Source of the DNA: Schmidtea polychroa | Taxonomy: Eukaryota | Direction: 5' to 3' | Length of the DNA stretch: 64,000 bases | Assembly (NCBI GenBank): GCA_044892525.1 | Contig: CM097885.1 | Location: 29,266,001-29,330,000, forward strand | Shown: positions 1 through 64,000 of the stretch, one piece after another | How positions within the stretch are numbered: position 1 is the first letter of the stretch | Layout of the letters: each line of letters opens with the position of its first letter | Position numbers and translations under genes: made by a program | The notes under the pieces: generated by a model | What the model was told of the DNA's origin: nothing | The model's input: only the letters and a program-made list of their open reading frames with translations | Databases searched by the model: none

Positions 1-1427
1 GTAGCCTTCTGTCGTAGTCTTGAGATTGATTCGGTTGTATATCGAGATAGTTAGCTTCGTTAAAGAAAATCTAATTATAAAGGTTTCTAATGGTTTTAAT
101 CATGGTAGGCAATTTTAATTTGTGATCGAGATTGTTTGCTTCTGTATTTTTTTGAACATTTTTTGAAAAACTTTTGAAAGAATAACGAATTATAATATTT
201 AAACTAAGTGATTTTTGTTAATTTTATTAGTATTGCATTTGGAATTCGAAATTAGTATTATATAATTTTGAATACGATTAATATAAGAATTAAAAATCGA
301 TATCTGAGGCACTACATAATTTGTTTAAATTTATTTTATATAATCGGTTGATCGAGTTTATATTAAATGATATGAATTCGTTTTCAAAATATTTTATTAA
401 AATAATTGGTTTTTGTGCCCTGACAGAGATAATTCAAGATCTTGATCAAGTTCTAATTTTTCGATACTTGTGCTAGGATCGATCTAATGGTTTTAATATT
501 CGATTCTTACACATAATTGTTTTATCTGATTCCAAAGATAAACTTTCTGGCGTGAAAGTGTATTTAGATATAAATAAGAAAATATGGTTTAAATGAATAA
601 TATACAAATATTTTACAAATATTACAAAATTTAATTATGTTTGGGCCCTTAAACTTTCTCTAAGATAGAAATTGGTTATTCAAACCGTCCTCAAAATTAA
701 GATGTCAAGCACTGGGACTACTTGGTAATCGCATCACTGATCTATGGCGAAATGATACAAGAGTGAGGGATATTCGCGAAATTTACACGATCACTGGAGC
801 AGATTGTCCTAGCGTTTACCTAATAATTGCCGTCTCAAATTTTACTTCCAGACAGGTAAATCAACTACTATAGTTGACACCTGTGGACGGATATAATTAC
901 ACTTTTAAAGATAAACTGACTGTATAGTTAATATCTTTTAGTCTATAGTTGAACTCGTAAGAGATAAATTTGCTGTTTTTCACTTTACTGACAATCTCTT
1001 ATATAGTACTGTAGCAATTTTCCTACTCAACTTTTGACCAGTGCTACGCTAATATATACTCTGGTCACGTTCTCTCAATATTTCGTATGAATGACTCTTG
1101 ACTCAACAAAGTAACTCAAATAATTTTTTTTATTGATCAGTCTATTGTCCCCTTCAACTAAAATTTTCCCGAATACTTCGCCATTTTTTATAAAAAATAG
1201 TTTTAAAATGATTATTATTAATCTATTTTAAAAATACTATTTTTCGGTTACTATTATCATTTTATGACGTATTTCTATTTTTAGTAATTTTTCCTCTTTA
1301 AAAAAGAGATGGTTTTAAAAGAATACCAATATACTAAAAAAAGGTCATGCATATAATTTGGAATGTAAATGTGGAATTCTGAATCTGGTAGGCACAGCGG
1401 GGGTCTATCAGATTGATGCTCAATAGT

Positions 1428-1534
<107 letters not shown>

Positions 1535-1959
1535 TGTTTTCTTCCACTGACTGAGTTGATGGGCATTCTCACTGTCATATTAAACCTTATGATTTCCTCC
1601 CACTGTTTTTCGACAATATGGTATATTACTTTTAAATATTTTTACTTTTGTGATTCGGCCTTCTTGAGAATGTTGTTGATCATTCTATCCTTTTTCCATT
1701 TTGGCTGTACAGCTATTACTTTGAATGCGAGGTTTGAGAGTTTAATCTTGTGTTGCTACATTTTTTATAAATGAGCACATAAATACGTGCTCTGACATCT
1801 CTCTGACCCCCATGACGTATGAATCTAATGTTATTGTTTTTAATTTCTTGATAATATCCTACGATTATTTCCCCCAGAGCAGCTTCTGTGCGTCTACTAG
1901 GGCTTGGTATTCGTCTTCATTCCCTCGGATTGAGTCTCTGTCCGCCCTCAGTTTTCTGG

Positions 1960-2583
1960 CTAGTAATGCAGTATTTTGGTTCGTGGAGTTATTTTCTTGT
2001 TATACACAACTTTACCTCTGAAATTCCTGATAGATATCTCAGCGGGTTTAGGATTGTTATTGATATCGTACATTTCTTTAATATCCACGAACATGATTAC
2101 TCTCTGTCTCTCGGGTATCGATAATTGTTTGTGTGTGAATGACGTCCTTTTTGAGATAAAATCTTGATGTATTATTATTTCTGATGGAACAATTTCAAGT
2201 TCTCTGAAGGGATTTGGTATTGTTGGGACGTATAAGATTTCTATTGCGATTACACAAGGCAATTTGTTCATTTGAATGAGGAGGTTATTGAACTCGTTTG
2301 GCATACTTCTGTTGTTTTTGAGGGTTTTAATCACCACTGAACAGTTAATTGTTATAATGATTGGGATTCTTTGCTGACATATTGAAACTCGAGTTTTAGT
2401 GATGTGAAACAATATTCTGTGTAGGACTTTTCTCCCTTCACTCGCTGCTATATCAGCATTTTCGAACGTATCGTAGGCACCAGATCTACACAGATCCCGC
2501 AACTTTACTCTCCGAGCCTCATTGAATTTTATTAGTTGCATTTCCCTTTCTTCAATCTCGCACTTCATTTCGTTGGGATGCAC
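1960..2583 (-). pseudogene. 207-aa open segment of a longer decayed coding region of unknown family
   Basis: Long ORF with protein-like composition; stop-interrupted coding-like frames continue to ~1540; no motif recognised. Confidence 0.4.
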
Positions 2584-3053
2584 ACTTGATTGGGAAAGTT
2601 TCTGATGGTAATTGGTGCCTCACCTGAGGTGATCTTGTTTTGAAGGTTTTTTATAAAATACAATTTCTGGATTGAACAACTATACTTTTGAATTGGGTGT
2701 TGTTTTTGGATGGAAACTGGATTGTGTTCTCATGGAATTGCTGGATTGCATTGTATTGTTTTTTCTAAAGAAATAAAATAAATATACATATTTACTGCCA
2801 TTTGAGGTTTTACCTTATACGCTTTGCAGTATGTAACTAGGGTCTGTTGCGCCCGGGGCGAGTCAAAAATTTTCGTCCCCAACCTCAATTAATTAGATTT
2901 TTTAAATAAAGAAATTACTAATAGTTGTTTGTGATTACTGAAGATATCAGAAAGACATAATAACTTCATATAAAATAATATAAAATATCGAGAAATATAC
3001 ATTAAAGAAAAATTTCTTTTAAATTTTTTTATATTTCATCTTATTTATATTAC

Positions 3054-3191
3054 AAGTTAATTTTCCTTGATTTTACTGATGCAAATTTATAAATTACTTC
3101 ATCAAAATTAATTTTTTCCGTTGCCTTACGTTTTATACTTAATAATGCGAGATCACTCAGCCTAACTTGTCCCATTAATGCTCTTAAATAA
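3054..3191 (-). pseudogene. C-terminal hAT dimerisation segment of the same transposase
   Basis: Reverse strand reads YLRALMGQVRLSDLALLSIKRKATEKINFDEVIYKFASVKSRKINL*. Confidence 0.85.
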
Positions 3192-4070
3192 TGTTGGGTT
3201 GAACTACCAGGTTGAAATACGAGGTAAAGCTGAATTGGATTTAAGGGAAACGTCCAGAGTAAAAATAAAATAGATAAATAGGTCTAACACTAACCGAATT
3301 AAATAAAAATAACTATAAAATAAATAAAAACGGAAGAATCAATAATAAAAAAACCGAAATAAACAATAAAATAAAAACAAAACAATTAAAAATAAAAAAT
3401 CACTAGAAATAGAAATAGTTATAGGAAATAGGATGTTGACTACGAGCAACCAACAAACGAGGAAAATAACTTAATAAAATCAGATTTAAGGAAAATAAAA
3501 TCTGAAAACGCGAAAACCAAATCCGACCATAAAATGCATAAAACTATCAACAAAACTTAGATAAGAATTAAAAACGAATTATTACACCTATGAGATCTAA
3601 CAAGAACCCACAAAAGTTATAAAATATGAAAAATAAATAAAAACAATAGATTAATAAAATAACAATAAATAACGCTTAGTAAAACAATTTAAAAATTGAA
3701 AATAACAAAAAATAAATAAAAAACAACACAGCTTAGTCCTCATTGGACCAAAAATAATATATAATGTAGACGCGAAAATCACTTTATTAACTCTACCAAA
3801 TTCCAAATAGGACTAAACACAGCGACTTACGGACTCATACAATCAGGAAAATAACCAGCTACTGAACTTAATTTAGAATCAATTACAAAAGAGAAGATCT
3901 ATGTAGACCGAAAATCAGCGAGATATTTTCAGGATCACTTATAACCCATTCAGTTTTACAATTTCGATTCAGGACTTAGAGTCATAATTTTGATTATTTG
4001 TTATGATATTTAGAATCCATGCAATAGTAGTACATAATCTTATTTAGATAATTTTAGTAGTAGTAACGGT
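3192..4070 (+). mobile_element. LTR-like segment, copy 1 of a TGTTGGG-headed family
   Basis: Begins TGTTGGG where the hAT coding sequence breaks; A-rich tract, ATTGG, TATA-like box and ACAGCGACTTAC motif shared with the copy at 7833. Confidence 0.55.
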
Positions 4071-4082
4071 TTCCAGTTAGAT

Positions 4083-6610
4083 CAGGGGTTCTTAGCCTTT
4101 TTTACATCATACCTCACCTAATATTTAATTTGATGTTCTCACCTCCAGCAGAATTATTTTTTTTTAAGAAAAGATAAGAAACATAATTAGTGGTATACCA
4201 ACATTACATATATTATTTTATTTTCACCATTTTAATATATTTATAAAAAAATTGTATTTAATTCATACTGTGATATAAAAAATTATATTTTATATTTAAT
4301 TCATATTGACAAAATTTATTTAAAGTTTAAAGATAGAAAATATGTGAAAAATTTAAAGAATAATTCCCAAATTCAAAGAATATTTTTTATGTAAATACTT
4401 CAAAATAATAAGGCAGCATTAATGAGATGATTGTTGCTGCTTGCCGTCAATAAGATGCGAAATTCGCGGAACAATCTTAGACAATGCTAAGCGCATGTCA
4501 TGCCTGGCATCCAATCGATTTCTGGTTTTCGGATTTACATTGACCAATGTTGAAAATGCAGATTCGCAGAGGTATGTTGTTGCAAATGGTATCAAAGCTG
4601 AAAGAGCTTTATTTGCCAAAACCGGATAAGAATCTATTTGTGAGCACCAAAATTCATCAAGATTTTGGTTGATAAATTTTTGCCTGACCATAGCCTTGCT
4701 CTGTAAATCAATGAGGTCGTCTTTTTGCATGTCAGCATCATCCATGGAGTCTAAATTAAATATGAATGGATTTCGAATCCACTGATCAATTTTTAAATTG
4801 TCTTCTACAAAGTAGTTATCAAAAGAATTCATGACATTATCCAAATGTATTAAAATATCAGTTCGAATCCAATTTGGCACCGCTTTTAATAAATATTCAG
4901 CACAGAAAATTTTTTCTAGAGATGGGAAATTTGCATAATTACCTTTTGATACGCGGTTCTTCCAAAGAGCTAGTTTTTGCTTGAAGGCTGTAATCTTCTC
5001 ATTTGCATCTAAAATAGTAACTTCTGACCCTCGAAGGGAAATATTTAGATCATTTAAATGTGAAAATACATCTGCAAGATAGGCCAATGATGCAGTAAAA
5101 TTGTGAGTTTCAAACTCTCCACACAATTTATTTTCTTTCTCTCGAAGAAATGTTATTATCTCCATTTTGAGTTCCAGGACACGAGTGAAAACTCGTCCAC
5201 GTGAAATCCAGCGTACATCAGTGTGATAAAGCAGCATTTCATGAGAAGCTCCAACTTCTTGGCATAATATTTTGAAGAGTCTGTGATTCAAAGCTCGAGA
5301 TCGGATGAAATTTACAGCTTGGACAGTGATATCCATGGCAGACTTGAGTCTTTGTGGAAGAGTTCGTGATGCCAATGCATGGCGATGTAAAAAACAATGC
5401 AGAACCATAACATTTGGAGCCACCGCTCGTACCAATGCTCCAAAACCAGAATTTTTCCCTAGCATGGAAGGTGCACCATCAGTACATGTGAATCCTAACT
5501 TTTCCTTCCAAACAAGTTTATTTTCTGAAAAAAAATCATCAATTATCTGGTACACATCAGTCGCTTTTGTAGTAGCTAATATCGGATGGCAGAACAAAAA
5601 CTCTTCTTTAAACCAGTTTCGGTGGTATATCTAACAAAGGTCAAAAGTTGACTGCACTGAGCTACATCAGTACTTTCATCCAGTTGCAGACCAAAAGGAA
5701 GAGTTGCTTTCTTCAGTTCTGACATAAGTTGATCCAAAATATCAGATGACATTTCCACAATTCGACTTCTTATCACGTCATTTGAAAGAGGTACTGCCGC
5801 GATCTGATTTCTCTGTGGCTTTCCGAGAACAGCTTCTACCATTTCAAGAGCACAAGGCTTGACCAACGTTTCACCGATGGTATGAGACTTTTTGTTCTTT
5901 GCGATAAGATATGCTACTTTATAACTAGCTGCAACAAGGGGCTTTTGATTAATTCCAAAACCTAACTTGGTTAAAGTACCTGATGACAGAAATCGAGCTT
6001 TTTTCTGCTTGAGAGATTCAAGTGAGTCTCCAGAATTATTTGAATGCATTTTTGTAAAATGTTCAAGGAGTTTAGAAGGCCTCATATTATCATTGCAGAG
6101 AATTTTTAAGCATAGAAAGCATTGGGGTTTTTCGATTTTATCACGAACACAGCATGTAAATCCAAATTTCACATAATCCTCACTATATTTCCTTTTTTTT
6201 CGACATATTTCTTTTTTATTATTAGCGGTAACGAAATAATTGAAACAAGTTAAAAGAAATGCAACTATCAGCAACCAATATAAACTTTACTAAACTTGAA
6301 TATAAAAATGTATATAATTTTGAATTTTTTCAAAGGCTATTTGATTTCAAAAAAAACATAATTAATTAGAAATAGTTATGTACAAAAATAGAGAAATGCT
6401 AACCTATTTAGCAAAAAAGTAATCGTTCAAATTTTATTTTGTATAATATAAATATGTACATAATAAATAAAACAAGTTTAAATTTTGAAGAATTTTTTTA
6501 AATTATTTTTTTTGTAAATAATTTTAATTTTTATTTAAAAAAAACAACAAAAATAAACAAAATCTCATACCTCCCAAAGGGAGGTATACCTCACCGGTTA
6601 AGAAACCCTG
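4083..6610 (-). mobile_element. Buster/Charlie-family hAT transposon, full length (2528 bp)
   Basis: TIRs CAGGGGTTCTTAGCC and (rc) CAGGGTTTCTTAACC; perfect 8-bp TSD AGTTAGAT (4075-4082, 6611-6618) with central TA as expected for Buster targets. Confidence 0.95.
4419..6206 (-). pseudogene. Buster-type (ZBED8/SCAND3-like) transposase with two 1-nt indels
   Basis: BED finger CFLC..HFTKMH, LQLDESTD, CTDGAP, HCFLHRHAL, VRWISRG, YLCESAFS. Probable start MSKKRKY at 6206 needs one fewer A in an A8 run; second shift near 5610. Confidence 0.9.
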
Positions 6611-7832
6611 AGTTAGATCATTTGTTAGTGATTATATCACAATTACTCCGAGTGGCTCGGTTGGTGATGAGGCTCACCATAGTCAGGAATAGATGCACTT
6701 AATCGTCCTAAAATCGTGTTTGTTTCACCGCATAGGTCGATGATAAAATCTACTGCGTTCTTCGATTACATATCCCGCAATTATCTCGACGTCAATCGTC
6801 GCTTGCTTATTTGTTTATTTTAAAATCTGCAGAATTATCAGAAAACGCGATTAGATTCTTCATGTGATACGACGGGTAGATGAACAATTCGTCTATGATT
6901 CTCGATATTCACTCGTTGGCGATCAAATCGATGAAAGGTAAAACCTATGGAATTTACGAAGACGTTGGATTATTCTCCTGCGATTACTGGATCTATTACT
7001 CTGTAAGAGGAACCTATTTATGAATAGAAAAATCATAGCTTTTGAAATATTAGTCGATGCTCCGACGAAATTGTTCCCTATACTGTTAGATAAAAGCATG
7101 ATTAGGTGAACGTACTATCGCCGAGTTAGAGAACCCCCCCCCCCCAATTTTTTTATGAATTTATCTTTATCCTCTGTCCAACCCTCGTGGCTAATCATCC
7201 AGCAGGACGATCTGTACCCTATCGATACGAGTATCGACAGTTCCAGACGTCCTCCTGGCTAATCGGCTCACTTTCACAGTCAATAAAATCATTATAATAA
7301 TTAAAATTGAATAAATGTGCAAATAAATAAATGAACCATTAATACTACTAATTTCGAGACGTGACACTCAATACATTCCGACGACAACTCTTGGATTATT
7401 CCCTGATACTAAAACTACCCTGCCGCTACCTCTTGATCAACGTCCGACCCTTCCACGGCGCTTGCTGGTGCCTAGCTCTAACCCGCCATTGGGCACTTCA
7501 TTTCTCGTTTCATATTTTCCCTAATCTGACCTGTTCATATCCGCCTGACTCGTCGATTATCTCCCTCATTGACGCTGACCCCTTTTCTTGACTTCCACTT
7601 CATTCCGACCTCCTTACCCTGTCCATTTATCGGTCATCGACTTTTCCCTCAACTCTCTCAGTTCGTAATTTCTGAGTAACTGATATTGATCCTTCTCTTC
7701 CCATTCCAAACCCAATTGAACATTCACTTCTCGCGAAAATGGCATCAGATTTCTCCGACTAAGATTTTTGCTTTTTCCCAATCTCCTAATGCTTCTGTCT
7801 GTGTCGACCGAGTTCCCATCTGTTGATCCCTC

Positions 7833-8500
7833 TGTTGGGCTGAGTCGAAAACGTAACTGTTGAAAAGTAGGAAAGTAAGAAAGTAGGAAGTTAAAGAAAA
7901 TAAAAATAAAATAAACGAAGTGAAGAATAAAATAGAATAGGATATAAGGAAAACAATAATTAGGTTATAAGAATTAAAACAAAAAATAAAAATAAGAAAA
8001 ATTAAAATAGAACAATAAGTTGACGAATAAATGGTGTAAAATTCAATAAACATTGAGGAAATTAAGGAAATAAATAAAAATAAATATAATAAAAATAAAG
8101 AAAAGTAAGGAAAATAACTAAAAAACAGGAAAAAAGTAAATTAAAATTGAAAAATTAGCGGTACTCAATTCTGATTGGTCCGCACAAATAACAATTTACT
8201 ATATAAACAGACACTAAAATCATTAAAATTACAGTTTTTATAGGTAATTTTTACAAATTTTATAGGTAAGTGAAGTTTTTACAGTGACAGTTAACTCCAA
8301 AATTTTATAGGTAAACAACAGCGACTTACAGAAATTCATTCAAGAGCCAGAGATATTAGCAAATCGACAATTAACCAAATCTACTTAGGTATTACCAGGA
8401 ATTCTAGTTACGAATTATCGACGAAAATTTGAACGATTCTTAAGATCCAGTACTTTTCGATTCAGCCTAAATCTATCGGAGAATTTGGTAAGGAATTTCC
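7833..8500 (+). mobile_element. LTR-like segment, copy 2
   Basis: TGTTGGGCTGA start, A-rich tract, ATTCTGATTGGTC, TATATAAACAGAC, ACAGCGACTTAC. Confidence 0.55.
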
Positions 8501-10587
8501 TAATCTTATTTGTAGAATTACTTTTAAGTCATAATGTTAACTATATAAAATGAAACTAATGTTAATAGTACTTTTCATTTGATCCGATAAAATTTATAAA
8601 TTTTTATTTTTTCGATGTTTAATAAACGTATTATTTATGAATGGTTATGTTTTATTTTGCAATGAAATATAAAGTTTATGATTTTCAACTTATTGAGTAA
8701 CGTGGAGTTGAGAAACTTCCGGTCATGGTGAGAGGTGCCTTCGGGAGCTCCGCCGGTGGACCTGAAGTTTTTCAATCACGCAGCTTGATTGGGCCGAAAT
8801 GTGAAGGCTTCTTCACGGGTCCAAACGCTGAAGGTGACTTAAAATCTGTCAGAATATCGGAACATAGATTGAAATAAAACATTCTAAATTTGTAGAAGAA
8901 TAAGTCATGTGCTTCACAGCGACTGAGAGTGTTCCCATAATAACTCTGTATTGTCAAGTGCTACCTTACCAGACATTCATGCCACTTCCATCTATAAATC
9001 TGAGTTCACAATGTTGCTGGAAAATACACTTAACATTCATCGCTGATTTTCTAACATCTCGAAAATTTGAACTTGCATTCTGTAGCTTTTGGGAAAGTAA
9101 ACCTAAGTTAGGTCCTCTCTTTCATAGTGTGACATTCAAGCCTAGATTATGATAACGAAGTTGTAAAGAGGGAAAGTAAAACCTAAAACCACGACAATAC
9201 TTTATTTAATCGCATATATTAACACAAACTAGTATTATTCATTGAAAATCTTTCATACAATTAAACCGGAACATTCACTACTAAAATGTGCTTCGTAGTC
9301 TGGTTAGCTGGTTCGGAGAGATCTTCCATCGTCTGAAACATCCAACGTCAAGTAAATTGAGTCATATTAAATAAATCCAACGTTGCGAAATCGGACAGGA
9401 ATCGACATGCGGTGTAATATTTAAAATTTATTTAGTGCGATCGACAGTGGCAGATAAATTTTCCCCGATTTATTCGGAATACCCACTCTTGAAATAGGGT
9501 TTACAGAGATCGATCGGCCGGTACAGAGGGATATTACATCGTTTAAATCTCCATTATCAAAGAATTTTCGACTCATGTTAATATATTCCAATATCATAGT
9601 TCAGCGGAGTAACAACTAGAAATCGATATAATGGCAAAAATTCTCCAACACCAGATGCGCAAGTAATGTCGAAATTCCACTAGATAACACACATGCCGAG
9701 AAGTATAGTAGATAAGCGTTAATGAACTGTGAGTATAAATGAGAAATGGCACTACTAAAATACCACCCGGCATAGCATTGAAATCCACCACACGACATTT
9801 AACGAAATACCCGTCATCAGAGATAATGGCAGATAACATATTCTATTAACCACAGTAGTAGGTCATCGATTCACAAATGTTGGCGTGGCGAATTTTGTAT
9901 CGTACTAAGATAAGGGAAATAATCACCAGACGATTACCATCTGTAAAATTCACTCAGTAGATGCTTGTAGATGAAATATTATAAGTGCTAAATAGAAAAT
10001 TTTCGATAAAACATTCACTGGTAACAGCTAGATTATTAAAGTAAACGATATAAGTACTCATGAAATTTTTAATTAAAGAGCAGTGATTTTCCACTAAATA
10101 AAATGAATACCAATTGAAAATACTACCAAGAATAATTAAGATGCGTTGTAATAATAATTAAGGGCGAAAGAGGTAATAAAGGTAATTAAATAGATGCATA
10201 ATGCGGTAGTCACTCGTGAATAAAACCCAGGAGTCAGGACAGAGGGACGTTGTGGGAAAGTGATTAGCGCGGCAAAATAGTAGTTTTTCGAATTAACGTA
10301 TAATTTAGCGTTCCCTTTTTAAATAGAAGTGTCATGGTTAGCGAATTTTTCTAAATTTTAAAGTCACATTCCGTCTGCATTCGTCAACACCCTAATGCCA
10401 GTCGTTGATTAATAGTTTTGTAAAAGAAAGTGATAGTTATAAACCGTCTGGGGGGAAAGGGATCTCTTCTCCCCTACTCTTTATGTTTCTTCTTGTACTG
10501 GATCCCCAATATAGCCATCTGCACTGAAACAACGACTTTACAAAGTTAGTATAATTTGGTTATTGTAGTTATTCTTTATAGTCATCC

Positions 10588-11352
10588 ATGATGCCATCAA
10601 ACGTCAAACCTGTTCTCCGTCCTTGCTTCTCCTGCTCCGACAAAAACGCTATAATCAAGGATTTACAAACCCAGATCGGTCGATACAAACGTAAAATCGA
10701 CGAGTTGGAAGGCACATGGTTCAGCCCAGTGCAAATGAAGGCAGTGCAGAAAAAGCTATACCGTAGCGAGCACTGCCGGGACGCTCTAATTTCCGAGAGC
10801 CGCTCCCAACGAAGCTTAATTAAAGAACAATCCGAAGCGTTACATAAGGTATATGTACAACCCAACACAACTAAGAAGATTGTTCAAATTCCTATCAACG
10901 AAGCTGATAATCTGTTCCCAGTGCACCACGACACCTCGGCGAAGTCATCATCTCCATTTAAAAGATCTTGTCGTGAGTGCGTGGAGAATGAACTTTCACC
11001 GAAACACATGGATATTGTCTTTACGGGGACTAGTAAAGCGCAGCCTAATATCGCCTCTACGTCTGCTGCATCGCAGAACAACTCCACAGCTTCCAAATCC
11101 AAGAGTCGACAGCTGTCACGTGCCGAGCGTAAGAAGAGGCAGCGCCAGCGCGCGTTAACGAAATCAAACGACCCTTCGACGGAAAACCCAGTCGATATCG
11201 GTAGCTCCAACATATCCATCGATCTAACTACAGGACTCCCAGCGCGGATTATCTCGGCCGCTGGTGGGACATGGGAGGAAAATGCCTCCGAGTTCTTCGA
11301 TTTGGACGAATTACTCGCTGACACCGAGTGGGAAAATGAGATCCCGCGGTGA
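10588..11352 (+). CDS. Hypothetical 254-aa protein of the ELEGTWFSP family (CxxC, predicted coiled coil, basic tract, acidic tail)
   Basis: Intact ATG-to-TGA ORF, GC-richer than flanks, AATAAA ~110 nt downstream; motif shared with ORFs at 17687 and 21405. Confidence 0.7.
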   Translation: MMPSNVKPVLRPCFSCSDKNAIIKDLQTQIGRYKRKIDELEGTWFSPVQMKAVQKKLYRSEHCRDALISESRSQRSLIKEQSEALHKVYVQPNTTKKIVQIPINEADNLFPVHHDTSAKSSSPFKRSCRECVENELSPKHMDIVFTGTSKAQPNIASTSAASQNNSTASKSKSRQLSRAERKKRQRQRALTKSNDPSTENPVDIGSSNISIDLTTGLPARIISAAGGTWEENASEFFDLDELLADTEWENEIPR

Positions 11353-12182
11353 ACGTTCATAGGGATTACAGATGATCCCGTCTACATTTTTGACGCTCCT
11401 TTCCTTCCCTTCGAAGTACATCGCAGTGTATATAGCTGGAATTCTGTGTCATGATGTTGCCATAAATAAATTTTGTTGTTTTCATGCGTTTCCTTTTATT
11501 GGTAGTCTGACCTCGATTAATGGTTATGAGATAAAATCTTCGAGATCCAGTAAATAATCACCAATTTGCATTTAACGTAATTTTGGTAAACGGTTGCATA
11601 ATGTGAAAGGACGTAAGCCCTTCTATCGGCAGTCGTGAATAGTAAGTCGAGGCCTCAGTAAGGAGTAGTCCTAAGGCAGGGGCTCACCTGCTTACTGGCG
11701 TCTCGCAGGCATAGTGCAGTTCCAACGTGAAGCAATTCACGGGCACTATGTTGGAGTATAGATTGTGCAGGGTCCTGCTCGGGGTTGAAGAAGTAGCTAC
11801 TTGACGCAGATGGGCAATCATCCCTTAGAGAAAAGAGTTAACGGGAAAGGAGTCGACCGAGTAGTACCCCAGCACCTCCATTTACATAATCCGCATGTAT
11901 TGAACACAAATTTTAATAACAAATCCATACGACCGAGCCTTTTATTTATGTAACTTAATTGACTAAAGGTGATTTACAATTGATCTAAAACATTCATATA
12001 CATTCCTTTGATGAGCATAAAAATCATAGTATACCTAAATGGATATTATAAACCTAAAATCAAAAGAAATGAGAACAACGAACCATAAAAATTCTTTAAA
12101 TTGAAATTTATCAATATAATAAACACATTACTTAAAATAAACTTAAAAATAAATAAAATCAAACGCACCTGTTGAAAATCAC

Positions 12183-12743
12183 TGGGTTGATAACTGAATG
12201 TGAACTGAATATAGCGAATATAAGTTTCGATAGTAATTTTAGTCCTCGGATCCCGAATGTATAGTTTGTTTATAGACGTTCTGTGGTACCTTAACGATGA
12301 TTTTAGAAACTGACAAAATTTGTCAGTCTGTTCGCTTATATATCAAATTCTGTCCAATCAGAATTCAGTAAGTTGTAATTTTATGATTTTATTCTTTTTC
12401 CTCTCTTTTTTATTATTTTTATGTTTTCCTTTACTTTTTTGTAACTTTATTAATAAATGATTTTATATATTCCTATTTTCTTTTCTTTTGAGGATTTTCG
12501 GGTATTTTTATCGTATTTTCTTATTTTTCATTAATTATTATTTTTATTGTCGTTATTACGTTAATTTTCATTATTTTTATTATTCTCCCTGTTTCTTTCC
12601 TTCTAGGTGTATTTTATTTAGACTTTCCGCGGTTATTTTATTTTAACTTATCCGTTTCCTATTTCCCCCATTTATTCCCTTATCTGTGATTCTTATTTTA
12701 GTTATTTACATAATTTTGATCCCATTCAGTTATCAGCCCAACA
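12183..12743 (-). mobile_element. LTR-like segment, copy 3 (inverted), with ~20-bp terminal inverted repeats
   Basis: Ends CATTCAGTTATCAGCCCAACA at the hAT junction and starts TGGGTTGATAACTGAATG; reverse strand carries the same ATTCTGATTGG and TATATAA motifs. Confidence 0.55.
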
Positions 12744-12744
12744 A

Positions 12745-14353
12745 AATTTAAAAAATTTTGTAAAATGATTTGCGCTTCGCTTCATTTTTCTGTTGTTTGA
12801 TTGGAGTCTTCAGAAAGTTCTTCAAGAAGATCAATGATTTCATTGAGTTGCAAAAAATTACTTTTACAGCTTCAGATCTTGCACTCTATCTTGTGGTTGT
12901 TTCACATTTCAAAGTTAATTGTACAGCATCTTTTAATTTTTGCCATCGTAAAGTAGAACGTGAAAAAAAGCAAATATTTTCTCAATAGAGCCAAAAAATG
13001 TCATTACAATTGGATCAGTTGCAGCTGAATGTAGTCCATCCAGATTATGACTATGATTGTCGTAATTTATAAATAAAGAGCGATGATTCAAATTACAAAT
13101 TCTCTTTTGAAGACAAGAAATACGCCCTTTCATAATTGCTGCGTTATCGTAGCATTGAGAAAGACAATTTGAGATATCTAAATTATCCAATTTTAATGAA
13201 TTAATAATTGTCATTTCAAGTGTTTAAGTATCTTTTGCTTTTAGTTCTATAAATCCAAGAAATGTTTCCTTAATTTCAACATTTTTATTTTCAAAATTGA
13301 TGTCGACATAACGAATTAGTTTTGCTAATTGTTCAAGATGTTGTAAATTAGAAGTGGAGCATCCCAAAATATTTATTTTTTCTAATATTCTTGAGCAAAT
13401 CATTCTTCACTGTCGTTGCAAGTAATGGAATAAATTTATTTTGAATAGCTGGTGATAACTGAATCATATTGAGACAATAATTCAACCAGACTCAAAAATT
13501 TTCCTTTATTATGCATGTTTGCATGACTTAATGTTTCAATATGTCCTCGTAATCCTAAATTTTGAAATGCCAGATATTTAATGCACAATAAAAAGCGTTT
13601 TAATATATCTCTCCATCGATTTCGTTCTGACTGAATATGTTGCTCTAAATTCACATCAATTCCAACACAATCATTTAAGCTTCGTTCAGTTTCCTTCCAA
13701 ATTGAAAATAACTTACTATGTACTGCACGATTTTCATGATCTTGAACTCTTTCAGTGTGTCTCCAGCTGTTAAAACCATTTGGTGATGAAAATGACGATT
13801 TGCAATTGGAGTTATAAAATAATACACAGCAAAAACAAAAAGCTGCTTTTTTATGAGGAGAATAGACAAGCCAAGTTCGATTTACTTCAGTTCCATTAGC
13901 TAAAGTTCGCTTAAACCATGGAGCATTCATAGATCGTCCACCACTGACATCAAATTCAGAATTGGAATTTTGAAATAATGCTGAACCATGCGATACAATT
14001 TCTTTTAAAACACTGTGAGATTTTTGGCTGAATTGAATCAAAATCAATAAATCCCATATCATGATATTTTAATACGTTGGGTATATCAATATTTTGAGAC
14101 TTTGAACTTTCAATATACTCGACTATCTCAATATCTTTCACACTATTTATATCGCTATCTTTTTCACTTTTCATGTCAGAATCGTTTTCAAAACTATGAG
14201 TTTCATTAATATTAAGCATTTCATCATCTGATTCATTTTGAATTGTATTAAAATTATTAAACTTTTCATCAGTTGACTTGATTTTCTTGCATCTTCGTCC
14301 AAAACTTTTTGTCTTTTACGACGTTGAAATCCACTGGGTTTATTTCCTGACAT
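12745..14353 (-). pseudogene. ZMYM1-like hAT transposase, N-terminal and central part, frameshifted
   Basis: MSGNKPSGFQRRKRQK start; TTF-type zinc finger RTWLVYSPHKKAAFCFCCVLF..GFNSW..HE; LAFQNLGLRGH..GKFLSLVELLSQYD; QCYDNAAIMKG; several frameshifts and stops. Confidence 0.88.
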
Positions 14354-17299
14354 TTTGCTTTGTTAACACTTTTATTAATTTAAACACTAAATAAAAATAA
14401 AATAATAAAAATTCTTAATAAATATTCAATTTTCACTCATAATTATATTTTCACTAATAAATTTACAAATATTTAATCACACTTACAGTAATGAATAAAA
14501 AATTGATAAAAATTGACCACTTTTTAGGAATTTATCACTCTTTAAGATAAAAATAAATTAATTCTCATTTAATAATATTTTTATTAGAAGTTTGAATTTC
14601 TTATGTAATGAATATTTTTAATGAAAGAAAAAATGCATGCGTAAATTCAAAGTTTAAGGTTCAAATCTTAGGATGGACAAGGAAAGAAATCCGTTAAAAT
14701 TCAAAAAAGAAAAATAGAAAATAAAAAGCGCGCCAAAAATACAATAGTTTCGACAAATGTCGATAAAATTCCCGTGTCCATCATAAGGTTCAAATTTTAC
14801 AAATTTATAAAAAAATAAAATTGTTTTTTTTTCTTTAAATATTTATTATAAAAACATTTGACAAAACAAAAAAAAATTCCTTAAGGTTCTATTTTATATA
14901 ATAATCTTTAGAGGTATATAAATTTTGTTACTTTTTTATTGTACAAACAATTTTAATCACATAAGGCTAATGTATGTATATATCAGTTATTAGTTTATTT
15001 TATATCTAAATAATATTAAGTATAAAAATTAAATATTTTATCGATTCTGCGCCTCCCGGAGCTAAAGCCCCTAGTTACGCCACTGTCGCTTTGATATAAA
15101 TAATATTGATATATGAGTTTAAATAATATTATTGACCAATTAAAATCTTTTGACTTATTATTAAACCAATGAGGATATATATTTATCCAAATGAAAATGA
15201 CCAGTCGGTGCCGATAGCGCTGGCTTTTCCATTTGTATTTTTTGTAAACTTGCACTCTAGTAGCTATTGCTAAAATTACAACACGCTCTTAGCTATTACG
15301 TAAAAAGGCCATCGTGGTTTAATTGTTTTTTTGGAAAGCTTGTAATTCTTTCCAGTTATTTATAACTATTGGTTTCCCCGTTGGTAATTTTATCATGTTT
15401 TCCTCGAACTGTCTTGGTGTTATCTCTCAGTTTTTTATATATTTGTTTGATAGATTTATATGTTGTTTCGCTATTTATGTTTTTTCACCGTTTGCGATGA
15501 CTGTTGGGTGGATATTGAATTTTTGGTAGTTGTTATGATATTCATTGGTATAATTTTCTCTATCGGTTTATATCTGTTTATTGTAGTGGTTCTTATTCTT
15601 TTGCATCTTATCTGTGATGTGTCTACTAAGGTATTCCAATGTGTACATAGAGTATAACTGGCGTTAGGTTGTAGGTTTATGAATTCGACACTATCGCCTT
15701 TCTCAAATTCGTTAGTCGACCTATCCTCATTTTTTCATGAGTTTAGATGTACTGTCCCTTTTTTCTAGATATTGGCGATTTATTTATATTATATATTTTA
15801 ACCTTATAAGGTGAGATGTTAATTAATTAATTAGGTTTCGAGATCATACATTAGCATTTTTATGAACAGATTCAAATGACTTCTTGTACGACATGATAAA
15901 AATTTCTCAATACCAACTAAATGCTTTAGAGTCTAAAGTTTAGACTGTCACGCTAAAAAATTAAAAAATGGTAAATAAGAAATTGTATTTGCACATTTTA
16001 CAAATGACACACTATATAACTCACATTATGTATTTTAAAAAATGCGTTAATGGGGGACATTATTCGTAAATTTATTAAAACAAAATTGATTTTTCCTATT
16101 TTCACATAATTGTTCATCATTTCGAAAGGGATCCAACGAAATTTTTTTCAAAAATTTAAAAACTCATTACCCTTATGCATATTACCTGTTCTGAGATTTT
16201 AGTAAAGTGTTTAAATAGGTTTTGTATCTTATGTAAACTCATACTAAGAGAGAAGTCAGATCATTAGTGGCCGGATCCACTGTAACTGTGTATTTGGATC
16301 TGCTTCGGTTCGTTCGTTTTTAACGCCAGGCCAAATTCGTTGGAACGAGCAGCTCTTGCTCAAGATATCTTAGGAGCTCTTGTCTCGCCTCGTACTCTGA
16401 CGGGGTTATAATTCTCGATCCGCACCCGGAATAACTCCCTCGTAAATATCGTGTTCTATCGAGCACAGTTTAGCGACGGCCTTTCTCATTGCCTGGTAGG
16501 CACAGAATCGAGTTGCATATATGTGATTTTGTACGGTTTCCCGTTGAATGATTATCATGGGTGGGGTTTCCTTTGATCTCCTCGGTGGCCTCATTCGGTC
16601 TACGCAATTCCGATTAGAGTTTTTATACGGTAGCCTCGGTCATGTTGTTGTACTCTCAGTCTTTCTCTTTCCCGAGGGTTCCTGTAGTTTCTCCGTCTAG
16701 TCAAACCAATTAAATCAATATTTATAATAACATATTTAAACTTTATTTTAATATGTTACTAATTTGACAATATAATTTGAAAATCTATCTTACTTTAATT
16801 CTAAATGAAAATGCAAAGTAATGTAGATGACAACATTGGTGTCAGAAGCGTGGCTCAAGAAAGTAGTCACATTTAAATGAAAATTCCAAATAATCAGTCG
16901 AAGCCCAAACCTCAAAACATTCGAAATACAACTTCCGACTAGAAACCTTCTTGTTTCGGTAGACAAGCTAAAACATGCGTACATTTCAGGTTATAACAAA
17001 TTACTCCTTCGGACTTCTATTGCAAAAACGAATAACATCGAATTGGAAAAATTCAAAATTCAAATTAATTAAAATAAAAATTACTTTAGAAATAAAATTA
17101 ATTGTAATTATTTAAAATAAAAATTAAGTGAGATAGCATAAAAATCAAAACCAAAATAAAAGAAAACGACTAATCAAATATTTTTTCGATAACAAATAGA
17201 ACAATAACAAACAGCAAAGTGAATTCTGAAAAATAAATACAACATTAACAATAGATTACAAAATATAGCAAAAACATTGAATAGAACAAACACCTGCGA

Positions 17300-17680
17300 A
17301 TTTGCAGGATATATTTGAAAGGCGACTAACCTTTGAAAAAGTTCAAAAGTACGAAGAATTGGGAAAATCACTTGAAATCACCGAAAAAATGGATTGGAAT
17401 AATTTACAGATACGAAAAGAAAAACGAAATAATTTACAAATGAAAAAGATTGCAGACCACAAATTTATTCGTGAGAACGGTGGAATAATTCGCTGAGTTT
17501 CGTAGAGCCAAGGAAAAGACGTAAAATTGTGGTTGATAATCACTATTTAAGTATAGGTAAAAATATATCTGACTTACATTATAATGAAGATAATTCCGAT
17601 AATCCAAATAAAAATAATTCCATAGAAATTGATAATGTCTGGAGAATAATCTGAAAATTGATTAAAAACAATTTGAAATA
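17300..17680 (+). mobile_element. Second remnant of the same Tc1-like family
   Basis: ctttgaaaaagttcaaaagtacgaagaattgg..ataatttacagata and atatatctgacttacattata match the reverse complement of 24300-24590. Confidence 0.55.
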
Positions 17681-17686
17681 AGGAGG

Positions 17687-18151
17687 TTGTTCAAGTTATT
17701 TGAAAACCTATGGAAGGACCGAGAAGAGGCTCAACAACAAGCAGAAGGTTTCCGAACCAGAATCGAAAAGATCAAAGGGCGGTGCCGGGAATTCGAAGGC
17801 ACTTGGTTTAGTCCGGCCGAAATGAAGAAAAAGATGTCTCAAATACTACAACTTCAGACTCAAGCCGAACAAGATCAAACTGAAATCCGTGCGTTAAAGT
17901 TACAGATACGCGCGTTAGAAACCAAGCTGAATCAACAACTTATCAACGAGACCACAACAGCACAGATTCGCCCTCTGCCAACCGAGCTGACCGAAATATA
18001 TTCACCGGCTCCGTCAACCAAAACGAAGCGTAAACGGTTAGGGCGAAACACCCGCGAAAAACTAAAGAAACTCCGGGCAAGAGCAGCAAGAGGACCTAAC
18101 CAAAACTCAACCATCAAAGGTGTTGTAACCGAGAATACATTTTGTGATTAA
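17687..18151 (+). pseudogene. ELEGTWFSP-family ORF copy 2 (5' end probably truncated)
   Basis: IEKIKGRCREFEGTWFSPAEMKK, heptad-like region, KRKRLGRNTREKLKKLR basic tract; non-ATG start abutting a Tc1-like remnant. Confidence 0.65.
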
Positions 18152-21100
18152 GCATATAATAAATTAATCAATACGATTGTTTCAACTATATAAAGGAACT
18201 CGAACTCAGAAGCGATCGGTATTCTGGTTCAGGTATAGACGAACAATTTGACAGTAACATTGAGGGGGAAATAAAGTCAGAAGATAGAACTAATGGAAAG
18301 GAAATAAAAAGAACCAAGTAAAGAAAATAGGTGATTATTGTTACAAAACGTGCAGAACCAAAGCGTTTACAGCGAGACTTATTGAATATTCATCATAGGC
18401 ATTTTATTTCGATATTCGGAGTTTTGTAAATTTTAGATTATACGAATTTGAATACAACTGTCCGTTGAGTATGGTTTGTCTAATTGTTTTTACAGAACAC
18501 GTGGAGTCAGACTGTAATATTTATCTAATAAAAATCTCAACAAACTGCTATTTTCATGATCAATGCTATAAACGTATGAATTTTATAAGGTATTTTTTTA
18601 ATTTTCTTTCGATACGTCCTTTATTTTCCTAAAATATTATTGTTACCGTATGTATGTATGTATATATGTAAGTTTTGAATCGTTGTGATAAAATAAAGAA
18701 GTGCATTGCAATCGAAAGTTTGAGGACATGCTGTTTATTGAGAGTTAATTTTGCACATTTGCTCTTAATTGAAACAAACTATTTGTACTAAATATTTTTA
18801 ATTTATATTGTTGTAAAATCTTTCACTATTTCCTAGATCAATACAAGTAAAACAAGTCGGTTCGAAATTGCAACATGAAAAGATATTGAAACCTTTGTCT
18901 CTCCTTACCAGCATCGTCAAGGACATTAGAGATATTAATCGCGTTAATACTGAACGTGTTAGTACTGGTACCAAATTTGCGTTGTACGAATGGTTAAAAA
19001 GTTAAAGGAATTTATTTTTTTGATTTTTTTTACAAATTTTTCGCTAATTTATTAAATTTGAATTTGATAATTTCATTAGTGGGTTAGTCTTATGAAATTA
19101 TTGTAGAAATGATTATTTTATTCTTTTATATTTTTAAACTTGCTAATCCAATTATAATCCAATTCAAAATTTGTTATCAAATTCGCTTAATTTTTGGCAG
19201 TATTACTGAAGCTAGACTTTACTTTTATCGGATCATGTTATCCAGTGCCCTTAACATTTAATATTTCCAATGAAATTCATTATTTTTTAAACATTTCTAA
19301 TGAAATTAATTTATTTCGTGCATAATTGGCTATTGTTAAGGAATTGGAATTCAGTCCAAGTTGGCAAAGCGTCCAATAAGCTTGTTGATATTCACCATTT
19401 CATACAATATTCTAGCATTTTTATCATTTCTATTATAGTTTTAATTTCTAGTTCGTTTTTAACGTTATTTTGTGGAATATTTCCTTTATCGTTTATAAGA
19501 TTCGAACTATTCGGTGGGGCAGAGTCTATGATGGAACTTTTCATGTTCTCGGTTACAAAATGAAAATTAACTCCTATTTGCTTGATATTTTTATTACGGA
19601 ATAAAATTACATTTAACATATTTTAGAAGAAAGTATGAAAATTGATTTGATAAAAATATTTAAATAAAAAGAGCGAGGTGTAATATCTGAATTGTCGTGA
19701 TATAAGGATTACCGAAACTCATATATCGAGAATGAGAAATTATGCATTGCATTTCCACAAATCGTTCATGGGTTTCCTTTACAATTTTTCATTTGGAAAC
19801 ATCTTTAATTTCTTGATTTTCTTAAATATAATTTATAAAATCATATATTATATCTCAAACACTGCTTATTGATACAACAGGAAACAATTCAACATGTCCA
19901 TAATCAGCAAATTAGTGAACAAACGCCAGTTTTACTTCTTAGTGATAAGAGTGGTATGTTGACAATGTGGATTAATACCTCCCATGAATATTTTCTAAGT
20001 TTAAATTTCTGCTAGATGCTAGAGATTTATTATTGTTCTTTGTTTCCGTCTCAAATCCTGGACTATTTTTGTGAGGTTTTCTTATCAAAATTGGTGTTCA
20101 TTTTCAATGAGATGTCATATTGTTCGGAATTTGGTCTCAATAGAAAAGTATATTTATCAATTGCTGATTATAATATCGAAGTCTATTAATAAATGTATTG
20201 CTAGGGTAGCAGAAAATAATTGTTTCCTTTAGTTTAAGCTTGGAGAATTTCATTTCTTAGAAATTCTTTACTGGTAAAAATTTGAGAGACCAAGTTGATT
20301 AACTTTTCAGTAATTATATTCTTTATTTGTGGACATAAATAAATTATCTTTATTTGATCACAAAGAAAATAAACACAAATTTTCTAATTTTTATCAAAAA
20401 ATATGTCAAACTCCATTCTGCAAATTCCATGATGTAACGCATAACCTTCATAAATTGCCATAGTATGTGTCCAGAATATAAAACAATAACAGTAGTTTAT
20501 CTGGGAACATAAAGCGACAGAAAAGCTTGGATGGCAATACCCGTAGCAAGAACCTTGAATGTTTTAAATATTATTGAGATTTTAGGCTAAAACTGAATTA
20601 TAGACCCAAAACTAGTTCAACACAGTCAAAGATACACTAGCCAAGATTATAATTCTTCACTACCTGTGTCATGACCTCCCATTCTCACTCACAACAGGCG
20701 CATTAAATATCGCCGCCGGCTCAGTCGTTCATCAAATTAAAGACAATATATCGCCCAGGCACGATCACTGTCCAACGGTTGTGCTCAAGCCAGAGCCAAC
20801 CATCAATCCAGATCGCATAGCACGGACTCAGGTCGTCAACAATATAAATCAAGCCATCACTCGTTTACGGCGGGTCTAGATGGAAATCGAAGTGGGCTTC
20901 ATTGAGAAAAGAGGCGGTGAGTATTTGTATAAACGCAATGGCGATTGAAGAATGAATTGTTCGAGATATAATACGGACAAACCAAGACACCCGATTTCGT
21001 TTCGTCGAGCCCCAGCGAAAGCGCAGATGTCCCTGTAAAGTCAACCAAAGATTGCATTAGGACTGCTTAAAATTTAATGTGTATAATATAGATTAAATAA

Positions 21101-21404
21101 AAATGTTTAAATCTTATGAATTTATTTGGAATGGGAATGATGTGAGATGGCATAGTACAAGCAACGAGAATGCGGAATGATGCCAAAGTATGAGGGGTTA
21201 AATCACCATGATTTTTCTTTTATTCAATATATTAAGTTGGGAAAATAGAAGGGCCATGAAATAAGGTCCTCAAATAAAAATAAACAAGGTTTCAAAAATG
21301 ACTCTTACTAGAGGGAGTGAAGAAGGCTAGTGAAGCGCCCTTATATAAAAATTGCCTGAATATATTTATAAAGATGATGTACCTCGATAATTTCATATTA
21401 TTTA

Positions 21405-21800
21405 GTGATTCAATTAATGAAAATCAGAGAGCCGATAGGGAAGCGGCACAAAAATAGACATATCAACAAGCTCAAAGGACGGTGCCGGGAACTCGAAGGC
21501 ACTTGGTTTAGTCCCACTAAAATGAACAAACACCTGAAGCTTATCCAAAAACTACAGTTCCATAGCGCCCAAGACCAAGCAGAGTTAAAATCTCTCAGAC
21601 TCCAGATCTGTCATATAGAAACACGGATACGCCAAAGCTGTATCAATCAAGCCGTATCCAGCAAATTCGACCAGTGGATGTAGAATTGCAAGAGATAGCT
21701 GAGCAACGGACTACAGCGCGGAAAAGGAAATACCCCGCTAAAGCCAAATGCACTCGACTCAAGACTTGCAAAAAGTTGTCGCGACCAAGAATCTAACAAA
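21405..21800 (+). pseudogene. ELEGTWFSP-family ORF copy 3 (frameshifted)
   Basis: INKLKGRCRELEGTWFSPTKMNK..QDQAELKSLRLQI; DNA cggtgccgggaa..cgaaggcacttggtttagtcc nearly identical to copy 2. Confidence 0.65.
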
Positions 21801-23414
21801 ATAGTGGAGCGTATGTGATTTTCTCTTTATATAAATAAATCTGGTCATGATTTTATGTCTACCTTGTGAAATGATAAGGTGAAGTGGGAAATTGAGCAGA
21901 GTAGTAGAATGAGGAAGTCGGACACTACTGGCAGTCCGTGAACCTGCTCGAGTACATGCCGATTATAGTATACTTTCTTTTGAAATTTAAAAATAAATAA
22001 CAAAATTTGAAACCACAATTTGAATAAAACATTAAATCACTTCCAAAAATCTAATTTCCCAAAAACACGAATACTTTCAGAATAATCCAAAACTTACACA
22101 AATCAGCATAATCAAATGACAAAATTCACACACCACTCGGCATGTGCAAAGTCACAAACGCGATTAGTTGGAATTAACCACAAATGATTCCAAATAAAAT
22201 TGATTTTACTGTTTTATAAAAATTAAGATTAAATGATTTTCAGATAAAAAATCAGATTGTCAATAAATAGAATTTATGGTTTTCGAAAGCGAGTGGGGAT
22301 AAGTGTATAATTGTTGATGGGATGTGAAACTTTCAGAAACAATGTCTTTTTGTTTACTCAGTGTCTACGCGGTTCAATTGTCGGGGACCTTAATGTCAGT
22401 TCTGTTTTGTCCTGGGCCTTTTTGACGGGTCACCCATAATCATTTCGACGTCATTTGAATGATTTTTCAGTGAAACAAAATGTTTTATTCAATAGCCTAC
22501 AGAATATTTCTACACATGTCTTACCTAAATTTTGATATAAAAATGTTTAACAAAAATATTTTCCAGGTGATTTCACGTTGTTCTTGTCTCATTAAAATTA
22601 ATTTTCTTTAATAAGACTGAAAATATTAATTTGAATTTCTGAAATTTATTGAAATGGATTTAATTAAATTTGTGATTGAATCTAAATATAATCATTTAAT
22701 TGCTAAAATCAAATTAATTTTTTAAAAACTCAGTTAAAATTATTAAGAAAAGTCATTAAACTAGAATTTTTTTTCGAGATATCGACAAAATCTTTTCGTT
22801 TATTACTGTAATTACTGAACACAATAGAAGTAAAATGACTCTTGATTGAGCACAGGAAAATCTTAACTCTCATATCTTATTTCGTTCAATTAAGGGAAAA
22901 TTTTCATGGGTGCTTGTTCGCATCTGAATAATTCAATGAAAATATATGTCCGTAACAATAATATTTTTATAAATATTATATTAAATTTCGAAGTGAATGT
23001 GAAAGTTTTATTTCTTTCTTCGACGTCAAAACTATTTCAAAGAAAAATTAAATAAAACGAATTCATTCCAAGATAGAACTCAACCTTCAAATTAACATTT
23101 TGGAAAGAATTATGGATAATTAAAATTGAATTTGTTTTATAAATAATTTTTTTTCGTGTTAATAATAAATTATGTTTTAATTAACTGTTTCAATAGATTA
23201 AATTTAAACTGTTTAAAATAATGAATTTTTGAAAAATAGATTTATTATTTATATTAAGTGAATTTAGTAGAGAATGTCTTTTAGAATTTATTTATTTATT
23301 AATTCATTTAATATGCCATTAAAAATTTAGCCATTAATCAAAAACTCAAACATATTTATTGAACCTAAAATCACAATTCAACGAATTTTAATTTAACAGA
23401 AATTCTCAAAAACT

Positions 23415-23592
23415 TTAACGCCCTCCCTGTTGACGTTTTTCTTCTTTTAATTTAACCAAGTCATCAATTCTAAGAATTGTTATCGCGGCTTCTGTTGCAA
23501 ATTTTAGCGATTTTATTTTGATCATGGTTGGCTCAAATATCCCAGCCAATTTGTTATTGGCTATTGTATAATTCTGAAGATCTAATCCCATC
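23415..23592 (-). CDS. TCP1: TCP1 exon 5 (last coding exon, missed by the ORF track)
   Basis: ttctag acceptor, then G completing the Trp codon and MGLDLQNYTIANNKLAGIFEPTMIKIKSLKFATEAAITILRIDDLVKLKEEKRQQGGR-TAA, the conserved CCT C-terminus. Confidence 0.93.
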
Positions 23593-26500
23593 CTAGAATT
23601 TATGACAAGTTAATTTATTTTAAAATTTAAATTACACTATATTTAATTCAATATTTAATATAAGTTTTTAATTTTCTTTTAATTATTAACAGGCGTCACA
23701 AGAGGACAGCGGTTTTGATGTACATATAAAAAGATAAATAAAAATATTTTCATTTTATAATAACTTTGCAATCTCATAATAGATCAAATATATATGAAAA
23801 CTATTTTGGTAACTGGTTGCCACGGCAATCATGGAAAGAGATCAATTGTTGATCACGAGTAAGTTAGTAGATTTATTTCAAGTTAACAAATTCTACAGAA
23901 TAAGATCGATAACGTACACAATATAATTAATAAGTGATTGTGCGATGGGCAGTCAAGTACCCAGTTTCATTGGAACATACTGTGTCTTAAGTAACTATAC
24001 AGTGAACAAACGCATTTATAATATAGGTTGGTGTGCACAACCAATTATAAATGCGCCATTACAGTATATCATAATTACAAAATATTTGTGATGAATTAGT
24101 AAATTTAAGATTAACTATTTTACCATTTTATAAATGGCTTTCAAGTAATTTTTTATATTTAAAGTAAATCTTACGACTTGAATTTTGATCCATATAGATA
24201 TGAGATAATTATTCAAGTTCTTAAATATTACTTTTTATCAATATTTGTATTATAAATCATTTATAAATAATTTTCAGGATCTTTTAAGGATTTTTATGAA
24301 GTTATTTGGAATTATTTCGATATAATGTAAGTCAGATATATTTTAACTATATATAAATAAAGTAATCGCCAAACACAATTCTCATTTCTTTCAAAGATGC
24401 ATAAAAATTGGATTCTACGAAATCCAACAAATTATTTCCCTGTTCTTCTGAAATAATTTGTTTTCTGCTACCTCTTCCTTTTGCAAATTTCTCCATATTT
24501 TTTATATCTGTAAATTATTGTTCCAATCGATTGTTTGGTGATTCTAAATAATCCTCCAAATTCTTCATAATTTTCAACATTTTCAAAGGCATTAATTAGT
24601 CGAAATTTGTCATGTTCTATTAAAAAAACAAATATTAAATTTATTAAAAATTGAAGATAAATCTTACGAAATAATGTCTTTATTATCTATGCAACTCAAA
24701 GTTGAGTTTTCGGAATTTTCGTCAAAATTTTTCGGTCATTTTTTTCTAAAAATGTCTGTAAATGATTTATTATATTGTATTTATTCATTATAAAGATTTT
24801 ACATATCGAAATTGTGAGTGTATTTTTTACTATGTGTTGTCTTTGTGTGTGCCAGTTAATTTTTTCTACCGCTTTCTCACTTTCCATATAAAATGCGTTT
24901 GTTCATTGCAACGCTAAAAATCAACACACAGGTAGGTTTGTATGTTTATATAATATACATGTATTTATTATTTTAGATTATAGATGCGTTTGTTTAATGC
25001 AAACGGGTGAATATTGTGCACCAGACATTTATTTTGCAGCTGCCATGGGGGATTGAAATAATAGCTTAAAATGAAAAAATTAATTTTATTCTGATATTTG
25101 ACCATGGCTGATCTAATCGTTTTCGTTTAAAATGTGAAACAGTAGGGTGATTAGTCACTAAACCTTGACGGTACTGCAGTGTAAAGATAACTTTTGCCAT
25201 GATAAAATAATTAAAATTTACGTATAAAGCAAAATTAATCATCAAAAATTAAATTATTTGAAGTAAAATTAAATAAAATATCTTACTTGAAGTAGTTGTA
25301 GGAGCATAAAACTAATTGGTACATTATATTTATTGGATTCCACATCTTTGTACAAAGTGTATCTGGTATCTACGAATTTAGTAATGGCATTGCATGTTAT
25401 TGGATACGACTCTCCTGATTTCCTGTTGTTTGAATATTTGATTGCGATGGTGTAGTCTCCATGATCCCAGCGTAATTGTTTATTTGAACTTAACAGTAGG
25501 TAGTTAGGAGCCCGCTGCAACAATTGGGGGGTACCCCCCCCCCCCCCCCCTGTTGCACGATTTTTTTTGTTGCGCGATTTTTTTTGTTGCAACTTTTTAT
25601 TACGCAATTGTTCCACACTATAGTGAGGGGGTCTCGATGGTCCTGGGATTTTCAATACAAAAAAAATTTTTCAATACAAAAACGATGGTCCTGGGATTTT
25701 CAATACAAAAAATTTTTTTCTATACAAAAATCCGACTACCACTAAAAAAGCCAAGGATTTATCACACTATAGCGAGGGGGTCTCGATGATCCTGGGATTT
25801 TCAATACAAAAAATTTTTTTCTATACAAAAAGGCGGTCTCACTAAAAAAGCATGGAATTTTCAGACTATAGTGAGCGGGTCTCGATGGTCCTGGGATTTT
25901 CAATACAAAAAATTTTTTTCAATACAAAAACGATGGTCCTGGGATTTTCAATACAAAAAATTTTTTTCTATACAAAAAGGCGGTCTACACTAAAAAAGCA
26001 TGGAATTTTCACATTATAGTGAGGGGGTCTCGATGGTCCTGTGATTTTCAATACAAAAAAATTTTTTTCAATACAAAAAGGCGGTCTCACTAAAAAAGCC
26101 AAGGATTATTCACACTATAGTGAGGGGGTCTCGATGGTCCTGAGATTTTCAATACAAAAAAATTTTTTTCTATACAAAAATCCGACTATCACTAAAAAAG
26201 CATGGAATTTTCAGACTATAGTGAGGGGGTCTCCTTGGTCCTGGGATTTTCAATACAAATTTTTTTTTCAATACAAAAATCCGACTACCACTAAAAAAGC
26301 CAAGGATTTTTCAGACTATAGTGAGGTGAGTCTCCTTGGTCCTGAGAAATAGGTGGTCTACACTAAAAAACGTGGTAAATTTTTCAATTAAAGTAAATAA
26401 TGGTCCAAATTTTAAAATTAAAGTAAATTATGGTTCTAAAAATTAAATTATAGTAAATTATGGCTCAAATTTTTGAATTACAGTAATTAATGGTTCTTAA

Positions 26501-29500
26501 AAATTAAATTACAGTAAATTATGGTCAAAAATTTTGAATTACAGTAAATTATGGTCCAAAAAATTAAATTAAAGTAAATTATGGTCCTAAAAATTGAATT
26601 AAAGTAAATTATGGTTCTAAAAATTGAAATTACAGTAAATTATGGTCTAAAAATTAAATTACAGTAAATTATGGTCAAACATTTTAAATTAAAGTAAATA
26701 ATGGTCCAAAATTTTCAAATACAGTAAATTATGGGTCTAAAAATTAAATTACAGAAAATAATGGTTCTAAAAATTAAATTAAAGTAAATTATGGTTCTAA
26801 AATATTAAATTACAGTAAATTATGGTCCAGATTTTTCAATTAAAGTGAATAATGGTCCAAATTTTTAAATTAAAGTAAATTTAAGTTCTTAAAAATTAAA
26901 TTACAGTAAATAATGGTCCAAATTTTTAAATTAAGTAATCAATGGTAAAAAATTTTAAATAAGTAAATTAAAGTAAATTAAAGTAAGATTTTAAAATTTA
27001 ATTACAAAATAATAGAAGATGTTTGAGAATTGAAATTTTTTAATAGAAATTTTAATGAATTATTTTTCAATGGTAATTTTTAATGGAAATTTTTATGGAA
27101 TAATTTTTTAAGTTAATTTTTAATGGAAATTTTTAAGAAATATTTTTCAATGATAATTTTAGATGGAAATTTTTAAGATAATTTTTATTGAAAATTTTTA
27201 TGAAATATTTTTCAAAGACAAATTTTAATAATAATTCAACAACAAATCAACAACTTAGTACCAACAACCAGTAACTTACGAACATGTATTAACAACCAGT
27301 TACCTACAACTAGTTACTAACAACCAGTTACCTGATACCAGATACCTACCAACTACTTACAACCAAAATCAACCAGATACCTACAACTAGTTACTAACAA
27401 CCAATTACCTGCTACCAAGTACTTACAACTAGATACCACGTACTAAATAACTCTCAAACAACCAAGTACCTACAACAAATTACCAGATACCAAGTACCTA
27501 CAACTAGTTACTAACAACTAGTTACCTGATACTAAGTACCTACAACCACCTAACAAGTACTAACAACCAAAAACAAGCAACCAACCAGGTACCAGATACC
27601 ACCTACTAAGTACCAACAACCAACTAGCTACCAGATACCTACAACTAGATACTAACAACTAGATACCAAGTACCTACAACCACCTACCCATTAACTAGCT
27701 ACCAAGTACTAACAACTAGGTCTCAAACAACTAAATACTAACAACCAGTTACCAACTACAAAGCATTAATTACCTACAACTAGTTACTAACAACTAGATA
27801 CCAAGTACTTACAACCAACATCAACCAGGTACTAAGCATCATCAACTAACTACTAAGTACCTACAACCTACAACTAGATACTAACAACCAGTTACCTGCT
27901 ACCAAGTACTTACAACTAGTTACTAACAACCAACCAACTAGGTACTAGATACCAAGTACTTACAACCAACATCAACCAGGTACTAAGCATCATCAACTAA
28001 CTACTAAGTACCTACAACCTACAACTAGATACTAACAACCAGTTATCTGATACCAAATACTTACAACTAGATACCAAGTACTATCAACCAAAAACAACCA
28101 ACCAACTAGGTACTAGATACCAAGTACTAACAACCAACAACAACCAGGTACTAAGCATTATCAACCAACTAAATACTAAGTACTAACAACCAACCAACTA
28201 GGTACTAGATAGCAAGTACTTACAACCAACATCAACCAACTACTAAGTACTAACAACCAAAAACATGCAACCAACTATCTACCAAGTACTAACAACCAAC
28301 AACAACCAGGTACTAAGCATTAATTACCAACTACTAAGTACCTACAACCTACAACTAGATACCAAGTACTATCAACCAAAAACAACCAACCAACTAGGTA
28401 CTAGATACCAAGTACTCACAACCGACAACAACCAAGTACTAAGCATTATTAACCAACTACTAAGTACCTACAACTAGATACTAACAACCAAAAACAACCA
28501 ACCAACTAGGTACTAGATACCAAGTACTAACAACCTACAACAACTAGGTACTAAGCATTATCAACCAAGTACCTAAAACCACCTAACAAGTACATACAAC
28601 CAACATCAACCAGGTACTAAGCATTAATTACCAACTACTAAGTACCTACCAAGTACATACAACCAACATCAACCAGATACCTACAACTAGATACTAACAA
28701 CCAGTTACCAAGTACCTACAACCACCTACCCATTAACTAACTACAACCAGCTAACAGCAACCAACCAACTACCAAGTACTAACAACCAACAACCAGCTAA
28801 CAACTAACTACCAGATACCAACTACTTACAACCAACAACTAAGTACTAACAACCAGCTAACAACTAGATACCTAGTACTAAGCACTGTCAACTAGATACC
28901 AAGCACTGACAACCAGATGACCACATGAAATTATTGGTTAAATAAGTAAATTAATATTTAATTTTTAAATTAACTAATCAATGGTCTAAAATATTAAAGT
29001 TAAAGTCAATTTAAGATGAAAGTTTTCTGGGATTTTCAATGTTAATTTTAGATGTAAATCTTCGTCTATTAATCAATGACCACGTGAAATTATTAGTTAA
29101 ATATGAAAATAAGGATTATATTTAGTTGTTAAATTAAGAAATAAAGGATAAATAGGTAAATTAAGGATAAGTAAATTAAAGTTAAAAATTTTAAATAAGT
29201 AAATTAAGGTTCAAAATTTTAAATTAAAGAAAACAATGGTTTAAATTTTAAATTAAAGCTAAATGAGTAAATTAAAGTAATGTAATAAGTAAATTAAACT
29301 AAGATTTTTAAATTTATTTTCAAAAGATTGAATAACCACCAACTTTTTTGAGAAATGTAATTTTTAATGAAAATTTAAATGGAATAATAATAATAATAAT
29401 AATAATTCATCAGTTACCAACAATCGGTTACTAAATATTTTTAACTAGGTGTTGACAAATAAGTACCAAATACTTACAACTAGATACCATGTACTAACTA

Positions 29501-32500
29501 ACTCTCAAACAACCAAGTAAAAACAATCAAGTACCAACAATCAACTAAATATTCTTCATTGTATTTTATGAATTGTTTTTTAAATTAATTTTTTATCTAT
29601 CTTCAAAAATATGTTTAATTACAATCAGTAGAAAACCCTTTTCAAATTTAACAAAAATGTTGATTTTCATCAAAAAACCACAACTCAACCACTTTAAAAC
29701 ACTACGTGAAATTCAAAATAATTACAATGAAAGACAAATGAATTCTAATTTACAAAACATTCTTCTTTTAAATGATAACTACTGACATATTATTGCAATG
29801 TAAAATTCGCATTCAATAAATACTTATTGTTGATCAGTTTTATTATATATACTATGAGTTTATCCGACAGGATGTTTTGACCCCCTAAGGGTACTGGTCG
29901 TAAGGGTACTGGTCGTAAAGGTACTAGTCGTAAGGGTATTGGTAACACTCAACCACCACCTACCCATTAAGGAGTTACTATCAATCAGCTAACAACTAGA
30001 TACCATGTACTAACAACCACCATCAACCAGATACTAAGCATTATCAACCTACAACTATATAACAACAATCAGTAAACAACACTATACCAACTACCAAATA
30101 TAAGATACCAACAACATAGTATCATCAACCAGTAACTTACGAAGATGTACTAACAACCAACAACTATGTACTAACAAATTGATCTTTAAAAGCAAATACT
30201 CATCACTTGAAAAATTAGATGGAAAATTAATTGAACTCAAGGCATCAATAACTAGGTAAAATTTGATTAAATTATTGTAAAAATTTAAATTATTCAAAAT
30301 AAATATCATAAAAATTTAATTAATGGACAGGAAAAAATTCTAATCATTAATCATCCAGTAAATAAAAAAAATACTGATCATTCAAGTTGAATCAACTAAG
30401 ATAATAAATTAATAAAAGTTTTGAAATAAGATCTAGATTTAGATCGAATAAAATTAATTTTAATTATTTTTGTAAAAGTAATACATGTACTCAAATTGAT
30501 TAACTGATTTCTCAATATATTCAAAAAATCTGTATGAATTCATTACAATCATCAAAGTCAGCAATCTACAATAAAAATAATTATCATTAAATTCCAAAAG
30601 AGACTAGAAAACTAATGATAACGTCTAACAAACCAGTAAATTCATTCAAATGACAATAATTGGTATAACCTAGTGAATTCTCCAATAAAATCATCTAAAA
30701 AGCATCAAATTTTCCTGAAATATCTCTATCTTTTAAGATTAGTATCTTATCGATAAGTACTTGTTAAAGATCATATATTCACCTCAAACTAAAAAGATTC
30801 CTTAAAATCCCTTAAATGACTATATTTCTACCCTTAATCCATATTATTACAAATATTTCACTAAAATCATCTAAAAACCATCAAATTTCCCTGAAATAAC
30901 TCTATCTTTAAAGATTAGTATTTTATCGATAAATATCCTTAAAAGGTTATATATTTACCTCAGACTAATAAGATTGCTTAAAATCCCCTTTAAATGTCTA
31001 TAATTCTAACTTTAATTCATATTATCACGAATATTTCCCTATAAAACATGTAAAATAATTTGGTCATTAACTCTAAATAATTTATAAAATCTAATGATAA
31101 AACCAGTTATAATAAAATTTTTGTTAATCACTGTAAATTTTTGTAAATCACTGTACTCGAAATTTAAAATAAATATAACTGACTAGGTCCCATTGAAAGA
31201 TTAAATATATTCATTCAATTAAATAAATTTCTTCAAATGGTCAACTTTTGTCGTTGTTCGTCTAAATAAAGATGAAAATAATTTAAAGTTGATATCAATC
31301 CCAATTATCTATAAAGATTTCATTGTCAAAACTAAGTAAAACGATCATTATCCCTACTTAATAAAACATAAATCTAAATTAATTTACTGTGCATTAATCA
31401 CAATCTAATAAAACGATATAATTTCACATTATTATTGATTCATAACTGACTAATGTTAATTGACATTTCCCTTAAAACATTGATATTTTACCAACATCGT
31501 CCTTAAAAAATCATATATTCCCATCTTAACCCATCCTTCATTAAATTTAACCGACTATATCTCCCTTACAATGATATATTCCTACCTTATCCTATCTCTC
31601 ATTAAATCTAACCGAATATATCCCCCTAAAAGATCATATTTTCCCCATCTTAACCCATCTCTCAGCAAATCTAAACCGACAATATCCCATCTTAACTGAT
31701 CTCTCAGCAAATATTTCTACCCTTTTAAACATCAATCTGATTATATTCCTTAATTCTACCCACTTGAGGTTATATCCTCCTTTTATATATATCAATCCTC
31801 TTAAAATCCTTAGAGAACTTCAAAAATATGACTTAATTGTTATAGACACCAAATATTCTTCCATCGAAATAATTTAGTAGCTATGTAGTAAGAGCCCACT
31901 AACCAATCAAAATCGTGGAAGGGTAGGAAAAAATATATTACGTTGCGGTATTTTAAAAGTTAAATATATTTTAAAAACACATTTTGACGCTAAAGTCGAC
32001 TTATGTAACACACATAATAAACTCATTATTTCTTACAAATATTTACCATCAAATACCTAACTAGAGATGATATATATTGTTTGATCATAATTCTTCATCG
32101 ATTCAGCCAATCATTTTCAAGCAAACTAAATTTCAGTATATTCTACAATCATTTTCATGTAAATTTAAAGTTAACTGGTTTCTTAGCTTATGTTTTTTAA
32201 AGTTCATCAATGAGTAAATATTCTTAGAAAATTATTGAAAAAAAAAATTATTTAGTCAAATACATTACAAAGTTATCATCAAAAATCACTTAATTATTAA
32301 CCTAATTGTCAATGAAATTAATTTTTATTTAAAAACTATTCAATAAAATACAACTAATTATCAAGAAATTTATCACCATTAAAACTTTAAATCAGTCAAC
32401 ATGAAATTCTTAGAAAATTATTCAATATCCTCATAAAAATTTATCCTACCACTTGATTATTGTACAAACTCTAATTATTAACCTCATTAAAAATTAAAAA

Positions 32501-35500
32501 TACATCCAATTATCAAGAAATTAATTAAATTTATCTTAGAACTAACTTTAAATTATTAAAATATTCATTCAATAATCATGAAATCCACAAAAATAATAGA
32601 AATCCACAAAAATGATAAAAATTCATGAAAATGATAGAAATTCATAAAAAACGATAAACATTCATAAAAATTATAGCAATTCGCAAAAATAATAGGAAAT
32701 TCACGAAAATGATAGATATCCACAAAAATTACAGATATTCACAAAAATTATGGAAATTCATGAAAATGATGGAAATCCACAAAAAACGATAAAAATTCAC
32801 AAAAATGATAGAAATTTACTTGAATAAAACCATCAACTCTAAAAATTATCAACGAATGCCTTAAACATCAAATTTGTCTAAATAATCATTCAAATAAAAG
32901 CATTAAATACCTTTACGACTAATACCCTTGCGACATGTTGAATGTGAGTAGTACCCTTGTGAGCAATACCCATAGGGGGACAGAATATTTTGTCGGATAA
33001 ACTCAGAGTATATATTAATTAACTCATTCTTCATTGAATCAGTAAAATTATCATAAATTTCGATAAAAAATCTTATGTGGTAAGCAATGTAAAATGAAAA
33101 GAGAAATATTCTTTAAACTTTGATAAAATTAACAATGAAGGTGGTAAGAATCTTCATTAAAGTGAGGAAATTATTCATTACTCGATGATAAATTCAAATG
33201 GGTGAAAATAATTGGTAGAATAATTCATTAATGGATCATGAGAGGTAAATAATGAGAAGTGGCATAGATAAGATGAAGGTTGATAAGAATGGAAATATAT
33301 TATTTAAAATTATTTCATAAAATTCATATATTTAATAAAAAAAAACTTTTAAAACAAATATTTGTGGGGATGTTTTAAGTGAATAATTAATCAAAATTGG
33401 TGGAATATAAGTAGAAAATCGGGGGGTGAGGGTTATAAGTGAATAACTAATGGAGAATCGGGGGAATATAGGAGATTAAATAGTGGGATAATGAGAATCG
33501 GTGGAATATAAGTGAGAAGGATATGTAATTTAAACTATTTTATTACGTAACAAGCCGCGACTATTTTATTACATAACAAGCTGTGAATGATATTTTACCA
33601 ACATTTTACCTAGTATATAATTTTAATTTTAATTATATTTTTAAATTGTATATATTTTCAATATCATTCTATTGTTTAATACCAATAATAAGTATAAAAA
33701 GTATATAATGATTATTAAATTAATATCTTGTTAACATTTATTTGAGAATTTAAAAAACTTTACTTAAAATTAGTGAAGTATTTAATTTTGATTGTATTTT
33801 ATAAGATATATATTCGAGTATTAGCTTATTTTGATTAAATATTTAATATTATGATGATTGTTTTCTAAATTAAAATTTTTTTTTAGTGTAAAATAGTAAA
33901 TTTAATAATATATAGCTATTATTACAAGTACTTATTCAACAAAAAAACTTTTTATTTCAATTGTCTTATTCCATCAATAAGATAAAGTCTATATCTGGTA
34001 ATAGATTAATTTCTGATTTACATTATTTGAGAATTTGAAAAACTTATAAAATTTATATTTTTAAAATTTAATTTTGATTGTATATTCTAAGAATTATATT
34101 TGAATATTTAACTTATTTTGAATGAAAAGGGTAATATATATATTATTATCTTTTATGATAATTGTTTTTGAAATACATTATGCAAATTAAAACATTTTAG
34201 TAATAATTTGCTATTATTTTAGAATTTATTTTAGTCAAAAATTAAAAAAAAATGACCTATTCCATACTTCTTAATCAAATACCATTCACAGCTTGTTATG
34301 TAATAAAATAGACACGGCTTGTTATGTAATAAACTAGTTTAAATTACATATCCTTCTCACTTATATTCCACCAATTCTCAATATTCCACTAATTATTATC
34401 ACTAATATCCCCCTGATTTCCACTATTTAATCATTTGTATCCCCTCGATTTTGATTAATTATTCCCCACAAATATTTCTTTTAAGATTTTTTTATTAAAT
34501 TTATGAATTTTATGAATTAATTTTAAATAAATTCAATTAATATATTTGCATTCTTATCAACCTTCATCTTATCTATGCCACTTCTCATTATTTACCTCTC
34601 ATGATCCATTAATGAATTATTCTACCAATTATTTTCACCCATTTGAATTTATCATCGAGTAATGAATAATTTCCTCACTTTAATGAAGATTCTTACCACC
34701 TTCATTGTTAATTTTATCAAAGTTTAAAGAATATTTCTCTTTTCATTTTACATTGCTTACCACATAAGATTTTTTATCGAAATTTATGATAATTTTACTG
34801 ATTCAATGAAGAATGAGTTAATTAATATATACTCTGAGTTTATCCGACAAAATATTCTGTCCCCCTATGGGTATTGCTCACAAGGGTACTACTCACATTC
34901 AACATGTCGCAAGGGTATTAGTCGTAAAGGTATTTAATGCTTTTATTTGAATGATTATTTAGACAAATTTGATGTTTAAGGCATTCATTGATAATTTTTA
35001 GAGTTGATGGTTTTAGTAAATATTCAAGTAAATTTCTATCATTTTTGTGAATTTTTATCGTTTTTTGTGGATTTCCATCATTTTCATGAATTTCCGTAAT
35101 TTTTGTGAATATCTGTAATTTTTGTGGATATCTATCATTTTTGCGGATTTCTATTATTTTCCGTAATTTTTGTGAATATCTGTAATTTTTGTGGATATCT
35201 ATCATTTTCGTGAATTTCCTATTATTTTTGCGAATTGCTATAATTTTTATGAATTTTTATCGTTTTTTGTGAATTTCGATCATTTTCATGAATTTTTATC
35301 ATTTTTGTGGATTTCTATTATTTTTGTGGATTTCATATTTATTGAATGAATATTAAATAATTTAAAGTTAGTTCTAAGATAAATTTAATTAATTTCTTGA
35401 TAATTGGATGTATTTTTAATTTTTAATGAGGTTAATAATTAGAGTTTGTACAATAATCAAGTGGTAGGATAAATTTTTATGAGGATATTGAATAATTTTC

Positions 35501-38500
35501 TAAGAATTTCATGTTGACTGATTTAAAGTTTTAATGGTGATAAATTTCTTGATAATTAGTTGTATTTTATTGAATAGTTTTTAAATAAAAATTAATTTCA
35601 TTGACAATTAGGTTAATAATTAAGTGATTTTTGATGATAACTTTGTAATGTATTTGACTAAATAATTTTTTTTTTCAATAATTTTCTAAGAATATTTACT
35701 CATTGATGAACTTTAAAAAACATAAGCTAAGAAACCAGTTAACTTTAAATTTACATGAAAATGATTGTAGAATATACTGAAATTTAGTTTGCTTGAAAAT
35801 GATTGGCTGAATCGATGAAGAATTATGATCAAACAATATATATCATCTCTAGTTAGGTATTTGATGGTAAATATTTGTAAGAAATAATGAGTTTATTATG
35901 TGTGTTACATAAGTCGACTTTAGCGTCAAAATGTGTTTTTAAAATATATTTAACTTTTAAAATACCGCAACGTAATATATTTTTTCCTACCCTTCCACGA
36001 TTTTGATTGGTTAGTGGGCTCTTACTACATAGCTACTAAATTATTTCGATGGAAGAATATTTGGTGTCTATAACAATTAAGTCATATTTTTGAAGTTCTC
36101 TAAGGATTTTAAGAGGATTGATATATATAAAAGGAGGATATAACCTCAAGTGGGTAGAATTAAGGAATATAATCAGATTGATGTTTAAAAGGGTAGAAAT
36201 ATTTGCTGAGAGATCAGTTAAGATGGGATATTGTCGGTTTAGATTTGCTGAGAGATGGGTTAAGATGGGGAAAATATGATCTTTTAGGGGGATATATTCG
36301 GTTAGATTTAATGAGAGATAGGATAAGGTAGGAATATATCATTGTAAGGGAGATATAGTCGGTTAAATTTAATGAAGGATGGGTTAAGATGGGAATATAT
36401 GATTTTTTAAGGACGATGTTGGTAAAATATCAATGTTTTAAGGGAAATGTCAATTAACATTAGTCAGTTATGAATCAATAATAATGTGAAATTATATCGT
36501 TTTATTAGATTGTGATTAATGCACAGTAAATTAATTTAGATTTATGTTTTATTAAGTAGGGATAATGATCGTTTTACTTAGTTTTGACAATGAAATCTTT
36601 ATAGATAATTGGGATTGATATCAACTTTAAATTATTTTCATCTTTATTTAGACGAACAACGACAAAAGTTGACCATTTGAAGAAATTTATTTAATTGAAT
36701 GAATATATTTAATCTTTCAATGGGACCTAGTCAGTTATATTTATTTTAAATTTCGAGTACAGTGATTTACAAAAATTTACAGTGATTAACAAAAATTTTA
36801 TTATAACTGGTTTTATCATTAGATTTTATAAATTATTTAGAGTTAATGACCAAATTATTTTACATGTTTTATAGGGAAATATTCGTGATAATATGAATTA
36901 AAGTTAGAATTATAGACATTTAAAGGGGATTTTAAGCAATCTTATTAGTCTGAGGTAAATATATAACCTTTTAAGGATATTTATCGATAAAATACTAATC
37001 TTTAAAGATAGAGTTATTTCAGGGAAATTTGATGGTTTTTAGATGATTTTAGTGAAATATTTGTAATAATATGGATTAAGGGTAGAAATATAGTCATTTA
37101 AGGGATTTTAAGAAATCTTTTTAGTTTGAGGTGAATATATGATCTTTAACAAGTACTTATCGATAAGATACTAATCTTAAAAGATAGAGATATTTCAGGA
37201 AAATTTGATGCTTTTTAGATGATTTTATTGGAGAATTCACTAGGTTATACCAATTATTGTCATTTGAATGAATTTACTGGTTTGTTAGACGTTATCATTA
37301 GTTTTCTAGTCTCTTTTAGAATTTAATGATAATTATTTTTATTGTAGATTGCTGACTTTGATGATTGTAATGAATTCATACAGATTTTTTGAATATATTG
37401 AGAAATCAGTTAATCAATTTGAGTACATGTATTACTTTTACAAAAATAATTAAAATTAATTTTATTCGATCTAAATCTAGATCTTATTTCAAAACTTTTA
37501 TTAATTTATTATCTTAGTTGATTCAACTTGAATGATCAGTATTTTTTTTATTTACTGGATGATTAATGATTAGAATTTTTTCCTGTCCATTAATTAAATT
37601 TTTATGATATTTATTTTGAATAATTTAAATTTTTACAATAATTTAATCAAATTTTACCTAGTTATTGATGCCTTGAGTTCAATTAATTTTCCATCTAATT
37701 TTTCAAGTGATGAGTATTTGCTTTTAAAGATCAATTTGTTAGTACATAGTTGTTGGTTGTTAGTACATCTTCGTAAGTTACTGGTTGATGATACTATGTT
37801 GTTGGTATCTTATATTTGGTAGTTGGTATAGTGTTGTTTACTGATTGTTGTTATATAGTTGTAGGTTGATAATGCTTAGTATCTGGTTGATGGTGGTTGT
37901 TAGTACATGGTATCTAGTTGTTAGCTGATTGATAGTAACTCCTTAATGGGTAGGTGGTGGTTGAGTGTTACCAATACCCTTACGACTAGTACCTTTACGA
38001 CCAGTACCCTTACGACCAGTACCCTTAGGGGGTCAAAACATCCTGTCGGATAAACTCATAGTATATATAATAAAACTGATCAACAATAAGTATTTATTGA
38101 ATGCGAATTTTACATTGCAATAATATGTCAGTAGTTATCATTTAAAAGAAGAATGTTTTGTAAATTAGAATTCATTTGTCTTTCATTGTAATTATTTTGA
38201 ATTTCACGTAGTGTTTTAAAGTGGTTGAGTTGTGGTTTTTTGATGAAAATCAACATTTTTGTTAAATTTGAAAAGGGTTTTCTACTGATTGTAATTAAAC
38301 ATATTTTTGAAGATAGATAAAACATTAATTTAAAAAACAATTCATAAAATACAATGAAGAATATTTAGTTGATTGTTGGTACTTGATTGTTTTTACTTGG
38401 TTGTTTGAGAGTTAGTTAGTACATGGTATCTAGTTGTAAGTATTTGGTACTTATTTGTCAACACCTAGTTAAAAATATTTAGTAACCGATTGTTGGTAAC

Positions 38501-41500
38501 TGATGAATTATTATTATTATTATTATTATTCCATTTAAATTTTCATTAAAAATTACATTTCTCAAAATAGTTGGTGGTTATTCAATCTTTTGAAAATAAA
38601 TTTAAAAATCTTAGTTTAATTTACTTATTACATTACTTTAATTTACTCATTTAGCTTTAATTTAAAATTTAAACCATTGTTTTCTTTAATTTAAAATTTT
38701 GAACCTTAATTTACTTATTTAAAATTTTTAACTTTAATTTACTTATCCTTAATTTACCTATTTATCCTTTATTTCTTAATTTAACAACTAAATATAATCC
38801 TTATTTTCATATTTAACTAATAATTTCACGTGGTCATTGATTAATAGACGAAGATTTACATCTAAAATTAACATTGAAAATCCCAGAAAACTTTCATCTT
38901 AAATTGACTTTAACTTTAATATTTTAGACCATTGATTAGTTAATTTAAAAATTAAATATTAATTTACTTATTTAACCAATAATTTCATGTGGTCATCTGG
39001 TTGTCAGTGCTTGGTATCTAGTTGACAGTGCTTAGTACTAGGTATCTAGTTGTTAGCTGGTTGTTAGTACTTAGTTGTTGGTTGTAAGTAGTTGGTATCT
39101 GGTAGTTAGTTGTTAGCTGGTTGTTGGTTGTTAGTACTTGGTAGTTGGTTGGTTGCTGTTAGCTGGTTGTAGTTAGTTAATGGGTAGGTGGTTGTAGGTA
39201 CTTGGTAACTGGTTGTTAGTATCTAGTTGTAGGTATCTGGTTGATGTTGGTTGTATGTACTTGGTAGGTACTTAGTAGTTGGTAATTAATGCTTAGTACC
39301 TGGTTGATGTTGGTTGTATGTACTTGTTAGGTGGTTTTAGGTACTTGGTTGATAATGCTTAGTACCTAGTTGTTGTAGGTTGTTAGTACTTGGTATCTAG
39401 TACCTAGTTGGTTGGTTGTTTTTGGTTGTTAGTATCTAGTTGTAGGTACTTAGTAGTTGGTTAATAATGCTTAGTACTTGGTTGTTGTCGGTTGTGAGTA
39501 CTTGGTATCTAGTACCTAGTTGGTTGGTTGTTTTTGGTTGATAGTACTTGGTATCTAGTTGTAGGTTGTAGGTACTTAGTAGTTGGTAATTAATGCTTAG
39601 TACCTGGTTGTTGTTGGTTGTTAGTACTTGGTAGATAGTTGGTTGCATGTTTTTGGTTGTTAGTACTTAGTAGTTGGTTGATGTTGGTTGTAAGTACTTG
39701 CTATCTAGTACCTAGTTGGTTGGTTGTTAGTACTTAGTATTTAGTTGGTTGATAATGCTTAGTACCTGGTTGTTGTTGGTTGTTAGTACTTGGTATCTAG
39801 TACCTAGTTGGTTGGTTGTTTTTGGTTGATAGTACTTGGTATCTAGTTGTAAGTATTTGGTATCAGATAACTGGTTGTTAGTATCTAGTTGTAGGTTGTA
39901 GGTACTTAGTAGTTAGTTGATGATGCTTAGTACCTGGTTGATGTTGGTTGTAAGTACTTGGTATCTAGTTGTTAGTAACTAGTTGTAGGTAATTAATGCT
40001 TAGTAGTTGGTAACTGGTTGTTAGTATTTAGTTGTTTGAGACCTAGTTGTTAGTACTTGGTAGCTAGTTAATGGGTAGGTGGTTGTAGGTACTTGGTATC
40101 TAGTTGTTAGTATCTAGTTGTAGGTATCTGGTAGCTAGTTGGTTGTTGGTACTTAGTAGGTGGTATCTGGTACCTGGTTGGTTGCTTGTTTTTGGTTGTT
40201 AGTACTTGTTAGGTGGTTGTAGGTACTTAGTATCAGGTAACTAGTTGTTAGTAACTAGTTGTAGGTACTTGGTATCTGGTAATTTGTTGTAGGTACTTGG
40301 TTGTTTGAGAGTTATTTAGTACGTTGTATCTAGTTGTAAGTACTTGGTAGCAGGTAATTGGTTGTTAGTAACTAGTTGTAGGTATCTGGTTGATTTTGGT
40401 TGTAAGTAGTTGGTAGGTATCTGGTATCAGGTAACTGGTTGTTAGTAACTAGTTGTAGGTAACTGGTTGTTAATACATGTTCGTAAGTTACTGGTTGTTG
40501 GTACTAAGTTGTTGATTTGTTGTTGAATTATTATTAAAATTTGTTTTTGAAAAATATTTCATAAAAATTTTCAATAAAAATTATCTTAAAAATTTCCATC
40601 TAAAATTATCATTGAAAAATATTTCTTAAAAATTTCCATTAAAAATTAACTTAAAAAATTATTCCATAAAAATTTCCATTAAAAATTACCATTGAAAAAT
40701 AATTCATTAAAATTTCTATTAAAAAATTTCAATTCTCAAACACCTTCTATTATTTTGTAATTAAATTTTAAAATCTTACTTTAATTTACTTTAATTTACT
40801 TATTTAAAATTTTTTACCATTGATTACTTAATTTAAAAATTTGGACTATTATTTACTGTAATTTAATTTTTAAGAACTTAAATTTACTTTAATTTAAAAA
40901 TCTGGACCATAATTTACTGTAATTTAATATTTTAGAACCATAATTTACTTTAATTTAATTTTTAGAACCATTATTTACTGTAATTTAATTTTTAGACCCA
41001 TAATTTACTGTATTTGAAAATTTTGGACCATTATTTACTTTAATTTAAAATGTTTGACCATAATTTACTGTAATTTAATTTTTAGACCATAATTTACTGT
41101 AATTTCAATTTTTAGAACCATAATTTACTTTAATTCAATTTTTAGGACCATAATTTACTTTAATTTAATTTTTTGGACCATAATTTACTGTAATTTAAAA
41201 TGTTTGACCATAATTTACTGTAATTTAATTTTTAGACCATAATTTACTGTAATTTCAATTTTTAGAACCATAATTTACTTTATTCAATTTTTAGGACCAT
41301 AATTTACTTTAATTTAATTTTTTGGACCATAATTTACTGTAATTCAAAAATTTTGACCATAATTTACTGTAATTTAATTTTTAAGAACCATTAATTACTG
41401 TAATTCAAAAATTTGAGCCATAATTTACTATAATTTAATTTTTAGAACCATAATTTACTTTAATTTTAATATTTGGACCATTATTTACTTTAATTGAAAA

Positions 41501-44500
41501 ATTTACCACGTTTTTTAGTGTAGACCACCTATTTCTCAGGACCAAGGAGACTCACCTCACTATAGTCTGAAAAATCCTTGGCTTTTTTTAGTGTAGACCA
41601 GCTTTTTGTATTGAAAATATCCTGAGACCTTAAATTACCACGTTTTTTAGTGTAGACCACCTATTTCTCAGGACCAAGGAGACTCACCTCACTATAGTCT
41701 GAAAAATCCTTGGCTTTTTAGTGTAGAACAGCTTTTTGTATTGAAAATATCCTGAGACCTTAAATTACCACGTTTTTTAGTGTAGACCACCTATTTCTCA
41801 GGACCAAGGAGACTTACCTCACTATAGTCTGAAAAATCCTTGGCTTTTTTAGTGGTAGTCGGATTTTTGTATTGAAAAAAAAATTTGTATTGAAAATCCC
41901 AGGACCAAGGAGACCCCCTCACTATAGTCTGAAAATTCCATGCTTTTTTAGTGATAGTCGGATTTTTGTATAGAAAAAAATTTTTTTGTATTGAAAATCC
42001 CAGGACCATCGAGACCCCCTCACTATAGTGTGAATAATCCTTGGCTTTTTTAGTGAGACCGCCTTTTTGTATTGAAAATCCCAGGACCATCGTTTTTGTA
42101 TTGAAAAAATTTTATTTGTATTGAAAATCCCAGGACCATCGAGACCCGCTCACTATAGTCTGAAAATTCCATGCTTTTTTAGTGAGACCGCCTTTTTGTA
42201 TTGAAAAAAATTTTTTTGTATTGAAAATCCCAGGACCATCGTTTTTGTATTGAAAAAATTTTATTTGTATTGAAAATCCCAGGACCATCGAGACCCCCTC
42301 ACTATAGTGTGATAAATCCTTGGCTTTTTTAGTGGTAGTCGGATTTTTGTATAGAAAAAAATTTTTTGTATTGAAAATCCCAGGACCATCGTTTTTGTAT
42401 TGAAAAATTTTTTTTGTATTGAAAATCCCAGGACCATCGAGACCCCCTCACTATAGTGTGGAACAATTGCGTAATAAAAAGTTGCAACAAAAAAAAATCG
42501 TGCAACAAAAAAAATCGTGCAACAAAAAAAATCGTGCAATAGGGGGGGTAACCCCCCCCCCCCCCAATTGTTGCAGCGGGCTCCTAACTACCTACTCTTA
42601 ACGTATCCATTGACAGTGATCTGACGATGAGAAGGAGTATCAGCAGCCGCTTTACGAGATTGATTGTTCGTAATGCCCACTTGGTGATGTATTTCTTTGA
42701 TCTACAAATTGTTCCAATTGCAGAGGTTTGGGTACATTTTTTATTTATTAAAGGATGTAGGTGTTTGAAAGAATGTCGATATATAAGAATATTAAAACAA
42801 TATATTTTAATTTAATTAATTTAATAATGTATTTGAAATTTAAGTATTAAATTAATATATTTATTAATTTGAAAGTCAGAGGCACTACAGTAGTCACTCA
42901 TACAGCCCGAGAATCATAAACGAGAATATTCATAAAATTTGAAATTGCTATTTAATTTGATTACATTGATTTTAAATAATTATTTGTACACGTATTTGCA
43001 ATGAAGAAAAACTTCTGTAATCTAAAAACTCGATATACTTGTATTATAGAAACACAAACATAACTATATGCTGAATTTTAATATTACATAGTATAAACTT
43101 TTTCAAGAAAAAACAGTAAATGATAAGGACGAATTTCAATTTAAAGGTTATTTTACAAAAAAGTTTATTTTTATTTAACTTAAAAAGTCAATATAAAAAC
43201 CTAAAAAGATTATTTTATGAATATTCGCCATTTTGTTCATAATTCATAAATAAAATGAAAATACGTTGTAAAATAATACAAAAACATCAAATTTAAGTAA
43301 ATTATTAAAATTTATTGAAATTGTAAAAAAATCCAAATAGAACATTCATAATTTTATTAAAAATAATTAATGACAAGTTATGAATCAAATATAGATTTGC
43401 ATACTAACTTGTATTATAGAAGTTTTTATTCCATGCAAACGTGTATAAATAAACGGCAAACTGTTAGGCGGGCACAGGAGTGACCAAAGAGACTAAAATC
43501 CAAGATTGACTTGACGAGTCGCTACTTTGTCGACTATTTTTGTGCAGCAATATAATTTAAATTGTGCCATATCAATTTATTATTTATCGTTTGTAGAGAT
43601 GAGATATATTTTTGACGTGCTTTTTAGTATCAGTACCTCGGTACACAAGGTTAATAATAAAAATTATGTAGATCAAATTGGTTTGAACTCATTCATCATT
43701 TCGAAATTATTTTGACTTATAAGATTTCCGTTAATTCATTGTAATGAAAGACATGCAAAATATAAAAATAACATTTACAGAATTAAACAACCATATAGAT
43801 ATAATAATTAGATGAGTAAAAAATCTTTGAGGGCCGCGTGTTTGAAATGAATAAATATTTGAAGACAAGCAAAAATATTTACCATTTCAATTCGGATTTA
43901 CCTTCTTCATTCTGGCTTGAATGATGACTGGCTCGCAATTTTGATAACAACTCAGTCGAATCTAATGATGCATTTACCGCTAGTTGTTTTGGAATCGTCA
44001 ACAGAGATCGTGCATATTCAGCAATAGCTATTTGTTCCTTCGACCCCATTGTTGTCGCAAAATCTTCCAAAAACACTGAAAGTGCAACCTCACATGCCCC
44101 ACCGCCTGGTACTACTGATTTGCTTTCAAGAACACGTTTTATCACACACAAAGCATCATGCATAGATCTCTCCATTTCGTCTACATAAAAGTCATTAGCT
44201 CCTCGCAATAAGATACTCGCAGCAGAGCGAGTTTTCGTATTTTTAATGATGATCATTTCATCGTCACAGACTCTTCGTTGAAATACTTCTTCCGCCTAAA
44301 TTATAATATTAACCAATGAGATCTAATTAGATTAAATTTTTTACTTTATTTATTTTCATTAAAAATGAAATATATCAATAACCACAAATTTTCGGTTTAG
44401 CCTTTATCAAGTGTTTTTTAATTTTATCTATTACATATAATTTATTAAAATTAGTTTTGATTAAAAAATTATGAACACAAATCAGAATCTAAAAATTAAA

Positions 44501-46327
44501 TTTTTACATTATCTTAAAATCTTTTCGGTTGTAATTTGATTGCATTCTCTATATTTTCCATAATTTTACTTTAGGTATACATTTATAATAATAATAATGA
44601 TAATATTGAAAATTGAAATTTAAATACCAAGAAACAACATAAGAAGCTTTTCGGTATGCCTCGAGATGTATGAAATTTTTAAATGACTTAAGGGAACTGA
44701 AACTTTATTATTGTGAATCTTATTGTGAAATTTAATTATCAGGTGAAAAAAATTTCATATTATTTTTCTTATTATTTTAGTTGTATTTTGATATAACTTC
44801 AACACACAATCACCACAGCTGTCCCAAGACAGTTTCTTTTTAAAGGTGACTCGGCTGGGTCCTACAAATATCCAACATATAAAATCATCACATAATTACA
44901 GTTACATTTAATATAATTACAATCACACATATAATTACACCATAATTACACAACAATTACAATAATAATAATAATAATAATTTTTTTAGGATGTTTACAA
45001 GATAATATTAATGCTCAATTTTAAGTTATATTAACAGTTTATTCATACCAAGTCAATTTTTCAACGAAGCCAAATTTTCATTATAAAACCTATTTTTAGC
45101 GCTGTAAATAGAGATATAACTTTTAAGATCTCCTGTAACGCTGAAATTTCGTGGATGATTTGAACTGAAAATATTTTCCGAATGAATTGTTCTAGTCTTA
45201 GTAGTATTGCTATTTTTTTACTCTATTATTTTAAAGCTGCATACTTATATATTCTTCTACTACAATGAGAATGGGAAAAAGTAAAAGTACTTTGGAAATT
45301 AACGAAAATAAATTCCATGTTGCTTAATTATTTTGCATTATCTTTGAGATCATAAATTTTTATTAAGATTTCTTTACAATTGATAATAATTTTAGAAATA
45401 ATTTTAGAAAATTAATTAAATTAAAAAATATTACATAATTCCATTAAAAATAATAAAATAACAATTTCATTACTTATATAAATTAATGGTACATTAAAAT
45501 ATATCTATATCATGACGTTTTATTTTACCAAACATTATTCGGTTGATGTGCTAATAAAATTGGCGCCTTATAACTTCATGGGCCCTAGAAAAATATTGAG
45601 TATATAAGGCTTACATACAGTGTTGTGTTCAATCATTTTTCATCAGAGCAAAATTTGGTTAGATATTTTGATTTAACAGTAGCCATGTCAAAAAAAAAAC
45701 TGAAAAACAATATTTAGATAATATTTTATTAAAAACAAAAAATTAAATATATTGCTTTTATGAACCATTAAATGTAATCTACAAGGAAAATTAATTAATA
45801 ATACACTTAACACGTTAACATGATCCGCCGGCTGACATCGGTGGCATGTTAAAGGTGCATTTGCTTGTTACTGCATTTACGTTATGCTAACTATTTTTAT
45901 GCATAAACTGACTGCAACATGCACTGTATTTCTCTAGAATAGTCATTATTTACTATTTAGTTCGCTATTTTGTTTACGAGCCTTAGAGAAATCTTACAAA
46001 TCAATCAATTTAAAATCCCTATATATATATATATAAAACAATTTTTACAAAAATATATTATGTTTATTAATAATATTACACATTATTGCATATACATATA
46101 TTAATATTATATATTACATGACTACGACACTATTTGTTGGATTATTTTCAACCAGTGGCCTCTCTTGGGAAATTTTTTAAATTATTCATAATTTTTTTTG
46201 TAATATCATAAATTATATTTGAAAGTGCAAATTTTATCAAATTTATGGCTTTTATAAAATTTACAGCGCCCCTTCACTCACAGCGCCCCCTGTGCTTAGC
46301 ACAGTTAGCACAATGGAAGAGACGGCG

Positions 46328-46418
<91 letters not shown>

Positions 46419-49400
46419 TAAACAATAACAAAAACTAAAGTTTCACTTCAAAAATGTGAATCAAATGAAAATAATATATACAATTAAACAGATTTTCAAA
46501 AATAAACTTCGCTTGCTTAGAATTATGGAAAAGGTTTTACATAAAAAACACATTACAGCGAAATAACGCGACATTATAGTATGGTATGACTATTATGGTG
46601 AACCAACGTTGAAACGAAACAACGTTAACAGGGCTATGTCTGTACATTTATCGTTGCAATAAACTACAGTAATTTAATATAACAAATAAATAACTATAAA
46701 TTTGGAAGAACAAAATTCTTAACAAAACATTAAAAATTCTAATTACACCAAAAAAATTAAGGAAAATTAAAATTTCTATATTAGAATAGTAATAAATTTC
46801 TGAAAGATCATTTTGGGTCCTTAGGTAATTAGCCCATTTTGCTAATGTTTGTAATTTTTCATTTTTTGGCCTTTGGATTTCTCTATTTCCAATATTGCCG
46901 CCAATGACTGGGACATTTAAAAAAAAACAAAGTCTCATTTCATATTCAATAGCAGATATTTTTTGATTTTTTCAAATTTATTGTTAATAATTTGTTTTAT
47001 TATATTATATATTTAGAATTTCAATTTGTATTTATAATGAAAAATATAATTTTAATTTTTTTAAGTTCAGCGAATGTTGTAATATTTTAATTATTTTTTT
47101 AGGTTCAAACATTTTTTTAAATATTATTTTTTCTTGTTTTAATGTATTCAATTATGATTAAATTATATTTTTTCTTAACACTTTGAAACCTGTACGTTAT
47201 AAAATTATGGATTTTCAACATGAAATTGCAATATTACTAGACTAACGTTTTTGTAATTGTATTAGCCAGTTCATTACTGGGAGAAGCTTAACCAAGCAGT
47301 GATTCTGCACGCGACGTACAGGCGGTAAGTTTTTGTTGAAGATTACGGACTGCTAATTTATAGAGCGACATATATTTTATGAGAATACCATAATCATGAA
47401 GTTTCAATATTAATTAATTTTAATTTTTTTTTCTGAATTTATTACGTTTATTGCTGCATTTAGTTTCGTGTTTGAAAGCGCCATTTAGTATTTTAAAATA
47501 AGTTAACCATTTTTAATAAAAAGTTGAAAATTAAAATTAATTTGTGATTCTTTCGCGGACTTCCAGTTTAAGAACCGCTGCTATAAAGCACCTTTGATTT
47601 TATGATTTATTATTGACAAGGATTGACAAAAATCTCAAATTTGAATATTACATCAAACAACAAATATTTAATATATACATTTAGTTTTCCACATTTATTT
47701 CACACTCACTTTTAATTTCCTTTTATGTTATATGCGTTGATCTAAAAGAAATGGTTGACAATCAAAATTTAGATAAGCCTTTTATTAAAAATAGAAATTG
47801 AAATTTAATAAATTTCAATTAAAATTTCAATTGAATTAAAAAAATGATAAAGGGGCGTGCAAAGATTGAAATAAAAAGCATTCACTGATTTAACCCTTTC
47901 GCACCGACTTTCCGCTAATGACACTATGCTAAATTTATATATTGGAACTTGTTAATATTGACCTAAATATGAAATATTCTCATTTTTGTAATCGTGGCGC
48001 TTCTGAATATCCTAGAAAGTCCTGGGATAATAAGTCTCAATAGGCTTTTATGGACCATTCAAAATATCCCAGTAGGATCATGATGAAAGTTTCTGGGACG
48101 TATTGTCCCAATAGGGGCGAAAGGGTTAACTGATTTATTTTTTTCTGCTCGCCTAGACTATATAATGATCAGTCCAGCCGCTAGAGACGAGAGGGCATAT
48201 TAGACAGTGATCATAAATATATAAGATAGTAACGCAGTGCTTCTCATTTGGGACCCTAGCGCCCTAGTTGGGGCAATTTCGAAATTAATGGATTTTTCAA
48301 ATTTAATAAATCATAATATTTCTCAAGTATATATGTCGTATTTTATGTATATTATGATAGAAAAAATTTCTTAACACTGAAGATATAGTTCTAACCAAGA
48401 TTTATGTATTGTACTTACATTTTCTCAATGCAACCTTTACCTTATAATTTTGATTTTTTACTAGTAATATACAAAATAAACGTTGAACCAGTTATAAACA
48501 AATTTTGACTCTTCTCTTTCTTTATCGAAAAAATTCTGGGGCAATTTGACTTTTAAACTCTATTGTTGGAAGCATAGAGCATAACAGGATGAAAAGCACT
48601 GTAGTAATGGGACATATATGAAATTAAACTAAACAAAAAAGTGAAATTATGCAAATATGTGAAAAACTGATTTGTTATTAACTTTTAGTAATTGTAAAGC
48701 TGAATATAAAGAACTATTTCTCCAGAAGGAAATAATTTCTAAAGCTTCTATTACAACTTGTTGTATTTTCCTGTATAAAATGACAGATTTTTTAAAGTAT
48801 TTGACGTGAAGCAAATTAATTTAATTACGAGGTAATTTGGAGGAAATTTCTATCGCTACATTAAAAGTCATAATTGTCAATATGTATTCCTCTAATCTTA
48901 GTGAAGAACATTGGCTTACCATTTATGTGAAATCTGAAAGCTATGTGTATTTGATCCTATGGGTTTCTATTATTCGTTCATTTTACGTTTATAACTATCA
49001 AGAATGTCTAAATTAATTTGTTTGAATGAATTAAAAATCAAAACCAATGACTTTACTGCAAATGATTTAGTTTAGTTTGGTTGAAATATGTTAATAAATA
49101 TTTGAAATTATTTGTTACTTTATTGATATAAATTCTTATTGGAATAAAGGATCTTTGATTAACCCTGTCATTCCAAGGATCATCTATTTCTGAGAAAAAA
49201 ACATATTGACCAACAGTCAACGATCGTATCTTTGACTTCTTTAAATTTGTCTTTTATGTGATTACTTTATAATAAAACAGAATTTGTGTTTATATATTTT
49301 CCTGTCATATCAGTATTGCTAATACAAAAATAGCCCAGCGTGAAAGGGTTAATGAATTATACATAATACATAGATAAAAAAACGATTTTCTTTATTGTTG

Positions 49401-52400
49401 ACTAATAAAAATTCATAATTGTTGAAGAAATATTTTCCTACTTTTGGATTAGTTAATTATTGAATGAAAATAATTCAAAAGTTTTGTAATATTATTAATT
49501 GCCCATATCGTGAACATTTTTTTTTATGAATTATTAGGGGATAACCGAAGTCCGATCCGGAATCCGCACCGCACCGGATAGTGACCTCAACTAACTATTC
49601 GATATCTGTGCGCCGAGGACTACCGACCCGAATAGTTAAAATCGAACGAATTGTCCGGGAGCCTTATTTTTAGCTTTTTACATTAAGCATCCAATAACAG
49701 GATTGTACCACCAGCTTCGAATAATACAGAGATTAATTGCAGAAACAATTGCAAATGTTATATTTATTATTGATTATCTTCAAAGTTATTTTCAAAAAAT
49801 TAGAAACATATAAGTAGGTTAATGGTTTCTTTTACCAACTATTCGTACCGTATCCGGAATCTGAAACATCAGAATTTAGAAATCCGGAATCCGGAATCGA
49901 CAGAAAAAACAAATTCGGTTATTCCCTATGAATTGTATAACCACATTAATAAATTATATATAAAAATATAAAAATAATCATGATAATCATCCATAATAAT
50001 TATTAAAATGATCAATATTTATTATATTTATAACAATATCAATATGTAAAAGATTTATTTTTTGTTACCCAAGCTTTTTTATCACTTATATTATTGAGAG
50101 CTAAATGGAATGATGATTACGGGTACCGATCCGAACTTGAGGCACTCTGTGTTTTGCTATTCCTAGATAGCAACTGAAATAAATATTATTTACAATATCT
50201 GAATCTGTCATTCTCTCTCTCTCAAATGAAATTGAAATAGTACAAATTTTGTTTGGTTTGATGGTTTTGGCGTGCTCGATAGCTTGTGATAACTGTACGA
50301 CGCCAACACGCGCAGCTTAGAAATAACATTGACTGTCCAGTAATTGTAATGGGATATTTGATTTCTCTGACTCCTACATTATACATTTCTTTCATGAATG
50401 CCAGAGTGCTCATATCATATTAGTGCATGTGTTGCAATTATACATTTAACAGGTATATTGTCTACTTTCCATTAATTAATCTTTCACGTTATTGTCATTT
50501 ATTCTTTATCGGATTTTTAAAAATAATTTTATATGAACCTTTCATTAAGAATAGGAATTAAATGTCTTTACAAGAATAATTGATATTCAATTTAAAATAA
50601 ACTATTAGCAAGTTAATTTTACTTACTTCACCTAACATTGATGGATCATAGCTTTCTTCTTCTCTATCCAAAGTTGACATTGTACATAACAGTGATCCGC
50701 CAGTTGCTTTAGCAATTCGTTTCAAATCAACCTTTTTGCATCGCCTTACTGCCATTGTATTAGATTCAACAAAGTATTTCATGCACAAATCATCAATTCC
50801 CCCTGTTGTCAAAATCACGTTTGCACCTGCTTTTAAAATCTTCTCAATACGCTCTTTTGTGATATCAGATTCTCTTTTGCGAATCTCATCTAATTTGTCA
50901 GGATCTGTCACCAAAATCTGAACACCTAATTTTAATCGAGTTTTTTGTAAATTAAAATCGAGCAAAGCAATTTTAGCTTTATTTATGTAGCGTGGCATTT
51001 GCAAACTGGAGACAGTGCAATTTATTGCATAACCATTGACAATTTCGCTCTCGCGCATAGATTTTCCATGAGCCTTTAAGATGTTGATGGAGTTGATAGG
51101 ATAGTAGAAGGTACCATCACCATTCGGTGTCTTGACAGCCATTGCAGCATCAACTGCCATTTTGGCAAAGAAATTCGAATCCCTATTTTATTAAAATATA
51201 TTAAATATAATTTAAGATTTAAACAAATAATATATATATAAATTTAATATTTTAATTATAAATTTTTTTCCCCTGCATAATTTTGATTAGATCAATATTT
51301 CAGTACAACATAAAAGACTTAAGCAAGGGACTTTAGTGCATGCAGTTTATTATCATGTTTTTTTCTGGGCCAAAACACATCCGTTTTATGATGGTTACTT
51401 ATAATAATTGTTTAATAATATTGAATAATATTCATATTTTCTGTTCTAAATTAATTACTAAATATTATTTTCAATCTAGAATGATTGAAAATATTGTACG
51501 TTTTGAATGATTGACATAATTTGTATATAATTTCATTTCAATTCTGTATGAAATTAACGAGAATTACAATTTCAATTTTAATTGTTTCGTTACAATTCGT
51601 TACAACATAAATTTAATTTTTGGTTATTATTGGCTCTGTGACAATGGTATTCAATAACTATAATTATTAATAATTTAATGCAATATTTTTCTCGTAATCA
51701 TAGTTGTTAAATAAATATAACCAACGAGTCCCAGTATAATATGAGAAATTCGAATAATATTTAATTTTAATAATTACTTAACACTATGGTCTTCAACCTT
51801 TCGCGGCCGCCGGAAACCTATTTTTTTATTTTTGATTTTATTTTTGTTTTTTATTTTGTTTTTATTTTTTTATTTTTGTATATAAAAAGTTATAGAAAAC
51901 AAATAATAATAAAGTAAATATAAAAATACTCAATGATTAGGTTGAGCTTTTTTATTACAAATTATATTAAAATCTGGTATAATTTCTCTTTTCATATGAA
52001 AAATTTAATTTTTCCTCAAAAAATCTTTGATAATTGAATATGCACTTTTTAAATTTTCGCTAAATAAACAATTTCTCAATGTCAGTGTAGAAATTCATAA
52101 ATTTCCAATGCGTAAATTTGAATTTATGCATATATATTTACTGAAAAGAAAATATTCTCGCAGAACCCTTAATTTATGATTTCGTCGAACCTAGATTCCT
52201 TTGTTAAAATGCTATATCTTTTTAAACCTTTCAATTTACTCGCAATTTAACAAATAATAACAGATGAATCCCCTTTAAGGAAATAATTTACAGCATTAAA
52301 CAAATTAGCCTTTTCCATCAAGTTTACAAATCTTAAACAAAATGTTTGGGTTTCACAAAATCAATGAGAATTAATCAAAATGTAATTAATTGAATTAGTG

Positions 52401-53716
52401 ACTGCAAATAAACAAATTTCGGCAGTAAAGAGATGGCTGAACAGAGATTAATAAAAAATTTGAATAATTTTGATGCAGTAGAGCCCTTAGAAAGTTAAAA
52501 TATAAAATAAAATAAATTTATTAATTAATTAAAATTTAATTGAAATCATAAATCATTAAAAGTTGATAAACAAAATTTTTTTTGACAGCTATAATAATTT
52601 TTAAAACTTCATTTGAATTTTGATATTTTGATTTGCCTATATGGTAAGCTTTAATAATTACCATTCTGGTTAAAGAATCAAAATCTAAAGCAAAATCTTT
52701 TAGAAACGTAACTAAGTAATAAAAATAAAAAGTCTTATTTACAAAAAATAAATAAATTACAAAGCATCTTTCGATTGAACCAAATTAGCAGAAAACTTTG
52801 TTGAATTTCCTTCACACAATTCTAGAGTATTTTCATAAAACATAAGCTTTACCTTAGGGACCCTTAGCGTTACTTATAAATATATGATTTATGTTGATTA
52901 CTAATTTTAAATCAAAACCTCAAAGATTTCTCTTTTTATACTTTGGTTCTTGTATATGTTTAAACGTTAATTTTGTTGAAACCAATAATTCATTATTTAC
53001 GTGTCTACTCTCGCCAAAGACTAAAATATGTTGCTTTTCATGTGACATACAAATCTATTTAACTATTTCTGAGATAACCATACCTTTAACCTCGAAAAAA
53101 CTCTTCTTTTAAAGAAGTAAATAAAACGCGGCTACAATGCTTTTAGAAACTTAATAAAATATGTACTTACACTCCAATTAATTTGCTTGACATTGATGTT
53201 TTAGCAGCATTAATTATACATTCAGGGCCAAGATCATCGACATTTAAAACCAAATTATTCATGATATATTTGCATGCCTCCCTGCAAGCTATTCGATAGC
53301 CACTTATTAAAATAGTTGGATGAATCTTTCCTGAAACCTGTTCTTCGGCGTTTTTCAACAATTCAGCAGCAATTAAAACAACAGATGTTGTTCCATCTCC
53401 TACTTCATCGTCTTGTAATTGAGCCAATTCTACTAAAATCTTTGCAGCTGGATGTTCAACTTCTAGTAATTTTAAAATCGTAGCTCCATCGTTACTTATC
53501 GTCACTTCACCAACATCATCAACTAACATCTTATCTAATCCGACTGGTCCGAGACTGCTTTTAATAATATTTGCAACTGTAACAGCCGCGAGGACTAAGA
53601 GAAGACCAAATGAAATGTGATTTCATAATTTATAAATTACCGTTTTGTCTTCTGATGTTATCTCCAGTTGTCCGGTCACCGTCTATTGAAAGGGAGCTTA
53701 ACACGTTCGAAGCCAT
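23415..53716 (-). CDS. TCP1: T-complex protein 1 subunit alpha (CCT-alpha), complete 5-exon gene: 53716-53641, 53594-53171, 51182-50627, 44295-43883, 23592-23415; 1647 nt, 548 aa
   Basis: Joined exons read in frame through GT..AG junctions: MASNVLSSLSIDGDRTTGDNIRRQN/VLAAVTVANIIKSSLGPVGLDKMLVDD..GDGTTSVV..SKLIG/VDSNFFAKMAVD..SMLGE/AEEVFQRRVCDDE..LRGAN..VVPGGGACE..ELKW/MGLDLQ..KSLKFATEAAITILRIDDLVKLKEEKRQQGGR*. Group II chaperonin motifs with CCT1-type signatures; introns of 46, 1988, 6331 and 20290 nt. Confidence 0.95.
23997..25009 (-). mobile_element. Decayed Tc1/IS630-like DNA transposon derivative in TCP1 intron 4
   Basis: Inverted motif GAACAAACGCATTTATAA at ~24004 versus ATGCGTTTGTT at ~24893 and ~24984; reverse strand ~24612-24470 reads DKFRLINAFENVENYEEFGGLFRITKQSIGTIIYRYKKYGEICKRKR (HTH-like). 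Confidence 0.55.
25615..26350 (+). repeat. Subterminal modular array of CTATAGTGAGGGGGTCTCGATGGTCCTGGGATTTTCAATACAAAAA units (mirror at ~41530-42460)
   Basis: About 7 reshuffled units, several containing the palindrome CACTATAGTG. Confidence 0.9.
26385..26990 (+). repeat. 30-31-bp tandem array, consensus AAATTACAGTAAATTATGGTCTAAAAATT (mirror at ~40780-41500)
   Basis: ATGGT recurs at 26521, 26551, 26581, 26611, 26642 and onward. Confidence 0.92.
27240..28920 (+). repeat. A/C-rich strand-skewed mosaic minisatellite (ACCAAGTACT, ACAACTAGAT, AACAACC words; mirror at ~38995-40525)
   Basis: Shuffled 7-10-bp words, G-poor on this strand; ORFs here are spurious low-complexity translations. Confidence 0.92.
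32575..32820 (+). repeat. ~19-bp tandem array (AAAAATGATAGAAATTCAC-like; mirror at ~35030-35335 with extra units)
   Basis: Visible periodic repeat; the right-arm copy is longer. Confidence 0.85.
34278..42596 (-). repeat. Right arm of the giant inverted repeat
   Basis: Mirror of the left arm with scattered SNPs and repeat copy-number differences (e.g. two extra ~120-bp units at ~41530-41790). Confidence 0.93.
43883..44295 (-). CDS. TCP1: TCP1 exon 4
   Basis: tttag|AEEVFQRRVCDDEMIIIK..ASILLRGANDFYVDEMERSMHDALCVIKRVLESKSVVPGGGACE..ELK(W)|gtaaat. Confidence 0.95.
46331..46415. repeat. (TA)n microsatellite
   Basis: ~42 perfect units. Confidence 0.99.
47894..48125. mobile_element. piggyBac-type MITE (232 bp)
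   Basis: TTAA-CCCTTTCGC ... GCGAAAGGG-TTAA. Confidence 0.85.
48235..48601. mobile_element. hAT (Buster/Charlie-type) MITE (367 bp)
   Basis: CAGTGCTTCTCAT ... ATGAAAAGCACTG; TSD tagtaacg/tagtaatg. Confidence 0.8.
48780..48990 (+). pseudogene. Adenain-like cysteine protease remnant (Polinton/adintovirus type)
   Basis: KVIIVNMYSSNLSEEHWLTIYVKSES then frameshift to VFDPMGFYY, resembling the IVNtd.s..pGeHW.a.y...FD..G pattern. Confidence 0.55.
49163..49348. mobile_element. piggyBac-type MITE, degenerate (186 bp)
   Basis: TTAA-CCCTGTCA ... TGAAAGGG-TTAA. Confidence 0.65.
49535..49928. mobile_element. hAT (Ac-type, TAGGG ends) MITE (394 bp)
   Basis: TAGGGGATAACCGAA ... TTCGGTTATTCCCTA; TSD tgaattat/tgaattgt; subterminal TCCGGAA repeats. 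Confidence 0.85.
50627..51182 (-). CDS. TCP1: TCP1 exon 3
   Basis: atag|..DSNFFAKMAVDAAMAVK..ILKAHGKS..GANVILTTGGIDDLCMKYFVE..MAVRRCKKVDLKRIAKATGG..MLGE|gtaagt. Confidence 0.95.
53171..53594 (-). CDS. TCP1: TCP1 exon 2
   Basis: cttag|..KSSLGPVGLDKMLVDDVGEVTISNDGATIL..VGDGTTSVV..KTSMSSKLIG|gtaagt. Confidence 0.95.
53641..53716 (-). CDS. TCP1: TCP1 exon 1 (start codon)
   Basis: ATG at 53716, MASNVLSSLSIDGDRTTGDNIRRQN then gtaatt donor; 46-nt intron to exon 2 in the correct phase. Confidence 0.9.
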
Positions 53717-54022
53717 TTATGACGATATATAATAATTTACTTGGAATCAATAAAGGATTTTCTATGGAATCAACAAATTTAAACAAATATTAAAATAATA
53801 TATATTAAAATATTTCATGCAATGTTTAAAATTATTTTATATTTAAAGCTAATAAAAATTATAAATGAAAAAACAACTTTTAAAATATATTATTGAAATG
53901 TATCACATCAGCTTAACTGTTTACAACAAGCATAAAAAAGATTAACTACCAGCGCTAGGATGAAATGCTATCGATATGGCGTGCATAACACACTGTGTGA
54001 TCTTAGCTGAGTTGACAGTTCT

Positions 54023-54026
<4 letters not shown>

Positions 54027-54097
<71 letters not shown>
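54027..54097. repeat. (TA)n microsatellite upstream of TCP1
   Basis: ~35 perfect units. Confidence 0.99.
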
Positions 54098-54099
<2 letters not shown>

Positions 54100-54470
54100 C
54101 GTTTGCGAAAGTTAACGTTATCTATAATATACGTTGGTGAGCACACCAGTTGAGGTGAGTCACCAATTATATGACAATGTTAACTTAATTTCATTTATTC
54201 AATTTTTCAAAAATCGTTTTAAGGTAGGTTTTTGAATTAAAGTAATTTTTAGGACTTGAATTTTGATTTTATATAATTATGAGATCATTAATCAAGTTCT
54301 AAAATATTACTGTTAGTCAGCATTTATAATATAACATTGATAATTTAATTTCAGGTGTTTTTTAGGAATTTTATGATATTTTATTTGGATTTATCTGGAT
54401 TTATTTCGTAAAAATGTTAATAAGATATTTTTATAATTATAAATAAATCAAGTATTCACCAAACATTTAT
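54097..54470 (-). mobile_element. Third remnant of the Tc1-like family, ~380 bp upstream of the TCP1 start
   Basis: TA-CCCGTTTGC terminus matches rc of ~25000-25009; gacttgaatttt and tcaagttct..aatattac are shared with 24170-24235. Confidence 0.5.
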
Positions 54471-55884
54471 TTTTTAAGTCATTAGCTCAGGCTTTCTCTT
54501 ATGGATTAATTAATTTTTAATTATTTTGCTATTTTATTACAACTTTTTCTAGGGATCCCTTCCTAAATTTTTATTATTGTTTCTGGATTTGTCTCATGAT
54601 TTCGCGTTCAACCATACCCATTTACCCGATCAATATTAATTTTTACATTTTATAAATTTTTAATTAATTTTGCACTTTTGTTATTTTGATGTTTTTATTC
54701 TAATTCCGTTTTATTTTGTGCCCCAACAAAAAGGTTAAATTGGAAAATTATGGGTGCTTTTTTATGTGAATTTATTTCATCAATCAAGAAACCAACCAGA
54801 CACATTTAATGGAGTCTCATTGCTTCTGTTCTTGCAAACATATAAATTATAAACTATCAGTTTCTCACTATTAACGCGTTATGGAATTCAATGATTTGTA
54901 TGATACCAATTCGGGTAGTTACAAAAATGTTTCCTTAGTCTTCCAAAAATGACACTTTGTTTAGAATGTCTTTCGAATTATTCCTAAAAGGTAAGACCAG
55001 GTACAATTGACAAGAGTAAATAATACAAATTGAGTTCTAATACATTACGGAACAAGGGCTCTTTCTCTTTTTGAAGACTTCATCAAAATATTGTCATAAT
55101 TGTTTCATTTTGTCAACCTTTACATGTAACAGGTTGAAAACTATTTTTCTACATAAATTTTATGGGGAACTGTAAATATTTAAATGGGGTTTAAAACTGG
55201 AATTCACAAAATACTGTGAATTAAATATTATATCAGTTTAATTTTTAAGTTGAAATGTTGTTTTCAAAATGACATTGAATTCAAATTATACATCCAAACT
55301 AAAATTCAACAGTATACAAATTGCATTCACAAACAAGAAAAAATTTTTTGTTTTTTCACACGCACAAGAAAAACAAAATAATAACATTAGACTAAATGCC
55401 AAATATCAGCCAAGTTCACAATAATCGAGATAGATAATGTAAACAAATACTTTAGAAGGTGAACGTGTGTATAAAAAGAAATAAACAATGATCAAATAAT
55501 CAATATAATATTCTTGAGATTTTTATTTTCATCAACATTTAATGGCAATGTAAACATTTTATTGATATCTATTTGAAATGTAATAATAATGTGATAATTT
55601 AATATAATTTTGTAGAAACAGTCTTTGTTTACGGTCAGTATATTTTTTGTTGATTGGATATTTATTTATTTCAAGTTTGTTTATATATATATATATATAT
55701 ATATGAGGAAGTTTTATGATGAAGAAATTTTTAAATTGAAAATTTTAAAAATTAAATTTTAGATTAATTTTTAAAAATAAATAAGAAGATATTTTAATTA
55801 AAAATATCTTCGTAGAAAATTTGTTTAAATAAGAAAGTTTTAAGAAGATATAATTTGATACTGATATTTACTGAAATAAAATTT

Positions 55885-56869
55885 ATGGAAGCAAAAACTG
55901 ATTTTAATGTTTTACAGGATGAACATCCTAATATGGTGGCAGTGGTAAACACTGACGCAATCACCGAAAGATTGCTACCAAAGGTATTCTGCCAAGGTTA
56001 CGACTTGGAAAAGTTCATTAAAAGATGCGAAATTTATTTCGACGCCAAGGGAATCACGCAGAAGAAAGATCAGGAAAGATTAACATCTTGCATGATTGAT
56101 GAGGATTTCCTGGAAGTGTATGCCAAAACACTGAAAAAAGCCGAAGGATTCCAGGCTAGGTTGCGATTGATAGGTTGTTTGAAGATAAAGAATTTACCAA
56201 AGAGAAATTAACAGCAAGGGTGTTAATAGTATGTGCGGAGAATAAAGAAGTTGAGAAAGAAGTGATACTACGGAACATAAAAAGCACAGAAGAAATAAAG
56301 GAAACACCAATTCTGATGGACAAACTAGACAAGCAAAGAGATCAGATAAACAGTATGAAAAGTTACGCCAGAGTGGTCTATCAGGAACCACAGAGAAGAG
56401 TACAATACAAGAAGAAAGAACAGAGAGAAGAAAGTATCCGAAGAGAAATGCCAGAATGCTGGTTATGCCACAAAATAGGACACAAAAAATTGATTGTCCA
56501 ATAAAAGGTAAAATAGAATGCTGGATATGTCATAGAAGCGGACATATAAGTAGAAACTGTCCAGATAAAAAAGCTCCAAGATGTTTTGGGTGTGGGAAAG
56601 AAGGTCATATAAGAAGATTGTGTCAGGAAATACGTTGTGAAAGATGTAGCAGAAATGGTCATAGATCCGAGGAGTGTTATACAAAGATGAGGTACGGGAG
56701 AGCGACGGAGAGACAAAGATTCACGGGAAACAGATACAGTCAGATAAATGATATCGAGGAAGAAGAAGAAAGGGAATCGCGTGTAGAGACAAATGAAGAT
56801 AATTTTAGGAAGACGTACCCAAACAACAGGGCTCCACCAGTAGAGGAGTTGGTTGGAGCCATATTCTAA
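55885..56869 (+). pseudogene. gag: Gypsy gag with four CCHC zinc knuckles, two frameshifts
   Basis: CWLCHKIGHKKIDC (across a frameshift), CWICHRSGHISRNC, CFGCGKEGHIRRLC, CERCSRNGHRSEEC. Confidence 0.9.
55934..55946 (+). promoter_or_regulatory. Primer-binding site, tRNA-Leu type
   Basis: TGGTGGCAGTGGT directly after the inferred LTR end CATCCTAATA; one mismatch to the TGGTGGCAGCGGT Leu PBS. Confidence 0.65.
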
Positions 56870-58529
56870 CAGAAAATTTGATGGGATATCCTCAAGGGGC
56901 AGAAAAGTGGGAGAATGTTGGAAGGGTAAGCGAGAAAGTATACAGGTTCCTAAAGAAAGAAATGTTTGAAGAGGAAGTGGAAAGAATTGGAACCATTGAA
57001 ACGGAGCAGGTTGTTGAAAATTTGTATAACAAAATGCAAGGAAGGCCTAGTATAACAGTAAGGATGAATGGGGAAAATTTCGACTGTTTATTAGACACTG
57101 GTGCAAGAATCAATGTAATGAGTGTGAACTGGTTTAACAAGCTATGGGGACAACAATTGACGAAAAGTGACGATAAGTTACGATGCGCAAACGAGAGTAC
57201 GATCGAGACAATAGGAAAAACGAAGGTGCAAGTAACCATTGGAAATGTTTCGAGGCTAGTGGAAAAGACAAGAACTATATTTGTAACATTGAAGCAAAAT
57301 TTGGCAGAAAAATAAAGGATGAAGAACGATTGATACGAGCGTTGGAACAGTTAAAGATCAATGAAGATAGCAAATTAAAGGAAATTATAACAAACAGTGG
57401 AAACGTGTTTATGGCAGATAAATGGGATGTGGGTTGCACACATTTCGTAAAACACAAGATAGTTACAAGAGGTGAGCCGATAAACATAAAACCATATCGC
57501 CAACCACTAAATTTGGAATCAAAGATTGAAGAAGCAATACAAAATTTGTACGAAAATGGAATTATACGGAAATGTAACTCTCCATGGAATACACCGCTAA
57601 AATGTGTATGGAAAAAAGAGAAAAAGGATATTAGACTATGCTTGGACTTTAGACAGTTGAACGCGGTAACAGAGAGGCAGGCATTTCCAATGCCAAACAT
57701 AGACGAGATGTTGGATTTGTTAGGAGGATCCGTCTTTTTCAGCTCAATCGATCTAGGTAATGCATATTACCAAGTGGAACTAGAAGAAGAATCACAGGAG
57801 AAAACAGCTTTCTCAACAAAGAACGGGCAATATTGTTTCAACAGAATGCCGTTTGGAATTGCAGCAGCACCAGGTACGTTCCAAGAAATGATGACAAAAG
57901 TATTAGGCAAAATAAAGGGAGCAATGGTGTATTTGGACGACATCTTGATTTATTCAAGCAGTAAAGAGAAACACTATACAATACTCGGAGAAGTGTTAAA
58001 GGCGATTGAGGAAGCAGGCATAAGGATTAATCCAGAAAAATGCCAAATAATAAATGAAGAAATCAGATTCTTAGGATACATAATCAGCAAGGAAGGAGTA
58101 CAGACAGATCCATCTAAAATTCAGGCCATACAGAACTTTGGGAAGCCTAATTGCGTAAAGAAACTCCGAAGCTTTTTAGGTATTTGCAATTTTTATAGAA
58201 GATTCATCAGTGATTATGCAAAGAAGGCAAGGATGTTAGAACAATTATGTAGCGGACCAAGTAACAAAAAATTAGAATGGAGTGAAGGAACGAATAGCGT
58301 GTTTGAGGGATTGAAATTAGCACTCACGACGGCGCCAATCCTATGTTTTCCGGATCTGAAAAAGGAGTTCATTTTAGATACCGACGCTAGTTTCGATACC
58401 ATTGGAGCAGTACTTTCACAAAGAGATAAAGATGGAAAGGAAAGAATAATTGCGTATGGATCACACTCGATGACGAGCCACGAGAAAGGATATTGTATTA
58501 CAAGAAAGGAACTATTGGCGATATATTAT
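56818..58529 (+). pseudogene. pol: Gypsy pol: aspartic protease, reverse transcriptase, partial RNase H; no integrase
   Basis: LLDTGA; SPWNTP, RLCLDFRQLN, MPFG, YLDD; FILDTDAS..GAVLSQ..KELLAI; frameshift near 57255. Confidence 0.95.
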
Positions 58530-59572
58530 TGTTGGGTTTTGGATTATTTCAAGTCGGTTCTCTCTGACTCCTGGTGTTCTTTAAATTAAAACAATGAACG
58601 ACCCAACGTATATTGAAACAACAAGTTCACAATGTATTATCACGCTACAATTACCAATCAAAGTTTTATACGATTCTCCGCTCGGCGTTGATGCTTTGCC
58701 AACAAACAATATTCACCTTTTGTTCCTTTAGTTCTCTCGACTCTCTTTTTCCTCGGTTTCTCTTTGGTTTGATCCCTTTCTGCCTTTCCGTATTCTTAAT
58801 TCTATTTCTTCTTTTCCCTACTTCCCTAAATTCGTTTTTTACCTCTCGACTATTCTCGATTCTTCTTACCCTACCTGAGGCAAAATGCCGATTTTCTCTG
58901 ATTTTCCCTTTGCTTATATACTCCTCGAAATCAGGATGACAAATGGTTATTGTCGAACCAATCTTTCGTTTGACATTTTCTCCTACGTGTTTGCTTCGGC
59001 TGTCATCCATAATAATTAATGGCCCTACCGGTCTTCCTACGCGCGCTATCTTCTCCTTACTCTTTTCCCATTAATCATTGTGTCAAGCTAATGGGCCCAA
59101 ATCTTCCTTTTGTTTGCCTTTCTTCTTGTTTACCCAGCTCGGGTTTCCTTTATCTCTCGGGTTCTCCATTGGCTCGGGTTTCCCATTAGCTCGGGTTTTC
59201 CATTAGCCAATTAATTAATTAATTAACGTTTTCTGTTTTCATACATTTGAATGTTTTTCGACCCTTCCTAACCCTTTTCTGATAAATCCCTAACCATCAT
59301 CTTGTTGACCATTAGCTAATCTATACCTGTCCCGTTTTTCCCATTCGATTTCGATGATTTTTCCCTTTATTGATTTTTCTCGGATTTCCGGATTCTCGCC
59401 TTTCGTAATTGCTTTTGGCATTTTCTAATACTGTTTCTATCACACTTTCCTTTACTATTGATTCTGTGCACGATCCCGCTTTTATTTGCCTTTTTTTCCT
59501 CGCTTACTTTCCATTTGAATTATTATTCTAAATTTTATTTAAATTTTTAATTTTAATTTACAGACCTCAACA
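58530..59572 (-). mobile_element. 3' LTR (1043 bp) of a second LTR retrotransposon inserted into the Gypsy RNase H
   Basis: Minus strand TGTTGAGG...CCCAACA, preceded by TTTCGAGGACGAAAAAATTTTTTAAGGGGGGAGATA (polypurine tract at 59573-59586); homology to pol stops exactly at 58530. Confidence 0.8.
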
Positions 59573-59856
59573 TATCTCCCCCCTTAAAAAATTTTTTCGT
59601 CCTCGAAATTTACGTTTTGTTGCCTATGTCCTGATTATTATAAAAGAAATTATAGGCCAGCTGAAATTACATTATTGATTTTATATTTAGAGCAATTTAG
59701 TTGTCTGCTGAGAGAAACTCGACGAATGGAATGGACTTATTATTATTATTGTTGCAATCTTCCAGCTTGGGGATAAAATATAGATTTCTAAAATTTATCT
59801 ATATTAAACGAAATTTTCGTTTAAATATATATAATCTTTTTCAACGTTTGAAAGGC

Positions 59857-59982
59857 ATTATTATTATTATTATTATTATTCTTATTAGTATTATTATTAC
59901 CATTATATCACCATTATTATTATCATTATTACTCTTATTATTCCTTTATTACTATTATTACCATTATTATTATCATTATTAC

Positions 59983-60071
<89 letters not shown>

Positions 60072-60073
60072 TA
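59857..60073. repeat. (TTA)n microsatellite with a degenerate 5' part
   Basis: Visible triplet run; explains the poly-Leu/Ile/Tyr ORF. Confidence 0.98.
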
Positions 60074-60508
60074 TTTTTATTAAAACCATAAGGAATATAG
60101 ATATCCTTATCTATAATTCCCATGAAAAATTTTCAGTCTGATGACATGAGACAACAAACCCTTTTAGATTATTAATATTTTTCATTGATTTTGCTACAGA
60201 TTATCAATAAAAATATCCAGGCGGTGACAGCACAGAAACCAGATCCCGATAACACGCGGTATGATTTATTTTTATTTGAGAATTAAGAAAAATTTTTTCT
60301 CTTGTAGTGAAGGATGGGGAAATTTTTCCTCCAATAAAAAATTGTGAGCACGAGTAAATCCTCCTCGTGTGATTCGTTGAGCCATTTCCCATATGTATTT
60401 GAAATTTCCCTCAGATGTTATTTAATTCTGATCAGATTAATACGATTCCAAAATCAAGAAAGCAAGTAAAATAACTTTAAACTAATTCTTGAAGAAATTT
60501 TTTATTAG

Positions 60509-60575
60509 CACAATGGGATGTTCAGATCAAAACTCTGATTATATGTTTAAAATTTTAATTATTGGAAAATCGTGT
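60509..60575 (+). pseudogene. Rab3-like N-terminal exon fragment
   Basis: SDQNSDYMFKILIIGKS versus Rab3 SDQNFDYMFKILIIGNS; preceded by a ttag acceptor; breaks before the P-loop GKT. Confidence 0.7.
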
Positions 60576-60576
60576 T

Positions 60577-60905
60577 CCGTTTTTGGTAATTAGTTTAGGG
60601 TATTGTTTGTATGTTTATTCGACGAGAGAATCCAATTTCTGGTGGTCAAATATCAGTGATGTTGAAAAATTGATTTCGTTCCGAACCGAACAAGGCTTAT
60701 ATTATTTATATTACCAAGAGTTCATTGATCAAGATAGTATTTTGAATGGTAGTGAAACATGATTTCAATTTTAATTTTGTATCTTGAATTTAGGTTTATA
60801 TATTTTGTGTAAAAATAATATGACTGAATATCCAAATGTGATCAATGTTATCAATCGAATGAATATTTGGCAAGAAATGTTTTTTTGGTTTCATTTACAA
60901 GATTA
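60577..60905 (+). pseudogene. DPY19-like C-mannosyltransferase N-terminal fragment, two exons (intron 60749-60793)
   Basis: ESNFWWSNISDVEKLISFRTEQGLYYLYYQ..NG/LYILCKNNMTEYPNVINVINRMNIWQEMF matches the DPY19 SFRTExGLYYSYY and NxTEYPxxINxxxRxNxYxE motifs; no further DPY19 exons seen. Confidence 0.8.
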
Positions 60906-61612
60906 TAAAAACTTTTATATACTATTAAATAATATTTAACTTAAGATTATGCCTCATATATTTTGTTAATCAACTATCGGCGACCGATTGTTTTAGGTAA
61001 TTTTGTAATGGCACCCGAATTTGGTTATATAATATTTATATCGATGTAAATTTTTAGCTGTTTTACCAAGTCATCGTGAAGAAAAAAAAGAAATTAATTT
61101 AACCGTTTGCGGACCACACACGAATTTTATTCCAGGCGTTCAACAATGTATAATGGACAGCTGTACTGGCCAAACTTTATATTTATACCATGATATTAAC
61201 CATTCGTATATTAAAAAAAATTTTATGCTAAAAATAATTCAGTTGGGAAAACTTCATTTTTATTTCGTTGTGCTGATGATAGTTTTACGTCAGCTTTCGT
61301 ATCTACTGTTGGCATTGATTTTTAGGATATTATCTGATCCTTTTTTTTTCAGGATACAGTTATTTAATTCTGATCCGAAACACAGTTAAAGATATTATCT
61401 GATATTAGACATTTTCAGGATCTTTCAAATGGTCGAGTAGACTAAAGACAGTCTGGTAAGGTTATTGTAGTTAAAACCTCTCTCAGAATAAATGATGAAT
61501 TTATTAGAGATATGAATATATGGTTCCAGAATGCTATGCAGTTAGAAGCGATGATTGAGGAATGTTAAGAATTGATGATCTACGTGAAACATAAACTTCT
61601 TCAAAAATTTAA

Positions 61613-61724
61613 GTTTCATGATTAATTCATATTAAATATTTTAATTAGATTATTATTTTAAAAAAATTGTTTCATGATTAATTCATATTAAATATTTTAA
61701 TTAGATTATTATTTTAAAAAAATT
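61613..61724. repeat. Perfect 56-bp tandem duplication
   Basis: GTTTCATGATTAATTCATATTAAATATTTTAATTAGATTATTATTTTAAAAAAATT twice. Confidence 0.95.
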
Positions 61725-62974
61725 GAAAACATAGTGAAAATTATTTTACTTAAAAATCTTCATTAGGAGGTAATTAAAAATAAATGAAACTATTTAATCG
61801 CAAAATGTGAATTACTCAAAAATGGTGTCGTACAGTATTTCATTTGAGTATTCTGAGGTACAGAACACTGAAAAAGTATTAAAGGTGAAATTGATTTAAT
61901 ATAATTTCTTTATACAAAAGTGGAAATTGAAGCAAAATGGCCAAATTAAAGACATTCAATTAGCTAAATTATGTGGTCTACATATTCATTTAACATTCAA
62001 AAGTTGTTTTAATTTTATTATCCACGTAAATTCTCATAAAAAATTTAATTCTCTGAGATGAAAATAAAGTTTGATTTGAATAATTAATTCATTAGAAAAA
62101 AAAATTTGCAATCATAAAAAGTAATTTAGTTGTTTCAAAAAAATTTTTAAATTAAATTATATTTTGTTGGAATCATTTTTTCCTTTTCGAAATATTATGT
62201 TTTTTTTTTGGATTCCACGTTATTTACAACCCCAGTCAAAATTTGATATTTGCTGTGGTTGTTGTTATTGTTCAAGATGAATAAGGTTTACCAAAAATAT
62301 GGATAAAATTGTGGTTAATAACGGAGTTGAGCAGTTGATGGGGTATGCTTGTGTGTCTGTCTGTGTGTGTCTTTACGATTAAGTAGTTCACGGTACTTGT
62401 ACATTAATCGGGGTTCTTTGTGTGTATCTATAAATGAGTGCACTTGCGTGTATGTGTGTGTCAATTTTCTTCAAAATTCATCCCAATGGTGAATGTATTT
62501 CAATCTGATTGGTCAGTCATTCTACTTGTCAGACACAACCGCAAATTTTATTATCGACCCGGGAACAAAAATTAGCTCAACCCAATAACAGAATTGGTTG
62601 TTTTTAAATATTTCTAGGGAGCGCATATTGAATTTTGGAAGCCATTGTGACTCGAATTTTCTGGGGCTTTTATTTTGATAAACCACTGATAAAATTTTTT
62701 ATTTTATTGATTGCGGAAATCGATTTTTATGTGCAAAATATATGCCTAATTTATTCTCAGTTGCAAGGTAATTTATTTTTATTTTTTTTTCTTTCATCAT
62801 TATTACTATTATTATTAATATTATGATTTAAAAATAATTTTTTGTTATTAATAACTTGTTGGTTTATTTCGCTCGCAGCATGGTAAAAAGTTAATCTCCC
62901 CCGCACCGACCAACTGTTTACTCAGCCTGATAAGGTATCTGCGATGAACATTAATATTCCGAATGAATTTTTTC

Positions 62975-63125
62975 TTATCCTGCGGTTTTTGACGTAGCCG
63001 ATACCGATAGGCTCTATAATAATTTTACCCTGTGGTTTCTTACGTAGCCGTGCTGATAAGCTTTCTAATTAATTACTCTGTAGTTTGTCAACGTAGTCTG
63101 TACTGATAAGCGTTCTATATAAGTT
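62975..63125 (+). repeat. Three diverged ~49-bp tandem units
   Basis: CTGYRGTTT..ACGTAGYC..GATARGC..CTA recurs three times. Confidence 0.75.
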
Positions 63126-64000
63126 TCTGCTTTACCACTTTTCGTTAGTTTTGTCTTGCCAATCTTGAAGTAAGCATTTTATATTTTCTTTTTCTTTTTC
63201 ATATATTTTTTTTTGAATTTTAGTAACGCCATCCCTCAATTACTATGGACGTAAGTGATTACTTATCTTTTGTTATTTTTTGTATTTGTGATTCTTTTTA
63301 CCATGCTGTCCTCAACTACCCTCATAGTAACCGAACACTTGCAATCGCTGTCGAGGGTAGCCAAACCCCGGTGATTGCAAGTGCTCGTGTTGCTTATTAA
63401 ATTAACTTATTGATGCTTATTAAATTAACTTATTTACTTTTTAATTTTAATTCGTTAATTTGTTTATGCAACTACCTACCCTCATGTTTTGGGTCATATA
63501 TTTTTGATTTTTGATTTTGTATTTATACTAAAAGCAAACCTCTAATTACAGCTACTCGTATTTTTCTGACAATTTTAGCCGTATTTATACTTATTAATTT
63601 ATTACGTAATTCTTAAAATCAATTACTTCCCTGCACTAACTATTTGTCGAGGGCGCCATGGTACGGAGTTTTACCTAGTATTTATTTCATTTTTCTTTTC
63701 AACCCTTACTATTTTAGGCTGTCCCAGAACCTAAGTTTGAGCATCTCGATGTTATGCAATGGTTATTTGACTGCCATACTAACAGGATTTTTAATTTCTT
63801 TTTCAGGGTCCCTTTGCCACCGCGTCGAAAGGGATTGAAACGTACCTTTGCCTGTGTGGATACAGGCAGTAGGTTTGAAAGACGCCCGCCTTGCAATGTA
63901 CGCAGGGAATGGGACTGTGGCATCCAAAGTCCCGTTCTGTTGGACTCTGATGACGAATAAAACTTTGAATAAATGTTCAGCTTACCTTTGTTTTTAATTT

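Follow-up and report, generated by a model that had tools for sequence, protein, structure and literature searches.

A palindromic element of 17,102 bp, without recognizable genes, lies in the analyzed stretch of Schmidtea polychroa DNA (64,000 nucleotides, hereafter the window, to whose positions all coordinates refer). It belongs to a dispersed family of at least ~200 copies and is probably a gene-less, fold-back shaped satellite of Polintons that is moved in trans by helper enzymes. Trans-mobilization of the family by Polinton enzymes is suggested, at the level of sequence, by the ends, the target-site duplications and the exchange of ends with coding elements.

Structure of the window element

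The unit (25495-42596) begins with AGTAGGTAGTT and ends with AACTACCTACT, and is bordered on both sides by CTTAAC on the + strand (25489-25494 and 42597-42602), as described in the first-pass annotation. The flanking sequences (25296-25488 on the left and 42603-42889 on the right) are the two parts of a ~490-bp multicopy repeat that hosts the insertion. All 14 paralogues of this repeat that were examined run from the left to the right flank across a single CTTAAC-like site, and the right flank had a BLAST match in 13 of them. The terminal 28-mer has 64 exact copies in the genome and the reversed control none; together with the single site in the target-repeat paralogues, this argues against chance as the source of the pattern. 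The single site, and the recurrence of the same centre at many loci, also support the earlier proposal that the element was integrated as one unit.

Two inverted arms, at 25495-33595 and 34277-42596, account for 96% of the unit. The left terminus (25495-25613, + strand) starts with AGTAGGTAG, an imperfect AGT/AGG repeat that coding copies have as well, contains G/C homopolymers and 17-bp repeats, and is presumably the origin and integrase site; its first 28 bp are identical to those of the coding Polinton E14. It is followed on the same strand by sub-terminal tandem arrays (25614-27236; units of 48/100, 30 and 13 bp), which match the terminal repeats of coding Polintons as far as arm position ~1,740, and by a degenerate 7/14-bp minisatellite of the ACCAACT type (27250-28923), present only in the gene-less family among the copies examined. 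The inner non-coding arm (28924-31898, +), from which blocks were taken for the arm-versus-arm comparison, holds a duplicate of a sub-terminal block and repeats of 14/15, 176 and 61 bp. Next are a module shared at 76-79% with the polymerase-bearing palindrome P3 (31899-32907, +) and the innermost left arm (32908-33595, +), which is ~5% off its mirror copy and ends in 26-bp repeats. The central spacer or loop (33596-34276, 681 bp) is AT-rich, consists of two diverged copies with a period of ~290 bp and is common to many family members. The right arm (34277-42596, - strand) is the left arm inverted; in the outer 1.5 kb its arrays have lengths of their own.

The longest stop-to-stop frame within the element is 112 codons. 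A tblastn search with 43 frames of coding Polintons matched only a frame that lies in the terminal repeat array common to both, and gave no gene remnant. By frames and by tblastn the element lacks genes for a protein-primed polymerase, a retroviral-like integrase, a packaging ATPase and a capsid, in agreement with the initial reading; the last two are present in coding copies with the same ends.

Palindromes are difficult to assemble, the junction contigs are below our bridging rule of 31 letters, and polishing could inflate arm identity. That misassembly of fold-back reads or the collapse of repeats produced the element is nevertheless very improbable: the flanks differ on the two sides yet join into one known repeat, the arms differ in substitutions and array lengths, and the same centre recurs at many loci with different duplications. 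Among the matches listed for the public runs, which consist of short contigs and of which X4-X7 may be the source sample, X4 and X5 have exact junction contigs with 27 element letters each. A 58-letter contig in runs X1 and X2 joins the left to the right flank of the target, itself a multicopy repeat, with no difference; it may stem from an empty allele but falls under the 31-letter rule.

The gene-less family and its coding relatives

The gene-less copies have moved as units. Copies at numerous loci have the same centre between different duplications, and this centre is a trait that the family inherits. A perfect 6-bp duplication surrounds 30 of the 33 copies with both ends found (one of the 30 is ambiguous, in an AT run), one copy has a single mismatch and two have none. 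As anticipated, the duplications vary in sequence; TTAA is contained in only 2 of the 33, and the TTAA-only 4-bp duplications that were named beforehand as evidence against a Polinton did not appear. Perfect 6-bp duplications also flank all 10 coding copies for which both ends were located.

Coding Polintons with the same ends, the absence of which had been named as a further refuting finding, are present in the genome, with genes for polymerase, integrase, ATPase and a predicted double jelly-roll capsid. Helper genes were found by profile (PF03175, rve, Pox_A32); hmmscan missed PF03175 in four full-length polymerase frames that the genome search scored above the cut-off. The predicted capsid is a 407-aa protein whose structural model (pLDDT 91.9) matches capsid proteins of iridovirus, PBCV-1, Sputnik and mavirus (E 5e-15 to 5e-12). 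The integrase frame carries stops in 11 of 11 same-ended coding copies, which counts against the satellite reading. Two candidate long-armed coding parents, E3 and E13, were rejected because they contain nested Polintons that have a different type of end and duplications of their own.

The identity of the 28-mer in E14, and ~1.7 kb of terminal sequence common to the gene-less family and the coding copies A2 and B1-B10, support the proposal of a non-autonomous Polinton derivative. More than 15 end variants occur, both ends of one copy match each other, and two 28-bp variants are each present in coding as well as gene-less copies. In T3, the copy nearest to the window element in its inner arm, the left end has 71% of its 21-mers in common with a coding copy, versus 35% with the best gene-less copy. 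Ends were thus exchanged between gene-less copies and coding elements. A test of end type as a single clade (p-AU 0.0097) is supporting evidence only: each copy contributed a single arm (33 rows), and a tree of the same block, after which a group was named, had been viewed beforehand. A foldback element related to Mutator or P, with Polinton-like ends by chance, would account for modular tandem-repeat arms and a non-coding middle like those reported for Tetris (PMC4079207). It is hardly credible here, being contradicted by the ~1.7 kb of terminal sequence in common with coding Polintons and by duplications of 6 bp in 30 of 33 copies, compared with the 8-10 bp given for Tetris (PMC4079207).

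Full Polinton length, as had been suggested, appears to have been kept (16.5 versus 16.9 kb): in a sample biased toward close relatives of the window copy and long open polymerase frames, 14 gene-less copies with the spacer measure 16,480 ± 1,252 bp and 10 coding copies 16,857 ± 599 bp (Mann-Whitney p 0.52). Twelve short gene-less copies of 1.9-14.0 kb count against the satellite reading; their junctions are single-copy in 2 of 2 tested, among the 40 best-scored candidates, and such copies may mostly be post-insertion deletions. A giant MITE-like element, cut and pasted by the Polinton integrase alone with neither polymerase copying nor packaging, is favored by the fact that the direct ties to the helper are the ends and the 6-bp duplication only. 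We regard it as improbable, since it leaves the 8-kb arms and the length peak at helper size unexplained and offers no reason for the matching of ends within each copy across more than 15 variants, or for their exchange with coding copies.

Fold-back junctions and the similarity of the arms

Six polymerase-bearing palindromes were found in the genome, all with a 6-bp duplication; their span of 7.4-18.1 kb counts against the satellite reading. Two palindromes, P5 and B8, are collinear with one helper end up to the turn point. The turn in P5 has a 5-nt overlap and coincides precisely with a hairpin naturally present in its coding relative; this hairpin ranks in the strongest 0.8% of 1,112 windows. 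The turn in B8 has an overlap of only 2 nt and a hairpin, though looked for, is absent, which counts against the satellite reading, as do the chimeric centres of P1-P4. In P3, the module shared with the window element lies immediately upstream of the polymerase gene, and P1, P2 and P4 retain 66-170 bp of it.

The suggested likeness to snap-back genomes holds for P5 and B8, whereas the window element is not a newly formed snap-back of a coding Polinton in its current form: its arm past ~1.7 kb is non-coding and was not found in the ordinary coding copies examined, and its centre is inherited. The element is collinear with a coding helper over only ~1.7 kb and the one P3-shared module, short of a snap-back. 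With no gene remnant past 1.7 kb, descent of its arm from a coding end rests on this module, and P3 could itself be recombinant.

The arms are at most 1.5% apart in all measured blocks in 21 of 31 copies. Of the other 10, 7 keep a perfect duplication in spite of arms that are 2-11% apart in at least one block, consistent with recombination prior to insertion. In one block the window arms differ at 1 of 520 positions, and the nearest other copy by 3.9%. Over the core of the window arms (26995-32550 versus 35360-40740), 7 of 5,378 aligned bases are substituted and a single gap of 151 bp occurs; divergence is higher in the tandem arrays that form the outer 1.5 kb and in the innermost 600 bp, where 26 of 552 positions are substituted. 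The outer arrays are unequal between the arms (21-mer overlap 0.49), which counts against the satellite reading. A peak of similarity in mid-arm that drops at both edges is the pattern expected of conversion tracts. The same family and helper could exist with arm similarity mainly from host gene conversion or break repair in the chromosome, and with a length that is inherited and unselected. Tandem modules common by descent agree with this, as does copy S9, in which a mirrored tract extends 3.6 kb into its own flank; arms can thus be copied after insertion, which counts against the satellite reading. We consider chromosomal conversion rather unlikely as the main cause. Nested LTR elements show no extra evening-out after insertion (LTRs 1/1,547 versus arms 13/3,958 in E6, and 2/314 versus 26/3,364 in E5; a weak test with two cases), and one-sided nested insertions remain. 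Moreover, arms of two lineages within one perfect duplication, and polymerase palindromes with perfect duplications, would need either conversion tracts of great length or events that preceded insertion.

For the preferred reading, a Polinton satellite, we propose a founder made when a growing strand snapped back and was extended along its own sequence as far as the end, an origin to which the hairpin in the P5 turn points; the genes would subsequently have been lost, with tandem repeats of similar length taking their place. Copying would be performed by the protein-primed polymerase of the helper and insertion by a helper integrase. During free replication, displaced strands may form long hairpins and switch templates, which would even out the arms and ends of one molecule and bring in arms and ends from co-replicating molecules. 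A length of ~16-18 kb would be maintained because the helper capsid or replication favors that size; the length match and the predicted capsid protein suggest that the family may be packaged in helper capsids. More tentatively, the family could be a heritable gene-less satellite virus, founded by a fold-back, stuffed with repeats to helper length, packaged by the helper, with ends renewed by recombination with the active helper and possibly limiting it. If so, the genome would hold a series that starts with fresh snap-backs (P5 and B8), continues with palindromes that have only the polymerase (P2-P4) and leads to the gene-less form, which would possibly act on the helper as a defective interfering genome.

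Implications and relation to known systems

The replication of Polintons is inferred from adenoviruses and tectiviruses, and the family provides a way into the copying mechanism of these little-studied elements. With its many copies, helper length, fold-back junctions and swapped ends, it preserves traces of copying by strand displacement, of recombination and perhaps of a limit on size. Animal Polintons are reported to encode capsids, with particles unobserved as of that account (PMC8097293); the gene-less copies are abundant and specific DNA targets for detecting free or packaged forms. Palindromes of 16-18 kb, present by the hundred, probably give rise to rearrangements, and annotation that relies on genes overlooks them.

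Our literature search, which covered neither Repbase, Dfam nor supplements, returned no description of a gene-less palindromic Polinton family. Short non-autonomous Polintons exist in Repbase. Like these and Tlr1, which has at times been regarded as a non-autonomous polinton (PMC5499653), the family probably depends on a helper; Tlr1 has genes, whereas this family is gene-less, of full helper length and nearly all palindrome. With Polintons/Mavericks it shares AGT-type ends, 6-bp duplications and a length near 17 kb (mean 16,862 bp in vertebrates; PMC8097293). It differs from them in that the window element is gene-less, its end reads AGTAGG, an imperfect (AGT)2, and its inverted repeats are 8.1-8.3 kb, against reported values of 46-1,447 bp in vertebrates (PMC8097293), 100-1,500 bp in general (PMC10748475) and ~2 kb in butterflies (10.1101/2025.02.07.637071). 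Elements of the piggyBac/Kolobok kind have a 4-bp TTAA duplication, in contrast to the 6 bp seen here, with TTAA in 2 of 33. Foldback elements (FB, Galileo, Tetris) similarly have long modular inverted arms, tandem repeats and a non-coding middle (PMC4079207). For Tetris, arms of up to 1,735 bp, 8-10-bp duplications and a suggested Mutator origin are described (PMC4079207), whereas our family has 8-kb arms, 6-bp duplications and Polinton ends. In snap-back or copy-back defective genomes of AAV and RNA viruses, a palindrome forms when one end is copied back, and it requires a helper (PMC13506859; 10.1101/2020.10.20.346957). P5 and B8 have that form directly; the gene-less family differs in that hundreds of copies are integrated and passed on, their centre being fixed and their interior made up of repeats.

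Structure and insertion of the window element

The gene-less element (window positions 25495-42596; window G000:C1:29266001-29330000, genome size 781 Mb) is 17,102 bp long, starts with AGTAGGTAGTT, ends with AACTACCTACT and has CTTAAC at either flank. Its left arm (25495-33595) and inverted right arm (34277-42596) are built of tandem modules, together make up 96% of the element and enclose a central spacer of 681 bp. The longest frame has 112 codons, and a search with 43 frames of coding Polintons gave a match only to a frame within the shared terminal array. The gene-less palindrome with a 6-bp target-site duplication proposed in the first-pass annotation is borne out. Across 5,378 aligned bases, the arm cores differ by 7 substitutions and a single 151-bp gap; the innermost 600 bp has 26 substitutions in 552, and the tandem arrays of the outer 1.5 kb are unequal in unit number and sequence. 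Within a minisatellite (27250-28923 and 38990-40512), several inward-reversed near-copies of the terminal 13-mer occur, with 2 mismatches.

The flanks are two parts of one ~490-bp multicopy repeat with 467 candidates in the genome. In 14 of 14 paralogues examined, left-flank sequence continues into right-flank sequence with a single CTTAAC-like site, indicating that the window element is a real insertion. Public sequencing runs X4 and X5 yielded exact element-flank junction contigs and runs X1 and X2 a possible empty allele, all as short contigs below the bridging threshold. The element is real and mobile, and we regard an artefact as highly improbable.

Other features of the window include remnants of a Ty3/Gypsy-like retrotransposon (56255-58589; zf-CCHC, RVT_1, RNase H) and hAT-related remnants (4419-5630 and 13436-14068; Dimer_Tnp_hAT, weak DUF4371). 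Old dispersed repeats, 71-74% alike and unrelated to the element, lie at 17330-17615, 24290-24589, 24126-24375 and 54205-54465. An uninterrupted 209-codon frame matching TCP-1/cpn60 chaperonin (50558-51187; E 2e-42) is a host exon or a retrocopy.

Copy number, length and arm similarity in the gene-less family

With 64 exact genome matches of the terminal 28-mer and 392 of an inner-arm 24-mer, the family numbers no fewer than about 200 copies; a first look at arm segments gave 1,035-1,161 candidates. Among the first 100 listed places of the 24-mer, 33 pairs point towards each other, like the pair in the window, and no pair has the opposite orientation; 25 of the 33 are spaced by 6.0-8.6 kb (7.27 kb in the window). 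We sampled 20 end-anchored pairs (18 from terminal 28-mer matches, 2 completed; two 44-46 kb pairs were left out) and 16 spacer-anchored loci picked among the 40 best spacer matches. Both ends were located for 33 gene-less copies, the window copy included; in these, the proposed check for 6-bp duplications gave a perfect duplication in 30, one of them ambiguous within an AT run and one split across 320 kb; one copy had a mismatch and two had none. For S1 and S2, one or both ends were not found within the fetched range. Foldback elements have 8-10-bp duplications (PMC4079207), in contrast to the 6 bp seen here, and membership of that superfamily is very unlikely. The turn position is identical in the spacer-keeping copies, so the palindrome is an inherited feature and is mobilised in one piece.

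The split duplication, CATTAG, joins left and right ends 320 kb apart (L165 and L172, G000:C1:181335731 and 181655855), each holding the spacer and a cut second arm, and reflects a rearrangement or an assembly error. At G000:C1:25669843-25690881 the inner-arm marker occurs three times on one strand at ~6.67-kb spacing, followed by a mirrored copy; this is a tandem amplification of an arm.

Spacer-bearing gene-less copies measure 16,480 +/- 1,252 bp (n=14) and coding copies 16,857 +/- 599 bp (n=10; p 0.52), in biased samples from which copies with nested insertions were excluded, and shared descent can yield the same agreement. On contig C1, 28 of 39 pairs with another type of end, coding and gene-less mixed, span 15.5-18.5 kb, under the same two reservations. 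Spacer-less copies (n=12) range from 1.9 to 14.0 kb; for two short copies, the sequence across the central junction had no match but itself among the 40 best candidates, consistent with a deletion that followed insertion. Copy E6 (L042-L043) holds, at element positions 4437-19725, a nested 15.3-kb element with direct terminal repeats of 1,547 bp (1 difference) and no frame of at least 180 codons in the pieces scanned.

Over a 520-bp block there is 1 difference between the two arms of the window copy, compared with 3.9% to the closest other copy and a median of 6.5%. Of 31 copies in which some block could be measured in both arms, 21 had arms within 1.5% in every such block; in the other 10 at least one block diverged by 2-14%, and the duplication is perfect in 7 of them. 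Most copies have matching 28-mers at their two ends; across copies there are more than 15 variants, two of them common to coding and gene-less copies (one variant was the selection criterion for the E set). In a tree of the inner arm, T3 is the sister of the window copy (support 98/90); its left end has 71% of 21-mers in common with the coding copy B7 versus 35% with the gene-less copy that matches best. A T3-like end type is not confined to one clade (p-AU 0.0097; one arm per copy, 33 rows), a test that is supporting only, as a group had been named after an earlier tree of the same block. Copy S9 (L160/L131/L132/L161, G000:C2:151158085-151182721), 21,015 bp between ACTTAA copies and located inside another Polinton-ended element, has an 11-kb mirrored tract extending over 3.6 kb of the flank of this copy, which shows that arms can be copied after insertion. 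This speaks against a purely pre-insertion account and for conversion in the chromosome combined with inherited length, an explanation we nevertheless hold to be rather unlikely.

Coding Polintons and polymerase-bearing palindromes

A polymerase search of the genome returned 8,821 candidates; 91 were scored, all above the cut-off. Polintons sharing the termini, a check proposed in the first-pass annotation, do exist: the coding Polinton E14 terminates in the same 28 bp as the window element, with polymerase, integrase and ATPase frames in between, and the ends of the coding relatives A2 and B1-B10 are related, with ~1.7 kb of terminal arrays in common with the window arm, the remainder of which they lack. 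A 6-bp duplication flanks all ten ordinary coding copies whose two ends were located; the left end of B3 was not found. A 407-aa frame of the coding copies has 138 homologues, and its protein model from 112 sequences (pLDDT 91.9) matches the double jelly-roll capsid proteins of iridovirus, PBCV-1, Sputnik and mavirus. In-frame stops interrupt the integrase frame in all 11 coding copies with the same ends (L098, L060, L135-L153; three in ten, four in one), a natural feature or a shared defect. E3 and E13 looked like long-armed coding parents but were rejected, as each holds a nested Polinton with ends of a different type; in the family nested in E13 the integrase frame is unbroken. Coding Polintons of two end families also have a TATA-binding-protein-like frame (PF00352; L098:6913-7386 and L057:5904-6470, E 3e-16 and 3e-17), and a 108-aa frame at L098:5714-6037 resembles adenovirus mu core protein (PF05829, E 2e-6).

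The five head-to-head polymerase pairs (P1-P5), without exception, and one (B8) of ten further copies selected for long frames form complete palindromes, 7.4-18.1 kb in length, in which each arm carries polymerase sequence and the 6-bp duplication is perfect (G000:C1:235383158-235396433, C3:32532201-32547693, C1:126056156-126072149, C1:139677856-139690446, C1:264964907-264972309 and C1:186707364-186725444). They represent at least two end families; no ordinary coding copy among those fetched has the terminal array type of P2-P5. P5 and B8 are collinear with A2 as far as the turn, which has a 5-nt overlap and a natural hairpin of -6.7 kcal/mol in P5 (equally strong in 0.8% of 1,112 windows) and a 2-nt overlap with no hairpin in B8. 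P2-P4 are 92-97% alike across the first 6 kb and have a chimeric centre. Directly upstream of its polymerase, P3 has a module matching window 31899-32907, about 4.7 kb from the terminal arrays as in the window element, linking the gene-less family to polymerase-only palindromes; P3 itself could be a recombinant.

Proposed mechanism and comparison with known systems

Classification of the window element as a non-autonomous Polinton derivative stands on much firmer ground than any mechanism. We infer, as the reading with somewhat better than even support, a satellite of coding Polintons: the protein-primed polymerase of such a helper would copy it, the helper integrase would insert it, fold-back and template switching would found the palindrome and even out its arms, and its length would be held near that of the helper. 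Cut-and-paste by the integrase only is improbable. The gene-less palindromic family makes Polinton replication and packaging testable.

Short non-autonomous Polintons are present in Repbase. A gene-less, wholly palindromic family of helper length was found nowhere in the open literature searched (founding papers and Repbase lay outside the search), and this form seems undescribed there. The component ideas, namely non-autonomous derivatives, snap-back genomes and foldback structure, are already known. Vertebrate Mavericks average 16,862 bp with inverted repeats of 46-1,447 bp and a size constraint has already been proposed for them (PMC8097293; general Polinton ranges in PMC10748475, PMC6431247), butterfly polintons have ~2-kb repeats with genes present (10.1101/2025.02.07.637071), C. 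elegans has polymerase adjoining a terminal repeat without integrase (10.1101/2024.01.15.575659), and AAV and RNA viruses are known to form snap-back genomes (PMC13506859; 10.1101/2020.10.20.346957).
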